Positions 1 through 64,000 of a DNA stretch of 64,000 bases are shown in pieces (the first letter of the stretch is position 1; every line of letters begins with the position of its first letter). The stretch is from IMG/VR virus record IMGVR_UViG_3300024259_000011. One strand, written 5' to 3'. The notes under the pieces are model-generated. The model was not told the DNA's origin, ran no database searches, and saw only the letters and a list, made by a program, of their open reading frames with translations. The translations under genes were made by a program, and so were the position numbers. This DNA comes from a virus (lineage: Duplodnaviria; Caudoviricetes).

Positions 1-3000
1 TGCCATTTTAATCGGCAAGGGCAAGCCACCGCCATCGGTATCTGTGTTGACTGAGGCAATCTCCATTGACGTTGATTGGCTCGATGCATCGAAGGAGAAG
101 CCATCGCCACCGGTGCCGATATCATGATACAGGGTCCAAAAAAGATTACGACATTCTTCCTTTGTAGAGGCGAAAGACATGTCGATTCCCGGGACGCTCA
201 CTTCTGTCATCATTGCGCTGTAGTTCCACAAGTTTGTAATAATATCATTTTGGCGGAAGCATTTCCTGAATAGGAAGTTCCAGTCATCTTCTTTCCTTAG
301 TTTCTTTTTCAAATCCTTCAGCTTGTTGTCTAATGCAACCTCAGCGTTTGTCCATGGTGTTTCATACGACGCGACCATGGCAGCGATTGCCTCATAGTCT
401 GGCGGGGTTGCTGTGATTGCGTCTCTATATCCTGTAGCCATGGCTTCCAAATCTGAAACTGCTGAAACTGCAGCGCGGGCTGCTCTCTCTAGACATTCCA
501 CGTCCCAAGGCTCACATTCCATGGCAGAGTCGGCAGCATCCATAGTGTCTCCCAAAGTCTCTTCAAGAGCGGCAGTGATGGGGTTCCCCGCAGAAATCGT
601 TGTTTCCACCAAAGGAATCGATATATTGTAAAAACGCTCTTGGAACGTACGAATAGCAGTTACATCTACCATTTCTGTTGTATCCTCTGCTTCTTCCTCG
701 ATCGCAGTTCCAGAGTCCGTTTCGCTAGAAGCTTCGGAATCTTCGCTTGCTGTGGTGGACGGCATAGGAACGCTGGCGTTCTCCTCGACGTTAAAGTTGA
801 CCCCTTCCAACTGCAGAAACGAACCTTGTGTTCTCGATATATCAGGGATCATCATGTCTCCAGTCGTTCCGAACATAGAGTTGAGTAATGTGACCATAGA
901 CTTCGATGCATCACCGCCCTCAACAAGATTGTTACCATCCTTGCCATTGGTCGGGTACATATAACTGAGCCGTAATCCGTAATGAGCTTCGGTTATTGTA
1001 TACGCTGTCAAAGCTGCAATAGCCATCATATCAGGCGTATCCGTGCTCACAGCAGCAATCAGCCTCTCAAGGAATTCTTGGAAGTTGCCGGGATGCCAGT
1101 ATTCATCTCCAACTTTAATAAACTTTTCTAGATAAAGACCGCCGCGAACCTCCGTTGTTGTCGGGTGGGATATCGGTGTAAAGTAAACAGCGTGTCCCGG
1201 GTAATGCCAGTTATTTGTGAGACTATAATAGACACTGTTAACCGTGTTTGAGCCGAATAAGGATGTTGTAGCATCTTCCGGGCTGATCTGTTGCCAGCGC
1301 GCTTCAAGGGTTATTGTGGCACCAGTAGGTAAGCCAGTGTCCGGATCGGTCTCTGGAAGTCCAGTTTCTGGATCCATTACTTGCGTTTCGCCACCGACGT
1401 ATTGTAAGTCTGTGCTGCTGAAGTCTGTTGCCGTAAAGCTGAACATCCTTGGCAGCGGAATGTTATCCGGAAGGAATGGGCTGATTCTCTCTCCCGCATT
1501 GATTGATGTCACATCCATCGGAGTCCAGATCAGGGTCTCTGGTGGCGTGTCCGTGTCTTCTTCCGATGTACCACTTTCAGGTGCTTCAGGATCTGCTGGG
1601 GCAGGTGCTGGACCGCTATAATATGTTTGGAAGCCATCGGTTGCGACTTCAGGTCTCGGATTCATAAGCAGCGTGGTCAGCAAATCAGCTTGAGAGAGCA
1701 TGCCAGATACATCCATATCGTCTGGAATGGGATACTCAGGCAGAGGGAGGACGGTTAGCCAGTCCTTCTGCATGCGCTTGGCGAGGTTTGGCGTAGAAGT
1801 TCCAAACTTTTCATTAAGGATTGGTGCCACGCTCACAAGATGTTTTTTAATCAGATACATCAGTCCATCTAAGCTATCGCAATCTGTTATCTCTTCGCCG
1901 GTCATAGGGTCGGTCAGTGGTTCGTCTTTACACTTGGCAGCTTCGCACATGGACCGAACATTTTCTTGAAGCTGTTCCATGAACGTTGCTGCGTAATTCG
2001 GGTCAAGCATATTCATTTCTTTATCAATCTTATCGGCAATCTGCTGCAAGAACACAGTATCAAAATCTTTTACATCGTATTCGGATAGCGGAAAAATGGA
2101 GCGAAGAAGCGCATCAATAACGTATACTCGAACGGTGACCTCAACACAGCCCATCAGTCCCGCCTGCTTGAGAGCATTTTTGCCTGTCTCTTTTTCCTTT
2201 ACCGGATCAACGCATGCCTGCATGAAAGCATCCTTGGTCGGCTTCTTTGCTGTATTCTCTAAGTCTAGAACACTCTTTGGCTTCTCGCCGCAAGAGTCGC
2301 GTGGTGACATGCTCGATGGCTCAATCTCCACCAACTTTAATGTTTCTGTGTCGAACAAATCTGTGTATGTAAGTTGAATCCCGGCACTTTGTATTACCTG
2401 ACCGATGATCTGCTGATAAACCTCTTTGAACCCGAAGCCCATGGGGGCGCCTTTGCTATCGAACCCAGTGTTCGCCCAAGAAGCCAGAGATGTTACATCG
2501 ACTCCTTCAACCACATTCGGGTGTTTAATAAACTTATCACGTACAAACTGCCTAAACAACTGATAGTGGACAGGAAGACCTGCTTCCCAATCAACACCAG
2601 CGGGACTAGTTTCTTCTTCAGCCACGATTTCGTCCGGAGGATCGCAGTCCTTCCCAAGTGGTGTCATCGAAGTTGAAGGAATGGTTGTCGTCGTTGTCGC
2701 CTTCGGGTTCCGTTTATCAGCGTCCTCTTGTGTCATTGGCTCTAACGACCAAGTGACAGTTGGCCAAGCATCGCCCAAGGGGGTCTCAGCGGTACCGCCG
2801 TATTGGAAATTCCATGAGAACTGTTTGTTCTCTGTGTCCCATGTATCGCTAACATAATCATAGCGTCTTAAAGAGTTATAAAGCACAGGGACTACAGAGC
2901 TACTGTTGCGAGTCTGCAGAACATGGATGTCATCTTGGAATAGTTTTTTCCAATCTTTAGTTTCCGAGATTCCTCGTACAATATCGATCTTATCCTTATA

Positions 3001-6000
3001 TTTGCCAGAGCCCCATTCGGTGCCGTCTGATTTTACTAGAGGATTCCCTTGCGCGAATAGCTGCTCAGCGAATCGACTGATGCCGGCATCGCCGCCGCCC
3101 ATATGAGTACCGGCTGCTTCCCAGAAAGGAATCGCTTCTTTGAGAACGGTGCCGGAAACCAGCATCTCTGGGTACATATCCGATTCCATCTTGAACATGA
3201 GATTGATTGGCTCATACATAAGATTTGTTGCCATTTCATTCATAAAGTTTAATGTCGGGATCTCGCTGTCTACTGGGAACAGGGATGGTTTGGGTGGGTC
3301 TTCGCCCGGGCAGCGTTCTTCGCAGTTCTTTTCTGGCCACATGGAGGGCACAATCGTTCCGCCATGACCATCGCCACCTAATGGATTAAACGGAGACATC
3401 AATTGTGAAAAATATTCGAGGGCTTCAACCTTGGCTAGCACCGCTTCATCAAATGCTTCTTTTGCCTCTTCTTCGGTACCCGGGTGATTCTTGAGGAACA
3501 TATCACGCCAATACGGTTCGGTATTGCAACATAACACTCTCAAATCTTTAACTGCTTGGAATCTGGGGAACTCAATCCTTGCCAGAATGTGCGGCTTGAT
3601 CTTCTCACCTAAGACTTCAAAAGTATCCGCGACCTTTGAGCAGTCGTCAAAAACAGTCATCATCCATGGACAGCCATCTCGCATGGTCTCTTCAATGTGG
3701 CTACATGTAGAAGGGGCGATCATGCCGCCAACTAACGCCTTGACTTCGTTCCTGTTAAGTTTTTTACTAATCATTCCAACTAGTTCAACCGGAGTACATG
3801 GTGGGTCGTCTTCGTCAAGTTCATATGGCTCGCCGCAACCCATTGTAATCTCTACGGTGGTATCAGTTGTAGTTATAATCTTTCCGTTTTCATCAACACC
3901 CATCTCATTGAAAGCCGCGTTGATAGCGTCTAACGCACCCAACTCACCCAAGCTTTCCGAAAGCATGTCGAGAATGTCAGCATCGCCGAAGCCTCCTGAT
4001 GCAGCGTCTTCAAGCAGAGAACGAAGGACTGACTTACCCATTTCAACGAGGGCTTGCTCGATGGCGCCCTTAACACTGTCCTGCATGCCCTTGAACATCA
4101 TTCCCATCAAGTCACCTGTTGGAATGTTATCCGGCAGAGTGATTGTTGGAATCTCAAACTTTTCAGCCATGCCAGCAACAGAGCCGCCACTTAAGCCGCC
4201 GCCAGTTGAACCGGGACCGCCACCGGGCATGCCGCCGCCCGGGAGTGCAGTAGAGGGAGCCTCAACTGAGCCTCCGCCTCCGCCTCCAGCAGAGCCTCCG
4301 CCACCGCCAAAGCCGCCACCGCCTCCAAAACCTCCGCCGCCGCCCATGCTTGGCAAGGACGGAACATTCAGTTCTGGCATGGAGGGTGCTGCAGCCATAA
4401 GCGCGTCAATCTTAATCTGGATTGCTGGAATCTCGGAGATCATTGCAGGAGTTAGGTCGCCGGCGGACATTGCAATCTTAAGAATATCAGCTAGCTGCTC
4501 GATCATCGGGTTCAGTCCAAGCTTGTCAATAATAAATCTGAACAGAGCTAACATGATTTTCTTGGCATCTACGCCGTTGCCTTCGCCGCCGGGGATGGAA
4601 TCCATATTAAGAAGGTTTTGTGAGAAGCCATCAAGCTCACCAAGAGCGCCAGAGACGGTGGGGAGGTTCCCGAACATTAAGTCGAACAATGTTTCAAAAA
4701 GCTGCGGCACGTCACAAAGAAGCGACAAGTTGTCAGCGGTAATTCCGGGGGGCAGAAGGTCAGGGAAGTTGGGAATCTCTGGTAGTTTCTCCAAAAGGTT
4801 TGGCATGTCAAACAGATCGAAGGTCTCGTCACCGTTAGGACCAGCGATTGGGAGCGGGAAGCTCATTCCGCCGTAGCCGAAATCGGGCAGCCCGTAAAGT
4901 TTAATAAGTCCACAGCCAACCTTCGGTCGGAACACAGCAGTAGGTAAGGTGATATCCGCGAGGTTAATCTCGTAGCCGCCATCCAAGCCGATTCTTCCGC
5001 CCTCAATTGGGTCCGGACCATTTAGTTCGTTGAGCGCATCCATTAGGGCATCAATTTTATCTATAATGACACACCATTCGTGAACGCTCGTAAAGTCTGT
5101 GTCTGCCAGATCTTCGCAGGCTGCGATAACTACGGACAAATCTTGTCCAGTTTCTGTCATGTACCCTGTTAGCTGGTCTTTCATTGCTGCAAAGTTGGGA
5201 ACCTCCATAACAGCAGAGGCATCTGAGCCTTCTGTGGTTTTAGTCCACCATTCTTGCGGCATTGTTGCAAGAGTTTGCCAGCCAAGCCCAGAGACCTCGC
5301 TTACAGATACATCCATGTCGCAGGTGGGCAAAGGTACCTGTGTACCGCTAGCGTCCCATTCTGGGATGTTCGGCAATGAGCTATTCGGGATGGTTGGTGG
5401 AGTGAGACCATCGCCTTCTGGGATGGACATTGAAGCATCCGTGCCCCAGTCTAGCCCTTCCAACTTTGCTCTAAACTTGCTGAAGGCTCCTCCTCCGCCG
5501 GCGATGGCAAGAGCGAAGTTACTCAGAAGAAAGCCGCTCATTGCTTCGGCAAAAATACGGCGCCAATCATCTAGAAACTCGCCAAACTTAAGATCGCCCA
5601 GTTCTATTTCCGGCAGGGATGCTGCGGGGAAGTCGGGATTCAGGTCAGATAGTGACAGCCCGGGCAAGCCTCCGGTGGGCAATGATCCAATTGCCTCTAT
5701 AATCACCTCAATACCACCGGGAAATTCTAGTTCGGAAAATGATTCGGCAAACTTAATGTTTGGCATTTGAATCCCGCCGGGGGATGAGCCCAAATCGGGC
5801 ATCGCAAACTGAGGGAAGTTCAGATCGGGGGCGCAAGCCGCAAGGTTAGGACCGCCGGGTAGGGCGGGGAAGCCGGGAATATTGCCCAACTCTGGTCCGT
5901 GAACATCCCAATCGGTAATGTTAATGAACTCACCATCAGGAAGTCGGATATTAAGGTTTGGCGCCGATGGCTGAAGTAAAGACCAATCAATCTCGCCGAG

Positions 6001-8433
6001 ACGAGTGATATCAATCGGAAAGCCAGTAAGAGGTATCATAAACGGCATCAAGAATGCGCCGATCATCAATTCGATGTCCTTGACATAGCAAGACAGATCG
6101 ATAGTCGGGGGCTCAAAGCTGAAAGTGGGAACGCCGCCGACAGCAATGTTTTTAATCATTAACTTGAGGTCATCACATGTCAGGTTGGCAAGCATATCTT
6201 CAATCGAAGCCTGTACCGATTCCTCTAGTTCTTCTAAGTCTTCATCGACAGAGGTTTCTAACTCAGCCTCCGTAGCAGTTCCGCAAACTTCTGGAAGCAA
6301 TGAGTTAAACTCATCCAGCTTGTCTTGTAAGAAGTCCATCTGTTCGCCAACCTGATCAATGATCGGCTGAAGGTGGTTGAACTCAATGCCCATGCCCACA
6401 ATAAGTTGAATCAGGTCATCGCAAGAAACATCCAAATTGTCGAATAATCCATCCAACAAGTTAGCAAAAATGTCATCTGGCAACTGCATCAAGAACTGTT
6501 TAATAAGGGCGTCGATGGAAAACTGTCCAAGTGCTGCCTTCAGCATCGCAGCATAGATGTTATCCAGCCCAAGTTCTGCCATAAGTTTTGCCATGGCAGC
6601 TTCAATCAACTTGGGAATAGAGATTTTCTGCAGCAGTTCGGCAAAAACATCGTCCAAAGAATTAATCTTGTCCAGAACATCTGGCAAGTTGGCAATGATA
6701 TTGTCGCCTGACGGAAGAACAATGTCGGCTCGCGCCAATGCCATATTTGCTAAGAAGCTTGGATCACCTAGTTTAAGGTTCTCAAAATCAATATCCTTTG
6801 GTCCCTTGATCGGCAAAGAGTTAAACTGGTTCGCAATGTTACCTAAGTCGCCTAAGTTCGGAATATTGCCCAAGCCACTTGGCGGGGTAGGTAAGATCAT
6901 CAAAGGCGGAAATGTGTATTTAGTAAGGTATTCCATCCATGGAGGAGTCATGCTCGACCATTGCGGCTTTTTAGCATCACTAAACATGTTATTGCCTTGC
7001 AGAATATAATGCATCAACCGATCTAGGGACGCGGGTTCGTTGGCGGCAAACTGGTTGAAGCTAATATTTTGCGGCATGCCGAGTCCTGTATCGTCTGGAT
7101 AAACAATACAATGCACCGGGTTGAAGGCACCATCTGTACCGATTTCAATAATATCTTCGTGGTCTGGTCTGAGTGGCTGTCCGTTCTTCTGCATGAGACC
7201 TTTCAAGGCGGGCAGGAACTTACGAATACGATTTCCTTGCTTCTTTGCCGAGAACTTGTTTGAGCCGCGAATCGTACCCGGAAACATGTCTACATACATC
7301 TGGATCTTATCCATCGTGTCTGCAACCTTTTTCAGCTTTTTCTCGATTGTGTTAGACTGATACATCACCGTGCGGTGACCGGTCTGCATTTCGGTGGTAG
7401 TACTGTATGACCTCACCATTCGGGGCAAGGCAAGAAGATGTGCCATGTTTACGGAAACTAGCGCCTTGACTGAAACCCCGGGTCTGTCGGATTGAAAAGT
7501 CTTTTCTACTTTTGCAAACTTATAAAGGTCGTCTTGCAAATGTGCAATTGCATTATCCAAGGTCCGGACATCGTATCCTTTTGGGGACCGGTCAAAATAG
7601 ACCAACATTTGCTTAATGCCAACTCTGATGGCGGTCTCATTAAGCATATCCATGACTTCAAGATTTTTGTGACCGGTGTTCACCATGGTCCTGTATTGAA
7701 GTCGTTTCTTGTCAAGCCACGGTTCGCAAGCCTGCATGGTATACCATGGAGAGCCTAATCGCCAACTGCGCTTCTTTGCCTGATTGTGATTTTTGTAGTT
7801 AGGTGACGGAAGTGTGGTGCCACCTTCCCAGCACATATCGCCATATTTCAAGCGATGCAAATGCTGGCGGCGAACGTATCCTACGACCTTATAAAGATCA
7901 ACATTGCGCTCTAGATCTTGGATTCTTACCTTACACCATTTACAATCAGGACCGATTGCTTCATCCAGCAAAGTTACAATAGTAAGGTGATCCACTTCCC
8001 CCAAGACCACTGAGGTGTCAGTCATAAACTTACGCAGCTTAATCGTAGCCCAGCCGGGTTCACCGCCGGCAAGTGTCTTTGGCTCCAGCTTAAAATAGTG
8101 AGTACCAATTGTGCTCTCTTCAAACGAGCCGGCGACCGGGCGCCCTTCATCAAACTGCTTTGTTACACACTCCTCTACAACGCAGTCTGCCAAATCCTCA
8201 TCAGAATATCTCTGGGGTGGCGGAGCTTTGGGCTGAGGATCTTCTGTAATCATTGATACAGAAGACATCATCGGAGAAACTGGAGAGTGCCATGGACCGC
8301 TGACCGTAAACACCTCAACGGCGCTGGTCGCCAATGCCGCAGAAGCCTCGTCGCGTTCTGCCTCAGACAAAGCACTGTCAGTCGATGCTATAAACAGCGC
8401 TTTTCTAGTTTCAATTTCTTCGTCAGTTGCCAT
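1..8433 (-). CDS. Giant putative virion protein, >=2811 aa, 3'-truncated by the window edge
   Basis: ATG at 8431-8433 (MATDEEIETRKALF...). No stop was found in this frame in any line checked down to base 1 (most, not all, lines were read). It has Gly-rich (~4180-4350) and Pro/Leu-rich (~5250-5960) tracts and follows the spike and hub genes. It is absent from the ORF track because the stop lies outside the window. Confidence 0.85.
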   Translation of the reverse strand, partial: MATDEEIETRKALFIASTDSALSEAERDEASAALATSAVEVFTVSGPWHSPVSPMMSSVSMITEDPQPKAPPPQRYSDEDLADCVVEECVTKQFDEGRPVAGSFEESTIGTHYFKLEPKTLAGGEPGWATIKLRKFMTDTSVVLGEVDHLTIVTLLDEAIGPDCKWCKVRIQDLERNVDLYKVVGYVRRQHLHRLKYGDMCWEGGTTLPSPNYKNHNQAKKRSWRLGSPWYTMQACEPWLDKKRLQYRTMVNTGHKNLEVMDMLNETAIRVGIKQMLVYFDRSPKGYDVRTLDNAIAHLQDDLYKFAKVEKTFQSDRPGVSVKALVSVNMAHLLALPRMVRSYSTTTEMQTGHRTVMYQSNTIEKKLKKVADTMDKIQMYVDMFPGTIRGSNKFSAKKQGNRIRKFLPALKGLMQKNGQPLRPDHEDIIEIGTDGAFNPVHCIVYPDDTGLGMPQNISFNQFAANEPASLDRLMHYILQGNNMFSDAKKPQWSSMTPPWMEYLTKYTFPPLMILPTPPSGLGNIPNLGDLGNIANQFNSLPIKGPKDIDFENLKLGDPSFLANMALARADIVLPSGDNIIANLPDVLDKINSLDDVFAELLQKISIPKLIEAAMAKLMAELGLDNIYAAMLKAALGQFSIDALIKQFLMQLPDDIFANLLDGLFDNLDVSCDDLIQLIVGMGIEFNHLQPIIDQVGEQMDFLQDKLDEFNSLLPEVCGTATEAELETSVDEDLEELEESVQASIEDMLANLTCDDLKLMIKNIAVGGVPTFSFEPPTIDLSCYVKDIELMIGAFLMPFMIPLTGFPIDITRLGEIDWSLLQPSAPNLNIRLPDGEFINITDWDVHGPELGNIPGFPALPGGPNLAACAPDLNFPQFAMPDLGSSPGGIQMPNIKFAESFSELEFPGGIEVIIEAIGSLPTGGLPGLSLSDLNPDFPAASLPEIELGDLKFGEFLDDWRRIFAEAMSGFLLSNFALAIAGGGGAFSKFRAKLEGLDWGTDASMSIPEGDGLTPPTIPNSSLPNIPEWDASGTQVPLPTCDMDVSVSEVSGLGWQTLATMPQEWWTKTTEGSDASAVMEVPNFAAMKDQLTGYMTETGQDLSVVIAACEDLADTDFTSVHEWCVIIDKIDALMDALNELNGPDPIEGGRIGLDGGYEINLADITLPTAVFRPKVGCGLIKLYGLPDFGYGGMSFPLPIAGPNGDETFDLFDMPNLLEKLPEIPNFPDLLPPGITADNLSLLCDVPQLFETLFDLMFGNLPTVSGALGELDGFSQNLLNMDSIPGGEGNGVDAKKIMLALFRFIIDKLGLNPMIEQLADILKIAMSAGDLTPAMISEIPAIQIKIDALMAAAPSMPELNVPSLPSMGGGGGFGGGGGFGGGGGSAGGGGGGSVEAPSTALPGGGMPGGGPGSTGGGLSGGSVAGMAEKFEIPTITLPDNIPTGDLMGMMFKGMQDSVKGAIEQALVEMGKSVLRSLLEDAASGGFGDADILDMLSESLGELGALDAINAAFNEMGVDENGKIITTTDTTVEITMGCGEPYELDEDDPPCTPVELVGMISKKLNRNEVKALVGGMIAPSTCSHIEETMRDGCPWMMTVFDDCSKVADTFEVLGEKIKPHILARIEFPRFQAVKDLRVLCCNTEPYWRDMFLKNHPGTEEEAKEAFDEAVLAKVEALEYFSQLMSPFNPLGGDGHGGTIVPSMWPEKNCEERCPGEDPPKPSLFPVDSEIPTLNFMNEMATNLMYEPINLMFKMESDMYPEMLVSGTVLKEAIPFWEAAGTHMGGGDAGISRFAEQLFAQGNPLVKSDGTEWGSGKYKDKIDIVRGISETKDWKKLFQDDIHVLQTRNSSSVVPVLYNSLRRYDYVSDTWDTENKQFSWNFQYGGTAETPLGDAWPTVTWSLEPMTQEDADKRNPKATTTTTIPSTSMTPLGKDCDPPDEIVAEEETSPAGVDWEAGLPVHYQLFRQFVRDKFIKHPNVVEGVDVTSLASWANTGFDSKGAPMGFGFKEVYQQIIGQVIQSAGIQLTYTDLFDTETLKLVEIEPSSMSPRDSCGEKPKSVLDLENTAKKPTKDAFMQACVDPVKEKETGKNALKQAGLMGCVEVTVRVYVIDALLRSIFPLSEYDVKDFDTVFLQQIADKIDKEMNMLDPNYAATFMEQLQENVRSMCEAAKCKDEPLTDPMTGEEITDCDSLDGLMYLIKKHLVSVAPILNEKFGTSTPNLAKRMQKDWLTVLPLPEYPIPDDMDVSGMLSQADLLTTLLMNPRPEVATDGFQTYYSGPAPAPADPEAPESGTSEEDTDTPPETLIWTPMDVTSINAGERISPFLPDNIPLPRMFSFTATDFSSTDLQYVGGETQVMDPETGLPETDPDTGLPTGATITLEARWQQISPEDATTSLFGSNTVNSVYYSLTNNWHYPGHAVYFTPISHPTTTEVRGGLYLEKFIKVGDEYWHPGNFQEFLERLIAAVSTDTPDMMAIAALTAYTITEAHYGLRLSYMYPTNGKDGNNLVEGGDASKSMVTLLNSMFGTTGDMMIPDISRTQGSFLQLEGVNFNVEENASVPMPSTTASEDSEASSETDSGTAIEEEAEDTTEMVDVTAIRTFQERFYNISIPLVETTISAGNPITAALEETLGDTMDAADSAMECEPWDVECLERAARAAVSAVSDLEAMATGYRDAITATPPDYEAIAAMVASYETPWTNAEVALDNKLKDLKKKLRKEDDWNFLFRKCFRQNDIITNLWNYSAMMTEVSVPGIDMSFASTKEECRNLFWTLYHDIGTGGDGFSFDASSQSTSMEIASVNTDTDGGGLPLPIKMA

Positions 8434-8447
8434 GAAGTTTCCTCACA

Positions 8448-9380
8448 TCAGTTAGTGTTGTTGTAACGACTGTTGATGTATTTTCCTCCTGCTACGCTAA
8501 AGTACGTTTGCTTGAACATTACTAAGTTTGCTCTTTGTGTCATTAGGGAACGTTTTGTGTCTGCCAAACAATCAATAACGTTTTGAATACCCGAAGTCAT
8601 CGCCGGTGGTGATGGGGAAGTTGGGGCTCCGAAAAATGGAGAATGATGGAAATGAGTAGCGAGTGCTGTATTATACTTCATTTGATACATCAAGAAGTTA
8701 TCCATAATGCCGATTAGCTTATCTACATGATCCGTAAGTCTAACTAGTGCTTCCTCAAGGTTGTTGCCCAAAGGAATTGGCTGGAGTTTTTCATCATCGT
8801 TTCCGGCAATCAGGTCGATTCCGTTGATTGCATCAACAGCACCGCCTTGCGAGTTTTTCATGTCCGTCTTGGTTACAAGCTTAATACCTTCGCGTGCCAT
8901 GATTCTGATCCCATCTGCCTTCATACCAATCGCAGACTTTGCCGATGAGTTTCCGACATTGCCATCTGCTAACCCAAAGTTGGCATCGATGTCAGTCTTC
9001 TGGCTCATATAAATTCTAGCGGCGTCAAGCTTAAAGTTTGGATCGGCGCTCATAGCTTCGCCTTGCGCTGTAACTGTAGCGGCGTGGTTCGCCATGCGTC
9101 CAGCTACCATGTCAATAGAAGCGCAGTGAGTGTCACCAGACCCGCCATAACCACTCAAACGAGAGCCCGGGCGGTCGCGACCGAGTACAATGTTAGCGTT
9201 TGTTGTGCTAGCTATCACATTTTCAGTATCAGTTGCGATAAATCTGGGGTTAGGCTCAGCCACCTTGCTGCCGCCGATTCCTCGTCCAGCGCCTCGATTT
9301 GTGGCACCCGGGTCGGAAGCCAGATTTTTCTTAACTGTGGGGTGTAGACCTGATGTGTCTACTGCTTTTTTCTTCGCCAT
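8448..9380 (-). CDS. Putative baseplate central spike (gp5/gpV-like) protein
   Basis: Beta-rich middle region and a C-terminal H-x-H motif (THFHHSP) like metal-binding spike tips; adjacent to the hub/lysin gene. Confidence 0.5.
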   Translation of the reverse strand: MAKKKAVDTSGLHPTVKKNLASDPGATNRGAGRGIGGSKVAEPNPRFIATDTENVIASTTNANIVLGRDRPGSRLSGYGGSGDTHCASIDMVAGRMANHAATVTAQGEAMSADPNFKLDAARIYMSQKTDIDANFGLADGNVGNSSAKSAIGMKADGIRIMAREGIKLVTKTDMKNSQGGAVDAINGIDLIAGNDDEKLQPIPLGNNLEEALVRLTDHVDKLIGIMDNFLMYQMKYNTALATHFHHSPFFGAPTSPSPPAMTSGIQNVIDCLADTKRSLMTQRANLVMFKQTYFSVAGGKYINSRYNNTN

Positions 9381-9396
9381 TTGTTATCCTATTGTG

Positions 9397-12300
9397 TTAA
9401 CAACTCTGTGCATTCTGGTTGCCGGGGGCGCACTTGTTGCCAGTACATTCTAGTCCCAGAGCTTCTTGCGGATTGACTTTCACACCATTAACCTTGAACT
9501 CAAAGTGGAGGTGGGCTCCGTACGAGCCGCCAGTATTATCCGCTTGTCCGATTACTTGTCCCTTTGTTACCGTGGCACCCACGGATACTGCGGAAGACAG
9601 CAGATGCATGTATATTGATTCTCTACCGCCGCCATGATCAATCTTAACCATGTTGCCGGCGCCGCCATTACAACTGCCGCCATTGGATGTGTCATTGCAG
9701 TTGTTAGTCGCCAAAGTAACTGTGCCCGGGGCACCAGCAAGAAGTGGTCCGCCATGAGTCGAGGGATTGGATGAAACTACATCAATGCCGTTGTGATTTT
9801 GCATTGCCCCAGTGTCCCAGCAACGGGCGCGCATTCCATAATCAGAAGTAATCGACGGAGTACCAGCGATTGGCCATGAGCCGTTCTGGGCTATGTCTCC
9901 CAACGCTGCAACTTGAGCCGCTGTCATTGGAGTGCCGCCGCCGCCGGCTGCGCCTGCAGCACCGGGTACACCAGCAGCGCCACCGCATTGTTCTGGAGCG
10001 CCGGCTGCAGCAGCAGCGCCGCCACCGGAACCGGCTACGGTTCCTCCTGCACCAGCAGCGTTAGAGCCTTGAGAAGCCCACTCTTGTGCTGGCGGCATGG
10101 GAACGCCACCACTTGTCATGTAGCCTTTAATAAGGGTCATAAGCCGATCCCAGTCAAAGGTTGGTTGACCGTTGATGTTGGGGCTATAAGAGTTAATCTG
10201 GCGTTTTCCATTTGGTGCCATCTTACCACCATCGGGACCGCCTTCAACCGGATAAGAAATGCCATCTGGAAATGGTACGGAGAGGTGTGTGCCCGGGTCG
10301 GAGCGATCTGCTTTTGTCTCGTCATGACCAAAGATGTGAGTTCGATCAACTGGGATCTGGTTTCTGTGACAAACGTTTGCGATTAAGAATGCTAAGTTTT
10401 CATATACTGCATCATTATAAATAGATCCCGGGCTGTTTGACTCTTGTTCCGGAATGCCGCTGATCTCGACTTGAACTGCGCCGGTGTTGTTGCCGCCGGG
10501 AACGGATTTATCTTTGTCCATGGAGACACCCCAAGCATCTCTGCGATATTCTCCGGCGCTCAAGCCTCCGGCGCCGTTTGCAACAGCACTCTCTTTTACG
10601 AATTGGAACACCCAACCGCCCTGATTAATGCCGTAGTGAGTGCTGCCCAATCCGGAGCCGTCGTCAAAGTCAGAGCCGCCGGCGGTCTGGTTATTGCCGG
10701 CTGTTGTATGAACAATAAAATGAGTGATATCTGCTGGGGTTCTGTTCCGTTCGCTCCACCTGTTGGCGTGTGCCGGATACCAGCCGCCTTGATCGTTTGG
10801 GTTGCGACCGCCATCAAAGTTAATGTAACTGAATGGCGGATAAGCGTCTAGGGAAGCGGCGCCGCCTTGTGCTACTCCGCCGCCCTCGGCGGGTGTAGTG
10901 CCGTCAGCAGGCGGGGGATCTTCAGCGCTGGCTGCGCCAGAAGTATCAGTCTCTTCCACTGGGTCAGAACCGAAGTAGGCATCTGGGTCTGGGATGTCGG
11001 CTGAGCCGTCTGAGTATTCGTCTGTTGCCGCGTCAACATCTGACGCTCCGCTGCCGCCGCTGTCGTATCCTAGTTCCGTAGCGGCTGCTTGAGCTACATG
11101 TGACGCGGCTTTGCCTGCATCTGCGATATCTCCCATTCCTGAAAAAGCGCTCACCATGCTAGGTGCGGTTTGAACAGCCATCATATATGCTTCCAAGGAG
11201 ATTGTCTGCATAGCAGGGTTTCTCTCGGCAACACGGTTCCATGATTCAATGCGTTCAATAGCTTCTTGAATCTGTTTACCGAATGTTTCATAGCTTAAGT
11301 TGTTCAAAGCGCCACCTTCAGCAGCTTGTTCATAAGCAAGAGGGCTGAATCGATTAAAGTTTTTAATGATATCCCAGCGGGTACTCTTCCAACAAGGAGT
11401 ATGCTCTTCTGCGTTCAGCCAGTCCCACCATGTCATAGAATATCGAACTTGAGACTTGATCGGCGGGACCATCGGTTCTTCTCTTGGGAACGCTCGGCTG
11501 GTTACATCTTTCACTTCGTCTATAACCTCGGCTGCAACACCGAAACCATCAGCTATATCTTCCATGAGTTCATCACCAGTAAGATCTGCTACAAGATCTG
11601 CAGCCTTACCTCCCAGATCGACAGCTTCTTCTAAGGAGAGTCCGTTACAAGGCGCATCAATCAAAGTTGGATCCCAGCCCTCACATTCGCAACGTGGATC
11701 TGGATCTCCCTCTTCGCAGAACCATTTTAGCCCAAAATAACCAGAACTCCAATCTTCAACACGCTCGGTGGTGGACTCGAACCCGGGCTCAGGCAGATAA
11801 GATGGCGAGTCAGCTTCTGTAGATAGCTCTCCGATATAAGGCGCTGTGCCCTTTGGAGCAAGGAACTCAAGCTCCTCCCTCACACGACCGGGCGGTTTCT
11901 CCGAAGACACTCTATAGTCTTCAAAGCCACTGCCCATCAATCCGAAAGCCGGAATAATATTCTTGAATCCCATTTTGACATAATCTTCTATTGCTGTAAC
12001 AAAATCCGTAGCCTTCAATGCGTTCTGACCGCGCACAGACCGAAGGAACACCTCGCCTGTGGAATCATTAACATAGACATCAGACTTTCCATTGGTGGAA
12101 AGTATTTGGCATATTGACCAATCAACCTTAGAAAAGCATGCATAAGGGAATGAATCTTTATATCGAATGGCGACTGGAGTTTCTTCGCCGTCTAGCTCTG
12201 CGATAGTGTATGTCGCGCTAGGAAGCCATGGGTTTGTGAACCCTACCTGTAGGTGGTATTCCCTACCCGCCTTCATCATCGCTGACGTAAGATATTCTGC

Positions 12301-13431
12301 TTGGCGCGAGTACTTGTCTTTGTCACCCGGAGAGAGGTATCCCCATGTCGGCTCCATGACGATGCCTTTTGCTCCAGAGAGCGTAGCATAATCTACTACG
12401 GTGTCAATAAACTTAGCTGCCTTGCCGGGATAAGGCTTGCCGGATACATAAACTCGGACACCGCCCAGTTGAAACATGCGTGCATATGCCATAAATACAT
12501 TCTTTTGGGCGTATCTGTCTCTCGCATCGCCCTCATATTGTTCAACACATTCCATCACAACGTACCCAAGGTTTGCCCAGAGCGCTCGCTTAAGCGCAGC
12601 CATAGGCTGGGGCATTTTGGGATCTAGAAGCGAAGCCCTGCTAATAAATACTCCCTTGTGATTGTACGGCGAAGCAATTGTATTCAAACTGCCATCTGGG
12701 TTGCGACCCGGGGCGACTTGAGAAAGCGTAGTGATTGAGGTCATGATCTCTAGCATGCAGTCCCAATCGCAATCCTCTGGGAACATGAACGGGTTAACGT
12801 CTTCGTTTGAGACCTCTTCACCACCAACAGCGTCACCCTCTCCACCTTTCGCGTCGAGGGCTGCAGAGCCGCCGGCGTCTGAGGGTGGGCATGAGCCGCC
12901 CTTCTTAAGACCGCCATCAGCTTCGCGAGTCACAACGTTGGCAAGAATCTCTCCGGCGCTATGTGGGTCGCCGTTAGCAATGCTAACTATTACAGCATCA
13001 CCACATTCGGGCTTCTCAATATTTTGTGAAGAAGCATAGTATGTTGGATGCATGTTGATCCAGAACTGGTGCTTGCCCTTAGCTCCGTCGCATCCATATT
13101 TTTCAGGTGCGGGGATCCCTGCGTGAAGAGTCGGGATACGCGCCTTGATTTTAATTGTTTCTGGTATATCGGTCTCTAAGATCTCTTTATACCAAGCTTT
13201 CATCCAACTAGTGCCCGGAACTTTATTAGATTCCGTGTCCACACGAAGGACAATAGCCTTCTGTGGTCCAGAAGGCTTGTTCTTGGGGGTCGCAGTGTCA
13301 ATTGCGTTCTGCCTAAGCTGAGACATCAGGCTGGTGCGCTGATTGCTGCTTATTGCACGATTTGTTGTGTTCTTCTTACCCGAGTTTAGTTTGCCCCAAA
13401 CTAGGTCTTTGAACGGTCCTTTCTTCCCCAT
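9397..13431 (-). CDS. Baseplate hub-like protein with N-acetylmuramoyl-L-alanine amidase and M23 peptidase domains
   Basis: Amidase_2 motifs: HFIVHTT, STHY, VQVE, GHDE, SDPG. M23 motifs: HNGID, YMHL, GAHLHFE. The N-terminal IKARIP...PECGDAVIV segment resembles a gp5 OB-like region. Confidence 0.8.
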   Translation of the reverse strand: MGKKGPFKDLVWGKLNSGKKNTTNRAISSNQRTSLMSQLRQNAIDTATPKNKPSGPQKAIVLRVDTESNKVPGTSWMKAWYKEILETDIPETIKIKARIPTLHAGIPAPEKYGCDGAKGKHQFWINMHPTYYASSQNIEKPECGDAVIVSIANGDPHSAGEILANVVTREADGGLKKGGSCPPSDAGGSAALDAKGGEGDAVGGEEVSNEDVNPFMFPEDCDWDCMLEIMTSITTLSQVAPGRNPDGSLNTIASPYNHKGVFISRASLLDPKMPQPMAALKRALWANLGYVVMECVEQYEGDARDRYAQKNVFMAYARMFQLGGVRVYVSGKPYPGKAAKFIDTVVDYATLSGAKGIVMEPTWGYLSPGDKDKYSRQAEYLTSAMMKAGREYHLQVGFTNPWLPSATYTIAELDGEETPVAIRYKDSFPYACFSKVDWSICQILSTNGKSDVYVNDSTGEVFLRSVRGQNALKATDFVTAIEDYVKMGFKNIIPAFGLMGSGFEDYRVSSEKPPGRVREELEFLAPKGTAPYIGELSTEADSPSYLPEPGFESTTERVEDWSSGYFGLKWFCEEGDPDPRCECEGWDPTLIDAPCNGLSLEEAVDLGGKAADLVADLTGDELMEDIADGFGVAAEVIDEVKDVTSRAFPREEPMVPPIKSQVRYSMTWWDWLNAEEHTPCWKSTRWDIIKNFNRFSPLAYEQAAEGGALNNLSYETFGKQIQEAIERIESWNRVAERNPAMQTISLEAYMMAVQTAPSMVSAFSGMGDIADAGKAASHVAQAAATELGYDSGGSGASDVDAATDEYSDGSADIPDPDAYFGSDPVEETDTSGAASAEDPPPADGTTPAEGGGVAQGGAASLDAYPPFSYINFDGGRNPNDQGGWYPAHANRWSERNRTPADITHFIVHTTAGNNQTAGGSDFDDGSGLGSTHYGINQGGWVFQFVKESAVANGAGGLSAGEYRRDAWGVSMDKDKSVPGGNNTGAVQVEISGIPEQESNSPGSIYNDAVYENLAFLIANVCHRNQIPVDRTHIFGHDETKADRSDPGTHLSVPFPDGISYPVEGGPDGGKMAPNGKRQINSYSPNINGQPTFDWDRLMTLIKGYMTSGGVPMPPAQEWASQGSNAAGAGGTVAGSGGGAAAAAGAPEQCGGAAGVPGAAGAAGGGGTPMTAAQVAALGDIAQNGSWPIAGTPSITSDYGMRARCWDTGAMQNHNGIDVVSSNPSTHGGPLLAGAPGTVTLATNNCNDTSNGGSCNGGAGNMVKIDHGGGRESIYMHLLSSAVSVGATVTKGQVIGQADNTGGSYGAHLHFEFKVNGVKVNPQEALGLECTGNKCAPGNQNAQSC

Positions 13432-13435
13432 GCCA

Positions 13436-13732
13436 TTATGATTCCTTTATCAGATCGTATATCTTGTCTTTATCCATGTCGGTCAAGGAAGCGGTAGTGG
13501 AATCCCCTTGACGCTTAAGTAAAAGTCCCGATATTTTAACCAGTTGCTCATTAGAGCGTTGGAGGGTTTCGACATATTTTGCGGCTGTAAGCCCAACGTC
13601 GCGGTGAGTAGACTCACCCTTCGCAAGAAACTGAATAATATCGTCTAAAAGCTCTTTTGTAACATCACGATCTTCACGGATATTGTCAATAGCTTCTTCT
13701 AGATAATCATCGATGTTCTGCTTCTTGCTCAT
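13436..13732 (-). CDS. Hypothetical helical protein
   Basis: 98-aa ORF coupled to the sigma-like gene. Confidence 0.75.
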   Translation of the reverse strand: MSKKQNIDDYLEEAIDNIREDRDVTKELLDDIIQFLAKGESTHRDVGLTAAKYVETLQRSNEQLVKISGLLLKRQGDSTTASLTDMDKDKIYDLIKES

Positions 13733-14421
13733 AATTTCCCCTCATCCCAGTCTTTCTTAAAAGTTCTGTATTTCGCCCTCATTTTGTTGAGGTTGTTTAC
13801 AATCTGTTTTGTGTTTAGACCGGTAATCTCTCTAATGTATAAATAAATAGCTTTCTTATTGAAAATTTCAATCGAATCTGGGTTGTCTAAGAGGATCTTT
13901 ATCGCTTCTAATACTTTTTTCTCATTTGGTTTGAGGTTTCCGGTGTCCCATGACTCCATTTCCTTCCATAAGTTTTCCCAAAACTCCCTTTCAGTACGCT
14001 TAGCATAATAGCCGTGAGTGACGACTAACTTCTCATCTAAGATCGGTCTGACCATCACATCCGTAATCGAGATTTCAACTCGGCGTGCTTTTGAGTTCTT
14101 TTTAACCTTTGCGATAAACCAGTTCTTTGTGATCACCGAAAAATACGAAAAAGCTTTAGAGCCCTTGGACGGGTCGAACTTCTGTAAGATCGTGGTAAGC
14201 CAAATCTTACATTCATCCCTTAGGGAATCAATATTCGGCAGTGTGGTAAATCTGTATGTGAAAACTATCTTGTCAACCATCTCGCTAAAGACTGGACCAA
14301 TATAGTTGTTGTATAAATATTCTCTTTCATCCAAGTCTGTAGTATTATTGAAATCAATAATTGCCTGTTCATGGACTTTAGTAAAATATGCTGTTTTTCT
14401 ACGGCGCTTCGCCATCTTCAA
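13729..14421 (-). CDS. Phage sigma-like transcription factor (T4 gp55-like)
   Basis: YFT..EQAII N-terminus and region-2-like KFDPSKGSKAFSYFSVITKNWFI, comparable to gp55 NFDETK..HAYIT..FN. Confidence 0.7.
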   Translation of the reverse strand: MKMAKRRRKTAYFTKVHEQAIIDFNNTTDLDEREYLYNNYIGPVFSEMVDKIVFTYRFTTLPNIDSLRDECKIWLTTILQKFDPSKGSKAFSYFSVITKNWFIAKVKKNSKARRVEISITDVMVRPILDEKLVVTHGYYAKRTEREFWENLWKEMESWDTGNLKPNEKKVLEAIKILLDNPDSIEIFNKKAIYLYIREITGLNTKQIVNNLNKMRAKYRTFKKDWDEGKL

Positions 14422-14743
14422 CTTCTCCTTCTTCCTGTTCTGCAGCGCCTAGATTTTCATATCCATCCGCTATTGTGTAAATCTCATCAAATTCTTGAAG
14501 CATAGTCACAACTAGCGTAGAGTGCTCTAACAGGGCTTGGAGGGTTTGGTCACCATAGAATGTTTCCATACCATGTACTGCGTCTAAGTGTTCTGTAAAC
14601 TTCCTCATAACTTCGTTCACCTCACCTAAGTTGCTTGAAACAAAAAGCAGCTTGGTTAATAAATTCCGAATGAACCAAAGCGCTACAACATTTAGTGTCG
14701 CAGAGACGACCAACAACGTTATTATTATTTGTAATGTGGTCAT
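14399..14743 (-). CDS. Membrane-anchored coiled-coil protein
   Basis: Hydrophobic N-terminal helix IIITLLVVSATLNVVALWFI. Confidence 0.7.
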   Translation of the reverse strand: MTTLQIIITLLVVSATLNVVALWFIRNLLTKLLFVSSNLGEVNEVMRKFTEHLDAVHGMETFYGDQTLQALLEHSTLVVTMLQEFDEIYTIADGYENLGAAEQEEGEVEDGEAP

Positions 14744-15015
14744 TTTTTCTCCTTATAATCTTTTCCACGCAAGTCGGCTTTTTCTTGTGCCAACTCTTCA
14801 CGCGCATCTTGGATGTGTTGTTCAACTAGCTCTCCGACTTTCTGACCGGTCGGAGCAGACATAGCTGTGCCTGCCTTTATAAACGTAATGGCAGGAACAC
14901 GGACCAATGTGGATTTTTCATCACACTGATCACAATCTGTTAGGCACTCTTTCATAGAGTGAACTGTTTCCAGTGTGAAATCGCATTTTTCACACCGGTA
15001 TGTATACCTCGGCAT
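14740..15015 (-). CDS. FmdB-family zinc-ribbon protein
   Basis: MPRYTYRCEKC...CDQC...LVR pattern. Confidence 0.85.
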   Translation of the reverse strand: MPRYTYRCEKCDFTLETVHSMKECLTDCDQCDEKSTLVRVPAITFIKAGTAMSAPTGQKVGELVEQHIQDAREELAQEKADLRGKDYKEKK

Positions 15016-15021
15016 ATGCGG

Positions 15022-15237
15022 CTAATCCTTGTCGGGACCGCTATCCGTATCTGGTGCCCGGGTGGTGGGCGGGTTTGAGACAACGAGCCTTGAGTCGTCG
15101 TCAAAAACAAAATTAAACCCCCTAAGCACCGGAACGATATCGCTCTGGTCCAGTAGTGAGTTTTGGAGCGCTAGCATAACGGCTCCGAGTGCTTGGTCAG
15201 ACAAATTAAGTGTCTTCATGGTTGTGGACATATTCAT
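15022..15237 (-). CDS. Hypothetical protein
   Basis: In-operon ORF with an SD-like GGAG upstream. Confidence 0.7.
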   Translation of the reverse strand: MNMSTTMKTLNLSDQALGAVMLALQNSLLDQSDIVPVLRGFNFVFDDDSRLVVSNPPTTRAPDTDSGPDKD

Positions 15238-15244
15238 ATTCTCC

Positions 15245-16216
15245 TTATAGTTCCTTTACCCATCGGTCGATCATGTCATCCAGAAGTGTTTCAAATGTAT
15301 ATTCTGGTTTCCAGCCCAAGACATCTACAGCCTTAGAAGGATCCCCCTTAAGATACTTAAGTTCTTCAGGACGCATATACTTTGGATTCTGAATGACATA
15401 ATCTTCGTAGTTCATTTCCAACTTGGTGAAGACTCTTTCTACAAGATTTCTTACAGAATGTGTCTCCCCAGTTGCAACAATAAATTCGTCCGGCTCATGA
15501 TGGTTCATAATCATGTGCATCGCACGAACATAATCTTTTGAGTGTCCCCAGTCTCGATAGGAGTCTAGGTTACCCAATTCAAGTTTATCTCTCAGCCCCT
15601 TTTTGATTTGCACAGCAGTCTTCACAACCTTGTTTGTCACAAAGTTTGAGCCGCGTCGAGGGGATTCGTGATTAAACAGAATACCATTACATGCGTGAAG
15701 TCCGTATGCATGGCGATAATGTCTAACCAAGTTGTACCCCATGACCTTTGCGCAGCCATAAGGACTGACAGGGTTCATGGGGGTAGTGAGGCGCTGTACG
15801 CCATCGGCGTCAACAGAGTTGCCGAACATCTCTGAAGAGCTTGCCTGATAGAAGCCAGCATTAGGAACGAAAGAGCGATAGACTTCCAACATATTCAGCA
15901 CACCCAAAGCATTTGTTTGGATAGTAAACGATGGCATGTCATAACTGATTCGTACATGGCTCATAGCTCCAAGGTTATAAATCTCATCAGGGCGGGTTTC
16001 CGACACAATACGGACCAGAGAAGGGTAATCAGTTAGATCCCCGTAGTGCGTGTGAATCTGCCCCTGCAAGTGCTGAATGCGGCTGTCTTGATTCTCTGAA
16101 ACAGATGACCTTCGGATGATTCCGTGGACCTCGTAGTTCTTTTCTAACAGCAGTTCAGATAGGTAGCTTCCATCCTGTCCTGCGATTCCTGTGATTAATG
16201 CTTTCTTTTTGCTCAT
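15245..16216 (-). CDS. gmd: GDP-mannose 4,6-dehydratase
   Basis: ALITGIAGQDGSYL, YQASSSEMFG, SPYGCAK, GILFNHESPRRG, RDWGHSKDYV. Confidence 0.97.
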   Translation of the reverse strand: MSKKKALITGIAGQDGSYLSELLLEKNYEVHGIIRRSSVSENQDSRIQHLQGQIHTHYGDLTDYPSLVRIVSETRPDEIYNLGAMSHVRISYDMPSFTIQTNALGVLNMLEVYRSFVPNAGFYQASSSEMFGNSVDADGVQRLTTPMNPVSPYGCAKVMGYNLVRHYRHAYGLHACNGILFNHESPRRGSNFVTNKVVKTAVQIKKGLRDKLELGNLDSYRDWGHSKDYVRAMHMIMNHHEPDEFIVATGETHSVRNLVERVFTKLEMNYEDYVIQNPKYMRPEELKYLKGDPSKAVDVLGWKPEYTFETLLDDMIDRWVKEL

Positions 16217-16860
16217 TTAAGTTCCTTGTAGTATCCACCAACAGTAAAAGAAGTGCCACGGGTAGCTGACTTCTTCGCCTTTGATGGGTCGTATTTGTTA
16301 AGTGGTAAAATTCTAAAATCAAATGATACGCGGGTCTGACCCGAATCATTAATCATGTTGCCGTGATTGAGCTTCCCCCCGTCCCAGACTGTAAACTCGC
16401 CCTGATTCATTTCTATTGGCGCAAAGTCACCAAGACCCGGCACAGATTCACTCCATGTTGCGTTCGTACCAAACATATCGGTCACAGCAATCTGGATGTT
16501 GATCTCTCCCTCTGGGTGATTATATCCGGGTTGTGAATCACAATGGAATTCGGGCACTGCCCAGTTGCCCACCAAATGTACACGGAACGTAGGGAGGGTT
16601 TGGTAAATAAAGTCTCTACTTCCGTAAATCGGTACAATGACTTCTTTGACAAAGAGATCATAAGTGTCATGGAAGTCTGACCAACCTGATCGGAGCTTGT
16701 CATAAAACCGGTCATGCAACACGGTATTGGAGTTGTTTTCCATAGTAAATGGTTCGTAGGTATAATGTTTATGTAGGTTCTCCAAATCCTCATGCCCCAA
16801 AGCCTCGCAAACCAATGCGCGGAGAGGGTAATTCTCTACATCATATGTCTTTTTTTTCAT
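16213..16860 (-). CDS. StrG-like / Fe(II)-dioxygenase-fold protein
   Basis: PTFRVH..EFHCDS (HxD), HGNMIN, TRVSFDFR. Confidence 0.65.
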   Translation of the reverse strand: MKKKTYDVENYPLRALVCEALGHEDLENLHKHYTYEPFTMENNSNTVLHDRFYDKLRSGWSDFHDTYDLFVKEVIVPIYGSRDFIYQTLPTFRVHLVGNWAVPEFHCDSQPGYNHPEGEINIQIAVTDMFGTNATWSESVPGLGDFAPIEMNQGEFTVWDGGKLNHGNMINDSGQTRVSFDFRILPLNKYDPSKAKKSATRGTSFTVGGYYKELK

Positions 16861-17279
16861 TGTTTCTCCTCGATATAAGTCTTGTCTTTTTCGACGCCAA
16901 AATAGGGACCGGTCTTGAACTCATATAAAATAGTGCCCTCTTCTAAAACCTCAAAGCTGTGACCACCACGGAACACAATTGCGGCATCGCCTTCGCCCAA
17001 CTCTGTCTCATAAATCAATTGATCGTCGATATCCCAGAACCTAGCAGCAACGCGACCCTTCAAAAACACCCAAGCCTCTTGGGTAATATCTGTCGTTCGG
17101 ATTATCTCGTTGTGGCGGTGAGGTGCAAAGGTGGTTCCCTTGGAAAGCTTCTTGGTTGCACACTGTAAGTATTGATCGTCTGGACTAAGATCGGCGCGGT
17201 TGACACCGATTTCGTCGCCCCGGTTAATAACCAGCAGCAGCGTGCCGGGGTCTGCTGCAGAATGGACATGAATCATCAT
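16857..17279 (-). CDS. WbuC-like cupin
   Basis: PHRH...TQE, GGHSF, YEFKTGPY. Confidence 0.7.
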   Translation of the reverse strand: MMIHVHSAADPGTLLLVINRGDEIGVNRADLSPDDQYLQCATKKLSKGTTFAPHRHNEIIRTTDITQEAWVFLKGRVAARFWDIDDQLIYETELGEGDAAIVFRGGHSFEVLEEGTILYEFKTGPYFGVEKDKTYIEEKQ

Positions 17280-18391
17280 TTTCTCCTGTAGAATTCTTTA
17301 ATTACATCGCAGACATATAAAATCTGCTTCTCTGTTAGCGCGGCAAAAGAGGGCAGGCACACGCCATGGTTACGGGCGTGTTCGGCAACCTCAAAATGCT
17401 TGCGGTTGTGGCGCTCGTCATCAGCCCAGATGTCAAAACAGGGCTGTAGATGGAGCGGGTGAAAAAAGGTTCTTGGCTCAACGCCATTCATAGACATAAA
17501 GCCCATCAAATGTTCGCTCGGATGGCTTCGGGTGCGCAAGATAACTCGGAACGGCACATACGGCTCTACCTTTTCAGCCGGAGACAAAAGCTCAACCTCT
17601 TCAACATCTGCTAGCGCTTCTTTATAAAGGCTGTAGTTTTTCTGCTTTTTCTCGATGATTTCGGGCAGCTTCTTTAGCTGAGCCAAACCGATTGCCGCTT
17701 GTACGTCATTCATCCGAAAGTTGTATCCGATTGCTGGGTGTTCAAAAGTGCCTCTATGGAGACGACCTTGGTTTCTCAGAAGAAGAAGTTTATTATAGAT
17801 CTCTTCGTCGTCTGTCGTTACAAAGCCGCCCTCGCAGGTGGTTAAAGTCTTGTCTGCAAAGAAAGAAAAGGATCCGGTGTCTCCAAAGCTTCCGCAGCCT
17901 TGACCGTCCCACTTAATACTTAGTGCCTGAGCAGCGTCTTCGATAACCATTAGGTTCCTTTCTTCTGCGTACTTCATGATCTCCGTCATGTTTGCTGCAA
18001 ATCCATAGATATGAACCGGCATAATTGCCTTAGTTTTGTCGGTGCGTACACGCTCGCAATCGTCAATGCGAAGTTGCAAGTCGTGACATCCAACGTCAAC
18101 AAATACGGGGCGGGCACCAACCATTTCGACGGCGTTTGCGGAGGCAATAAATGTGAAGTCTGGCACAATGACTTCATCGCCGGGACCGATACCCATCGCC
18201 CGTAAAGCGAGGTAAAGCGACAAAGTGCCATTTGGAGCGAAAACACCGTATTTACTTCCAATTATTTCAAGCAATTTCTCGCTAAACTCTGCTGCCTTCG
18301 GACCTTCTGTAATCCAGTTGTCTTCAAAGCAGCTTTTAATAGCTTCATATTCTTCCATGCCAATGTAAGGCATAAACTGTGGAACTCTCAT
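17276..18391 (-). CDS. DegT/DnrJ/EryC1/StrS PLP aminotransferase (perosamine synthase-like)
   Basis: NGTLSL, EDAAQALS, SFFADKTLTTCEGG, GYNFRMNDVQAAIG. Confidence 0.95.
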   Translation of the reverse strand: MRVPQFMPYIGMEEYEAIKSCFEDNWITEGPKAAEFSEKLLEIIGSKYGVFAPNGTLSLYLALRAMGIGPGDEVIVPDFTFIASANAVEMVGARPVFVDVGCHDLQLRIDDCERVRTDKTKAIMPVHIYGFAANMTEIMKYAEERNLMVIEDAAQALSIKWDGQGCGSFGDTGSFSFFADKTLTTCEGGFVTTDDEEIYNKLLLLRNQGRLHRGTFEHPAIGYNFRMNDVQAAIGLAQLKKLPEIIEKKQKNYSLYKEALADVEEVELLSPAEKVEPYVPFRVILRTRSHPSEHLMGFMSMNGVEPRTFFHPLHLQPCFDIWADDERHNRKHFEVAEHARNHGVCLPSFAALTEKQILYVCDVIKEFYRRK

Positions 18392-18852
18392 GTACCGTAT
18401 TCCATCCTATAATTCGTGACATAATCACTGCATATTCCCAAACATCGGGATAAGTCTACTCTAGAGTATACCACGTTTTCTGGCATAACGCAAATGGTTT
18501 TCTCGTTTAATGTTTTTCCCGGGTATGCCCAAATCATGCCGGCAGAGGTTAATGTATAATCATCCTCTTGATGCCAGAACACGTTCCATCCTTTTTCGCG
18601 AGTAAAGTATGTGTATGTTTCTAAGTCTTTTGCGTGGATGAACAGATGCCCTCGGCGTTCTTCAAACCATTCAATAGGCAACTTGTGTTCGCCGTAGTCA
18701 TGACCCATGATAAACTGTCCGAGCATATTCCCCTTTCTAACGTCTATTTCGGCGTAGAAGCCTTCTGACAGGGCTTTGTCGATGTAGTCGGGGCTGTTCT
18801 CCAGTTCGGGCTTAGGACCGTCTGTGTTGCCTCTGTGGGCTATATACATCAT
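18388..18852 (-). CDS. GDPD/PLC-like phosphodiesterase-fold protein
   Basis: IAHRG...EN...EIDV, ICSDY. Confidence 0.75.
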   Translation of the reverse strand: MMYIAHRGNTDGPKPELENSPDYIDKALSEGFYAEIDVRKGNMLGQFIMGHDYGEHKLPIEWFEERRGHLFIHAKDLETYTYFTREKGWNVFWHQEDDYTLTSAGMIWAYPGKTLNEKTICVMPENVVYSRVDLSRCLGICSDYVTNYRMEYGT

Positions 18853-19586
18853 TGTTCAAGACCTCCGTGGAGGCGCCGAACAAGCTGGAAGTCTTCAATC
18901 TCCCAGAAGTGAAACTTGAACTTATCTAACATGTTTTCTTTTTCTATGTGATATGGGATAACGTCGTGGTTTGACATGCGGCAGTTCCCCACATAAATAT
19001 ATTCTGGTACTTTCCGGACCAAATCTATCGTACGGTCCATGGCTTCGGAGCCGCCAAACAACCAATATTCCAGCACGCCTTCTACGGGCATGCCTTTGCT
19101 GTTAAAGGTGTCAAAGACTGTATCCTTCTCATGGCGACCGCACCAGATAGAGTCACGGTCGAACTGGCTGAAATCCAAGGGCTTGAGCCACGCCACATCG
19201 AAACGAGATGTCATAACATAATCATATTTGAAGCCATGCTCTTTTTCGTAGTCGTCTTTAAGTCGTAGCACCTTTTCGTTAGAGTACCAACGACTCATGA
19301 TTGAATGAAAGTGCCGTGGCACATCAGAGTGTACCTTCTTATCAAATCTATTCGCCAATGAATCAAAGTCAATCTGTTTTTGAAGCATATATTTTTTAGG
19401 GTCATAAAACTCTACCAGTTCTTCTTCAGCTTCAGTGCTCCATGTGTGAAAGAACACATCGACTTCTTGACTTCCAAGGTTAATAATGTTGTCTTTGAAA
19501 TATGGGACTGCCAGTTGCCAGTCAACGGGGAGCCCTTTGTCATTCTTTCCGCCGGCAAGACCATTAAAACATAATGCAACTCTCAC
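18849..19586 (-). CDS. Putative glycosyltransferase-like protein
   Basis: RVALCFNG, DVFFHTWS, YDYVMTSRFD; lies inside the glycan cluster. Confidence 0.55.
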   Translation of the reverse strand: MRVALCFNGLAGGKNDKGLPVDWQLAVPYFKDNIINLGSQEVDVFFHTWSTEAEEELVEFYDPKKYMLQKQIDFDSLANRFDKKVHSDVPRHFHSIMSRWYSNEKVLRLKDDYEKEHGFKYDYVMTSRFDVAWLKPLDFSQFDRDSIWCGRHEKDTVFDTFNSKGMPVEGVLEYWLFGGSEAMDRTIDLVRKVPEYIYVGNCRMSNHDVIPYHIEKENMLDKFKFHFWEIEDFQLVRRLHGGLEQ

Positions 19587-20215
19587 TCTGCTCTCCTTGA
19601 AATATCAGCAACCAAGCCATAGTTAACATCGCGCCAGCTTTTGACTTCATGTACAGAGGCACCAGTGGCGCGTGCAGCTTCAAGCCCTACTATAGAGTCC
19701 TCAAAGATAATACATTCGTCAAGGTCACACCCGATACGCGCTAGCATCATCAAAGCACGGATGTACGGCTCGGGATGTGGCTTCGGATTGATGACATCAC
19801 TATTTGTAATAAGCACGTCGATGTATTTTGCAAAATCTAAGTGTTCCAATAACATACGGGTAGACTGACCATTAGCATTTGTTACAATGGCTATCTTCTT
19901 TTTCTGTTCTTTGAGGTACTTAAACATTTCTATCTTATCAAAGTAATGCTGAGGGTTTAGTTCTGCCATCAGTTCATTTGCAATCTGTTTCTTGTCTTCA
20001 TAAATCGGATATACCTGATCCATGGTGATGTAACCCTTGTCACAAAACTTGATAAGCTTAGCCTTAGTGGTGATTGTAGAGTTTACAATCTCCAAGTCAC
20101 TAGGGTGCCTAACATTAAAGTCGCGGCGCCCAAGCGCTCGTACAATCGAGCGAACCTGAATATCGGTAGTGTCAACGAGTACGCCATCAAAGTCAAAGAT
20201 AAAAGCCTTATACAT
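19583..20215 (-). CDS. HAD-family phosphatase
   Basis: FDFDGVLVDT, VTNA, KPHPE, FEDSIVG. Confidence 0.93.
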   Translation of the reverse strand: MYKAFIFDFDGVLVDTTDIQVRSIVRALGRRDFNVRHPSDLEIVNSTITTKAKLIKFCDKGYITMDQVYPIYEDKKQIANELMAELNPQHYFDKIEMFKYLKEQKKKIAIVTNANGQSTRMLLEHLDFAKYIDVLITNSDVINPKPHPEPYIRALMMLARIGCDLDECIIFEDSIVGLEAARATGASVHEVKSWRDVNYGLVADISRRAE

Positions 20216-20216
20216 G

Positions 20217-21605
20217 CTATTCCCTAGGGTGGTGCTGAAGATAGTGGTTTAGATCCTCGGGTGTTCCGAGACCCCACATTCTATCAATGTGGAAAACCTT
20301 AATCTTCTGGGCGTCCTCGCATGCCTGATTGTATACAGGGCAAACATAAAACTCGTTATTAGTACGAATATCTCGCTCAATCATTTGCTCAGTATACTTT
20401 ACATAATCAGAGCCCTTGCGGAAGTAATAAACTCCAGCCGTCGCAATATTGCTAATGGGATTCTTCTCTGCGACCTCTGTAACAAACCCATCGTCACCAA
20501 GCTTTGCGAAACTCCACTTGGGATGAGTCGCTTCAAAGGTAAGGATACCTCCGTCTACCTCATCTGCAACCATAGAATACATAAACTCGTTGCTGTCCCA
20601 CTCAAAAACCTGATCGGAGTTTGAGATGACCAGAGGCTCATCGTTATTGATAAACTCCTTTGCCAACAATGTAGTACACGCTGCACCTTCAGTAATGCCG
20701 TCCACCTGTACAATCACACATTCCGGTGAGATGAGGTTTAATAACTGTTGAAGATTATATTTCTCATAGTGCGACTTTTGCACGATGTAAATGTGACGAG
20801 CCTCGATGTTCAAGTTCTCCGTCACTAGTTGGATCATTGGTTTACCGTTGACATCGATAAGCGGCTTCGGGAAAGTATACCCTGCCTTTTCAAATCGACT
20901 TCCGGCACCCGCCATTGGAATTAATACGTTCATTTTGCCTCCTTGCCATGGTGTAATAATTTTTTGAGATTTAAAGTTATGTTCGATAGCACCCTTGACC
21001 TTCTCATAGGTCACGTCGTCAGGGTTACGCACCGCGCATAAAGAAGCACCTGAACTGAGTGCTGCCTTACGACCGATGTGTGAGTCCTCTACAATAAGAG
21101 TATACTTGGGTCCGATGCCAGCTTTGATCATGCACTTCAGATACATTTCTGGGCTGGGCTTTGGAGCCTTGACATCTTGGTTGGAATAAATAAACTCGAC
21201 ATACTCCAAGAGTCCCTTCTTGAGAAGCATCATCTTCACGGATTCTCTGATAGAGTTCGATGCGCAGCAGATTCTATATCCGTCATCGCGGAGTTGCTTG
21301 AGCACCCCACGCATGCGTGTGTCATACTCCATCTCCTCGGAGATGATCTTGTAAGTCATGTCCTGCTTGCGCTGCCACACAGTATTGTGTAGTTCCTTCG
21401 GCAAGCCCTTGTTCTTTGTGAGCATGTTCAGCTTCTTTGACGTGGGCAGCCCATCATATGTTGATAGGTGCTCAGCACGATTCACAATGTACTTTCCGTC
21501 CACTGATGCTAACGCTCTGTTTAAAGCCTCGTAGTGTAGCTCGCGAGCATCTACGAGGACGCCATCTAAATCGAAGATGACTAAGATTTCACTATTGTCT
21601 ACCAT
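20217..21605 (-). CDS. HAD phosphatase fused to sugar-nucleotidyltransferase domain
   Basis: N-terminal FDLDGVL...KPSP...EDSHIG; C-terminal IPMAGAGSRF...PKPLI, SNSDQ, EKNPIS, LGTPEDL. Confidence 0.9.
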   Translation of the reverse strand: MVDNSEILVIFDLDGVLVDARELHYEALNRALASVDGKYIVNRAEHLSTYDGLPTSKKLNMLTKNKGLPKELHNTVWQRKQDMTYKIISEEMEYDTRMRGVLKQLRDDGYRICCASNSIRESVKMMLLKKGLLEYVEFIYSNQDVKAPKPSPEMYLKCMIKAGIGPKYTLIVEDSHIGRKAALSSGASLCAVRNPDDVTYEKVKGAIEHNFKSQKIITPWQGGKMNVLIPMAGAGSRFEKAGYTFPKPLIDVNGKPMIQLVTENLNIEARHIYIVQKSHYEKYNLQQLLNLISPECVIVQVDGITEGAACTTLLAKEFINNDEPLVISNSDQVFEWDSNEFMYSMVADEVDGGILTFEATHPKWSFAKLGDDGFVTEVAEKNPISNIATAGVYYFRKGSDYVKYTEQMIERDIRTNNEFYVCPVYNQACEDAQKIKVFHIDRMWGLGTPEDLNHYLQHHPRE

Positions 21606-22318
21606 TATTGTCTTCCTAAAAATATTTTCTCAAATCTATGAGTTTCTTGATAACCGGGATCATAGCAGTATCCCTGAACAGAAAGCTCTGACAAGTCATA
21701 GCCCTCCATATTTAAAACCATTCCCCACACACGCTCCATCGCTTCAGACTGGCGCTTGGTTGTGGGTCGAATCTTGTCGAACCCTGCAGCCTTGAGCTTA
21801 TCTAAGACAGTGCGCTTACACATGAGCATCGGTCCAAAGAGGGCGGCGAATCGATGACCCAACTCTGGCTTATAACTTGTCTTCGCCAGAAGCTGTGTGT
21901 TCGCCCAGTTGTATGTTTCATCATAAACAAATCCATTGTCTCCGGTTGGCACCTCTGCTGGTGTCCAGCCCACTCCATTCCACGAACGGAAGTAGCGCAA
22001 GGCGACAACATCTTCTTCTAGAAGATCCAAGAGCCCGTCCTTGATTAGCATAGAATCATGAAGAAAATAATAATAATCGTAATCAGGATAGTTCTCATAG
22101 GTGTGCCAAATATTTCCAGTTGTAAGGCTTTGGTTCCCAATGTCTTCAACCTTTGCGCCAAACTGTTTAACTGCTCCATAATATGATTTGTCCTCTGAGT
22201 TACTGTCTACGATATGAATGGGAGAATCCGGATGGTGCTCGCGAATGCTTTGAACGCACGGAAGCACGACCGGGTTCGCCGGGTCAAATCGACAGGTGAT
22301 TGAAAAAAGATGTTTCAT
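21605..22318 (-). CDS. GT-A-fold glycosyltransferase-like protein
   Basis: IHIVDSNS, YYFLHDS, ERVWG. Confidence 0.6.
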   Translation of the reverse strand: MKHLFSITCRFDPANPVVLPCVQSIREHHPDSPIHIVDSNSEDKSYYGAVKQFGAKVEDIGNQSLTTGNIWHTYENYPDYDYYYFLHDSMLIKDGLLDLLEEDVVALRYFRSWNGVGWTPAEVPTGDNGFVYDETYNWANTQLLAKTSYKPELGHRFAALFGPMLMCKRTVLDKLKAAGFDKIRPTTKRQSEAMERVWGMVLNMEGYDLSELSVQGYCYDPGYQETHRFEKIFLGRQ

Positions 22319-23226
22319 TTGAATCGTGGTGGGGCTGTAGATTGAATCAGGCGCTCATAGAGAAGCGTTGCTTTGTCAACACCTACAGACATTATCCTTG
22401 TGAGCTTCGGGCGATATCGGGAGCCATAGAATCCATCGTTCCGCCACACTCGCATAAGAACACTACCATCGCGGTCGCGATAAATACGCATTTGGTCAGG
22501 CATGCCAAGACCCCAGCCGCGAGAGTCGCGACCTAGGTTGTTGTCGTTGTCCCATACGTCGTTGACCAACAGTTCATAGCCGGCTCTGTTTGCCGTCAAG
22601 CCCCACAAGGATTGCTCGTTGAGTCCTTGCTCCATCATGGGGTTCTGAATAATGTCAGCGTCAAGAGATACGCGATAGATGTCTTCGATAACTTTCTGGT
22701 AAGGTCCGGCGGATTGCCAGCCCAAGACTGCAGCAAACACTTGAAACTTGCTGGCTTCTTCTTCGGTCAAGCCGATACCCTTGTGGTAGTTCTCACTGGT
22801 TCGCCAATCGTTTCTCCAACGTTGATCGGAAGAAAAGAACAGCCCGTCGCGGGCAATGACTTCAAAGACTTTTTCAACGTTAGTAAACGGAGCGATACCA
22901 GAGTCAATCCAAAGAATGTTCTTTCCATACTCCTGTGCATGATGGACGGCGCCGCACTTCCAAACGTGATTGCGGCTCTGACTCGTCTGCTCGTCAGTCA
23001 TACAGTCGGTGTAGCCCTCGTAAGGGTCTTCGGGGAACTCAACAACTTGAGTCTTTGGATATTCATTAAGGATTGCCTTCTCTTCATCCGTGAGTCCCAG
23101 ATTAAAAACAATAATCTGATCCACAACATCACCTGAAAAACATAAAATGTGCTCAATCATCGTACGACCCGAAGTGAAGTACTCGCCGGAGTTGTTGAAC
23201 GCTGTGGCGATAATATTATTATACAT
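22315..23226 (-). CDS. Putative GT-A-fold glycosyltransferase
   Basis: WK..., ILWIDSG, EQSLW motifs. Confidence 0.55.
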   Translation of the reverse strand: MYNNIIATAFNNSGEYFTSGRTMIEHILCFSGDVVDQIIVFNLGLTDEEKAILNEYPKTQVVEFPEDPYEGYTDCMTDEQTSQSRNHVWKCGAVHHAQEYGKNILWIDSGIAPFTNVEKVFEVIARDGLFFSSDQRWRNDWRTSENYHKGIGLTEEEASKFQVFAAVLGWQSAGPYQKVIEDIYRVSLDADIIQNPMMEQGLNEQSLWGLTANRAGYELLVNDVWDNDNNLGRDSRGWGLGMPDQMRIYRDRDGSVLMRVWRNDGFYGSRYRPKLTRIMSVGVDKATLLYERLIQSTAPPRFK

Positions 23227-23228
23227 CT

Positions 23229-23564
23229 CTATCCCTTATACGCTCTGATTGCAACGATCTTGCTATCGGAATTGAACTCAATGATGTCCACAACTAGGAA
23301 AGGGTCCATTCCTGTTATCATAATCTCGATTTCAGCCGAAATTGTAAGGTCATCTGTGTCAAAATGTAGCGCAATTGGGCGCACCACGATGGCTTCCACG
23401 TTCTCAAAAAGTGCCGCATTTGCCTTCAATACCGGATATTTGCCTACATACGTCCCTTCCCAGTCTCGTAAATAAATGTTATCGGCATACAACTCCCCTA
23501 AACGCTCTGTGTCTTTAGCCGAAAATGCGTCAAAATACGCTACTGCTGTTGAATATAAATCCAT
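23229..23564 (-). CDS. SnoaL/NTF2-like protein
   Basis: YFDAFSAKD...LRDWE...VVDIIEF...IRAYKG. The start is placed at MDLYST after a GGAG SD. Confidence 0.8.
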   Translation of the reverse strand: MDLYSTAVAYFDAFSAKDTERLGELYADNIYLRDWEGTYVGKYPVLKANAALFENVEAIVVRPIALHFDTDDLTISAEIEIMITGMDPFLVVDIIEFNSDSKIVAIRAYKG

Positions 23565-23574
23565 TTGTTTCTCC

Positions 23575-24465
23575 TTAATACCTTTGACCCGGGTGGACCT
23601 TGTATTCGTCCTCTCGGGGCTCTTCTCTGTTTGGTCCCACAATCGAGTGGAAAATGTGTACAACGAATGGACCGCCGATGTCAATAAACGGCACGCCTTG
23701 CACTCGTTGGGCAGCTTGGATTCCCCAAAAACTCAGGTTCCAAGTGCGGTCTGGGTTAGAACCCTGAAAATCAATCTCTGAGAAGGTCGTCCCATCCATA
23801 TAATGGCAGTTAAAGTCTGCTCTAACGGTGTGGGCTACAAACCTTACCCTAGGATCTGTAGGGTCTTCAAAGTCTCTACGCATGTCAGCAGCCAAGTCCT
23901 CTGGATCTTGATGCCAAATGTCTTTTAAAACCCGGAGGTCACCGTCGCCCAAAGAATCAGCGTAGTCGCTGCCAAAGTAATAAGTGATCTCATCTGATGG
24001 GACGAAGGCTCCTCGTTGGAGATATTGTAGAATTTCATCTTTTTGAATATATTCTTTTGCATTAGCGGTTGGTGGGGTAAAGATAAAGCGACTATCAGTA
24101 CTTATTGACGTGTCAATATCTCCCAAGCCCTTCATAAAGTTGGCAGAAACCCCATAATCTGACTTTAACATTAGTACTTTAGCAGGATTTGCCTCTTGAC
24201 AATGACTAGTTAAATAAAGCATGTCCTGCCCAAGAGTCTTTCCATCGCTCTTGGGCAGGATCTCAATCTTATCAAAATGGTGTCGAAGCCTATATTTATC
24301 GATCAGACCGAGAAGCTTGTTGTTCGGCAACTCCTGAGGGTGGGTATTGTAGATGTACATTACATCAAACTTATAATCCACGCTCTGGTTTGCCAAAGAG
24401 TTAAAACAAATGTCAGCATGCTCTTCGCCTAATGTGGCATGCGTGTTAAAGTAGCAGATTCTCAA
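23575..24465 (-). CDS. Hypothetical glycan-cluster protein (possible GT-like)
   Basis: In-operon 296-aa ORF. Confidence 0.6.
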   Translation of the reverse strand: MRICYFNTHATLGEEHADICFNSLANQSVDYKFDVMYIYNTHPQELPNNKLLGLIDKYRLRHHFDKIEILPKSDGKTLGQDMLYLTSHCQEANPAKVLMLKSDYGVSANFMKGLGDIDTSISTDSRFIFTPPTANAKEYIQKDEILQYLQRGAFVPSDEITYYFGSDYADSLGDGDLRVLKDIWHQDPEDLAADMRRDFEDPTDPRVRFVAHTVRADFNCHYMDGTTFSEIDFQGSNPDRTWNLSFWGIQAAQRVQGVPFIDIGGPFVVHIFHSIVGPNREEPREDEYKVHPGQRY

Positions 24466-25286
24466 AGTACTACCTCATAATATTGTCCCTTGGGTTTAAT
24501 AATCTTACAGTCTTGCATTTCCTCGATTGTTGCCTCGTCAAGAGGAAGCTGAAATGAGCTTCTTTCGGGGTGCAAGCGCGCACGAAGGTCTAAGATGTTC
24601 GGGCGCTTGCCGCCAGTCATCGCAACTCCGTCCATAATATGCATAACGTACTGCCGGTCAGTGGCAAGGATTTGATAGCCGTCATTTTTCGAGCGTTCGA
24701 TTCCCTTCACTTCGTACTCCCAACAGTCTTCTCCACGAATCAAGTATTTCATTAGATAATCCTTGTTCCAGATGTTAAAGCGCAGAGCCAGACGATAGCT
24801 GGCGTCTTGTGTTAACTCAATTATATCATACTCTCCGCGATTTTCAACTAAATTGTTGCTGCGCTGAGAGGGACCGGGGGTTAAATCGACTCGTCCAATC
24901 TTTGGATTGAGGCGATCTACCAAATCATTATAGATTGACATGTCAAGCGGCTTAAGAAAAAACTCATTCTCAAGCATATGCACAAAGTATTCGTCTTCGA
25001 TGCCTTTGAAATAATCAAGATGATCATCGGTCCAGTACTTCAGACCGCGTTGTTCGCCCAAAGAGACGAACTCATAGTTAGATGGAAGGTCGAACTGCGG
25101 ATGGTCAAACCCTACGATTACGACTTTCTGTTCTGGCGACCAAAACTTGTTTAATAGGAAGCTGAATGGTCGCAGGATATGCAGATAATCGTTAGATGTA
25201 AAGACGTATACATTTAAATCTTGTGTTGTCATGTCAGCCCCCTTGAATAAAGTATGTGACGATAGAGTTTTCGATAGGCTTGCCAT
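24462..25286 (-). CDS. Hypothetical GT-like protein
   Basis: VYVFTSNDY, HMLENEFF, WEYE; true start is probably MTTQDL. Confidence 0.6.
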   Translation of the reverse strand: MASLSKTLSSHTLFKGADMTTQDLNVYVFTSNDYLHILRPFSFLLNKFWSPEQKVVIVGFDHPQFDLPSNYEFVSLGEQRGLKYWTDDHLDYFKGIEDEYFVHMLENEFFLKPLDMSIYNDLVDRLNPKIGRVDLTPGPSQRSNNLVENRGEYDIIELTQDASYRLALRFNIWNKDYLMKYLIRGEDCWEYEVKGIERSKNDGYQILATDRQYVMHIMDGVAMTGGKRPNILDLRARLHPERSSFQLPLDEATIEEMQDCKIIKPKGQYYEVVL

Positions 25287-26085
25287 GCCAGAAGGCTTTT
25301 AAACCATGGTGTTCACCCAAGCTGGCTAACGTATCTTTGCTGAAATAATATAAATGCTCTGCCGGCTTGATGTGTTTCCACTCTACGCCTTCGTTTTTAT
25401 AGTTCTCGCATTCAATATCATGAGTACCTACGACAAGCACACCCTTAGGGGATAGTCTCTTCACCATCTCAGCCATTAAAATGTCCGGGCGAGCAACGTG
25501 TTCAATAGTATTAAAGCACATGATGACATCAAACGTGCCATTGTCGTAATCCTCAATGTATCCCTGCTCTAGAGGGACAGCATACTTTTCGATGCCCTCA
25601 TCAACATCTTGTTGGTTGGGGTCGATCCCATGCGCTGAGAATCCTGCCTCTTGTGCCGCATCGACTAGGAAACCCATTGAGCAGCCAACATCGAGAAACC
25701 TGCCAGTCGGATTAAACCGCAAAGGCGGAGGCAGCAGGCGATAAAAGCTTTGAAGAAAGCCAATGCGTTCAACAGAAATCATTTCAAACTCTTCACAGCG
25801 CTCATCAATCCTGCGCTCACCGATGCTGGTTTGATACTCTCGCCAGTAGTCGCCCTCGTACTTGTCACTCCAGTGATCGTTGGGTTGTGGCGGGTGGGAT
25901 GCAATGAAACCACAGTTGGAGCATTGTTTAATATCAAGCTTTTGCTTGCCGCGCCGGGACGCAGGCAAGTCAGAAAACTTATGCACAATCTTACGACGTT
26001 TTCCGCCGCAAATCAAGCATCCGCTTTTTTCTGTTCTATCCTTCATTCGCATACCATGTGTTTTTGCCGATAGTGATGGCTTCAT
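25234..26085 (-). CDS. Class I SAM-dependent methyltransferase with N-terminal Zn-finger
   Basis: CLIC..CSNC; FLDVGCSMG; FNTIEHV; EHLYYF. Confidence 0.9.
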   Translation of the reverse strand: MKPSLSAKTHGMRMKDRTEKSGCLICGGKRRKIVHKFSDLPASRRGKQKLDIKQCSNCGFIASHPPQPNDHWSDKYEGDYWREYQTSIGERRIDERCEEFEMISVERIGFLQSFYRLLPPPLRFNPTGRFLDVGCSMGFLVDAAQEAGFSAHGIDPNQQDVDEGIEKYAVPLEQGYIEDYDNGTFDVIMCFNTIEHVARPDILMAEMVKRLSPKGVLVVGTHDIECENYKNEGVEWKHIKPAEHLYYFSKDTLASLGEHHGLKAFWHGKPIENSIVTYFIQGG

Positions 26086-26950
26086 AAATTGTATTCCATA
26101 GATTATACTTGTTGAGGATTAGCTCTCTCGCCTCAGTCATCGCCGGAATATGATCTTCAAAGTTGTCCTCTTCGAGAAGCTTAATAATCCGTTCTATTTC
26201 ATTATGATTTCGAGCATCGAACGGAATGTAAGAGCCCTCGGGAAAGAACTCATGAATGTTGGAGATTCCGGGTGCAACATTATAAATAGGCAAAGCCCAA
26301 GACAGTAATGTATCTGTGAATTGTGTTGCGAAATAATTTGGGTAAGTTCCATTGTCGAAAGCCAAGCAATAACGGTAGTCTTTAAGAGTATTATACTTGT
26401 CATCGTCTTTAATTTCAAGCACAAAATCAGTTAATTCTGGAAGTTTACTGATTCGTCCGTATAAATCAAACTTATCAGCGTGGCGCTTTTGTAGTTCTTT
26501 AACAAACTGTACGCGGGTATCCATGCCCGGTAGCCATGTCTTTTCAGAAACAGTGCAAGACATTCCTTTGTTCTTTTTCTGGGGCTGTAGCTTGAGCAGT
26601 TGATCATAAGTTTTTGTATACCCGGAGCGCTCGCAGTACCAGAAGCTAGAAAAGTAAGATTCACCGGTCAGGAAGGAGAACCGCCTGATACGTGGATCCA
26701 TTGGTCCCATACCTCGACCGACACCCCGGGGCTCACGACTAAAATAGAAAGTCTTGTTAGCATCCGGTGTCTGGTGATCTGTTGCTTCCAAGATAACGTA
26801 GTAGTCGGCATCGTTTATATCCGGCACTCCCTTCATATCTTTCCACACGCCAGAGTTCCCGGGCGTTTGCCGCTTGGCTCGCTCCAGCAGTTCATTCTGG
26901 CTCATGTTGTCCATGCCGCGTGAGGGCATAAAGTAAATCTTAAAACTCAT
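26036..26950 (-). CDS. GT10-family (fucosyltransferase-like) glycosyltransferase
   Basis: FSREP, FDLYGR, KYNTLKDYRYCLAFDN...YFATQFTD..LPIY. Confidence 0.75.
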   Translation of the reverse strand: MSFKIYFMPSRGMDNMSQNELLERAKRQTPGNSGVWKDMKGVPDINDADYYVILEATDHQTPDANKTFYFSREPRGVGRGMGPMDPRIRRFSFLTGESYFSSFWYCERSGYTKTYDQLLKLQPQKKNKGMSCTVSEKTWLPGMDTRVQFVKELQKRHADKFDLYGRISKLPELTDFVLEIKDDDKYNTLKDYRYCLAFDNGTYPNYFATQFTDTLLSWALPIYNVAPGISNIHEFFPEGSYIPFDARNHNEIERIIKLLEEDNFEDHIPAMTEARELILNKYNLWNTIYEAITIGKNTWYANEG

Positions 26951-26952
26951 TG

Positions 26953-27759
26953 TTAATCTCTGCAGTCTCTATAGTGGTAGTTAAATGTTGTTAACTGATC
27001 GCCCCAAGCCTGCTCCAGTAGATGTACTTGGCGGAGCGTGTACTTGTCTTTATGCGTTTCTTCAACTGGGTTTATATTGCTTTCTTCTGCAGCAACGTTC
27101 CGATATGGAATCTCGTTCCTTTCGCACCAACTGGTAAAGTCTGTCTGTAGATATTCGGTTCTCAATATGTTTTCCATCTTAGGAATCAAAGTTCCGTCTT
27201 TCCTGTATAGCTGGGCAAATAAGTTCTGCTTAAGTGGCGGAATGTGCCAGTCCTTTCCCTCATCCAAATAATGCTCTACAAAATCATGAAATGTGGTTGT
27301 TCCCATAATCGCATTGCAGCCAAACCAGCCGCCGTGGTTATCAGTTGTTGCAACCCAATCGTCCATGTACTTTGGACGATACCGCCAATATGAATAAAAT
27401 AAATCAAATGGATTCCTGATAATCGTAACGTAGCCTATGTGGTCATTCTCTTCCGTATAGTCTGGGCTGAACTTAAGATGATATGGCATGTCCTCCAGAA
27501 ACGGCATATGAAAATATTTTGTAGCTTTGGGCTTCCATCCGTTGACTGTAAACCTATACGGAAATGAATGTCCTAGATTCTCTACTTTAGCCCCTAGGGG
27601 TTCAACCGAATCCGCCTTTGACACTACATGCTTTCCTAGATTGTCCATCAGATAGAGATATTCCATCTTTTCTGGGGGAGGCTTAAAAGCATCAAGTGAG
27701 TTCTTAAGCCAAGTCCCTCCCGTTTTGGGAACATGAATAAATAGCCATTTAGAAATCAT
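26953..27759 (-). CDS. Sulfotransferase family protein
   Basis: PAPS-binding motifs FIHVPKTGGTW and IIRNPFDLFYS. The start is placed at MISKWL. Confidence 0.85.
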   Translation of the reverse strand: MISKWLFIHVPKTGGTWLKNSLDAFKPPPEKMEYLYLMDNLGKHVVSKADSVEPLGAKVENLGHSFPYRFTVNGWKPKATKYFHMPFLEDMPYHLKFSPDYTEENDHIGYVTIIRNPFDLFYSYWRYRPKYMDDWVATTDNHGGWFGCNAIMGTTTFHDFVEHYLDEGKDWHIPPLKQNLFAQLYRKDGTLIPKMENILRTEYLQTDFTSWCERNEIPYRNVAAEESNINPVEETHKDKYTLRQVHLLEQAWGDQLTTFNYHYRDCRD

Positions 27760-29197
27760 AGTCGAACATCTCAATGTCTTCTTGATATCTCTCCGCAACT
27801 TTGGCACGGAGGTTGTCAGTATAGTAATCTTTGTAGGCGCCGGAGTTCGAGGAAACGTTAATGTTCCCAAGCTCGTTGTCAATATTGACGTTGGCACACA
27901 AATACGCCCATTCTTCTTCGATGTTCTCCAGCTTTCCAACATGGTTAACGAATACTTCACCGCGATGTGTGATGAATGTATGTTGTGACCTGAAATGGTC
28001 TTCCGCCAACTCATCTGGAATTGCGCAGACCGCATCTGCGAAATCAGAGAACGTCATGTCAGGCTGAAATAAGTCTCCGTAGTTTTTTACCAAAGCGCGG
28101 TGGACGCCATTCTCATAAAAATCGTTTGTATCTCCAGACGCAAGAATCTTATTCTTATAGCAAGAGACAAGTCGATCCCATGGATTGCGAACTATTGCGA
28201 ACTTTAGATAATCCCACACACGGTCTGTAGCCATCAAATGCTTAGATGCGATTGGCCAATTGGCAGCGTGCATCGCCTCAAAAGAGTGTAAGTCGTTAAA
28301 TACATCCTCTTTAGCTTCGGTGCTGATATTCACTTCTACGTCGAACTTGGTCGCCAGCGCCATTTTAAGACTGCTGCATGCGACCTTTGGAATGAAAGTA
28401 TACACAAACCGATTTGCCTCTGAGACAATGCAGGTCGATGGGTATTGCCCATGTTCCTGCGGGAGTGTTGCATAAGGACGCTTGGCACGAATCTCATTCT
28501 CCGTTCGGATCTGCAACTCGTTATCAATCTTATGATCGTTTAGCGGGTTTGACATATTGTAAACGTATAAAGGTTCAGTTACGTGAGTGCTCTTTGCTCC
28601 AGCCATCTCCAGCATTGGGAACATGAAAGCTAAGTCCCATGCCATGCGGTAAAAGTTGCCATCAGTGTCCTTAAGATCTGCAGGGTCAATGCGCTTCCAC
28701 AGGTCGTGCTTAAACGTACGCAAGTGAGAAGCCTGCCACGGGGATCTTCTTAAGACACTATTAGCTACCCATTCGTTAGGGATTTGCTTCGCAAACTTAC
28801 CCTTCATCCCAGATGGATATTCGGCGTAGCTACCGTAAGTCATTCTGCAATCTGAGTTCTTATAGATTTGGTCTAAAGCATACAATACGTCTCTGCGAGA
28901 CAGCCAGTCATCACCGTCAAGGGTTACAATAACGTCTTCCGGGGAGGGGTCTGCGATCTTAATGCCATCGTAAATATTCTTAAGAGCATATGCTTTTTCT
29001 TGCACCTCAATAAATATAAAGCGAGGGTCATCACCGATCTCTTCGCGTACAATCTTTGCTGTACCATCTGTTGACATGTCATCCAATAGGATACATTGGA
29101 AATCTTTATAGTCCTGCGCCTTGACCGAACGAATACAAACTTTAATCCACTTCTCTACGTTGTAAAACGGAACAATGATTTTAAAATGGTTACCCAT
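27749..29197 (-). CDS. GT2 glycosyltransferase fused to sulfotransferase domain
   Basis: IIVPFYN..LDDMSTD..LDGDDWL; C-terminal FIPKVACSSLK and VRNPWDRLVSCY. Confidence 0.88.
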   Translation of the reverse strand: MGNHFKIIVPFYNVEKWIKVCIRSVKAQDYKDFQCILLDDMSTDGTAKIVREEIGDDPRFIFIEVQEKAYALKNIYDGIKIADPSPEDVIVTLDGDDWLSRRDVLYALDQIYKNSDCRMTYGSYAEYPSGMKGKFAKQIPNEWVANSVLRRSPWQASHLRTFKHDLWKRIDPADLKDTDGNFYRMAWDLAFMFPMLEMAGAKSTHVTEPLYVYNMSNPLNDHKIDNELQIRTENEIRAKRPYATLPQEHGQYPSTCIVSEANRFVYTFIPKVACSSLKMALATKFDVEVNISTEAKEDVFNDLHSFEAMHAANWPIASKHLMATDRVWDYLKFAIVRNPWDRLVSCYKNKILASGDTNDFYENGVHRALVKNYGDLFQPDMTFSDFADAVCAIPDELAEDHFRSQHTFITHRGEVFVNHVGKLENIEEEWAYLCANVNIDNELGNINVSSNSGAYKDYYTDNLRAKVAERYQEDIEMFDYDF

Positions 29198-30041
29198 TTA
29201 ATATCCCCTTCACGATCTGCGGAATCTCTTCTCGTTTCTGATGCATTACCTCAATAAGTTCTGTGCCCTTGAGCCCAAACCACTTTTCTTTAGTGGCGCC
29301 AACATTCTGATTTGTAATAACTGTCATACCCATCATCCTAGCTTCAACTGCGATGCGGGAAAGTGTCTCTGGTGTCTGTGGGAAGAACACAATTCTTTTA
29401 TAGCTTCCGAGCCTTTGCAGGAACTCATGATAATCACAAGGAGCGATCAGTTCATATTTTAGTTGCTTCATCCTGCAGTAGCGTACGGCTCCAACAGTAT
29501 TCTTGTGCCAGTTGTCAGTCTGCATAATCGCACAGGTGTCCACCTTCTCTTGACTTGACAAGTCTTTCATGAGGGACAGGCTTTCTGGCGACCAAAGGTT
29601 GCCGCCCAAACTCTTGATGGTTTCCAACCCTAAGTTCTTCCGTACGATATCCGCGTGGAAATCTGATTGGCACAATACTGCTGCAGCATTCTTATAAAGC
29701 TCATAGTGAACAATATCCGACCGGGGTACCTGATAATCTGGGTACTCTGCTGGGTTACGATTACGCACGTATTTATGATCGTGCTCGTAAATAATGTACT
29801 TCGCTTTTTCAACCAGCTTTTTATAACTTTGATATGGTAGTTGAAGAAAGTTAGAAACAATATAATAGTCTACCAGTCCATACTCGATGGCAACAGGGTC
29901 TAAGTTTCTACTCTTGACTTTCATGATATGAAAATCGGCAGAAAGAAGCTTAATAAGTTCATCGTTATTCACTTCTCCTCCGCCGCTGATCTCGTCAGCA
30001 AAGAAATCAGCTACAAATGCTATTGTTGGCTTTCTGCTCAT
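29190..30041 (-). CDS. GT-B (GT4-like) glycosyltransferase
   Basis: GGGEVN, PETLSRIAVEARMMG. Confidence 0.7.
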   Translation of the reverse strand: MSRKPTIAFVADFFADEISGGGEVNNDELIKLLSADFHIMKVKSRNLDPVAIEYGLVDYYIVSNFLQLPYQSYKKLVEKAKYIIYEHDHKYVRNRNPAEYPDYQVPRSDIVHYELYKNAAAVLCQSDFHADIVRKNLGLETIKSLGGNLWSPESLSLMKDLSSQEKVDTCAIMQTDNWHKNTVGAVRYCRMKQLKYELIAPCDYHEFLQRLGSYKRIVFFPQTPETLSRIAVEARMMGMTVITNQNVGATKEKWFGLKGTELIEVMHQKREEIPQIVKGILNG

Positions 30042-30300
30042 TCATTCTTTCCTTAAAATCTTCTTTGTCCTCTACATGCCCTTCTTCAAACCACATAACA
30101 TCGCCATGCTTGTTTCGCAGGACGCCATAAGTTATATGGTCGGAATAAACGTGATGCTGACGAACTTCAGTTACAACGCCGAAGCCGGCATCGCGACCCA
30201 TGATACCTTCTGCATATGCTTCGTACCATCGGACAAACTGTCCAACTTCGTATTTATTCGTGCTCTTCAACGCCAGCCTCCAACTCAGTAAGCCATGCAT
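30007..30300 (-). CDS. Hypothetical protein (SH3-like)
   Basis: YEVGQFVRW pattern. Confidence 0.55.
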   Translation of the reverse strand: MHGLLSWRLALKSTNKYEVGQFVRWYEAYAEGIMGRDAGFGVVTEVRQHHVYSDHITYGVLRNKHGDVMWFEEGHVEDKEDFKERMNEQKANNSICS

Positions 30301-31552
30301 CGATGTCTAACTTCTGATCGCCGGCGAATGCCTCGCAAAACTCTGCATACTTTTGTTCAGCAGTAAAGTTGGCAAGTAGGTGCTTCTTGAGTCGAGTTGC
30401 CTGTCCCTTATAACGGGAGGAGTCTTTATACAGTGCCCGCATTTGCTTCTTCGCGCTGTCTTCCGTTGGCTCACACCACTGTGAACCTTTCACCAATACC
30501 CCTTCCCACACTACATCGTCGGGAATGTCAACCATGGTGTGTTCCACCTTAAGAAAGTGAGGTCGAAGCTTGTCGCTTTTCTTGCTGTTGCTGGGGGCAA
30601 ACAAAAAGTCCATCTGCCCACTCCACGCAGGAGCGATAACTGGAAGACCTTCGTATGCTGCCTCAAATAGCGGAAGCCCGAAACCCTCTCCGTGTGTCAA
30701 AGTGACGAGGGCATTGATCTGAGGGTGTCGATATAGAGTATGCATTTCTGCCTCAGACATGTGACCATGAACCAAGTGAATCTTGCACTTCCTATTCGGG
30801 AACTGACTCAGCGCTTCAGCCAATTGCTTCTTAACAAAGTCGCGGTCCATGTTGGAGGCATTCATATGGAAGACCTTAAGCACCAGCCCAGCATCCTCGT
30901 TGTCATTAAACTCTTCGATGAACCATTTCATCATATTAGGTACATTCTTGCGCGGACCCCACTGGGCTACGCACAGAAGGTTAAAATCTGTGCTGAACTC
31001 CAGTCCGAGATCAACTGATTCAAAACTCTTAACCGGATAGTTGACAGCAGTGACTGGGACTTGAACGCTAGCGACACCAATCTTTTCATTGGTCTGGCGA
31101 TCCATGATTGTGTATTCCGTACCTTCGTATACTTCCTTGGCATGGTTTGAGACCACAATAATGCGGTCCATATCTCGGGACTTCTCGATCCATTGAGGGG
31201 CGACCCGGGTTGTTTCAATCCCAGCGGTGTACCCGACATTGACCGGTGCGATCTTCTGCCACTCATTGGGAATGGTTACCTGCAAAGATATATCATACTC
31301 TCCGTTTTGTTGGTTGTGCTGTACCGTCTTATGCAGAATATTGTCCAGCCATTCTCGCTCTTCGTTGTCTTCATGAATCCAGCCGGTCTGACCCCAGCTA
31401 GTAGTATTCAAGTAGATATCGTATTGGTCTTCTTGTGATCGCAGAGAGCGTAAAGCAAATCGAGTTTGCTCTCCGTATCCGGACAATGTTAATGCCGGTC
31501 CAACGACTATCACCTTTGGTCTGTTATCACTCATAGCTCTGTATGCTCCCAT
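30254..31552 (-). CDS. GT4 glycosyltransferase
   Basis: SGYG, RKN, HGEGFGLPLFEA, WSGQMDF. Confidence 0.9.
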   Translation of the reverse strand: MGAYRAMSDNRPKVIVVGPALTLSGYGEQTRFALRSLRSQEDQYDIYLNTTSWGQTGWIHEDNEEREWLDNILHKTVQHNQQNGEYDISLQVTIPNEWQKIAPVNVGYTAGIETTRVAPQWIEKSRDMDRIIVVSNHAKEVYEGTEYTIMDRQTNEKIGVASVQVPVTAVNYPVKSFESVDLGLEFSTDFNLLCVAQWGPRKNVPNMMKWFIEEFNDNEDAGLVLKVFHMNASNMDRDFVKKQLAEALSQFPNRKCKIHLVHGHMSEAEMHTLYRHPQINALVTLTHGEGFGLPLFEAAYEGLPVIAPAWSGQMDFLFAPSNSKKSDKLRPHFLKVEHTMVDIPDDVVWEGVLVKGSQWCEPTEDSAKKQMRALYKDSSRYKGQATRLKKHLLANFTAEQKYAEFCEAFAGDQKLDIDAWLTELEAGVEEHE

Positions 31553-32805
31553 CCTTTATAGTTTTTGCGACCGTCTGGGTGGTTCCAAGAACCATAGTGT
31601 TCATATGCTTCTTCTAACAGGCTAACCCAGCGGTCAGTATATACCTGAAAGTTATAGTTATTGAGCGTGTGCTCTCGACCGGCTAGCCCCAACTTGGAGC
31701 GGTCTGCCGAAGACATCTCATATACCTTCTTAAGAGCCGAAACAAGCTGCTGAGAACCAATCCTGTCTTCGTAGATATAAGGTACGTCTTGGGAGCCAAT
31801 AACTGCCTTTGAAGAGGGCTCAAGCCCGATGCCAAACCAGTTTGTCCCGTCTGTAACCTGCTCCTGCAAGCCGCCGGTCATGGTGACAATGATAGGAGTA
31901 CCACAAGAAAGTGATTCCAGTGTTGCCAAGCCAAAGCCTTCTGCGTCACTAATGTTAACCGTGCAATCAGCAGCGTTATACATCATAGCTAAACGATCCG
32001 GTGAGATCTTCTGTGTGGAAAGCAGCACCTGTCCGTCAACCATACCAGTTTGGTTCATGATTGCTACCAAGTCTTGACCGTGTTGGTCGTGGGGGTCTGT
32101 GTGCATAACCAATCGAGCCTTATCGTGCCCAACATCATCTAGGAATTCCTTGAACCACCAGATAAGACTACCACTCTGCTTACGGCGGGCATTACGATTA
32201 TTCCAGAAGAACGTAACCTTGTTGTCATCCTCGCCCTCAGGGATGTTATAAAACCCATTCCGGAATTCCTTCAGGCTGTCTTGCGACATTGGAGCAAAGA
32301 TTGACCCGTCAACAGCGTGAGGAAGATACTCGGTATCTACATCGGGCGACACATTGCGTACGATTTCATCTGTAACCTTAGAGATGGTTACAACCTTATC
32401 GTTTGAATCATAGAATCGCTTATTGAACATGGGGTACGGCTTGTTGTCCCAAACATGATAATAAATCATAGGGACCAGCGGTCGGACTTCCTGCTCAATA
32501 ATCCAAAGCCACGGGAAGAAGCGTGGATCGGTCATAAACCAGAGTATATCTGGGCGCTCTGTCCGAAGAATAGAACGCACTGCGTCTGCAGTGCCGTAAC
32601 CATCCACTGGATAGATCTTCCACAAGTCTCCATACTGTTCTGTCTTCTGCGGCTTGTGATCCGGATGCTTGATAGCGCCGCCCAAACTGACAACTTCAAA
32701 TTTGCCAGACTGGAGCAGCGCTTCAATCATATATTTGGTCTGAGTCCCTACACCCGAAGGTGATAAAGGGTGATCAGAGATTGTTAATACTTTGATTTTT
32801 CTCAC
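31531..32805 (-). CDS. GT4 glycosyltransferase
   Basis: SGVG, NRNARRK, AEGFGLATLESLSCGTP. Confidence 0.92.
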   Translation of the reverse strand: MRKIKVLTISDHPLSPSGVGTQTKYMIEALLQSGKFEVVSLGGAIKHPDHKPQKTEQYGDLWKIYPVDGYGTADAVRSILRTERPDILWFMTDPRFFPWLWIIEQEVRPLVPMIYYHVWDNKPYPMFNKRFYDSNDKVVTISKVTDEIVRNVSPDVDTEYLPHAVDGSIFAPMSQDSLKEFRNGFYNIPEGEDDNKVTFFWNNRNARRKQSGSLIWWFKEFLDDVGHDKARLVMHTDPHDQHGQDLVAIMNQTGMVDGQVLLSTQKISPDRLAMMYNAADCTVNISDAEGFGLATLESLSCGTPIIVTMTGGLQEQVTDGTNWFGIGLEPSSKAVIGSQDVPYIYEDRIGSQQLVSALKKVYEMSSADRSKLGLAGREHTLNNYNFQVYTDRWVSLLEEAYEHYGSWNHPDGRKNYKGWEHTEL

Positions 32806-32820
32806 TTAGTTTTTTTCCTT

Positions 32821-33579
32821 TTACGGACAATCTGCAGTTTTATAGAATGCACACCGTTGACACGACAAGCGATTCTTGATGTAGTTGCCCTTGATAATAT
32901 TTTCTAATGCTCGGTGCAATAGCCCCAATGCATTTTCGGTCTTCTTAGGACCGCTCGTAACTCTAAAAATCTCAACCCTGTTCTTCTTAGCGGTTCGCTT
33001 AAGAAGCGCAAAGTGAGTCTCAATTAACTTTGGGTCAATCCCGTGCTTAATCGCATAGAAGTGCTTGTACAAAGTCAACTGATATGTGGTCATGGGCTCG
33101 CTTCGGCGTTGGGCATTCCAACCCCACGAACATGACTTCCAATCCATGATGTGATACTTGCCATCGCTGGTCTTAAGTACCGCATCGATGAACCCCTTGA
33201 AGTTAAGGTCGTAGCCGTCGATAGGCTCCATTAGCTGCTCCTCGGTAGAAACAACCTCGTACTCTTCAAAGTAGTCTCCCAAGGCATCGTCGATCTCGGG
33301 AATGATTTGCTTCCCTTGACTTGCCATGTTAACAACAAGTTTCTTATCGACTTTAATATCATCGTCAAGACTTGCAATGTTCTTCTTGAGTTCTTCTATA
33401 AATAGTTCATCGCTTACAGCCTCCTGAAGCAGCTTCTTCTCACAGATAGTGTGAATAGCAGTTCCAAATGCAGTAAACTCATTACCCTTAAAGCCCTTTA
33501 GCTTGTCGATATGGACAAGCTTGTGATAAAAGGCGCAGGTATTCCAATTTTTTAGTTCAGAGTACGAAATGTGACTCAT
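32821..33579 (-). CDS. PD-(D/E)XK (RecB-like) nuclease
   Basis: ISYSEL, FGTAIH, GFIDAV, DWKS, QLTLY, terminal CQRCAF..C. Confidence 0.88.
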   Translation of the reverse strand: MSHISYSELKNWNTCAFYHKLVHIDKLKGFKGNEFTAFGTAIHTICEKKLLQEAVSDELFIEELKKNIASLDDDIKVDKKLVVNMASQGKQIIPEIDDALGDYFEEYEVVSTEEQLMEPIDGYDLNFKGFIDAVLKTSDGKYHIMDWKSCSWGWNAQRRSEPMTTYQLTLYKHFYAIKHGIDPKLIETHFALLKRTAKKNRVEIFRVTSGPKKTENALGLLHRALENIIKGNYIKNRLSCQRCAFYKTADCP

Positions 33580-33586
33580 GATAACC

Positions 33587-33919
33587 TCAGCTATCAGTTG
33601 TTTTTGGGGTTGCTTTCTTAGTAGCAGTCTTCTTAGCAGTAGTCTTCTTAGCAGTGCTCTTGGCAGGTGCCTCAAAGAGCCATTCGCCAGTGCTGTTACC
33701 GCCCTTCCCTTCGCGGGAAACCCAGTTTGTCAGCCGGGTGCCACCCTTAACCAGTTCATATGTACCAAAACCATTATCTCTAATGATGTTGATCGCTGCT
33801 TGGTCATCCATTTCTAAAATGGGGTCGCGAGCCTTTACTCGTTTGGGTAGTTCCACTGCAAGCGTAATGTGCTGCTTGTCTTTACTCACTTTAATATCAT
33901 AGGCATAGTTAGTAGCCAT
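33587..33919 (-). CDS. Hypothetical protein with Lys/Ala/Thr-rich tail
   Basis: Start MATNYAY; C-terminal AKKTTAKKTATKK. Confidence 0.7.
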   Translation of the reverse strand: MATNYAYDIKVSKDKQHITLAVELPKRVKARDPILEMDDQAAINIIRDNGFGTYELVKGGTRLTNWVSREGKGGNSTGEWLFEAPAKSTAKKTTAKKTATKKATPKTTDS

Positions 33920-34721
33920 CGTTAATCCATCCTTGTTCTTCTTCTTCCATTTCGTCCTCAGGTTGGAATTGACCTGCTTGTATGATCTCCATGATTTTAC
34001 TATGGAGAGCGGGACATGTTTTTTTAATATATTTCGGATCTTCACCCGAAAAAATCGCCTCAAACCCATTTGCCCAATATTCAGATAAAGAGGTTGCGGC
34101 ATATGGCGACAGATACAAGCCCGTAACCAGATGTCTTAGTTTATCATATCCTACAGTTTTATACAAGAACTTATCGAACTTTTTATCATAATCCGGGTTG
34201 ATGTAGTCATACATAGATAGATTTTTAATGCCGTGTGCGTTCAGAGTGCTGTACAGTACGCGGCGCTTATTGATGAATTCTGTTTCTACCAGACCATCTC
34301 CAAAGATTTCCATTCCGAAGTTCTTCTCAACCGCATGAGCGACCTCATGAACTACATCATCAAACATATCTTCTTCGCTTTTTTGGTCGTTTGTCAAGTA
34401 AATGGCACCGTCTTCATATACTGCGTCTAAATCTCTAGCTTTAAGCATTTGAAACTCGCCAATAATGACCGCATCAATATCCTGCATCAACGATGCTGGG
34501 AGGACTTGCTCAATCTTTGTCAATACGCCCTCAATATCAAAACCCTTTGGTAGAGAGTCTTTAATGTATACGTCAATATGATTATGCAGTTTAGTCTGTG
34601 CAGCCTTGGTTTCGTTTAGAAACGAAGAAGAACTAGAAAGCTTTATATATTCACGCAGACCATCAGGGTACTTTGTCGTCATTTTCTGTTGTGGTTGCCC
34701 CGGGAGAGATTTCAATCTCAC
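33909..34721 (-). CDS. Putative zincin-like metallopeptidase
   Basis: HEVAH plus downstream EYWA. Confidence 0.6.
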   Translation of the reverse strand: MRLKSLPGQPQQKMTTKYPDGLREYIKLSSSSSFLNETKAAQTKLHNHIDVYIKDSLPKGFDIEGVLTKIEQVLPASLMQDIDAVIIGEFQMLKARDLDAVYEDGAIYLTNDQKSEEDMFDDVVHEVAHAVEKNFGMEIFGDGLVETEFINKRRVLYSTLNAHGIKNLSMYDYINPDYDKKFDKFLYKTVGYDKLRHLVTGLYLSPYAATSLSEYWANGFEAIFSGEDPKYIKKTCPALHSKIMEIIQAGQFQPEDEMEEEEQGWINDGY

Positions 34722-35040
34722 CCGAGTTTATCAAGTCCAATCCTTTCTCTGCATCATGAAGTGCTTGAGCATATCCGCGCATCCAGTTCTCTTCTGCTAA
34801 CGCCAAAAGAAACTCTGGAAACTCAATACTCATTGCATGAATAATCATTTCTGTTGTAACGTTGCCGTCTGTGGGGTTAAGAATGTCACCGACATAACCC
34901 ACAAGCCACTCCTTCATCGGATTAACCTTTTCAACCGTCGCTGTCATTTCCGGACTCGGCGCGAGTGCATCCGGTGGAAGTTCTGCTTGCGCATCCCCCG
35001 TATCTACCATTCCATTTGTTAGCCATTTGATTTCAGCCAT
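34663..35040 (-). CDS. Hypothetical protein
   Basis: GGAG SD and a consensus promoter upstream. Confidence 0.8.
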   Translation of the reverse strand: MAEIKWLTNGMVDTGDAQAELPPDALAPSPEMTATVEKVNPMKEWLVGYVGDILNPTDGNVTTEMIIHAMSIEFPEFLLALAEENWMRGYAQALHDAEKGLDLINSGEIEISPGATTTENDDKVP

Positions 35041-35064
35041 TTTGCTTTTCTCCTAAACATCTAT

Positions 35065-35093
35065 ATTATAACCACATTTGTGTGGTTTGTCAA
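35065..35093 (-). promoter_or_regulatory. Sigma70-type promoter with palindromic spacer
   Basis: TTGACA-17nt-TATAAT exact consensus; an AACCACA/TGTGGTT inverted repeat spans the spacer. Confidence 0.88.
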
Positions 35094-35101
35094 CTGTTTT
35101 T

Positions 35102-36484
35102 TTATAAAATCTTTGCAGCGAGTGTCGCTACTCTTGATCGTTCGCCCTTTGTGAGCGTAATATGCCCTGCAATCGCATGGGACTTAAACTTTTCTACTGC
35201 ATATGCCAAGCCATTCGTTGTCTCGTCAATATGCATATTATCGATTTGCTCGATATCGCCAGTTAGGACAATCTTAGTGTTGTCACCGACGCGGGTAATG
35301 ATTGTCTTGAGTTCGTGAACCGACAAGTTCTGCGCCTCATCAATAATAATGAATGCGTTTGCAATCGAGCGTCCACGGATATAGGTTAATGCTTCAATCT
35401 CAATCTTGCCACTTTCAATGTATGTCTCAAGAGTAAGTTTGTCATTGCCCATCAGAAACTGTAAGTTGTCCTGAATGGGAGCAAGCCATGGAGTCATCTT
35501 CTCTTCCAAAGAACCCGGGAGGAATCCAATGTCTTTCCCGAGAGGCTGTACGGGGCGAGAGACAATCAGCTTCTTATATGGGTTTTCCCGGCGTCCAGCG
35601 CCTGCTCCGTCCATTCCGATTGTCTGTTCGATACCTGCGGCGATAGCACACAGAGTCTTCCCTGAACCAGCCTTACCGACCAATGTAATGATAGGGATAT
35701 CCGGATTCATCAACATGTCAAGAGCGAATGCCTGTTCTTTGTTTCGGGCGTTGACCCCCCAGACTCCGTTTTTGTAACGTACGACTGGCTTAATCGGTGT
35801 CAGTTCGTTTACATACTTGCACAAAGCAGTCTTCTTTTCATTCGCGCTGGATACCAACATAACATATTGGTTTGCCATAAACTTGAGCTTCTTTTCTTCT
35901 TGATCCAATATGATCTCATCGCCATCATAAAAACGATCAATCATTTCTTCATCGACCAAGTGTTCTGCAAATCCAGAATAAAGTTTGTCGCGATCTTCGA
36001 CAACGTTATTAACAGATTTGTAGCCTGCGCAGCGCAAACCAACAGAATCGCTAATGACTCTCATGTTAATATCGTTTGAGACCAGCACAACCTGTCGCTT
36101 GGGATTTTTTTGTTGCTCAGCCATGGCACATGCAATAATGATATGGTCTGGTACAGTGGGGTCTAGGTCTTGCGGTAGAATGCCTATGTTCGTTGATGAA
36201 TATCCACGAACATGTAACAAGCCTTTGCCCCGTCCGAGGCGTACGCCCTCCAGCAAGCTCTTCTTTTCTCGTAGCCCATCCAACATTCGGATGACGCGAC
36301 GAGCGTTAGCGCCTACTGTGTCTTGACGTTTCTTATGCTTGTCAATCTCTTCCAATACCTTCAGGGGCAAAACGATATCGTTATTACCATAAGAGAGAAG
36401 AGCGTTAGCGTCTGTTAGAAGTACGCTGGTATCTAGTACTTGAATCTTTTTAGCGGTCATACTGCCTTTCTGTTGTTGTCTCAT
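35102..36484 (-). CDS. phoH: PhoH-family protein (PIN + PhoH ATPase)
   Basis: VLDTSVLL (PIN), GKAGSGKT, IGFLPG, YIRGRSI, IIDEAQN, GDIEQID. Confidence 0.95.
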   Translation of the reverse strand: MRQQQKGSMTAKKIQVLDTSVLLTDANALLSYGNNDIVLPLKVLEEIDKHKKRQDTVGANARRVIRMLDGLREKKSLLEGVRLGRGKGLLHVRGYSSTNIGILPQDLDPTVPDHIIIACAMAEQQKNPKRQVVLVSNDINMRVISDSVGLRCAGYKSVNNVVEDRDKLYSGFAEHLVDEEMIDRFYDGDEIILDQEEKKLKFMANQYVMLVSSANEKKTALCKYVNELTPIKPVVRYKNGVWGVNARNKEQAFALDMLMNPDIPIITLVGKAGSGKTLCAIAAGIEQTIGMDGAGAGRRENPYKKLIVSRPVQPLGKDIGFLPGSLEEKMTPWLAPIQDNLQFLMGNDKLTLETYIESGKIEIEALTYIRGRSIANAFIIIDEAQNLSVHELKTIITRVGDNTKIVLTGDIEQIDNMHIDETTNGLAYAVEKFKSHAIAGHITLTKGERSRVATLAAKIL

Positions 36485-36493
36485 ACATAATTA

Positions 36494-36763
36494 TCACCTT
36501 CTTCGTTTTTTTGGTATTTTACCATAGCTTGTACCAAAAATAGCTGCAAATGCTGCATATATCCTCATAAATAATGAAGGCTTTATATACATTACGCCTT
36601 TCCCTGCTCGTTTCTGTGCTTTCTTATACTCTATCGGTGTTAATGCCAAGTTTTCCACAGTGCCATCATCAGTAACGACTGTTACTCTATAGTATGATAA
36701 CTTCTGCGGACGTTGTTTTAAAATTTTTGGAGTCAAATATTCTACTTTTCCTATAAATCTCAT
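36494..36763 (-). CDS. Hypothetical protein
   Basis: GGAGG SD and an ACTATTTA motif upstream. Confidence 0.7.
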   Translation of the reverse strand: MRFIGKVEYLTPKILKQRPQKLSYYRVTVVTDDGTVENLALTPIEYKKAQKRAGKGVMYIKPSLFMRIYAAFAAIFGTSYGKIPKKRRR

Positions 36764-36799
36764 TCATAACAACCTCCCATGGGTCACAAATGTGCGTTA

Positions 36800-36807
36800 T
36801 AAATAGT
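36800..36807 (-). promoter_or_regulatory. Candidate phage late-promoter motif ACTATTTA
   Basis: The same or near-identical motif recurs upstream of starts at 38914, 40259, 46882, 50901, 56468, 57116, 61436 and 61835. Confidence 0.6.
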
Positions 36808-36998
36808 CAGCTAACCGGACTTATTACCCTCAATTGTGTTGATCTCCACCAGCCAATCGGATTTGTTTCTGTTGACCATAGTACCTTCACATCGACATGG
36901 GGCGGAGTTGCCTGTTCTAATGTTTCAAGAACGACACCGATAGCTGTTATGTCACGTTCCTCATCGTATAGATGAACAACCAGATCACCGACTTTCAT
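36807..36998 (-). CDS. Small SH3-like hypothetical protein
   Basis: MKVGDLV...GVVLE pattern. Confidence 0.7.
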   Translation of the reverse strand: MKVGDLVVHLYDEERDITAIGVVLETLEQATPPHVDVKVLWSTETNPIGWWRSTQLRVISPVS

Positions 36999-37482
36999 TT
37001 TCCAGCATCTCCTCGATCAGACTAATATAAATAGCTTCCTCGCCGGCGATATAGCCAGTATGAATGTGAACAATGCGTCCTTGCCGATCAATGATAACAG
37101 TGTATGGGATGGCTTTCGATGGATTATACTGTGCAACCACACTGGTGTCCTTATCCAATAAGGTCGTGAACTCATATTTGCGCGCCTTTACATAAGCCTT
37201 CGCTTTAGAACTTGCTCTTGCCGCGTCAATACTTATAGCAACTACTTCCACGCCCCTATCGGCGTATGTTTTATCAATAGCATTAAGGTGTGGAAGTTCA
37301 GTGGCACATGGTCCGCACCACGTAGCCCAAAAGTTTAGTACTATGATCTCGCCACGGTGCTCTGACAACCTATATAGGGTGCCATTGATATCTCTCAAAG
37401 AGAAGTCGGTAGCAAGAGGGTTGGTGCCGTGAGCCGCTAATGGCATTGCAAACAACAAAAATGATAATAGAAACTTCTTCAT
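36985..37482 (-). CDS. Exported TlpA-like thioredoxin (redoxin)
   Basis: Signal peptide; NFWATWCGPC; IPYTVIID. Confidence 0.93.
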   Translation of the reverse strand: MKKFLLSFLLFAMPLAAHGTNPLATDFSLRDINGTLYRLSEHRGEIIVLNFWATWCGPCATELPHLNAIDKTYADRGVEVVAISIDAARASSKAKAYVKARKYEFTTLLDKDTSVVAQYNPSKAIPYTVIIDRQGRIVHIHTGYIAGEEAIYISLIEEMLENESR

Positions 37483-37489
37483 AATTCTC

Positions 37490-37588
37490 CTACTTCTTCT
37501 TGCCGCGTGCCTTGCGACGGTTGGAACGCTTCTTAGAGCCGACCTTACGCCGGCGCCTTGACTTTTTATGTTTTGCTTTGTAGCTCAT
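37490..37588 (-). CDS. 32-aa Lys/Arg-rich peptide
   Basis: MSYKAKHKKSRRRRKVGSKKRSNRRKARGKKK; GAGGT SD and a consensus promoter upstream. Confidence 0.7.
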   Translation of the reverse strand: MSYKAKHKKSRRRRKVGSKKRSNRRKARGKKK

Positions 37589-37844
37589 TATTCTCTACCT
37601 CTATTATACAACCATCGTGAACAAATGTCAAGTCCCCAACCCTAAGCGGAATCGACCATTCTTTGCGGAGGACAACTAACTCTTCTTCGTACAATGTCTC
37701 AGCCATCCACCCACCATAGCCGCCCCAGCTACCGTCGCGGGGTACATATTCATATGTCTTAAGCTTTACATGGATATATGGGATTGAATCCCCTGCGATA
37801 GACTTGACTAATACAATATCGTTCTCTTTGTGCTTTGGTTTCAT
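37566..37844 (-). CDS. Hypothetical protein
   Basis: In-operon ORF. Confidence 0.7.
   Translation of the reverse strand: MKPKHKENDIVLVKSIAGDSIPYIHVKLKTYEYVPRDGSWGGYGGWMAETLYEEELVVLRKEWSIPLRVGDLTFVHDGCIIEVENNELQSKT
37603..37631 (-). promoter_or_regulatory. Sigma70-type promoter
   Basis: TTGACA-17nt-TATAAT exact consensus, upstream of the basic peptide. Confidence 0.85.
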
Positions 37845-37853
37845 TATAACATA

Positions 37854-38624
37854 TCAGATTGGCGCCATGAATGACCCTATGCGGATCCACCCGAGGCTGG
37901 CTCCAATGCACTGAAGTACTACCGCGTCGAGGTTTGCTAAAGTCAAGTCACCGGCAACATTATCTATGTTTTTACCGTTACGTGAAATCGTCAGCATGTT
38001 ATTGGCGCCGTTGCTGCCTGAATCCATTCTCTTAATCGTATATATTCTACCAGCCATGGCGTCTGTCGCAGATGGCAATGTAAGAGTAAATGCTGATGAG
38101 TTGCAATCTGCGACAATACAAAAGTCAGTTGCGGTTATTGTGTAAGCGCTTGTCCGTAAAGTTCCAGTTGGAAATGATACTGACGATGCTACATGTAAAC
38201 CAGAGCCCGGGGTACTTGTTCCAATCCCGACTGCTCCATTCACTCCATCAACATGAATATATGCATTATAATTTGCTCTGACAGTGAGAGATTCAGTTCC
38301 TGCAGATGCGTTTCCCTTGATCGATACAGAGCTGTCTCCCCAAAGTACACCACGATCATTGTCACAATAAAAACTGTTAGCCTCAACTCTGACGCCACCT
38401 CCCTTAAAATTAAAGAAGTTCCAAGAGGCGGGGGAGCCGGCTGTGGAGGCGTTTCCAAACGCAATACCACCGTCAGCATTTATTACAAGCCGCTGGGTGC
38501 CGGCTGTGTCAAAGCGAATCTTGTCTTCATCACTGGATTCTTCTACTTGAACTTTGGTGTCGCCATCGGCATCTTCCAAGGTGTCTTCTTTCCCTTGACT
38601 TGGGTTTATCTTGGTAGTCGCCAT
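37854..38624 (-). CDS. Tail-fibre/decoration-like structural protein
   Basis: DADGDTKVQVEESSDEDKIRFDTAG segment, GIGTSTPGSGLHV repeat, C-terminal TLTLP..G..Y.IK module; all are typical of phage fibre proteins. Confidence 0.65.
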   Translation of the reverse strand: MATTKINPSQGKEDTLEDADGDTKVQVEESSDEDKIRFDTAGTQRLVINADGGIAFGNASTAGSPASWNFFNFKGGGVRVEANSFYCDNDRGVLWGDSSVSIKGNASAGTESLTVRANYNAYIHVDGVNGAVGIGTSTPGSGLHVASSVSFPTGTLRTSAYTITATDFCIVADCNSSAFTLTLPSATDAMAGRIYTIKRMDSGSNGANNMLTISRNGKNIDNVAGDLTLANLDAVVLQCIGASLGWIRIGSFMAPI

Positions 38625-38806
38625 TACTTGCTTACCTTAAAGCTGCTTGACGGTTCTGCATGCAGCAGGATTTCTCGATTAGGAGTCCAACTTGAGACCT
38701 CCAGATACTTCGCCTTTGCCTCTTCTTTATTAGATGCCATAATCGCGCCTAAGTCGCGATACTTTTTGGTCTTTCTGTTGTATTCTTGAATAATATAATT
38801 TTCCAT
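38624..38806 (-). CDS. Hypothetical protein
   Basis: Start MENYIIQE after a GGAG SD, just downstream of tRNA-Asn. Confidence 0.7.
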   Translation of the reverse strand: MENYIIQEYNRKTKKYRDLGAIMASNKEEAKAKYLEVSSWTPNREILLHAEPSSSFKVSK

Positions 38807-38820
38807 GATATCTCCTTCAA

Positions 38821-38897
38821 TGGCTGGGGCGGCAGGACTCGAACCTGCAACCTCCCGGGTAACAACCGGGTGTCCGTGCCTGTCGGACCTCACCCCA
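38821..38897 (-). tRNA. trnN: tRNA-Asn(GTT), non-canonical D-arm
   Basis: 7-bp acceptor stem with U1-A72, anticodon stem CCCGG/CCGGG, loop TTGTTAC, T-loop TTCGAGT, encoded CCA. Confidence 0.85.
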
Positions 38898-38942
38898 CTA
38901 TTTAGTTCTATAGTAAATAGTTTGCTTTTCTGTGTTCTCCTG

Positions 38943-39018
38943 TGGTGGGTCAACTGGGGCTTGAACCCAGAACCTACGGGTTAAAAGCCCGGTGCTCTAC
39001 CAATTGAGCTATTGACCC
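38943..39018 (-). tRNA. trnK: tRNA-Lys(TTT)
   Basis: GGGTCAATAGCTCAATTGGTAGAGC...CTTTTAA...TTCAAGC...ACCA cloverleaf. Confidence 0.95.
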
Positions 39019-39027
39019 ATAAAAAAT

Positions 39028-39156
39028 GCTCCCCAGCATCGACTCGACCAAACACGTTTCATCGGGCTTGTCACCCTCCACGCCATCTGCATTGCAATTT
39101 AGTCCTCATGGCGATCTGCACGTAGGCGCTTTTCCGGGGCGCCGCTGAACGGGAGC
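39028..39156 (-). ncRNA. Unclassified structured RNA with kink-turn
   Basis: Ends pair (GCTCCC+CAGC with GCTG+GGGAGC); GGCGC/GCGCC hairpin; K-turn hairpin; followed by T6; fills the gap between tRNA-Gly and tRNA-Lys. Confidence 0.65.
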
Positions 39157-39165
39157 GGAAAGGAA

Positions 39166-39240
39166 TGGAGCGGGAAACGAGATTTGAACTCGCGACCCTC
39201 ACGTTGGCAACGTGATGCTCTACCACTGAGCTATTCCCGC
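39166..39240 (-). tRNA. trnG: tRNA-Gly(GCC)
   Basis: GCGGGAATAGCTCAGTGGTAGAGC...TTGCCAA...TTCAAAT...TCCA. Confidence 0.96.
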
Positions 39241-39246
39241 ATTCAA

Positions 39247-39756
39247 CTATTTATCGCTTTGCTTTGCGCGACCATAGCCCTTTTTCCATTCCTGTTTTTC
39301 TGTACTCTTTTCAATCCCGGGATGAGGGGCTTTTTTCCGGCGCTTATTAACCAAATCGCTGCTGCTTTCGATTTTATCGCCGCCGACATTCCAAATCATT
39401 TCGATGTCCAACTCTTCGCAAACTTGTACTTCTGGAACGTTATCGGACTTTCGATCTCCACCATTAGCAAAGTACGTTGGCTTTAAACGCCGTAGAGCCT
39501 CGCACACGGTCTCATCGTGGTCGTCTACCCATTCTACCCTTATTACGCCCTTCAGCGCCTCTAAAATCTCTTTTCGCTGATTCCATGGCATAAACACAAA
39601 TCCTTTTTTGCGAAATAGCCATGAGTCACTGTTAGCAACAACAATAACATCGCCGTACTCGGCGGCTGCTAAAATCATCCTAACGTGTCCGATATGTACG
39701 GGGTCGAACCCCCCTGAAACTACTACCGTGTCATACGGTGTTCTTGCTTTTGTCAT
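39247..39756 (-). CDS. Cytidylyltransferase-like (HIGH) nucleotidyltransferase
   Basis: VSGGFDPVHIGH, KKG..FMP..QR, ANGGDR, SSS. Confidence 0.9.
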   Translation of the reverse strand: MTKARTPYDTVVVSGGFDPVHIGHVRMILAAAEYGDVIVVANSDSWLFRKKGFVFMPWNQRKEILEALKGVIRVEWVDDHDETVCEALRRLKPTYFANGGDRKSDNVPEVQVCEELDIEMIWNVGGDKIESSSDLVNKRRKKAPHPGIEKSTEKQEWKKGYGRAKQSDK

Positions 39757-39922
39757 TGATTATTCCCTCCTCAATCATGTGTTTAGCGTTTCGTCCGAAC
39801 CAGCCCTGTAAAGACCATGCCAGCCCAGTATCAACCAAGTGTTGCCAAGCCGCAATGACTTGTTCCTTGCTTTCTGGTTCTAAGAACCCTTCAGCGATAC
39901 CGATTGCTTCAAAATTTGTCAT
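39731..39922 (-). CDS. Hypothetical phage protein
   Basis: AWQHLVDTGLAWSLQGWFGR motif. Confidence 0.75.
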   Translation of the reverse strand: MTNFEAIGIAEGFLEPESKEQVIAAWQHLVDTGLAWSLQGWFGRNAKHMIEEGIINDKSKNTV

Positions 39923-39927
39923 ATATG

Positions 39928-40004
39928 TGGTACTCCGAGTAGGACTTGAACCTACGACCCACAGCTTAGAAGGCTGTTGCTCTATCCAACTGAGCTACCG
40001 GAGC
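39928..40004 (-). tRNA. trnR: tRNA-Arg(TCT)
   Basis: GCTCCGGTAGCTCAGTTGGATAGAGC...CTTCTAA...TTCAAGT...ACCA. Confidence 0.95.
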
Positions 40005-40008
40005 TTGT

Positions 40009-40251
40009 TTACTTGTAGTAGCTACTAACAAGCGCGTAATAAGCTACGGCTAGAGCATGGTTGTATTTCGGATCAATGCTGTCCATTATTTTAACGATTT
40101 GTAAAATGAAAATCTTTGTTTTTTCATATTCAGCTTCATCATGGATGACGCTTTCAACGATATGAAACATCTCTTTTGCTGCAGCCTCAACATCGTCTAA
40201 TGCCAATAAACGTGCAGCGTATGATTTAGCGAGATTTTCGGTGTCGTCCAT
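40009..40251 (-). CDS. Hypothetical protein
   Basis: ORF directly downstream of a promoter. Confidence 0.6.
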   Translation of the reverse strand: MDDTENLAKSYAARLLALDDVEAAAKEMFHIVESVIHDEAEYEKTKIFILQIVKIMDSIDPKYNHALAVAYYALVSSYYK

Positions 40252-40265
40252 ATCATACTAAATAG

Positions 40266-40294
40266 AATATAACATCAAATGTGGTCTTTGTCAA
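40266..40294 (-). promoter_or_regulatory. Sigma70-type promoter upstream of the tRNA cluster
   Basis: TTGACA-17nt-TATATT. Confidence 0.78.
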
Positions 40295-40964
40295 GCTCTT
40301 TTTTAAAGTTCTTTAATCTAACGATTCCATCTACCACCGTAACGTAGGTCATATGCTCTACCCAATCACCAGTATTGACATATGTTTTGATTTCTTCATT
40401 GTGATTGACCCAGATCACAGTCTCCGGTCGGTGAGAGTGTCCCATTATTGACACGTCAACATCATTATTGAAGTCGATTATATCCCAAAGCCTTATGAGC
40501 TTACGTTTAGCTAATGCTTTGTTTGACCACCATGTTGCCAAGTCAACACTAAATCTTCTTTCCAGCCAGTCTTGGCAGACCGAGACCAACTTTAATAATA
40601 TACCCTCCGCAAATCTGGACCAAAATCCTTTATCGTAACGGTCGCCGTGTTCAACTCTGAATGTTCTGCCAGAATCGGTAAAGGTATACTCTTCCATAAA
40701 GCGAATCTGGTTGAGTTCTTTGCCGGCGAATTCGTCAAAGCTGAAATCGTGATTTCCGATAATATAAACAACGCTATGAAACGATGCTATCCGATGCAGA
40801 ATATCCAACGAGTGTTCTGAGAAGATGGGCACCTTCACGAAGTCCACAATATCTCCAGCCAAGATTAGTTCGTCGCATTCCACTCCATTGAGGAACTGAA
40901 GTAATTCCTCTTCCTTGCAATACGCACTCCCAATATGTAAGTCAGAGATTATTACCCGTTTCAC
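40275..40964 (-). CDS. Metallophosphoesterase, UDP-2,3-diacylglucosamine hydrolase (LpxH/YbbF)-like
   Basis: SDLH, GDIVD, GNHD, EHGDRYD, GHSH, NTGDW. Confidence 0.82.
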   Translation of the reverse strand: MKRVIISDLHIGSAYCKEEELLQFLNGVECDELILAGDIVDFVKVPIFSEHSLDILHRIASFHSVVYIIGNHDFSFDEFAGKELNQIRFMEEYTFTDSGRTFRVEHGDRYDKGFWSRFAEGILLKLVSVCQDWLERRFSVDLATWWSNKALAKRKLIRLWDIIDFNNDVDVSIMGHSHRPETVIWVNHNEEIKTYVNTGDWVEHMTYVTVVDGIVRLKNFKKELDKDHI

Positions 40965-41388
40965 TATCGTCGTCAGTTTTAAATGCTGCTTTTGCAGCTT
41001 TTATAAATTTAGCTCCTATAGTATAACTATCAAGTTCCTCAATAGTTACCCATTTATACTCAGTGTGTTCTTCACTTAGTTTTATTGTACCATTGTACTG
41101 ACGTGTTTTATAAAACTTTATTCTGCCATGCTGGTGTACTTGTACGGGGCTTGCAATGTCAAGAGTAGTTTCTTCTTTTACTTCTCTTTTGAGTCCAGCT
41201 ATCTCGTCTTCATCTTCATGGATATGACCGCCCGGGAAATCCCATTCGTTAGGGTATTTTTGTGCATCAGAACTGCGCTTTACAATCATAAACCGATCAT
41301 CGGTATTGATGAGAATTATTTTGCGTATTTGATCAGAGTCCATATCCTCTAATATATAGTGCCGCCAATTTTCAAAAAGTTGCTTCAC
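40942..41388 (-). CDS. NUDIX hydrolase with ENW leader
   Basis: Nudix box GG.....EDEIAGLKREVKEET; SEEHTEYKW. Confidence 0.92.
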   Translation of the reverse strand: MKQLFENWRHYILEDMDSDQIRKIILINTDDRFMIVKRSSDAQKYPNEWDFPGGHIHEDEDEIAGLKREVKEETTLDIASPVQVHQHGRIKFYKTRQYNGTIKLSEEHTEYKWVTIEELDSYTIGAKFIKAAKAAFKTDDDSETGNNL

Positions 41389-42632
41389 TGCCTAAACAGA
41401 CCCACATCTACCATAACTAGTTGCCCACTATCTGGGCGCATCATGACATTGCCTGTGTGCATGTCTCTGGGACTAAATGATTTGCCGTGCAGATATTCCA
41501 TTGCGTTCAACAAACCCTCGGCTTCTGAGAATGTCTCTTGCGTGTGTTTGCCGCCGCCGCCTAATCTGGCACCTTCTGGGGCGCCGTACGTCATTGGAAC
41601 GACTTGCATCTTCAGATGGTAATACATCCTATCATCAAGCTCGTATGACACACTGTCCATCACTGATTCTCTACGAGTTGAAAAGTAATCGTGGAGTTCA
41701 GGGTTGGCGTCTGGATCCAACTCATGTTTCTTGACAAAATCAGGAAGCATGTTATCGATCTTATTAAAAAAGATGTTTAATAATCGTGGTCCATGTGGCT
41801 CAAATGACGAAGCATGATAGCGTGACAAGCGACCATAGTTAACATACATGTTTTCTCTTGGGCTTTCGCCTGTAAGGAAAGCGTTGGTGACTTGCTTAAT
41901 CAACGTGTCAAGATGCCATTTAGACCAGCGGTCCACAGCAGCAGTCATATGAGGCGAGATGGACTTAGCCATGTTTGTGATCAACTCAGTTACCGCACCT
42001 TCACTGCCGAATGTACGTTTGATTTTGCTTGTAGGAATCTCTTCGTCGGGGTCATCCATTAATAAAGTGGCCAGTACTTCCTTTGGTGCAGTAGTCAACA
42101 ACTCCATAATAATCACTAACGCACCTTCTGCCATTTGATACGGCTGCTCGCGGTGGTTTACGATGTCTTTGCCGGGAATTCTGTCAACAGAGTACACATT
42201 AACAAGGTGCCGTTTTACCTCTTCGGGTAGGTTTGTTCTATTCTCCAGAATCCATCTATAATTTTGCTCTTCTTTATCAATCTGTTGACCTGCCAAGAGT
42301 GCTGATACTACTTTAACTGCAAGTCTGCGCCCTGAACGTCCTTCAATCTCCCAAATCTTTCCGTATTGCCCTTCATCAACAAAACGATTGACCCAGAAGC
42401 CTCGGTCTTCCAATATCTTCTCCAGCATACGCGGCATGACGCGCACAGGCTTCACAGGCTTGGGCGCAGTTGCTGTTGCGTCAACACTGTCGCCGCGGAC
42501 ACCTAAAGCCTTAAGCGCATTCTTAAGCGCGCCGCCGCGCTTCTCGTTCTCCATGTCTTTCTGGAGTTTTTTCACCAAGTCGGAAGTTTCACCCTCGGTA
42601 AACCGCCGGAAGTTTTCAAGTAGGAGTTTCAT
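41385..42632 (-). CDS. Atypical protein-kinase-like enzyme with ENF leader
   Basis: EGQYGKIW, LAVK, IMELL, MEYLH..RDMHTGN, VDVG. Confidence 0.8.
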   Translation of the reverse strand: MKLLLENFRRFTEGETSDLVKKLQKDMENEKRGGALKNALKALGVRGDSVDATATAPKPVKPVRVMPRMLEKILEDRGFWVNRFVDEGQYGKIWEIEGRSGRRLAVKVVSALLAGQQIDKEEQNYRWILENRTNLPEEVKRHLVNVYSVDRIPGKDIVNHREQPYQMAEGALVIIMELLTTAPKEVLATLLMDDPDEEIPTSKIKRTFGSEGAVTELITNMAKSISPHMTAAVDRWSKWHLDTLIKQVTNAFLTGESPRENMYVNYGRLSRYHASSFEPHGPRLLNIFFNKIDNMLPDFVKKHELDPDANPELHDYFSTRRESVMDSVSYELDDRMYYHLKMQVVPMTYGAPEGARLGGGGKHTQETFSEAEGLLNAMEYLHGKSFSPRDMHTGNVMMRPDSGQLVMVDVGLFRQ

Positions 42633-43005
42633 CTATCGTCGCTCCTTGTAGTAAAACGCCAGAGGGTAAAAGAACCGAACCAAAAATCTCCAAACTATCT
42701 AAGGCGGTTTTAGCACTGCTGTTCCAATATTCTAAATCATCAGGATCACCCATCTCTTCATACTGCTGTACTATCGTCATGTTTGGTTCTATTTCGCCTC
42801 TTATTTTTTCCAACGGCACTTTTACTATTGTCGGACTCTCATAACTATTGGCATAGTCTTTTGCGGTTTGGAAATCTCCCCAATATGTTTCAACTGCTGT
42901 GAAGTTATCAATCATTTCGTGGGCGAAATCCTTTGAGGTTCCGTGATATAAGTAACCTTGTTCTTCTTTCAAATACTCTCGCCAATTTTCAAGTAGGTCT
43001 TTCAT
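42616..43005 (-). CDS. ADP-ribosyltransferase-like protein with ENW leader
   Basis: LYHGTS...YW...AKDYA. The start is MKDLLENW (ATGA overlap with the upstream stop). Confidence 0.55.
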   Translation of the reverse strand: MKDLLENWREYLKEEQGYLYHGTSKDFAHEMIDNFTAVETYWGDFQTAKDYANSYESPTIVKVPLEKIRGEIEPNMTIVQQYEEMGDPDDLEYWNSSAKTALDSLEIFGSVLLPSGVLLQGATIDETPT

Positions 43006-43568
43006 TTTTTTAAGCCTTCGGTTCCGTACCCTCCGAGAGACCATGAGCCGTTCATTATATGACCAACATGGTGAACATCATCAAACCCCATGGCATGACC
43101 AAGTTCGTGTTCTAAGATTCTTTCCGAATCACCCCATGCTGACATTATCTCAATCTTTGCTTTAAAGATTCGACCGGTATCATTATTGCGCCAAGTTTTA
43201 GTTGTGCCCAAGTGAGTTCCCATCTTAAAGCCTTGGCTCGGGATATCGATCATTATTGTATTATATGGCACCTTTCCGCGTGCGCAGCCATAATCGTCGG
43301 AGGAGGCTTGCTTAATGTTGCCAAACTCATAACCTAATCGTTTCCAATAGCCGACAGCCCTTTCTATTCTATTCATGCTCACCGGACCTCGATGACATAA
43401 TATGATGTCTGGAGGGTAACGCCATGAACCGCTGCGAGTCGGAACATTTGATGCGAAAGTTTTTGCAGGACACACCCACGTTTCGGGAGGGGGTGATAGC
43501 TGGTCTACCGTGTGTGCCGTACGGGGAAACGGGTATGCTATAGCCGTCCAGAGAAGCAATGCTTTCAT
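43002..43568 (-). CDS. Exported matrixin-like metallopeptidase
   Basis: HELGHAMGFDDVH..HIM. Confidence 0.88.
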   Translation of the reverse strand: MKALLLWTAIAYPFPRTAHTVDQLSPPPETWVCPAKTFASNVPTRSGSWRYPPDIILCHRGPVSMNRIERAVGYWKRLGYEFGNIKQASSDDYGCARGKVPYNTIMIDIPSQGFKMGTHLGTTKTWRNNDTGRIFKAKIEIMSAWGDSERILEHELGHAMGFDDVHHVGHIMNGSWSLGGYGTEGLKK

Positions 43569-43582
43569 TCATGTGACCTCCA

Positions 43583-43918
43583 CTATTCGTAAACAATTGC
43601 GTGTCCTTCATTTATTAATATTTGATTGACACTTTCTTGACTACCAATAAATAGTTCGCCTAAACATCTTCCGTACTTTCCAACACCATGAGAAACCAAA
43701 ACAAATCTGTCATCAGCAGCCGTCAATATTTCTAAAAGACGTGCCTTCGCTGACAGTCCTCTTTCTTTCTCAACAAGATCGCGGGTACGAGATTCTGGTG
43801 CATTAATCCCATAAAGACGAATGCGCTTCTTAACCCAAACCTCAAAGCCCAAGTCAATCAGCGCATCTATCGTATCGCCGTCAACAACACGAATCAACTT
43901 CGCATTGTATTTATACAT
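43583..43918 (-). CDS. Thermonuclease (SNase-like)
   Basis: VVDGDTID, RIRLYGINAPE, GKYGRCL, GHA. Confidence 0.93.
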   Translation of the reverse strand: MYKYNAKLIRVVDGDTIDALIDLGFEVWVKKRIRLYGINAPESRTRDLVEKERGLSAKARLLEILTAADDRFVLVSHGVGKYGRCLGELFIGSQESVNQILINEGHAIVYE

Positions 43919-44527
43919 TTATAGCAGCCCCTCGACCCAGCCTTGAATGGTTCCTTCGTTCCAGCCATTAAGCCCATGTTGTAAAACCATGTTGCGGTCA
44001 ATAATAACTAGCGTTGGCCAACTTGTCACAGGATATCCATCTTCCAACGGCTCAGTCAAATCAATCATTGCGCGTGAGCCGGCGAGAACAGGAAGCGTAA
44101 TGCCATGGGTCGCTGCCCAATCCTCTAAGTCATTTAGTTCAACTGTGTCTCGCGATGCGTCTTCAATAAGGATTGTAATCCAAACAAAGTTTTCATCTCC
44201 GTACGCCTGAACCCAGTGGTCGCCTACTGGCGCAATCATGTTGCAGGGTCCACACCACATTGCTGATAAATCTACAACAATAACTTTTCCGTAATGCTGA
44301 TATAGGTCCGACTGTTCGCCATACTGATCCATCAACTCAAAGTTGCAAGGGTTGTTTCCAATGTCATGAGCACAACTCTCCCATGTTGCCCATGGGTACG
44401 GCTCAAGTGGCACCGGGACTGTTGGCTGTCCAATGCCTACGATGGCACTGTCATCTGTTATTGTGACCTCAGCAGGTCCACATGCGCCACAGCCTATGGC
44501 AAACATTAATAGCAATAATCTAATCAT
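43919..44527 (-). CDS. Redoxin (TlpA-like) lipoprotein
   Basis: Lipobox-like GCGAC; SAMWCGPC; WPTLVIID. Confidence 0.85.
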   Translation of the reverse strand: MIRLLLLMFAIGCGACGPAEVTITDDSAIVGIGQPTVPVPLEPYPWATWESCAHDIGNNPCNFELMDQYGEQSDLYQHYGKVIVVDLSAMWCGPCNMIAPVGDHWVQAYGDENFVWITILIEDASRDTVELNDLEDWAATHGITLPVLAGSRAMIDLTEPLEDGYPVTSWPTLVIIDRNMVLQHGLNGWNEGTIQGWVEGLL

Positions 44528-44538
44528 CTTTTCTTCTC

Positions 44539-45168
44539 CTATGGGTTGGGGGTTCCCAACATAATCTTTAATTCATTTTCATGTCCTTGAATAGTTCTAG
44601 TGTACCAGCCGTCGATGCCCGGGTATTTACCATCCGGGTGAGGTCCGAGCCATGTAATCGGTTTTGAGGCGCCCAGTGTTTTCTGTACAACTTCCGGGTC
44701 GTCCACATAAGGGGTGTCATGATATTTCAACATAACATGTGCGATGCCTTTAGACATCTCTGCATATGTGCCGGGTGAACGCAGCATATCTGCTGTCTTT
44801 GCTTTGTAAGCGTCGATAGACGTGCGTTTACCATCGTGTCCAGATGCGGACAGTTTTAGTCCGGCAGGTTTGCTTTTAGCAACGCGAAGAGCATCAGGTT
44901 CCGGGTCATCGTCAATATCAATAGCTGACCAATGGTCTGCATCGCCGGGGATGTCTGAGGGGCTTTTATAATCGAAGTTGCCGCCGATGTCCTTATATGC
45001 GTTAGCAATCAGCGCGTGTAACTCATCGGTAATATCGACGTTCTCGGGATCACTTGACATGTCACTAGTAGGAATCTCTTCCCAGTTACCCTTGTCGTGT
45101 CCATAGTCAGCCCAAGTTTCTTCATTAACAAACTTGCGCCAATTTTCCATGATGAGTTGGTGTTTCAT
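44539..45168 (-). CDS. Hypothetical protein with ENW leader
   Basis: MKHQLIMENWRKFVNEE. Confidence 0.8.
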   Translation of the reverse strand: MKHQLIMENWRKFVNEETWADYGHDKGNWEEIPTSDMSSDPENVDITDELHALIANAYKDIGGNFDYKSPSDIPGDADHWSAIDIDDDPEPDALRVAKSKPAGLKLSASGHDGKRTSIDAYKAKTADMLRSPGTYAEMSKGIAHVMLKYHDTPYVDDPEVVQKTLGASKPITWLGPHPDGKYPGIDGWYTRTIQGHENELKIMLGTPNP

Positions 45169-45422
45169 TTTACTTCGTCTACAGACTTATCCATTTCATC
45201 GTCAAAGTCAGGTCTGATCCAAACCATTGAATTGAACTGTGCCCTTTTTCTGTCAAGTAATAGAGCACCTTGTGGTTTCACAAGTTCTCCCTGAATCTCA
45301 ACACCTTCAAAGTCAATCTCTGTTTTCTGTTTATAAACAACCTTGGGCTCATTTTCGTCAGCGTGTACCGGGGAAGATGATACAAGGAGTGCAAAGGTTA
45401 ATAATATTTTACCACTCGCCAT
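45165..45422 (-). CDS. cglF: Adventurous gliding motility protein CglF/GltF homolog
   Basis: Signal peptide, then VVYKQKTEIDFEGVEIQGELVKPQG..LDRKRAQFNSMV.IRPDFDDEMDKSVDEV. This matches the recalled CglF pattern YxKKTxIDF..V.GEL.KP.G....RK...F.SLI..R.NF..EL.KS. Confidence 0.78.
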   Translation of the reverse strand: MASGKILLTFALLVSSSPVHADENEPKVVYKQKTEIDFEGVEIQGELVKPQGALLLDRKRAQFNSMVWIRPDFDDEMDKSVDEVK

Positions 45423-45645
45423 CGAAGCCTGCTCCTGCGGCTAGCGCTGCCGCTAGTCTATCGACATCATCATCGCTCATATGAGCGGTAGCGTCGATAG
45501 GTTCTTCCAAAGACATGATTTGGTCATTAGTAAGTTCAGGCTCAGTGTCGTCCTCTGGTGGTGGGACATCGCCCGGGTCGTCATCGCGCTTGTATTTTCC
45601 TTCCATAAACCGTCTCCAGTTCTCCATTATTAGTTTTTGATCCAT
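45409..45645 (-). CDS. Acidic hypothetical protein with ENW leader
   Basis: MDQKLIMENWRRFMEG; GGAG SD. Confidence 0.75.
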   Translation of the reverse strand: MDQKLIMENWRRFMEGKYKRDDDPGDVPPPEDDTEPELTNDQIMSLEEPIDATAHMSDDDVDRLAAALAAGAGFDGEW

Positions 45646-45732
45646 TTTAGTCTCCTCCGTACGTGACCCAAAGCTCGATGGCTTCTTTATATTCATAGAT
45701 TTCTTCAAGCGGCATGCTGGCTAGTGCTCGAT

Positions 45733-46092
45733 CTAAATGCCTCTCATCTTCCACCAGCAGTACCTCTTTCTATTAAGTAAATAGTATGGATGATCCTCAT
45801 TTGCATATGCTTCTCTCTCAAAAGGATTTTCGCGATATGCTTTGGCTCCGTCTCTGTACCGAACTAAGCCGATTAGGTGGAACAGTCCATAAAGAATCCA
45901 CTGTCCCACAAACAAAAGTTCTAATTGCTGTTGGTAATGAATGGTCTCATGTCGTTTTGTGGTATCTGATAGCTCTCCGCGACACCAGACCCAAAACCCA
46001 AAACTAATTGCCCATATATTAATAGGCGCTAGCTTAGAAAGCCAAGCTGGTATCTTGCTGTTTTCAATAAATATCGGTTTCCATAATCTCAT
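45733..46092 (-). CDS. Small HExxH protein
   Basis: HETIHYQQ and FEREAY. Confidence 0.7.
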   Translation of the reverse strand: MRLWKPIFIENSKIPAWLSKLAPINIWAISFGFWVWCRGELSDTTKRHETIHYQQQLELLFVGQWILYGLFHLIGLVRYRDGAKAYRENPFEREAYANEDHPYYLLNRKRYCWWKMRGI

Positions 46093-46265
46093 AGTTTTTC
46101 GTCTACCATCCTTATTGCCTCTTCTACATCCATGCCTTGCTTGGCTAACTCGACAACCTGCCGAACTGCTTTCTCAAGTCACGACCCAGCGAGGTCTTCA
46201 CTGAAGAACTCATATGCGCGTGTATGCGCTGTAGAATGTCTCCATGCATCAAATATCTCTTTCAC
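46089..46265 (-). pseudogene. 58-codon ORF with internal in-frame TGA (nonsense, sequence error or readthrough)
   Basis: GTG start overlaps the upstream TGA and the final TGA overlaps the next ATG; an internal TGA lies at 46179-46181. Confidence 0.55.
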
Positions 46266-46699
46266 TTCTTTTCTCCATTAGTAAGTATGTTCGTGTATCT
46301 GTTTTTTACTTTTTCACTTATCGGAATTGGTTCGCCATCACCGTCAATCCGAACATATGTGATTTCTGTAGTACACACTGTTCTTTGTGTGCCATTATAT
46401 GGGCTGTGTCTTCTGGCGCCTAAACGAATTGTAATCGAGCATTCTCCTATCCTTTTGACAGAGCCATAGATCTTAATAATATGACCCGGGCGTACGGGCT
46501 TCTTAAATATTACTTCAGATAGTCTTACAGTAACAAGTCTTGGCGAGTCAATACATTGAGCCGCGTACGCTGCACCGGATTCATCTAGCCAAGCGAGCAG
46601 ATCGCCGCCAAACAGGTTTCCATGAACGCCCACATCTTTCGTCTTGCAAACGTGAGTTGATATTAACTCAATCAGTGATTCTTTGTTAGGTTCTGTCAC
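46262..46699 (-). CDS. HotDog acyl-CoA thioesterase (YciA-like)
   Basis: HGNLFGGDLLAWLDE, FKKPV, YVRID. Confidence 0.92.
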   Translation of the reverse strand: MTEPNKESLIELISTHVCKTKDVGVHGNLFGGDLLAWLDESGAAYAAQCIDSPRLVTVRLSEVIFKKPVRPGHIIKIYGSVKRIGECSITIRLGARRHSPYNGTQRTVCTTEITYVRIDGDGEPIPISEKVKNRYTNILTNGEKK

Positions 46700-46703
46700 C
46701 GCT

Positions 46704-46877
46704 TTAGTCTTCTTTGTTCTCTATAGTTTTTTCAAGTTTGATTCCGAGTATGCACAGTACCCCAGAGCCTAAGGCTAACCACATTGTCTCTGGCGCACTC
46801 GTCATAAACCCAAAAGTAAAGAGTGCAATGTTAATGCCCAGTGCGGCAACACATACATCTCGCATTATTTGTTTCAT
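46704..46877 (-). CDS. Small two-helix membrane protein
   Basis: 57 aa, two hydrophobic segments, ACTATTTA just upstream. Confidence 0.65.
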   Translation of the reverse strand: MKQIMRDVCVAALGINIALFTFGFMTSAPETMWLALGSGVLCILGIKLEKTIENKED

Positions 46878-47041
46878 ACCGTAAATAGTTTACGATTTCC
46901 AATTATAGTTCACACGACCGTCAAAATCAAGTTTTTTTCTATGGACTATTTATTAGCGTACGAAGCTTATGTTGCTATTAACCTTGCCGACCGTCCGGGT
47001 AGCGTAGGGATAGTGGTGCGAGCGTACTTAGGAGGAACAAT

Positions 47042-47221
47042 GTGGAAACGAAAGACCGGAGAATACTGGCATACTTGAAGAATGCAATCAGTGAAACACT
47101 AGTAAAAATAGAAGAGCCTAAGAATCGGGAAGACCTAATTGATGAGGTCATGAAACTTAGGAACCTAAAGCGTTCAGAGTTAACACTCAAACATATTATC
47201 GAACAAGACGATAAGAAGTAA
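47042..47221 (+). CDS. Hypothetical protein (only supported plus-strand gene)
   Basis: AGGAGG SD before GTG; plus-strand ACTATTTA at 46945; ends at a bidirectional terminator. Confidence 0.55.
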   Translation: METKDRRILAYLKNAISETLVKIEEPKNREDLIDEVMKLRNLKRSELTLKHIIEQDDKK

Positions 47222-47223
47222 TA

Positions 47224-47249
47224 AAAAAACCCGCCGAAGCGGGTTTTTT
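47224..47249. terminator. Bidirectional intrinsic terminator
   Basis: AAAAAACCCGC-CGAA-GCGGGTTTTTT between convergent genes. Confidence 0.92.
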
Positions 47250-47267
47250 ATTTATTAGAGGTTTTCT

Positions 47268-47870
47268 CTACGCTAGCAGTTCGATAAGCTGTGACTTCTT
47301 AAGCTTAGAATAGCCTTTGGCGCCACTGTCCTTTGCCATCGCCTTGAGTTGATCAACCGTCATATTCGACAGGTCAAAGGTACCTTTGATACCCTCCGCG
47401 TCGTCATCATCCGGATTGATATCAACCACTTCAATCTCAAAACTGAGATCCTTGCCGGCTAGCGGATGGTTGAGATCCAACGTCACATCAGTGTCCGTGA
47501 AAGACGCAACCTTAGCGAACAGAGGACGACCATCTGCGGTGGTTCCCTGAACAGGTGCGCCTTCAAAGAACTGATAATCAGAAGGAAACTGGTCCCGCTG
47601 AACAGTGCTGAATGCCTCTGGGTTTGTCGGACCATACGCATCGTCAGATGCGATGCTAATCGTCTTTGTTTGACCTTCAGTCATTCCAATCAATGCGGAT
47701 TCAAATCCTTTGATTAGTTGACCAGAGCCAACGACAACGGGTAGCGGCTGTCCGCGCTCGTATGAGCTATCGAACACATTACCGTCCGTAAAGCTACCCT
47801 TATAATGAAGTAGAACACCGTCGCCGGTGACTACCTTCTGCTTCTTTGTGTTTGCCATTTTTTTCTCCAT
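47268..47870 (-). CDS. SlyD/FkpB-like FKBP peptidyl-prolyl isomerase with Rho-N-like C-terminal helix pair
   Basis: VLLHYKG..FDSS, QLIKGFESAL, AYG, LDLNHPLAGKDL; C-terminal LSNMTVDQLKAMAK..G..GYSKLKKSQLI. Confidence 0.93.
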   Translation of the reverse strand: MEKKMANTKKQKVVTGDGVLLHYKGSFTDGNVFDSSYERGQPLPVVVGSGQLIKGFESALIGMTEGQTKTISIASDDAYGPTNPEAFSTVQRDQFPSDYQFFEGAPVQGTTADGRPLFAKVASFTDTDVTLDLNHPLAGKDLSFEIEVVDINPDDDDAEGIKGTFDLSNMTVDQLKAMAKDSGAKGYSKLKKSQLIELLA

Positions 47871-47907
47871 GGTTTTTATTTTGCGCTTTTAACGCTCTTG
47901 TACAAGA

Positions 47908-48279
47908 TGGTGGAGGCGGCGGGAATCGAACCCGCGTCCAGAATAAGTCTAATTGTAGTCGTTCACAAGTTTATTCAGTTTTGGTGCAACGAAACTGAAA
48001 AAGTTGACTATCTTGATCTGATCCCACCGTTGCCGGCGATAGCCTTTGAATCAGATATGGTTTGGTGGTTTTAAGATACCGCTTACCACCCTGTTGCAGC
48101 ATCTACTCAAATTGGATAGAAGGTTTTGAGTGACCTCCCGATTAAGCCGCTAGGCGTACAGAATCGAAGTGGTTATTGTTATTAGCAATTATGTTTTGTA
48201 TCTGCGTTTAAAGTCTGCTGGTACGTTTGACTACTTGCACTTTTCCTCTTTCCTACCCTGTCGAAACCGGGGCGCCCCC
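47908..48279 (-). ncRNA. ssrA: tmRNA (372 nt), tag (A)ANNNNHFDSVRLAA
   Basis: 5' GGGGGCG...TTTCGAC; 3' GGTTCGATTCCCGCCGCCTCCACCA; G3-U wobble; tag ORF 48142-48186 ending LAA-TAA. Confidence 0.95.
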
Positions 48280-48519
48280 GTTAGGTTTTTTCTTCTTACT
48301 TCGCTTTGTTATTTTCTTGGTGATCACGCCAAGTGGCTTTCCGCCTTCACCGTCAAGCCAAATGACGATCTCATCTTTTCTATCTATCTCCGACCGCACC
48401 GCTGTGAGATATTTAATCTCTTTCTTCGCTTTTTTTAGGGCTGCAGCTTCCGTGGTGTGGCTACTAATTAGCTCACCTTGAATATAATGCCCATCCCATT
48501 TCCAGACTTTCCAGCTCAT
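48253..48519 (-). CDS. Hypothetical basic protein overlapping the tmRNA 5' end
   Basis: 88-aa ORF; the last 8 codons and the stop lie inside the tmRNA. Confidence 0.7.
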   Translation of the reverse strand: MSWKVWKWDGHYIQGELISSHTTEAAALKKAKKEIKYLTAVRSEIDRKDEIVIWLDGEGGKPLGVITKKITKRSKKKKPNGGAPVSTG

Positions 48520-48538
48520 ATGTTCTTTAAAATATCTT

Positions 48539-48776
48539 AGTCTTATATAGACTCAAGAGAAGATTGTTGGCGCTCCTCGCGACCAACTTACCAGCCTAAC
48601 TTCTACTGCTGTTCCTTCAAAATGGATATCCCATGTCATAGGGAGTACGTCTGGAACTACTTTGAAACAGCAAGGTTCGTTTTAGACATTGAACCGACAA
48701 CCTTTATATTGTTAAACCCTCTAGAGAGCCGGTCGCAATTACGACCAGTATATATTGAGTTTTCGCATAGCCACTC
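48539..48776 (-). ncRNA. Candidate structured RNA (multi-hairpin)
   Basis: No convincing ORF; six or more hairpins; extended -10 TGnTATAAT at 48798-48806. Confidence 0.4.
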
Positions 48777-48808
48777 CTGTCTTTATTTTGTTTCTCTATT
48801 ATAACACA

Positions 48809-49141
48809 CTATTCTGAAAAAAACGAGTCCGTTTTATATATTTTTAGATTTTTATTTAGTTCTGCCACTGTGATACCCAAAAATCTTGCTGCCTCTTTCT
48901 TTGACCGAGTGGCTGAGAGAGCATATTTAAGTACTGCATCTCTAGTAAGTTCTGGTAGAGATTTCCAGATAGGGAAACCATAGAATTTCCCTCTGAGAGA
49001 TCTAGTAGAGAGTTCAAGCTTGAGAGCAATCACTTCTTCTAGTGTTAATGAATTGATCATTATTTCAAATTCATCACTTATCTTCTTGTCTTTCTGAAGT
49101 TTCTTTGATATACTGTATGTATGATTTTTACCTACTTTCAT
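48809..49141 (-). CDS. Putative regulator with C-terminal Fis-like HTH
   Basis: ALSATRSKKEAARFLGIT..EL..NLK. Confidence 0.65.
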   Translation of the reverse strand: MKVGKNHTYSISKKLQKDKKISDEFEIMINSLTLEEVIALKLELSTRSLRGKFYGFPIWKSLPELTRDAVLKYALSATRSKKEAARFLGITVAELNKNLKIYKTDSFFSE

Positions 49142-49189
49142 ATTTCCTTCTTAAGTTAGAATATCAAGTAAGAGTAATTTAGTAATTAT

Positions 49190-49218
49190 AATATACCACC
49201 AAACGGAGGTCTTGTCAA
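49190..49218 (-). promoter_or_regulatory. Sigma70-type promoter
   Basis: TTGACA-17nt-TATATT. Confidence 0.78.
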
Positions 49219-49266
49219 GGGGGAAATGAAAGAAAGATCGATCTTTTCACAAAACTTTTACAAGTA

Positions 49267-49530
49267 CTACCAATTTTCTTGTGGATTGGTCCCGGGCTTT
49301 TGCGCCCAGACCGCTTTATTGACGGTGAGTTGATACCATCCTTCCAACATTCTAACGTTAACTTCCCAGTCGTTTCCCAAGGTCTGACGAAGCTCTTCGG
49401 CTTCTGATTCTTTTTGAGCGCGCAGGTTTTTCTGTCGTGCCAGTTTGTCATCATGCGCTCTCTGCTTACCAGAGATTTCGTTAAGCTCTTCTTTAATAAT
49501 CTGTTTAAGTTGTGATTGTGAAATTTTCAT
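49267..49530 (-). CDS. Hypothetical protein with LKQIIKEE leader
   Basis: MKISQSQLKQIIKEELNE. Confidence 0.75.
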   Translation of the reverse strand: MKISQSQLKQIIKEELNEISGKQRAHDDKLARQKNLRAQKESEAEELRQTLGNDWEVNVRMLEGWYQLTVNKAVWAQKPGTNPQENW

Positions 49531-49664
49531 AAGTATACTCCTACAATGTATCCGAGAATCATGCCTTTGATTGCAGAGATCCACAGAAGCTGGTAGTTCG
49601 ATAGATTACAGTAGTCTGCTACACATTGAATCCTGTCTTTGTGCCATTGTACAAAATGATCCAT
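49527..49664 (-). CDS. 45-aa membrane peptide
   Basis: MDHFVQWHKDRIQ...LLWISAIKGMILGYIVGVYL; coupled by TAATG and ATGA overlaps. Confidence 0.7.
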   Translation of the reverse strand: MDHFVQWHKDRIQCVADYCNLSNYQLLWISAIKGMILGYIVGVYL

Positions 49665-50536
49665 TATAAACCTCCGAAGTCCATCTCTTCTTCTCCGCCC
49701 AATCCCATTTCTTCTTCGCCGCCCAGTTCAGCCTCAGCGCCTTTCTCCTGTTCGTACTCGGGAGTCGTAGGTTCTTCGGGAGTTCCTTCAAGTTCTGATT
49801 CCCATGTGTCAAAATACAGTTTGAGGTTAGTAATCAAATAATCGTAATATTGTTTTCTGTCTTCTTCAGAGCCAAGCTTTGCGTATGGCTCGATGACATT
49901 CTTAGAAACTTTGTTCCATGCGTCAAGAGCATAGTTGCGACCGGTCTTGTCCATCTCGCCAACGCCTGCACCGAACTCTTCTCTTTCAGACTCTAGTGGG
50001 TCCGCCTCTTCTGGTTCTTCGCCCAGCTTTAATGCGTCAAGTCCATTAGCTTCATCTTCAACCTCTTCTTCAGAATCATCACCCATTGCAAGCTCTGTTT
50101 CTATAAGGCTGTTTAACGCTTCTGCTAGCTCTTCTAAGCCGCTTTCGGCGCCCATGGCGATACCAGTGTCCTCGCCACCTTCAGTGGCGTTAGGAAGCCC
50201 TGCAGCGCGCTCCACGCCAAGAGCTTTAATAGCTGCGTTGATGATATGGGAACGAAAGGATTTCCTCTGTTCTGCAGAAGTCGTGAGAGTCTTAAACTCT
50301 GTTTCAAGTTCTGATAAAGTGTTTGTATTAAGAAGCATGTTGTCAAGGGCATTACCACCCGTGTTCAAAGATGGACCTTCTGTATTAGAATCTTTTTCAT
50401 TGAGGATAGTGCGAATAATATTACGCAGCTTAGTTTCCTCTGTCAAGTTTTTTTGACGTTTGCTTTGAACAAGGCGGATAGCTTTGCGAACGTTCTCGCG
50501 CAGGATTATCTCATTATAAAAATCAATGCGGTTCAT
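49664..50536 (-). CDS. Acidic putative head/core protein
   Basis: KLRNIIRTILNE motif; E-rich. Confidence 0.6.
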   Translation of the reverse strand: MNRIDFYNEIILRENVRKAIRLVQSKRQKNLTEETKLRNIIRTILNEKDSNTEGPSLNTGGNALDNMLLNTNTLSELETEFKTLTTSAEQRKSFRSHIINAAIKALGVERAAGLPNATEGGEDTGIAMGAESGLEELAEALNSLIETELAMGDDSEEEVEDEANGLDALKLGEEPEEADPLESEREEFGAGVGEMDKTGRNYALDAWNKVSKNVIEPYAKLGSEEDRKQYYDYLITNLKLYFDTWESELEGTPEEPTTPEYEQEKGAEAELGGEEEMGLGGEEEMDFGGL

Positions 50537-50895
50537 TATATTTCTCCACGCTCAATTTTCGCCCATAGATTTTGCATCTGAGCACTTGTTACAGATCCCG
50601 ACTTATCTGCCCCAGCCGGACGAGGTTCTTCTGGTCCCGTGCGCGAAAGCCCGCCATCCACATCACCACCGCCTTGCTCAAACTTGGCAATCCAGCGAAG
50701 TGCATACTGCAGCTTCTCTGAAGGCTTGCTGCCGGGGAGATTGGAATCTGCAAGGAACTCAAACAAAGCGTAGTATGCTTCTGCGCCGGCTGTTTGCTCT
50801 TCGTCAGACAAAGGTTCAATATCAATTGACCCGCCTGTAAACCGACCTTCTGTGAAACGGTTAAAATTCTCTAATAATGTTTTCATGTCACTCAT
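50536..50895 (-). CDS. Hypothetical protein with ENF leader
   Basis: MSDMKTLLENFNRFTEG; ACTATTTA directly upstream. Confidence 0.75.
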   Translation of the reverse strand: MSDMKTLLENFNRFTEGRFTGGSIDIEPLSDEEQTAGAEAYYALFEFLADSNLPGSKPSEKLQYALRWIAKFEQGGGDVDGGLSRTGPEEPRPAGADKSGSVTSAQMQNLWAKIERGEI

Positions 50896-50911
50896 ATCTA
50901 TAAATAGTCCT

Positions 50912-53188
50912 TTATTCCCCTAAAGCGACGTTTGCGCCGCTTCGTTTTTTTGCCATGGTTTCGATCTCATCGCCTTCTTCATAGTACGGCGCTCGCTCTA
51001 CAGGATCTAACGACAGTGCCGCTGGACCCCATGCAAGATCTGCCATATTCTCTTCAATCTCTTCATCATCTTCACGGATCAATGTATCTGCTTCTTTCTT
51101 TTTCTTTTTGCTAGCTGGTCCTTCAACCGCACCACCTGCCATTGCCGAGATCTCATCCATGGTCTCTTCGATTAATCTCATAAGAGTTTCAGCAATCTGT
51201 GCTTGCTCGGGATCGCTCATAGCAACTTGGGCGCCCATCATATTAATAACTTCTTTGGCTTGACCTCTAATGGCTTGTGGTAAGAACTCGGCAACAGTCT
51301 GAACATCGCCTTCTTCAACAGCATTGCGGAAATCAGTTGCGCTAAGATCAACGGTCGTTACTTTCTCTTCGCCAGTTTCGGGATCGACTTCTACTACTTG
51401 ACGTGTAAAGTCTTTTCCATCAACATTGACTGCATATTGTTCACCAGCTAAGACACGCACACCGTCTCTGGCGTACTGTTGTACGCTGCCAGCAAAACGT
51501 GAATGATCACCCCCTTTTGTGCTGACTCCAAGTATTACATGGTCGCCCGGTTGTGCTTTTTGTGGGTCGTTGTCTTCGTTGCCCACAAAATCGTAGGTCA
51601 TCCTAACTGGTGAATTCACTGAAGAGATACTAACCTTTACAGTATCCGTTAAGCCGTAAGCTTCAACATACTTGTTCCAAAGGTTCATAGAGTGTTCAGA
51701 CGTAAAGTCAATTGGTTCTGCAAACTCCCCGTCGCTTTTGCGACTGAGGGGCGAAACATAAACTTTTACTTCATCTGCCATTACAGCATATTGCCGTACC
51801 ATAGCGAAGTGTCCTCTGTGTGGTAGCTTAAACGCGCCGGGAACAATCGCGACGATTCTTCGTCTTGCTGTTGCCTCGTCAAGTCTATCGATGGCTTCCA
51901 CATCTCCTCTTCCGTATCTAAATAATCCTAAAATCTGATTGATAGGTGCAAAGTTACCAGTGAACTTATACATCTGTCCGTTCCAAGTAAACACAAAGCC
52001 TTCGACTGCAGTATTAACGTTGTCGTGGCTCTTGAGCTTCTTGAGTTGTCTTATTAAAATCTCATGGGCTTCATCTTTGCCCGGTCCATCATAAGTTTGA
52101 ATCTTATCAATAGCTGTGGCGACCTCATCACGTAGTCTGCCCAACTCATTTCCATTGTCAAGAATATATGCACTTTCCAAACCCTTCAGCATTTCTACAG
52201 CGAAGTCATGGATGGCATCTTCAATTGGTTCGATGATTTCACCAAGAAGTCTCTTCTTATTATTCTTTTCGAGTAACTGGGACAGTGCTGCAACTTCTTG
52301 CTCATCTCTGAGCATCTTGCGCACTTTGCGAATATTCACTCGACCCTTTACAGCTTTGAAGTGATCAATAATATGTCCAATCACTTCTTTGTTTGCACTC
52401 GGTACTGCTCTCTTGATAATAGGAGTCAGTTTCATATCTGTGTATTGACCAATGGTCATGTTACCGCTGAACCCTGCGTGGTTCATGCGACGTAGAGTGT
52501 CCTCAAGGATGCTACGGTCTGAAAGCGCCTGTAACTGCAATGTAGCCGTCTTACGCACAGAGAAGGGTTCGTCTGCAGTCGCTTCTTCAAAGCGGTCCAG
52601 AACGTCATCCAGCGCCTGTGAGACACGCTCTACATCTGAGTCCTTAACATTGACAACAGTATCGCTTTCTTCGATATACTGTTTGTGACCAGAGGAATGA
52701 ATTGATAAAACATTCGCATCATAGTTAACAACGTTAGAAGCGCCCGGTCCTTGAATCTCTGTGTTCAAGAATATGGGAGCCTCTGAGCCAAAGAGCATTT
52801 GTTGCTCTTCCGGCGTTAAGGATCTTACAGCCTTTTCAAAGGCGCGGAAGGATGCAGTGTAAACTCTCTTGACACCCTCGCCGCCCTTGAATACACGCGC
52901 AGCAAGGTCAGCAGTATTACTGCCTCCCTTACGCATGTCGCCTTTATTACGAGCGTAACGAGCTTCGCCATCAACATAACTGAGATAGATGTTATAGCCA
53001 TCTGTTTTTTCGGTCCCTATCAATTCACCACGCGCAGCGGTGCTAAGGATCTCCTCCATGTCTGAATAGGAGAGATCGGGATTGTCATACAGGTGAGCCA
53101 AGTGCCCAGCAACACCACCTTCTAACAGGAGGTGCTTGCCACGCTTTTGTGCTTCTCTCAGTAATTTGTTGTAAAGCTTATCATTCAT
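50912..53188 (-). CDS. RNA-ligase-like nucleotidyltransferase fused to HxGH cytidylyltransferase-like domain
   Basis: EKTDG, RN, NTEI, VEGFVF and YKFT correspond to ligase motifs I, Ia, III, IV and V; PGAFKLPHRGH. Confidence 0.7.
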   Translation of the reverse strand: MNDKLYNKLLREAQKRGKHLLLEGGVAGHLAHLYDNPDLSYSDMEEILSTAARGELIGTEKTDGYNIYLSYVDGEARYARNKGDMRKGGSNTADLAARVFKGGEGVKRVYTASFRAFEKAVRSLTPEEQQMLFGSEAPIFLNTEIQGPGASNVVNYDANVLSIHSSGHKQYIEESDTVVNVKDSDVERVSQALDDVLDRFEEATADEPFSVRKTATLQLQALSDRSILEDTLRRMNHAGFSGNMTIGQYTDMKLTPIIKRAVPSANKEVIGHIIDHFKAVKGRVNIRKVRKMLRDEQEVAALSQLLEKNNKKRLLGEIIEPIEDAIHDFAVEMLKGLESAYILDNGNELGRLRDEVATAIDKIQTYDGPGKDEAHEILIRQLKKLKSHDNVNTAVEGFVFTWNGQMYKFTGNFAPINQILGLFRYGRGDVEAIDRLDEATARRRIVAIVPGAFKLPHRGHFAMVRQYAVMADEVKVYVSPLSRKSDGEFAEPIDFTSEHSMNLWNKYVEAYGLTDTVKVSISSVNSPVRMTYDFVGNEDNDPQKAQPGDHVILGVSTKGGDHSRFAGSVQQYARDGVRVLAGEQYAVNVDGKDFTRQVVEVDPETGEEKVTTVDLSATDFRNAVEEGDVQTVAEFLPQAIRGQAKEVINMMGAQVAMSDPEQAQIAETLMRLIEETMDEISAMAGGAVEGPASKKKKKEADTLIREDDEEIEENMADLAWGPAALSLDPVERAPYYEEGDEIETMAKKRSGANVALGE

Positions 53189-53435
53189 TACTACCCTTTC
53201 CTTCTTCTAAAACTTGTAGTTTTTCTTGAAGAAGGGTAACTTCGTTTTGTAACCTACGAACCGAACGGCGAATCTCTCTGAGATGCGACTTGGCAATCTC
53301 TACTCGGCGTTCATCAGTTCTGGTGTTTGGGCGAAGCTTCCCGATAACCTCTTCAAGAGATTGAATAAAACTAGCGACAGACGGACCTTGACCTTCAGTC
53401 AAAAACCGTCTTGTCATCTTGTCAAAATCAATCAT
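53181..53435 (-). CDS. Coiled-coil hypothetical protein
   Basis: Start MIDFDKMTRRFLTEG. Confidence 0.7.
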   Translation of the reverse strand: MIDFDKMTRRFLTEGQGPSVASFIQSLEEVIGKLRPNTRTDERRVEIAKSHLREIRRSVRRLQNEVTLLQEKLQVLEEGKGSNE

Positions 53436-53436
53436 T

Positions 53437-53670
53437 TTACGATGCATCGGTAATGACCTTCTTAGCCTTTGTCTTCTTTGTAGTCGTAGTCTTCTTAGTT
53501 GTAATCGTCTTGCCAGTTCCAATGCCATCAGTTGTACCCGTGGTAGTAGTGGTGGTAGTGGTTGTGGTATCTGAAATATTTTCAATAATCGTATCCACTT
53601 TGGCAGCCGCTGCATCAATCTGTGCCATCAGCCTACGTCGTTTCCATGTCTTACCCATTATTTCGCCCAC
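53437..53670 (-). CDS. Thr/Lys-rich hypothetical protein
   Basis: Poly-Thr tract and basic tail. Confidence 0.65.
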   Translation of the reverse strand: MGEIMGKTWKRRRLMAQIDAAAAKVDTIIENISDTTTTTTTTTTGTTDGIGTGKTITTKKTTTTKKTKAKKVITDAS

Positions 53671-54755
53671 CTTTTAATAAGCCTTTCGTACAACTTCTCT
53701 TGCCGGCGCTGGAAAGTCTCTTGAAGATCGTCGGTGTCTTCCTCATCATCTTCTGCTTCCTCAATAGTCCCGGCTGAACGATGCTTACTAACATCGGGGG
53801 ATGAACTTTCGTCCAACTCGACGCACTTGCCGGCAACCATCTTCTTGCCTTGCTTTTCGCACTGCTGTTTTGCACGGTCACCACCTAGACGACTGCCCTT
53901 AGCAGCTTCATCAACGGTTTCCTCGTCTTCGTCTTGGCTTTCCTTTACGGCTTCTTTAGACCCGCACTTGACTTGGGCGCCGGCTTTATCATAGCACTTC
54001 TGGCTGGTCTTGGGATCGCGGTGAGGTGGTGCCTTTCCGCCGGCGTATGCCTCATCAACGGTCTCCTCATCTTCACCTTCTTCTAGGTTCTGACCGGGAC
54101 TGCCATCGGAAGCGTTGCCCTGACGGTGACCCTGTTGGTTGTTGTCACGGGAATCCTTGCGGTCGCCCTGACCTTCTTCTTGGACATCCTCTTCTTCCTC
54201 TTCTTCGTTAACGGCACCACCGGTTGTGATGGTAGCGTTCTTCATGATCTCAGCAACAATGCTTTTGACCAGTTTTTCATGTTCAGACATGGTAATATAC
54301 TCCTTGTTAATATAATTAGTTTCATGCAAATTGTTACGCCTTTTTGATTTGTACTGGTCTTCCCAGTCTCTCATAACCATGGATGCGTAAGCTTCCTGTT
54401 CCATTTTTCTTAAGTGTCCGTCCGTCTGCGCGTAGCCATCTCCCGTCTCTCCCATCTTTTCTGGAGAGAGGTCGCCTCGGCAGTTCTGCGTGTGATGAAC
54501 CAACTCATGCGCCAATGAGCGCAATAAATCTTTTGGGTGTCGCCCATCTACATAGAGGGTGACTGTATAATTATCAGGTTGATAGTGAGCGGTCTTACCC
54601 AGCGGATCATCAGCGTTGCTATCATCAGATGCATATACAATTTGAGCCGGCTTATCAAATCCTAAATACTCTTGGGCATAGGGATAGAAACGCTTCACCA
54701 TATTGGTTAAAGCGGACATATCTTGCCCGGAGTCATTTTGGATATCGCAACTCAT
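53658..54755 (-). CDS. HExxH metallopeptidase-like domain plus acidic repeat tail
   Basis: LRSLAHELVHH..EQEAY; repeated EDEETVDEA. Confidence 0.72.
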   Translation of the reverse strand: MSCDIQNDSGQDMSALTNMVKRFYPYAQEYLGFDKPAQIVYASDDSNADDPLGKTAHYQPDNYTVTLYVDGRHPKDLLRSLAHELVHHTQNCRGDLSPEKMGETGDGYAQTDGHLRKMEQEAYASMVMRDWEDQYKSKRRNNLHETNYINKEYITMSEHEKLVKSIVAEIMKNATITTGGAVNEEEEEEDVQEEGQGDRKDSRDNNQQGHRQGNASDGSPGQNLEEGEDEETVDEAYAGGKAPPHRDPKTSQKCYDKAGAQVKCGSKEAVKESQDEDEETVDEAAKGSRLGGDRAKQQCEKQGKKMVAGKCVELDESSSPDVSKHRSAGTIEEAEDDEEDTDDLQETFQRRQEKLYERLIKRWAK

Positions 54756-56089
54756 GATTTAAGTTTATTAATAACCTCTTGTAATCTACGCGCTTGGTAC
54801 ATAGCAGTGATCTCAGAAAGAATAGTATCAAAGCCTTCTGCCGTAACACTCTCTACCTTAATCTGATTTGCTTGTGCCCACTCTTCAACTTGTTTAATAA
54901 TAACAGAGACATCTTGCTGCTGGATTCCAAGCTTATCTCTTGCTCTGGCAAGAGCGCTCTGTAGCCCTTCTCCGCCTTTGCCTCTAAAGACCTTGACGAC
55001 GGGAGATCCTTCAGGTGCAGTATTCTGTACTGTAGGCTTGATCTGTTCAATACCACCTGCAGGCTCTTCTGCTCCTGCTTTTGCTGGGTCTTCTCTGGCT
55101 GGCTCTTCGCCGGCAAGCTTTGCTCGACGGGCATCAGCCGCTTTCCTGAAAGTCTTACCTTTCTTTTGTGCTGCTCGATTCGGACCATCGAACTCCCTTA
55201 AGAGATCATCAATCGTAACATCGGAGTTATAATGTTCTTGCAACATGTTCTCAACAAGACCATACCAAACCCATCCTTGAACTTCGTCAAGGATTCCTTC
55301 GCTAACAGTTACACCTTGAGCCTTGAGTTGCTTCTCAATGTGCTTGAGTGTCGCGCCCATTACTGGACCTGACACACCGCCCTTGGCTAAGAAGCTCTGT
55401 AGCCCTTTGCCGCCCTTGCCACGATACACGAAGGCTGTACCGCCTCCTGCGTCTTCCCCGCCTCCTACGTCGTCTGGAGCCTGCTGCATGGCTTGTTCTA
55501 AGTCGTCTACCTGATCATCAACCTCGTCTTCTAGCCCGGGCTTAATCGCATCAAGGTCAACCTTGTTATCCGCCGCCTGTAGAAGATCAAGAATCTGGCG
55601 AAGGAGAGCCATGATATCGTCAGGGTTCGATTTGACTTGCGCCGTAAGCTCTTTCGCATCTGGGATTTTATCATCAATTTGATCAACCGTTTTAGCTGTC
55701 TTTTGTGCATCCGGATCGGTGAAGTTCGCTGCTTGCTTTGTAATGTTGCTAAGCGTCTTGTGAACATTTACGATTGGCGCCGCTGCAGCTTTAAAGAAAT
55801 CGCCAACACCTTTAAAGAACCCTTCTTGGAGAAGAGCAGTCGCTTCTTTTATATCTGATTCTGGCAATCCAAAAGATGCTGCGTGTTCTGCAATCCATTC
55901 GGCTGAAGGCTTTGATTGAGTGTCGCCCTCTTGCAAATTGTTCTGCCATTCTAGTGTCAGAATCTCTGCTAATAGATAAGCTGCGTAGCTTGGCCACTTT
56001 TGCTCATTGACAGTTCTGGTGAGACTGTTCTTGATATACTCTTCGTTAACGATTTGTCGAATCTTTGATTCACTGATTTTGATTTTCAT
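54752..56089 (-). CDS. Putative internal head protein with duplicated FRGKGG module
   Basis: MKIKISESKIRQIVNEE; two copies of (V)YRGKGGKGLQS / VFRGKGGEGLQS. Confidence 0.6.
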   Translation of the reverse strand: MKIKISESKIRQIVNEEYIKNSLTRTVNEQKWPSYAAYLLAEILTLEWQNNLQEGDTQSKPSAEWIAEHAASFGLPESDIKEATALLQEGFFKGVGDFFKAAAAPIVNVHKTLSNITKQAANFTDPDAQKTAKTVDQIDDKIPDAKELTAQVKSNPDDIMALLRQILDLLQAADNKVDLDAIKPGLEDEVDDQVDDLEQAMQQAPDDVGGGEDAGGGTAFVYRGKGGKGLQSFLAKGGVSGPVMGATLKHIEKQLKAQGVTVSEGILDEVQGWVWYGLVENMLQEHYNSDVTIDDLLREFDGPNRAAQKKGKTFRKAADARRAKLAGEEPAREDPAKAGAEEPAGGIEQIKPTVQNTAPEGSPVVKVFRGKGGEGLQSALARARDKLGIQQQDVSVIIKQVEEWAQANQIKVESVTAEGFDTILSEITAMYQARRLQEVINKLKS

Positions 56090-56101
56090 GGTGTTCCCCT
56101 G

Positions 56102-56467
56102 TTATGATAAAAACTTTTCTTTGCATTCTTCGTTGCTATAGCAAATATATTCTATATGGTTGCCATATGGGTCTGTAACATAAACTCCGTGCGTCCCGTC
56201 GCGATGTTCAACATATTGACCTTTCTCTTTTGGTAAATCCTCAAGACAGTCAACCAACACTGCGATGTGTGGACGGTTTGGACCGTGAGAAGACAATATC
56301 AAAGCTATACAAGTGTTTTCAAGTTGCAAACGATAATATGTGTCTTCTTTGTGTGTTACTTTTCCTCCACATGCTTCCATGTACCACTCAGCAGCTTCTT
56401 CAAGGTCATCGACAACTATTGCTATGTGGTCTATTACGGCTGTCATGTTATTTTCCTTGAACACCAA
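56102..56467 (-). CDS. VOC/glyoxalase family protein
   Basis: IDHIAIVVDDLEEA..WY, YVTDPYGNHIEY. Confidence 0.9.
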   Translation of the reverse strand: MVFKENNMTAVIDHIAIVVDDLEEAAEWYMEACGGKVTHKEDTYYRLQLENTCIALILSSHGPNRPHIAVLVDCLEDLPKEKGQYVEHRDGTHGVYVTDPYGNHIEYICYSNEECKEKFLS

Positions 56468-56506
56468 TAAATAGTTATTAAAACGCTAAAACAACATGTT
56501 GTTTTC

Positions 56507-56818
56507 CTAAGTATTTGACCTGTCAACGGCTGAGACGATCTTAAGGCATTGTGAACTCTCCCGAGTCACTGTTTGTGTCCTAGTCCAAAAGACACTGCAA
56601 TCGTTCCCGATTATAGCGCGATCATAGTTTGACAAAGCCTTGACAACGATACCAACGCCTCCGGGCGCCCCAGAGTTCATATTGCGTTTATAGTCGTGAT
56701 CGTGAGAGTATTCGCCGGGTACCCATGGGAATGTATCGCGAAAACTGAAATAGAGTTGTCTTACAACAACTAGGTCACCTTTAATCACTAATAAGCCTGT
56801 TTTTGCCTTTTGAGACAA
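56507..56818 (-). CDS. Hypothetical protein
   Basis: KGDLV pattern; in operon. Confidence 0.55.
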   Translation of the reverse strand: MSQKAKTGLLVIKGDLVVVRQLYFSFRDTFPWVPGEYSHDHDYKRNMNSGAPGGVGIVVKALSNYDRAIIGNDCSVFWTRTQTVTRESSQCLKIVSAVDRSNT

Positions 56819-57134
56819 GTTTTAAAGAAGTGGCTATCATATCCTTTTCATAGACGCGATTTTCCGTTTTTGTGTTCATTGGGACGACTTTTGCCATGGC
56901 AACCTTCCGAACTTCGCGATCTTCGATAAATAACTCGCTAATAATGCCAAAACACTTTTTTTGGCGCGTTGCGACCGGCTCAACGTCGGTTTCAAGCCAA
57001 ATATCGACTTGTTCCCAAACCCACTCGGTCCATGACACCAAATCGCCAATATTTAGCTTTTTTGCTTGTCGAGAACCAAAAACGGTCTCTTCTTTGTTAA
57101 AAGTCATGCTATTATTAAGTAGTATAGCGATCAA
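56781..57134 (-). CDS. Hypothetical protein
   Basis: IGDLVSW pattern; true start is likely MTFNKEE (57107). Confidence 0.6.
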   Translation of the reverse strand: MIAILLNNSMTFNKEETVFGSRQAKKLNIGDLVSWTEWVWEQVDIWLETDVEPVATRQKKCFGIISELFIEDREVRKVAMAKVVPMNTKTENRVYEKDMIATSLKLVSKGKNRLISD

Positions 57135-57567
57135 TAACTTTTAGAAGCGTTTCTAGCGCTTTTTCATCACTCATGCGATGATTCTTACCAACTTCGATGA
57201 GTTCGGCGCCTGTGGAGGTCGCCAGAAGCTCAGAATCGGCATATTTTACAATTCTATCGGCTTTGGAGTGTAAAATAGTGGAATTCCCGCGACAGGAGCC
57301 CCATGGACAGTATTTTCCCCATGCAGGGGCAATAAGAACGCACGGAACTGTCGTATTGGTCGCCATTGCGACCGCACCACCTCTTGACGAGGCAACAATG
57401 AGGTCTGGCTTCACTTTTTCGAGTATTTCGTGCGCTGCAGTGACTGATTGACCCCAATCATGCGAAATTAGCATGGGGGCAAAGACATCATGCCCATTAT
57501 TACGCAAAAACTTGCATTTTTCGGCATTTGGGCTTGACATACGACCATGTAGGTAAACAATACGCAC
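57115..57567 (-). CDS. Alpha/beta hydrolase (YqiA-like)
   Basis: YLHG, ASSRGG nucleophile elbow, D and NHRM. Confidence 0.85.
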   Translation of the reverse strand: MRIVYLHGRMSSPNAEKCKFLRNNGHDVFAPMLISHDWGQSVTAAHEILEKVKPDLIVASSRGGAVAMATNTTVPCVLIAPAWGKYCPWGSCRGNSTILHSKADRIVKYADSELLATSTGAELIEVGKNHRMSDEKALETLLKVIDRYTT

Positions 57568-57588
57568 TACGACTCCTATTGTAAGTCT

Positions 57589-57617
57589 ATAATAGCATAT
57601 ATTGGTCTAAGTGTCAA
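57589..57617 (-). promoter_or_regulatory. Sigma70-type promoter
   Basis: TTGACA-17nt-TATTAT. Confidence 0.75.
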
Positions 57618-57630
57618 TAAATAAAGGGAA

Positions 57631-59769
57631 TTAGTTGTGGTGACCCGGAACTTCAGCCATTTGTTTGTCTAAAGCATACTCTTCTTCTGATTTTGCACCC
57701 ATTTTGACCAATATCGCTTTTAGATCGGCGATCTCGTCATCGACGGAGCCCTTGACGTTGGCATCCGGTAACTCGCCACACTCTGATAGCCATCTTAGGA
57801 AGTTTTCGTGTAGATCTGCATGCTTATCCATTCCAAGCTTGCGCATTTCGCGAACAGCCTTACGCCCGGGCTCTAAAACATTCTCTTGTACACCCTCATT
57901 GAGCCATTGCCCTGCAGCAGTCTGTGAATGCTTCGATAGTGCTCCCTTTTCGGGTGTTGTATGGTACTCAATTGACTTTAATGAAGCAAGCATGTCCTTC
58001 AACAGCTTAATCATCTCCACATCTCGCTCTTCTTCGCCTGCCATCATAGTCTTCAGGACCATTCCACGCAAATCATCAGCAGTCAGCCCGTTATCTTTGG
58101 ATATCGGGGTTTCCTTCGGCGATGGCTTCCCTTTATCGCCCCATTTGCGTTCTGTAAGTGCTTGATACTCTTTACGAATCATAGATTTAAGGATATGCAT
58201 AGTAGATTCAGCTATAGCCTCTTCATCTTCCTCTTCTTCCGGCTCTTCTTCGTCCTCAGATTCTTTTTCGGCTTCAGCTTCGGCTGCAGCTTCTTTATCT
58301 GCAGCCTCGCGCTCCGCGTTAGCTACTTCTGCCTCTGCTTCGTCTTCTGCCTTCGCATCTTCCGCTTCAGTGTCGCGATCTTCTCGCTCTTCCTCTCTTT
58401 CTTCTTCTTCTTCCGATCTGGCTTCTTCATCGGAGGCTAAAGTATCACCAAACTCTGGTGCAGTTTCTCCGAACTCTGTTTCAGCATCTCCGAACTCCGA
58501 TGTTGCATCGGACATATCCTTTTGTCCGTCTGCCATACCATCCAGCGCAGCCTGTTCAGCTTCTGCCGCAGACTCCACTGCTGCTGCTGCCTTTTGTTCT
58601 TGCTCATGTGCCTTTCTTGCAACGTCAAGAGCTTTCTGCTTCTCTGCAGCGGCTGCTTCTGCCGCCTTTGATGCGTCTTGCGCAGCAGACGCAGCTTTCT
58701 CGGCAGCATCGGTTGCCTTGCCTTCTTTGTCGGCATGTTTCTCGGCAGCGTCAACAGCAGCAATCTTTAATTTGCCGGCATCTCGCCAGACCTGAGAAGC
58801 TTCCTTTCTTTCACCGGCTGCTTTGGCTGCCTCTTCCTGTGCGCCTGATAACTCTTCTCCTGCATCTCCTTGAGCGAGAGCAGCATCACCCATTTCCTTA
58901 GCAGCGTCACCCATTTCCTTAGCGGCATCGGGTGCTTCAAGGTCAGCTTCTTGTACGACCTCTCTCTTCTTGTAGATTTCTTCTTCAGGAGGTTCGCCCT
59001 CACCGAAGCCCCGCTTCTTCTTGTTCTTTGTTTCAGCAACGAGGGATTTAAACTTGGGCTTAAGTGTTGACATAAACTTTCTCTTAAGCGTTTCTTTGGC
59101 AGTGCCTGATTTCATAAAAGCAATGGTTGCAACATCTACTGCAGGCTTGAGTTCGGCTGCAGCCTTGGCGACCAGTTCATCAAAGGAGGTTTTTGCAACG
59201 ATCTCTTTATTAACCAACATAGATTGTAGTTTATTCAGAACTCGTTGATCGATCTCTTCCAGAGAAGCAAACCAGTTTCCACCTGCGGAAGAATCAGATC
59301 CGGCTGATGCGTCTGTGGCTGTAGGATTTGACAATCCTTTTACGTTCCAGCTTGGAGGACATTCTGCTTTGGCAGCACCTCCCCACATTCCACCTTGTGC
59401 GACTAGTCCGCAGACCCATGCTGCAGCCTTCACAGGATCAAACTTAATATCACCGCGCCATGGCTTCTCTCGTATTGGCCAATCGCCAACATCGGCGCCC
59501 ACTTGGCTAGCGCCGTGTTCTACCATCTTCTCGAAGGAAGGTACGCTGGTCATCTTAGGAACCGCTTTGACAATCCACAACAAGGTCTGTCGTTCCTTGC
59601 TGCTTAGTCTCTCCCACTCACTAGTGTTGCGCTCGCGTTCCATTTCTCTGTCCGCTTTGCGCTCCATGTCATCTAAGAAGTCAGAGCCATGACCAGATGC
59701 AAAATCTGCCATGTCAATACGCTCGGTTAATAGTTCGGCAACGGCTTGTTTGAGATCTTCAATCTTCAC
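57631..59769 (-). CDS. Large Ala/Glu-rich coiled-coil protein (putative head/core)
   Basis: MKIEDLKQAVAELLTE; long low-complexity helical region. Confidence 0.75.
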   Translation of the reverse strand: MKIEDLKQAVAELLTERIDMADFASGHGSDFLDDMERKADREMERERNTSEWERLSSKERQTLLWIVKAVPKMTSVPSFEKMVEHGASQVGADVGDWPIREKPWRGDIKFDPVKAAAWVCGLVAQGGMWGGAAKAECPPSWNVKGLSNPTATDASAGSDSSAGGNWFASLEEIDQRVLNKLQSMLVNKEIVAKTSFDELVAKAAAELKPAVDVATIAFMKSGTAKETLKRKFMSTLKPKFKSLVAETKNKKKRGFGEGEPPEEEIYKKREVVQEADLEAPDAAKEMGDAAKEMGDAALAQGDAGEELSGAQEEAAKAAGERKEASQVWRDAGKLKIAAVDAAEKHADKEGKATDAAEKAASAAQDASKAAEAAAAEKQKALDVARKAHEQEQKAAAAVESAAEAEQAALDGMADGQKDMSDATSEFGDAETEFGETAPEFGDTLASDEEARSEEEEEREEEREDRDTEAEDAKAEDEAEAEVANAEREAADKEAAAEAEAEKESEDEEEPEEEEDEEAIAESTMHILKSMIRKEYQALTERKWGDKGKPSPKETPISKDNGLTADDLRGMVLKTMMAGEEERDVEMIKLLKDMLASLKSIEYHTTPEKGALSKHSQTAAGQWLNEGVQENVLEPGRKAVREMRKLGMDKHADLHENFLRWLSECGELPDANVKGSVDDEIADLKAILVKMGAKSEEEYALDKQMAEVPGHHN
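58880..58929. repeat. 21-bp tandem repeat (AAKEMGD x2+)
   Basis: gcagcatcacccatttcctta / gcagcgtcacccatttcctta / gcggcatc. Confidence 0.85.
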
Positions 59770-60527
59770 AGTAGGTTCCCCACACTAACTCCTAGAACCT
59801 TATTAATCGCATTTCTAAGTTCTGCAAGTTCTTGTGGAGTTATTATACCATATTCTTGTTCCATGATTAAGAGATTGTAAAGCTTATTTGCAGTGTTGCT
59901 GCGCATCCTGCTTTCGTTTATGCGTCGGCGCATGCCGGCACGCTTGGGAAACTCTTCACCGTCTTCTGGGGTTCTCATGTCTTCTTCTTCTGCTGCAGCT
60001 AACTCATCGTCAACCATCTGTTGAGCCATCGCCGAGTTCTCTCTTCCCAAATCATCTAAGTCTTGCTCAACTCGTTCTTGGTTCCACCAGTCTTCATGCT
60101 CGCGAGAAGTTTGGTCATGCAATTGCTCAAGCTCCTCCAACGACATTTCGCTGAACCTAATCCAGCGTGGTCGTATCCCATTGATATCCTTATACATATC
60201 GGAAATGTCTTGTGATAAAGCATCAATCAACTCTTGACCTTGCAATGGTTGTCCATGCGTTTCGGCTTCAGGTTGCTCGGCGCTCAGATTTTCTGATCCT
60301 GCCATTACTTCGCGAATCATTTGTTTAAGTAAGTCTTTCATTTCATTAGTCTCTTTTTTATCAGGTAACCCTTTGTGTTTGGTGCTAGCAAAGTCTTTAG
60401 CGTCTTTGGCTTTCATTCCCCTTGCTGTGTCTTCTACCTCTTTGGAGGCACAATCTTTATAATCACTTTTCTTACAGGCATGCACCATGCCCATATAGCG
60501 TTGTTGCGATTTACTTTTTGAAGGCAT
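59766..60527 (-). CDS. Hypothetical protein, DUF3008-like N-terminus
   Basis: MPSKSKSQQRYMGMVHA...DFASTKHKGLP; internal LKQMIREVM. Confidence 0.7.
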   Translation of the reverse strand: MPSKSKSQQRYMGMVHACKKSDYKDCASKEVEDTARGMKAKDAKDFASTKHKGLPDKKETNEMKDLLKQMIREVMAGSENLSAEQPEAETHGQPLQGQELIDALSQDISDMYKDINGIRPRWIRFSEMSLEELEQLHDQTSREHEDWWNQERVEQDLDDLGRENSAMAQQMVDDELAAAEEEDMRTPEDGEEFPKRAGMRRRINESRMRSNTANKLYNLLIMEQEYGIITPQELAELRNAINKVLGVSVGNLL

Positions 60528-61416
60528 TCTTAACGGCGTCCTCAATACGACGTTTATAGCTTTCTTGGATCAACTTGATGCGTAGCGCCTCTCTAACAAA
60601 CCCGATTGGTTGTGACTCTTCTTGTGGCGGAGCAAGACCTAAAGTCTCAGCCGCCAGCGTCAACACATCTACGGCGTCGTTATGATCAACACCTTCGAGT
60701 ATCTGAACAATGTCCATAGCAAGGGACTCTACATCCTGCATGCCGACTTCCGATTCACCGGGAAGGGGCTGACCCCAGTTACCACCCGGCTCCATTTGTA
60801 CGTCATCCTCGTTGAGTTTAGATTCTTGCATTTGCTTTGCCATTCCCGGCAACTGCTTATACAACTTAACAAGTACTGCCTTCGCACCCGGAATGTTTGC
60901 TCCGTGCTGCACGATAGACATAAGCATCTGTGCGTATTCGCCTCTGTTATTAATCTTTTGAATATATTGAAGTGCCTTGGCGACATCGGACTTTTCTTTT
61001 CCGCCGCCCGCAGAATCAAGAGCGTCGGCGCCCGGACCTGCTGGGGCTTCTGCTTCTTCACCGGGCTGCTCTTCGCCGCCCATGACTTCTTTGATAACCA
61101 TTCTAAGTTGGTTGATATTAATGTTTTTCATTTTCTTCTCCTGAAGATATGCATCGGCAAGATATTCTGCGCCGATAGAATATGGGTCGGAGCCTTTGAG
61201 CCATTCGTCATAGTAGTTCCAGTCGTCTGACAAATTCTTTTCGCTCCACTGTTGGTCTGTCTTCTCTTCAAGGTATGCAAGAATGGCTTCTACGAAATCT
61301 TCAAAAGATAGACCATCATCTCTCATGTTCTTGGCATGGTCGATTGCTTGCTCGGAACGTGCCTGCTCCAGCGACTCTTTGATGAGAGCACGAAGGCTCT
61401 TCTTATTTAATGACAT
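60511..61416 (-). CDS. Putative multi-segment head protein
   Basis: LRALIKESLE, LRMVIKEVM and LIQES motifs; GCTATTTA upstream. Confidence 0.65.
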   Translation of the reverse strand: MSLNKKSLRALIKESLEQARSEQAIDHAKNMRDDGLSFEDFVEAILAYLEEKTDQQWSEKNLSDDWNYYDEWLKGSDPYSIGAEYLADAYLQEKKMKNININQLRMVIKEVMGGEEQPGEEAEAPAGPGADALDSAGGGKEKSDVAKALQYIQKINNRGEYAQMLMSIVQHGANIPGAKAVLVKLYKQLPGMAKQMQESKLNEDDVQMEPGGNWGQPLPGESEVGMQDVESLAMDIVQILEGVDHNDAVDVLTLAAETLGLAPPQEESQPIGFVREALRIKLIQESYKRRIEDAVKNAFKK

Positions 61417-61528
61417 GGTTGTGCTTCCTTACATATAAATAGCTATGAGTTTGGATAAAAGAATAGTCATATTATAAAAATACAAACTCTGTATCAAATG
61501 TCAAAAGAATGTGACAAAGTTTAGCTAA

Positions 61529-61816
61529 TCAATGAAATCCGAGAGTATCAACGCGGTCAGCGGCGATACGAATAATATCACCATTCGCTGTTTGCGCGAC
61601 CACTCGACCCTCACTATCTGCAGGGTATTCAGACACTTCATGAATCTTTGTGCCAATCGGAACTCTAACCATACTCTTTTTTACTATATCATAAAACCAT
61701 TCGGTACCACCGGGAGAAACAACCACATATGGATCCGGTGCCTTGTTCTTGATTGCGCTTAGCAGATCGTCCATCGCCCCGGATAGGCTGCTAGAAAGTT
61801 CAGATTGAATGGTCAT
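61529..61816 (-). CDS. Hypothetical protein
   Basis: GGGG SD and ACTATTTG upstream. Confidence 0.7.
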   Translation of the reverse strand: MTIQSELSSSLSGAMDDLLSAIKNKAPDPYVVVSPGGTEWFYDIVKKSMVRVPIGTKIHEVSEYPADSEGRVVAQTANGDIIRIAADRVDTLGFH

Positions 61817-61847
61817 AGTTATTTTCCCCTATAACAAATAGTCGCGA

Positions 61848-62159
61848 CTACCCAAAACTGCCCGTAGCCTTAAGGCTTATTTCGGGAGAGTTAATAAGAT
61901 CTAACTCACTTTCTGCATAAATCCAATCATTCTTTCCGATGCGGACAACATACGCTGCTTCAAGCAGAAACCCGTCATCAACAGATTCTCTATAGAGCCA
62001 GTTTTCAATTATAGACTGAGACAGAGATTCCAAACGAAAAGGATCGGCGCCACTTATAATAAGCCCGATCTTTCCATGGTTCTCGTCAGAAGGGAATGTA
62101 TTGACTTGCACTAAAGAGCCAATAATGAATTCACCAGATTCACTATCATAATAGCGCAT
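61848..62159 (-). CDS. Hypothetical SH3-like protein
   Basis: IGSLVQV...GKIGLI...ESELDL. Confidence 0.6.
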   Translation of the reverse strand: MRYYDSESGEFIIGSLVQVNTFPSDENHGKIGLIISGADPFRLESLSQSIIENWLYRESVDDGFLLEAAYVVRIGKNDWIYAESELDLINSPEISLKATGSFG

Positions 62160-62164
62160 TCACC

Positions 62165-63220
62165 TCAGGATCCGGTATCACCAGTATCCATGGCGCCAGT
62201 ACCGTACGGGTCGTCAGGATCATAGTGATAAGCAATATCCACATGTTCGTGTGCAGAGGGGATAACAGTAAAGTACACAGTGTTGTCAGAGGACTGATAA
62301 TACCAATCCCAGTTCAAAGCCCCGTCAATGAATACACGCATTGTGTCTTCGTGCGAGGGAACATATGTTAATTCAATCGATTCAAACGGCTCCACATTTG
62401 AGGTGGCATCCGTCACTCCGGGTGACCAGTCCTCAGCACAGATATCTACGATGACCCCACCGAAGAAGTTTGTTGCTTCCATATATCGGTCGCCAACGTC
62501 AATAGGGCTTGGCATAGATGCGCACACACTATGTGCTTGATCTACATTATTAATACTGGATTGAAAAACACTTCCGCCGCGCTGTGAGCTAAACCAGCTT
62601 GTCCAATCTATTACGTCAATCATCTGGGTTCTGCTCTGTTCTTCTTCATCAGAGACAAAGACAACTAAAAGAGCAGCATCTGGACGCATCCATGTGCTGG
62701 CGTACGGGTTGCTAACAATGTAGTCATAGGCAGCGTCAAAGCCCTGCTCCATGCCACCACGCGCCATGGCATTATACATATCCATGGCATCATCAATATC
62801 GTCACCGGGTACCAGTGGGAATTGCGCTTCCGCTACTGCGAGCCTAGGGTCGCTGCTCATCATCGCTAATCTCCACCCGGATTCTGGTAACGCATTCATC
62901 ATTGCTTCAATGCCAGCCATCAGTTCAGGATCATATCGATACATGGATCCAGAAGTATCAATGACCCAAAGGATATCAACTCCGTCCATTGCAGCAGACT
63001 GCGTATCGGAGTCTACCCAAATCTCTCCGTACTCTGTCTCACCCGGTACTTCGACTTCAATATAAACAGGGACTTCAACAAACACAGTATCACCGGGCAC
63101 CTCCTCGTAAACAATGATGGGTTCCCCATCACCTTCGGCATGGACGACATAATCGATCCCACCGGTGCATCCAGTCACCGCAGTCGCAACTGCGAGAACT
63201 AAAAGAAACAATTTTTTCAT
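62165..63220 (-). CDS. vWA-domain lipoprotein
   Basis: Lipobox VTGC; MIDAS VIDTSGS; VFVSDEEE. Confidence 0.85.
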   Translation of the reverse strand: MKKLFLLVLAVATAVTGCTGGIDYVVHAEGDGEPIIVYEEVPGDTVFVEVPVYIEVEVPGETEYGEIWVDSDTQSAAMDGVDILWVIDTSGSMYRYDPELMAGIEAMMNALPESGWRLAMMSSDPRLAVAEAQFPLVPGDDIDDAMDMYNAMARGGMEQGFDAAYDYIVSNPYASTWMRPDAALLVVFVSDEEEQSRTQMIDVIDWTSWFSSQRGGSVFQSSINNVDQAHSVCASMPSPIDVGDRYMEATNFFGGVIVDICAEDWSPGVTDATSNVEPFESIELTYVPSHEDTMRVFIDGALNWDWYYQSSDNTVYFTVIPSAHEHVDIAYHYDPDDPYGTGAMDTGDTGS

Positions 63221-63251
63221 AATACTAACCTCCCGTGCGTTTAAAAGTCTC

Positions 63252-64000
63252 TTATTTGGTACCTCTCCGCTTTAATTGATCTTTAATCTCTTCTTTGGTG
63301 ATGCCCCATGATGGAGCAATCCAAACCATATCTTCCACTAGTTGCGGCGGAACCTGATAGCTCCATACACCTATGTCAACGGCTTTGACGACTCCGACAA
63401 ACCGACCCTTGAAGTCAAACACTCCAGAGCCAGATGAGCCTGGCCAAGCGTAAGAGTGCATTACTAAGTTGCCATTCTCTTCGCTAGCGATTACGCCATC
63501 GATTGTAAGTAAATCATGATGAGAAGGAAAACCAGTATAGGTTACTTCTTCTCCGACATATTCATCAATGTCTTTTTTCTTCGCCGGATTATATTTCATC
63601 GGCGTCCGTGAATTCATTTGTGGTACTAAGATAACAGCCATATCAACTTTGTTGGCTGTGAGGATAGGCGTACCAAATACCATCTCTCCATTGCGACCGA
63701 CAACTGAAACAACGGGTGAATCGTTAATGACGTGTGCAGCCGTAAAGACAAGGTAGTATCCATCAATCTCGAATAGGGTACCTGACCCCCTACCCATCGG
63801 CGTAACGACCTCTACGGCGGCGTGACGGACGTTTCTCCGGACCTTTGCTTGCCCCGTCAGAGCTACAGTGCTTGATCCCTCGAAAGCGTTTGCGTTAAAG
63901 GTGATCGGAGCCAGCATCTTTTCATAATTAACTCTCGACCATTCAACTTCCGCAAATCGGTGGACGCAAAGCCCAATCGCAACCAATAATAAAGTGCTAG
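63252..64000 (-). CDS. Trypsin-like serine protease (5'-truncated by window)
   Basis: TAAHV, VDMAV, PGSSGS; the frame is open to base 64000. Confidence 0.9.
   Translation of the reverse strand, partial: STLLLVAIGLCVHRFAEVEWSRVNYEKMLAPITFNANAFEGSSTVALTGQAKVRRNVRHAAVEVVTPMGRGSGTLFEIDGYYLVFTAAHVINDSPVVSVVGRNGEMVFGTPILTANKVDMAVILVPQMNSRTPMKYNPAKKKDIDEYVGEEVTYTGFPSHHDLLTIDGVIASEENGNLVMHSYAWPGSSGSGVFDFKGRFVGVVKAVDIGVWSYQVPPQLVEDMVWIAPSWGITKEEIKDQLKRRGTK

Follow-up and report, generated by a model that had tools for sequence, protein, structure and literature searches.

Between the tRNA-Gly and tRNA-Lys genes of an uncultured marine phage lies a 129-nt non-coding unit, rich in G+C and carrying a rare consensus kink-turn (K-turn), for which we found no Rfam or tRNA match and no relatives. 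Given its placement, its G+C content, and this K-turn, we consider a processed small RNA to be the single most likely reading of the unit, at a probability of roughly 45%. It would be encoded by a small RNA gene, or a module resembling one, that is specific to the lineage and forms part of the polycistronic transcript of the phage tRNAs. The unit occupies positions 39028..39156 (minus strand) of the window, by which we mean the whole 64,000-nt stretch of phage DNA analyzed here. Near-identical DNA turns up in 14 DNA runs on marine or seawater samples, representing ≥10 studies.

Placement and layout of the unit in the tRNA array

Read along the minus strand, the region starts with a sigma70-like promoter and an 80-aa ORF, followed by tRNA-Arg(UCU) (40004-39928), a cytidylyltransferase-like gene (39756-39247; PF01467), tRNA-Gly(GCC) (39166..39240), a 147-nt gap (39165-39019) that holds the unit, tRNA-Lys(UUU) (38943..39018), a 45-nt A+T-rich gap, tRNA-Asn(GUU) (38897-38821), and protein genes. 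CCA is encoded in all four tRNAs. The upstream and downstream neighbors of the unit, tRNA-Gly and tRNA-Lys, were both called by ARAGORN and matched RF00005 at 73 and 74 bits, respectively, while tRNA-Asn is unusual (51.8 bits, with a rewired D arm). The promoter (40294-40266, minus strand) is of the sigma70 type with a near-consensus TTGACA-17-TATATT and a TG, and stands upstream of the 80-aa ORF, tRNA-Arg, the cytidylyltransferase gene, and the tRNA array. A Pfam search of ten neighboring ORFs identified only metabolic genes and PhoH, none of them RNA-related.

Several other features of the region were recorded. The gap between tRNA-Lys and tRNA-Asn contains a candidate promoter word, AACTATTTA (38914-38922, minus strand), and a CTAAATA word (38899-38905, minus strand) that ends 1 nt ahead of tRNA-Asn, i.e., tRNA-Asn and the genes behind it may have their own promoter. 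In several relatives, the slot of tRNA-Asn(GUU) is taken by a 95–97-nt, class-II-shaped tRNA(GUU) with the Asn anticodon (L001 3495-3591, L026 4973-5067, L045 5070-5165, L056 4684-4778, and L061 4097-4191), which displays U1-A72, G73, a 3-bp D stem, and a long variable arm. The window also encodes a phage tmRNA (47908-48279, minus strand) that is kept across the clade (L288 1019-1439, and many of loci L006-L077). Its tag is ANNNNHFDSVRLAA in the window and ANNNYYFEESRLAA in the complete contig G003, where the tmRNA is directly followed by tRNA-Gly(GCC).

Within the 147-nt gap, a pyrimidine-rich 9-nt linker, UUCCUUUCC (39157..39165), leads from the CCA of tRNA-Gly to the stem that closes the unit, and a 9-nt trailer, A-UUUUUU-AU (39019..39027), leads from the unit to G1 of tRNA-Lys, with no CCA after the unit. 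Lying on the tRNA strand and 9 nt from each flanking tRNA, the unit is thus placed in the array like a tRNA gene. A motif scan detected no promoter or terminator consensus inside the gap (39019-39165), and, given the shared strand, the two 9-nt distances, and the lack of such sites, co-transcription of the unit with the tRNAs, as first proposed, is a reasonable inference.

The main helices of the preliminary description, which placed the unit between tRNA-Gly and tRNA-Lys with a bulged terminal stem and a GGCGC/GCGCC hairpin, can all be found on the minus strand. The closing stem comprises 10 bp (6 + 4): its 5′ strand (39144..39156; GCUCCC, a GUU bulge, and CAGC) is paired with probabilities of 0.92–0.98, and its 3′ strand (39028..39037; GCUG GGGAGC) was delimited from the sequence and the pair probabilities, GCUCCC (39156-39151) pairing with GGGAGC (39033-39028) and CAGC (39147-39144) with GCUG (39037-39034). 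This 3′ strand can also form a weak local hairpin, AUGCU-GGGG-AGCAU. The hairpin behind the 5′ strand (39125..39143) pairs GGCGC (39143-39139) with GCGCC (39129-39125) around a 9-nt loop at a probability of ~0.62. Further along are an alternative helix (39081..39113), the K-turn hairpin (39054..39083), and a weak T-arm-like segment, GUUUG GUCGAGU CGAUG (39037..39053), which was recognized by local alignment and a position weight matrix (PWM) and continues into the closing stem's 3′ strand. The U6 tract said to end the unit does exist, but at 39026-39021, just past the unit's given end.

In folding energy and end pairing, the unit is unremarkable. Compared to dinucleotide shuffles, its folding energy is ordinary for both the 147-nt gap (z = +0.89) and the 129-nt unit (z = +0.39), and in 16% of shuffles the ends pair no less well than they do in the closing stem (p = 0.16). 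The ensemble is diffuse, with the minimum free energy (MFE) structure at a frequency of 0.011. The proposed competition between a CGCCAU/AUGGCG helix and the K-turn was borne out: the alternative helix, formed by CGCCAU (39113-39108) and AUGGCG (39086-39081) around a 21-nt loop, overlaps the non-canonical (NC) stem of the K-turn, and folds constrained to the K-turn (−40.6 kcal/mol) or to the alternative helix (−40.4 kcal/mol) are nearly equal to each other and to the MFE (−41.1 kcal/mol). The pair probability is ~0.33 for the alternative helix vs ~0.22 for the K-turn, the latter lying ≤0.5 kcal/mol from the MFE under an energy model that credits no G·A pairs.

A consensus K-turn and its rarity

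Judged by its sequence, the hairpin at 39083-39054 satisfies each element of the consensus for simple K-turns. Its bulged strand, CCC-GAU-GA-A, faces G-GA-GGG, and the two provide a 3-nt bulge and sheared pairs, with a Watson–Crick C helix at the bulge and an NC helix past the G·A pairs. The core consists of the GAU bulge, tandem sheared G·A/A·G pairs, and G·A at 3n·3b. The NC stem, GCGU/ACGU, continues with A-U, C-G, G-C, and U·G after A·G at 3b·3n, and the C stem, GGG/CCC, places C=G at −1b·−1n beside the bulge. K-turns with A·G at 3b·3n and C=G at −1b·−1n belong to the class able to fold in Mg2+ without protein. The hairpin is capped by 7 nt, UGACAAG, in which a U·G pair closes a GACAA pentaloop that we take to resemble GNRA-like pentaloops, e.g., the boxB loop of phage P22.

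Next, we evaluated how often such a hairpin arises by chance. With a loose descriptor of K-turn hairpins, the window yields no more sites than expected by chance (15 vs 15.1 ± 4.0 in random sequence). A strict descriptor, requiring C=G at −1, A·G at 3b·3n, an all-Watson–Crick C stem, and ≥3 NC pairs, recovered the K-turns of two genuine SAM-I riboswitches used as a positive control. It has a single match in the window, at the unit's site (39078), vs 0.115 expected per random 64 kb, and no match in 774 kb of related loci. When the spacer was shuffled with its dinucleotides preserved, only 5 of 20,000 sequences matched (2.5 × 10−4 per shuffle), although such p-values are inflated, the descriptor having been composed after the site was known and the site having been picked from a 64-kb screen. 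Because the descriptor is post hoc and followed this first 64-kb screen, we grade the rarity of the K-turn as moderate rather than strong evidence. It is the sole feature of the unit's fold that beats chance.

A consensus K-turn hairpin was also observed in an unrelated viral contig (L162 13331-13350, minus strand), where GGUGGAGGGG...CCCCGAUGAAACC immediately follows a TGGTATAAT box and precedes an ORF. At the gathering score, Rfam offered no match for this hairpin, which may be a 5′-leader K-turn.

For the unit itself, the course that we infer for transcription, processing, stability, and any function is as follows. The unit would be transcribed together with tRNA-Gly and tRNA-Lys, RNase P, by cleaving at G1 of tRNA-Lys, and the maturation of the tRNA-Gly 3′ end would free a ~147-nt fragment, and exonucleases would shorten it as far as the 10-bp closing stem, yielding an RNA of ~129–135 nt. 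The enzymes of tRNA maturation would define the ends of this RNA, and the closing stem would protect these ends. Inside it, the Kt-7/SAM-I-type K-turn would bend one arm, and the bend would allow the GACAA-capped tip to dock on another helix or to present a protein-binding surface.

Relatives, composition, and competing readings

Related loci were retrieved via the neighboring cytidylyltransferase gene (80 from IMG/VR and 80 from metagenomes, 59–76% identity, all marine), and many of these 160 loci carry a tmRNA and tRNA arrays. The preliminary description had looked to conserved, covarying homologs of the unit. None was found, whether by blastn, nhmmer, or a covariance model built on the structure given in that description (model R1), across the 160 related loci, five whole contigs of relatives, and one extra region; the single R1 match, in locus L091 at E = 0.29, is an unrelated sequence. 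Likewise, tblastx of the gap against 161 related loci yielded no match, and blastn against 50,697 phage records yielded only a 24-nt chance match. In pattern scans of IMG/VR, neither an exact 24-mer nor the tRNA-Gly 3′ end was matched, and relaxed K-turn words had ≥120 matches, with two near a tRNA among those listed, both on the antisense strand of tRNA-Met. In GTDB genomes, a K-turn 21-mer had no match, with no sign of a bacterial source, and a 22-mer of the hairpin (39143-39125 region) occurred in two actinobacterial genomes as chance matches sharing neither flanks nor context. The unit is not repeated elsewhere in the window. It is identical in contigs from four marine DNA runs, taken from different studies, which therefore offer neither population variation nor covariation to analyze. 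The sequencing runs listed for the 147-nt gap included no RNA run.

The closest syntenic relative, L001 (identical in sequence to L081), is collinear with the window over ≥4.6 kb, but its cytidylyltransferase gene leads directly to tRNA(GUU), and the whole cassette of tRNA-Gly, unit, and tRNA-Lys is missing. In L003 and L083, tRNA-Gly and tRNA-Lys(CUU) are 1 nt apart, while 2.1 kb separate tRNA-Gly from tRNA-Lys(UUU) in the complete contig G003. From this missing cassette and varied spacing, we conclude that the array is fluid and the unit confined to the source lineage.

The gap may instead have no function, being either what remains of a tRNA gene that took up insertions and decayed or the scar of a recombination that joined tRNA-Gly and tRNA-Lys. 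Its RNA would be removed from the precursor and degraded, and the K-turn would be accidental. We consider such a leftover almost as likely as a small RNA. An orphan sequence in a clade with a fluid array order, missing from the nearest relative, is in line with it, and so are the folding energy, the end pairing, and the loose K-turn descriptor, all of which are at chance. The strict K-turn argues otherwise, both by its rarity among shuffles and by its absence from the 774 kb of related DNA.

Composition bears on this choice from both sides. With a G+C content of 0.597, the unit ranks in the top 1.4% of 129-nt windows, compared to 0.459 for the window or genome, 0.53–0.68 for the four tRNAs, and 0.31 for the gap between tRNA-Lys and tRNA-Asn. 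In a leftover, this high G+C would come from a tRNA ancestor. However, inter-tRNA gaps of 150–260 nt in relatives are A+T-rich without exception (16 of 16, G+C 0.24–0.40), i.e., the clade's other long gaps have drifted to low G+C and the unit's gap has not.

A tRNA ancestry may have left further traces at the 3′ end. Local alignment to the 3′ thirds of tRNAs revealed a likeness between the unit's final 30 nt and a variable loop, T arm, and acceptor strand (score 29 vs 17.4 ± 2.4 for the best matches of shuffled queries, p = 0.002), the best match being an odd tRNA-Thr in L079, and the closing stem with the A that follows it resembles an acceptor stem with its discriminator. On the other hand, the T-arm PWM assigns this 3′ end only 2.8 bits (rank 64 of 128,000 positions), and the T-arm-like segment has a damaged T loop, with G at the U54 position and three of five stem pairs. 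The unit's 3′ third may thus derive from a tRNA, which we treat as a lead and not a result because the T-arm matrix score is weak, the 5′ third is dissimilar, and CCA is absent. While a tRNA-like 3′ end with a damaged T loop and no CCA would fit a pseudogene, the tRNA models were blind to the gap even at relaxed settings (no RF00005 match at E up to 10, and no call by relaxed ARAGORN with or without introns), the 5′ third displays no tRNA similarity in local alignment (p = 0.95), and 129 nt far exceeds the length of a tRNA. Elsewhere in the window, the word CCGGGTTCGAGTCCACC (11770-11786, minus strand) scores 19.9 bits on the clade's T-arm matrix, with two of five stem positions pairing, and probably lies inside a coding region.

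Another possibility, raised alongside the small RNA at the outset, is a cis-acting switch or attenuator, in which the closing stem would alternate with the AUGCU-GGGG-AGCAU hairpin plus U6, and the CGCCAU/AUGGCG helix with the K-turn, tuning read-through to tRNA-Lys, tRNA-Asn, and the genes behind them. Some of the required geometry is in place: the K-turn and alternative helices exclude each other at almost equal energy, the hairpin followed by U6 shares sequence with the closing stem's 3′ strand, and the K-turn is of the type used by SAM-I riboswitches. The regulatory parts fare poorly, however. The sole terminator-like hairpin, immediately before U6, has 5 bp and only two G-C pairs, and a scan for intrinsic terminators (a G+C-rich hairpin of ≥5 pairs with ≥3 G-C, and a U tract directly after it) reported no site in 39019-39165. 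No riboswitch family matched, even at E up to 10, and the element sits between tRNA genes rather than in a 5′ leader. In addition, given the candidate promoter word at 38922-38914, between tRNA-Lys and tRNA-Asn, the downstream genes need not rely on read-through. Taken together, these observations make a switch improbable.

A self-cleaving ribozyme, i.e., a twister-like permutation that helps cut the tRNA precursor, is far less probable still. Twister-P5 (RF02684, clan CL00120) does provide the best Rfam score in the gap, and the unit's words CAAGCCCG and GGAGGG presumably also occur in twister ribozymes, but this score is 13.5 bits (E = 1.2, 39120-39062), far under the gathering score of 37.6. 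In the alignment, hairpin pairs are broken, the consensus words GAGgG and GGUCcC correspond to GAUCG and GGGUGA here, and the GGG/CCC words are missing; no other ribozyme family scores. An encoded small protein is equally remote, since the two mechanical ORFs (39026-39148, plus strand, 40 aa; 39071-39226, minus strand, 51 aa, GTG start) respectively oppose every neighboring gene and start within tRNA-Gly, with a ribosome-binding site seen for neither and an empty tblastx search of the 161 related loci.

The processed small RNA that we favor is not free of difficulties. It is supported by the rarity of the strict K-turn, the bases shared with SAM-I K-turns (see below), and a K-turn fold near the MFE, as well as by the high G+C, the tRNA-gene-like placement, the tRNA-like 3′ 30 nt, the precedent of phage T4, and the absence of a coding signal. 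It has against it the lack of any homolog, the absence of the cassette from L001, and the 1-nt spacing of tRNA-Gly and tRNA-Lys in L003 and L083, together with an ordinary folding energy and closing stem, the missing CCA, a post hoc descriptor, and the dissimilarity of the T4 RNAs. A more ambitious version, in which a widespread marine phage would make from its tRNA precursor a functional, autonomously folding K-turn RNA representing a new small-RNA class without described relatives, e.g., a tRNA-minihelix-like decoy or scaffold for a host or phage protein, is in our view less likely than not.

Comparison with known RNAs

Rfam searches of the complete window at the gathering score, and of 1.5-kb and 166-nt segments with E values up to 10 allowed, returned only tRNAs, the tmRNA, and noise. 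For box C/D sRNAs, where a C box RUGAUGA and a D box CUGA would form a terminal K-turn, the best model was snoU54 at 13.6 bits vs a gathering score of 35, and the non-bulged strand reads UGGA rather than CUGA. The Rfam comparison suggested in the preliminary description, which could have removed the unit's novelty, did not: on these searches, no known family matches the unit.

The closest structural likeness is to the P2 K-turn of SAM-I riboswitches (RF00162), a member of the Kt-7 class of simple K-turns. The preliminary description had equated the words at 39054-39083 with those of SAM-I P2, and a scan of IMG/VR with the pattern GTGGAGGG-N4-14-CCCGATGAAAC agrees with this: two of its four matches are true RF00162 riboswitch aptamers, and none of the four is related to the unit. 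The words GUGGAGGG ... CCCGAUGAAAC are identical in the unit and in SAM-I P2, all 19 of 19 specified bases are common to both, and the two share the 3-nt bulge, the tandem G·A/A·G pairs, A·G at 3b·3n, and C=G at −1. Beyond the K-turn, the likeness ends, as had been stated from the start. The unit lacks the four-way junction, P1, P3, P4, and the SAM-binding core, and its cap is 7 nt long compared to the usual short P2b loop. In the unit, RF00162 (gathering score 44.4 bits) was matched neither at that score nor, for the 166-nt segment, with E values up to 10, while the same tool scores true SAM-I aptamers at 57–76 bits.

If the unit is a real small RNA, it would provide a protein-independent K-turn outside riboswitches and rRNA, and a compact, tractable example of the small RNAs of phage tRNA clusters. 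If it is instead a relic, it would illustrate how the decaying DNA of a tRNA array can give rise to a consensus K-turn, which would call for caution in motif-based RNA discovery.

In position and size, the unit appears analogous to rnaC (139 nt) and rnaD (119 nt) of phage T4, which are annotated as stable RNAs of the T4 tRNA cluster that immediately follow a tRNA (NC_000866 70908-71171). These T4 species 1 and 2 RNAs are, like the unit, small non-tRNA units on the tRNA strand, a few nt from a neighboring tRNA. rnaC ends in a T-arm-like hairpin, of which the unit has a weak counterpart. In contrast, a MAFFT alignment revealed no meaningful identity between the unit and rnaC or rnaD, model R1 had no match at the T4 locus, and the strict K-turn descriptor, which matches the unit, matched neither T4 RNA. 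rnaC also folds with a z of −4.6 and has an intact GGGUUCGAAUCCC T arm, compared to a z of +0.4 and a damaged T loop for the unit. We know of no function for the T4 species 1 and 2 RNAs; to our knowledge, small stable RNAs have been known in phage tRNA clusters since T4 and are still functionally unexplained. If real, the unit, though itself an orphan in sequence, would join this known kind of small non-tRNA RNAs embedded in phage tRNA clusters.

Follow-up and report, generated by a model that had tools for sequence, protein, structure and literature searches.

Sequence analysis of a 64,000-nucleotide stretch of viral DNA (IMG/VR record IMGVR_UViG_3300024259_000011; the whole stretch is referred to here as the window) indicates that it encodes a host-derived homolog of gltF (cglF), which in myxobacteria codes for a small linker, located in the periplasm, of the gliding (Glt/Nfs-type) machine that spans the envelope. 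The carrier was assigned, from hallmark genes read in its relatives G001 and G002, to a large uncultured marine T4-like jumbo phage. The gene occupies positions 45165 to 45422 of the minus strand (whole coding sequence including the stop codon, with an ATG start, as given in the open reading frame listing) and codes for a secreted protein of 85 amino acids (aa).

A Shine-Dalgarno sequence, AGGAG, was read directly from the minus strand at 45432 to 45436, 9 nt before the ATG, and falls within the 3' end of the upstream open reading frame (ORF). The start of the gltF-like gene overlaps this upstream ORF (45409 to 45708) by 14 nt and its stop overlaps the downstream ORF (44539 to 45168) by 4 nt, so that the gene is packed tightly in a run of same-strand genes. 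A sigma-70-like promoter match (TTGATT-17-TATAAT; 46902 to 46930, minus strand), in a sequence where the count of promoter-like sites was not above shuffled expectation, could head the gene run from 46877 to approximately 43002 that includes the gltF-like gene. The preceding transcription unit is closed by a strong intrinsic-terminator-like hairpin after the FKBP gene (47224 to 47249, minus strand), consisting of an 11-pair stem and then a T run, and the position of the promoter match behind this terminator hints at expression from host-type signals. No run containing the window stretch was found in a metatranscriptome search.

Protein features and family membership

Residues 1 to 21 (MASGKILLTFALLVSSSPVHA; 45360 to 45422, minus strand) were predicted by sequence inspection to form a signal peptide. 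Also by inspection, the leader is organized like a Sec signal, its n-, h-, and c-regions being recognizable as a basic start, a core of hydrophobic residues, and a VHA that precedes the cut; cleavage is predicted after A21, and the mature part would start with DENE. A21 was nearly invariant in the family alignment, and a comparable hydrophobic leader was present at the start of all 47 copies extracted from IMG/VR and of the bacterial copies. An initial annotation, made without database searches, had described an 85-aa secreted protein resembling CglF nearly end to end; the ORF and its Sec-type leader, as read by inspection, bear out the first part of this description, and the profile match given next upholds the second.

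Compared to NCBIfam model NF033764 (gliding_CglF), the protein produced a significant match (E value, 8e-15; 54.7 bits), in which residues 14 to 83 aligned with profile positions 17 to 87 of 88. This score is below the 90-bit equivalog cutoff of the model and equals those of bacterial copies located within glt clusters, seven of which scored 51 to 64 bits; three phage copies from other lineages scored 46 to 59 bits. Because the glt-cluster copies also score 51 to 64 bits, the cutoff leaves out this uncultured lineage as a whole and is not particular to the phage copy. Neither Pfam nor PHROGs contained a match to the 85-aa protein. A library-wide phmmer search returned 537 representatives at an E value of ≤0.001, most of them 75 to 95 aa in length.

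Family blocks (YK..TEIDFE, GELVKP, FNPLI.LR, and DF..EM..SV) were compared between the window protein and its relatives. All of the family-wide invariant residues (Y30, T34, F38, G45, P50, F63, and F73) are kept in the window protein. The most conserved block in the column table spans residues 30 to 50 (YKQKTEIDFEGVEIQGELVKP; 45273 to 45335, minus strand). It is followed by a linker motif at residues 63 to 70 (FNSMVWIR; 45213 to 45236, minus strand), which corresponds to a near-invariant FNPLI(K/R)LR in bacteria; the window copy has FNSMV in place of the FNPLI block, whose positions do not vary among 73 bacterial species. The C-terminal segment, residues 71 to 85 (PDFDDEMDKSVDEVK; 45168 to 45212, minus strand), includes a helix predicted by AlphaFold2 (AF2) at residues 74 to 84, and DFDDEMDKSVDE within this segment is common to the window protein and the nearest copies from metagenome-assembled genomes (MAGs).

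The closest described counterpart in these respects, GltF/CglF of Myxococcus xanthus (MXAN_4868), is likewise a small secreted protein of 80 to 90 aa that shares the conserved blocks along its entire length, and it was listed as 89 aa with a signal peptide (PMC3169522, Table 1). Its predicted shape is also that of the phage protein, with a helix at the C terminus and most of the chain unfolded (PMC11761067). The two differ in the linker, which is FNSMVWIR in the phage copy and FNPLIKLR in GltF, and in setting, since bacterial GltF orthologs sit between gltE and gltG whereas the phage copy has no other glt gene nearby.

Several of the genes around the gltF-like gene share features of their own. 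The proteins encoded by flanking ORFs at 42616 to 43044, 44539 to 45168, and 45409 to 45708 (all minus strand) share an N-terminal peptide (LLENWREYL, LIMENWRKFV, and LIMENWRRFM, respectively). These ENWR-start proteins are otherwise unrelated and without a Pfam match; the gltF-like protein has a Sec leader instead. Between 43002 and 44527 (minus strand) lie genes for a thioredoxin/AhpC-like protein with a lipoprotein-type leader (MIRLLLLMFAIGCGACG) and for a 188-aa protein in which a leader and a metalloprotease motif, HELGH, are present. The thioredoxin/AhpC-like, HELGH, and gltF genes may form an envelope-directed gene set.

Phage carriers, bacterial counterparts, and host lineage

All long ORFs of the window lie on one strand, and the window contains four tRNAs and one tmRNA. 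It encodes a gp55-like late sigma factor, a PhoH-like protein, and a long block of glycosyltransferases. No capsid, portal, or terminase gene was found in the 64-kb window, and hallmark genes were seen in its relatives only. Thirty-seven of the 85 window ORFs, including that for the gp55-like late sigma factor, are common to G001, a 195,690-bp viral record rated 100% complete by CheckV. Both G001 and its relative G002 (203 kb) encode a large terminase, a gp23-type capsid protein (E value, about 1e-60), and a tail sheath, and the same hallmark genes were found in two further gltF-carrying lineages, G004 (289 kb) and G005 (132 kb, 39% complete).

Records of the identical 85-aa protein occur in 199 index blocks. 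Four loci encoding it were fetched and represented four different samples (one TARA, one HAWL, and two JGI), in which the neighboring genes were mostly 97 to 100% identical, with values down to about 71% in the TARA contig. Forty-seven IMG/VR contigs encode a copy at 47 to 77% identity, and approximately 35 of these also share several other window genes. The 24 related phage copies lie amid homologs of the same phage genes, in shuffled order. No other glt genes were found within 10 kb of the copy at any of the 47 IMG/VR loci, in the window, or in the whole of G001, and the homolog was absent, by protein or DNA search, from 50,697 GenBank phage records.

The missing capsid, portal, and terminase genes, together with the tmRNA, tRNAs, and cell-like enzymes encoded in the window, could be taken to mean that the gltF-like gene is not a phage gene, whether host DNA was mis-assembled or mis-binned onto a phage contig or the window itself is bacterial. 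This explanation is highly improbable, however, given identical junctions in independent assemblies from different samples, overlaps of the gene with both of its neighbors, and a phage-like GC3 of 0.31 versus 0.60 to 0.88; moreover, the 24 related phage copies occur among homologs of the same phage genes, the relatives are complete T4-like genomes, and no glt partner gene is nearby. Host contamination, raised in the initial annotation as the alternative to a phage-borne gene, is therefore countered by the shared neighbors in independent assemblies, by codon composition, and by the T4-like relatives.

Other window genes were also compared with phage and bacterial proteins. Within 9397 to 14421 (minus strand), a 1,344-aa protein resembles a tail-lysin or tape-measure protein in having an M23-peptidase part at its C terminus together with a lysozyme-like part, and the adjoining gene encodes a protein of 230 aa with a match to the T4 gp55-type late sigma factor (phrog_234) and 59% identity to its G001 counterpart. 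A 351-aa von Willebrand factor A (VWA)-like protein (62165 to 63220, minus strand) is 56 to 62% identical in related phages and has a weak match of approximately 50 residues to the Bdellovibrio MIDAS adhesin model NF052240. It was considered as a CglB-type gliding part or adhesin and rejected: the MIDAS-adhesin match covers only those approximately 50 residues, and the host homologs are ordinary VWA proteins of approximately 310 to 590 aa at roughly 30% identity.

Among bacteria, a protein from a Myxococcota MAG (P0094; GCA_036131855.1) was 74% identical to the window protein. Its gene is flanked by a gene for a 521-aa protein at the GltE position and by one for a 652-aa FHA protein (GltG-like), with a gene for a 1,033-aa TPR protein (GltD-like) upstream. 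A genome scan (one genome per GTDB species, with a narrowed alignment) returned 80 loci, and in all 80 the homolog was inside a glt/nfs-type cluster. Where loci reached far enough, the cluster started with genes for two paralogous proteins of approximately 280 aa and a protein of approximately 610 aa, followed by GltD-, GltE-, GltF-, and GltG-like genes and one for a protein of approximately 240 aa. No other genes were common to the window and the 80 bacterial loci.

Loci L005 to L007 and L067 to L146, from uncultured Myxococcota, contain a contiguous A-B-C-D-E-F-G-H cluster, after which comes a gene for a protein of approximately 390 aa with Ig-like (HYDIN/ASH) domains. A contiguous A-to-H order is that of nfs, the sporulation paralog of Glt in M. 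xanthus (Luciano et al., PMC3169522). In gene order, the candidate-host cluster resembles the nfs operon more than it does the split glt clusters of M. xanthus. Because the A-to-H order is as in nfs, the host system is named here as Glt/Nfs-type and gliding is not assumed; the host machine may be of an undifferentiated or Nfs-like type that does not drive gliding.

A tree was built from 58 columns of the mature protein with 34 distinct phage copies and 73 distinct bacterial copies. The window copy fell in a clade of 24 phage copies (support, 100/85), and this phage clade was joined, with moderate support (91/88, 86/73, and 93/70) over only 58 columns, by four copies from marine MAGs (up to 74% identity). 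The four copies came from XB_MAG53 and UBA796 (both titled Myxococcota or Deltaproteobacteria), SAT32, and one MAG with an obviously wrong Enterobacterales title. The remaining phage copies were placed elsewhere in the tree. Several independent captures of gltF by phages were considered: phage and bacterial labels required five changes on the free tree, with at least two forced by well-supported branches alone, and a single clade of all phage copies was not rejected (approximately unbiased [AU] test, P = 0.246).

A pointer to the host that is independent of the gltF tree comes from the tmRNA tag. The phage tmRNA gene (47908 to 48279, minus strand) encodes the tag ANNNNHFDSVRLAA, and the corresponding tags are ANNNNHFAAAAVA in UBA2957, ANNNNHFAATAVA in SAT32, and ANNNDNFAAAAVA in XB_MAG53. 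In this comparison, made within the candidate host lineage, the first seven tag residues (ANNNNHF) are identical in the phage, UBA2957, and SAT32, and the tag-coding stretches of the phage and candidate host tmRNAs align almost base for base. The tails of the tags differ (DSVRLAA in the phage versus AAAAVA), and another genome of the candidate host class has the tag ANNNNNFALAA. On these comparisons, the host is most likely an uncultured marine Myxococcota of the lineage of XB_MAG53, UBA2957, UBA796, and SAT32. The Myxococcota-like host proposed in the initial annotation thus agrees both with the nearest cellular copies, which are in marine Myxococcota MAGs, and with the tmRNA tag.

When 40 kb of the window was compared with 182 genomes of the candidate host class, no matches of the CRISPR-spacer type were found; the only matches were to the conserved tmRNA 3' end, the gltF gene (at 69%), an acidic low-complexity region, and one unexplained 75-nt stretch. 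This last stretch, of approximately 75 nt at 4268 to 4344 inside a giant ORF (1 to 8433, minus strand), matched 16 candidate-class genomes at 77 to 81%, occurred twice in tandem in one genome, and contained no tRNA according to ARAGORN. It lies within the most GC-rich 2-kb block of the window (4001 to 6000; GC, 0.53), which is one of only two 2-kb blocks with a positive AT skew. The acidic low-complexity region, at 58218 to 58373 in an ORF for a 712-aa protein, is rich in CTTC/GCTTC on the plus strand; it gives short spurious matches (76 to 100%) in several bacterial genomes, and these are not CRISPR spacers. Myxococcota MAGs from the South China Sea, mostly of class UBA796, contained highly expressed T4-like gp19 tail-tube genes that were read as contractile injection systems (PMC11937823). 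In view of the T4-like phages described here, part of those contigs could instead represent phage DNA that was binned together with its host.

Selection and phage-specific substitutions

Among the 24 related phage copies, the median dN/dS was 0.076 over 68 usable pairs, most pairs of phage copies being saturated at synonymous sites. The dS relative to the nearest bacterial copies was saturated and not estimable. The GC3 was 0.31 for the window copy and averaged 0.34 in the phage clade, compared with 0.60 to 0.88 in the four nearest bacterial copies. Taken together, dN/dS and GC3 indicate that the gene has acquired phage composition and is under strong purifying selection, and therefore that it is not a recent pickup.

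The bacterial linker is a near-fixed F63-N-P-L-I-(K/R)-L-R70, with P65 in 73 of 73 copies, L66 in 72 of 73, and I67 in 73 of 73. In the phage clade, M66 was present in all 24 copies, and the sub-clade of the window additionally had S65, V67, W68, and I69 in 10 of 10 copies (FNSMVWIR). The change P65S was found in 12 of the 24 phage-clade copies, D57E in 13, and E46T/S in 7, and E76 was changed in 5, while the host-like FNPMIKLR was kept in 14 of the 24. The mean column entropy was lower in the phage clade (0.54) than in bacteria (0.72), the phage clade being less diverse. The strand block was best preserved, with 3 of 15 near-invariant bacterial columns varying in the phage clade, compared with 4 of 7 in the linker; bacterial invariance in the TEIDFE and DF.DEM blocks was partly imposed by the genome-scan search patterns, none of which included the FNPLI block.

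Predicted contacts and proposed role

An AF2 model of the window protein (108-sequence alignment) contained a helix at residues 3 to 14, within the signal peptide, and a helix at residues 74 to 84, with an extended chain between them; because its pTM was 0.22, the protein is considered to have no fold of its own. Modeling of M. xanthus proteins placed GltF as a largely disordered bridge between GltG and GltC (PMC11761067). In that model, a GltF strand (residues 94 to 111 in the 147-aa annotation) pairs with the TonB-C-like sheet of GltG, and the C-terminal helix (residues 133 to 147) sits in a crevice of GltC, with GltD contacts en route (PMC11761067). The lengths listed for GltF, 89 aa (PMC3169522) and 147 aa (PMC11761067), suggest a difference in N-terminal annotation only, and M. 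xanthus positions were mapped to the window protein by counting residues back from the C terminus, a correspondence drawn from the numbering. By this count, strand pairing with GltG would involve approximately residues 32 to 49, within the most conserved block, and insertion of the helix into GltC would involve residues 71 to 85. The phage protein thus probably docks onto GltG and GltC in the periplasm, as judged from a contact map that is an AlphaFold model of M. xanthus proteins only about 40% identical.

It is proposed, tentatively and at somewhat less than even confidence, that the exported phage GltF docks on GltG and GltC and thereby uncouples and stops the machine in the infected cell. 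In this reading, a host-derived gltF (cglF) gene has had a long residence in one clade of T4-like marine jumbo phages. The 85-aa precursor would be exported through Sec during infection and its signal peptide removed, and the mature protein of approximately 64 aa, without a fold of its own, would dock in the periplasm onto the partners of host GltF. The conserved strand (residues 30 to 50) would extend the beta-sheet in the TonB-C-like domain of GltG, and the C-terminal helix (residues 71 to 85) would sit in the crevice of GltC, an outer-membrane-associated TPR protein. Made in excess from phage signals and with its linker altered from FNPLIKLR to FNSMVWIR, the phage copy would occupy GltG and GltC separately, so that the inner-membrane Agl motor side would be uncoupled from the outer-membrane Glt platform and the machine would stop in the infected cell. 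Other phages that rely on the machine might also be kept out by such uncoupling. Altered motility, remodeling of the envelope complex, and masking of the receptor, the roles suggested in the initial annotation, are likewise candidates.

Least certain of these steps is the direction of the effect, namely that the machine is jammed and not sustained. We lean toward uncoupling because a two-sided adaptor in excess saturates its partners separately, because the phage copies shift constraints at host-invariant positions, and because these phages carry no part of the machine but its smallest bridging subunit. Strong conservation would suit a working replacement no less than a competitor. In such a replacement, which is possible but on the whole doubtful, the phage copy would stand in for host GltF, a small linker that is unfolded and probably short-lived. 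It would keep the Glt machine, and with it surface movement or feeding, running after shutoff of host expression, with a gain in phage yield or spread. Consistent with replacement are the retention of all family-wide invariant residues, the dN/dS of approximately 0.08, the preservation of both predicted partner-binding elements, the host-like FNPMIKLR in 14 of 24 clade copies, and the requirement for gltF in gliding and GltD clustering in M. xanthus (PMC3169522). Replacement is at odds, however, with changes in the phage copies at residues that never vary in 73 bacterial species and with the carriage of one of roughly 17 machine parts, and it supposes that GltF is limiting or unstable.

The same linker changes bear on a third explanation, in which the strand is a binding peptide reused for a purpose unrelated to Glt and now binds another TonB-, TolA-, or GltJ-type domain or a phage protein. 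The motif also occurs inside long proteins of 600 to 1,300 aa, the linker motif is remodeled in the sub-clade of the window, and the products of neighboring genes (a thioredoxin-like lipoprotein and a leader-bearing HExxH protein) also appear to be exported. Reuse of this kind nevertheless appears decidedly unlikely, as DFDDEMDKSVDE of the C-terminal helix is identical to that of the nearest host GltF, which is hard to explain unless a GltC-type partner is retained.

The Agl-Glt machine couples a TonB/Tol-like motor to a platform in the outer membrane. In an extension of the uncoupling proposal, phages would depend on the energized machine for adsorption or DNA entry, and the GltF copy, by disconnecting platform and motor, would serve as a superinfection-exclusion factor; this specific function is unlikely, though conceivable. 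Phages are known to block pili and flagella, and we know of none that blocks the Agl-Glt machine. Tip of phage D3112 and Aqs1 of DMS3 reportedly block type IV pili, leading to superinfection exclusion. In its proposed role, the GltF copy would likewise be a small phage protein acting on a surface-motility machine, but neither Tip nor Aqs1 is homologous to a machine subunit, and both target PilB in the cytoplasm, whereas phage GltF is a copy of a periplasmic subunit. A second parallel is psbA of cyanophages, a host-derived auxiliary gene of marine phages. As with psbA, the gltF-like gene appears to be a captured host gene for a component of a large complex, with phage composition and under purifying selection; unlike the psbA product, GltF is a structural linker of an envelope machine and not a metabolic or photosynthetic protein. 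A literature search found no paper linking CglF/GltF, or any Agl-Glt part, to phages, in keeping with the statement in the initial annotation that no described phage use of this protein was known, and a 2026 preprint on viruses of myxobacteria makes no mention of CglF or jumbo phages.

For the phages, these results lead to a concrete host assignment, open to testing, for a widespread clade of T4-like marine phages with genomes of roughly 200 kb. If the phage copy does act as an exclusion factor, gliding-machine subunits would for the first time have a phage-encoded mimic, one that uncouples a bacterial focal-adhesion complex naturally and in a dose-dependent manner; if it is an uncoupler, overproducing a two-sided adaptor would be an easy way to obtain a dominant-negative effect. 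Of the periplasmic parts of that complex, GltF is the least understood, with contacts known only from modeling, and the natural phage variants, which combine strong selection with a remodeled linker, are ready-made probes for which of these contacts matter.
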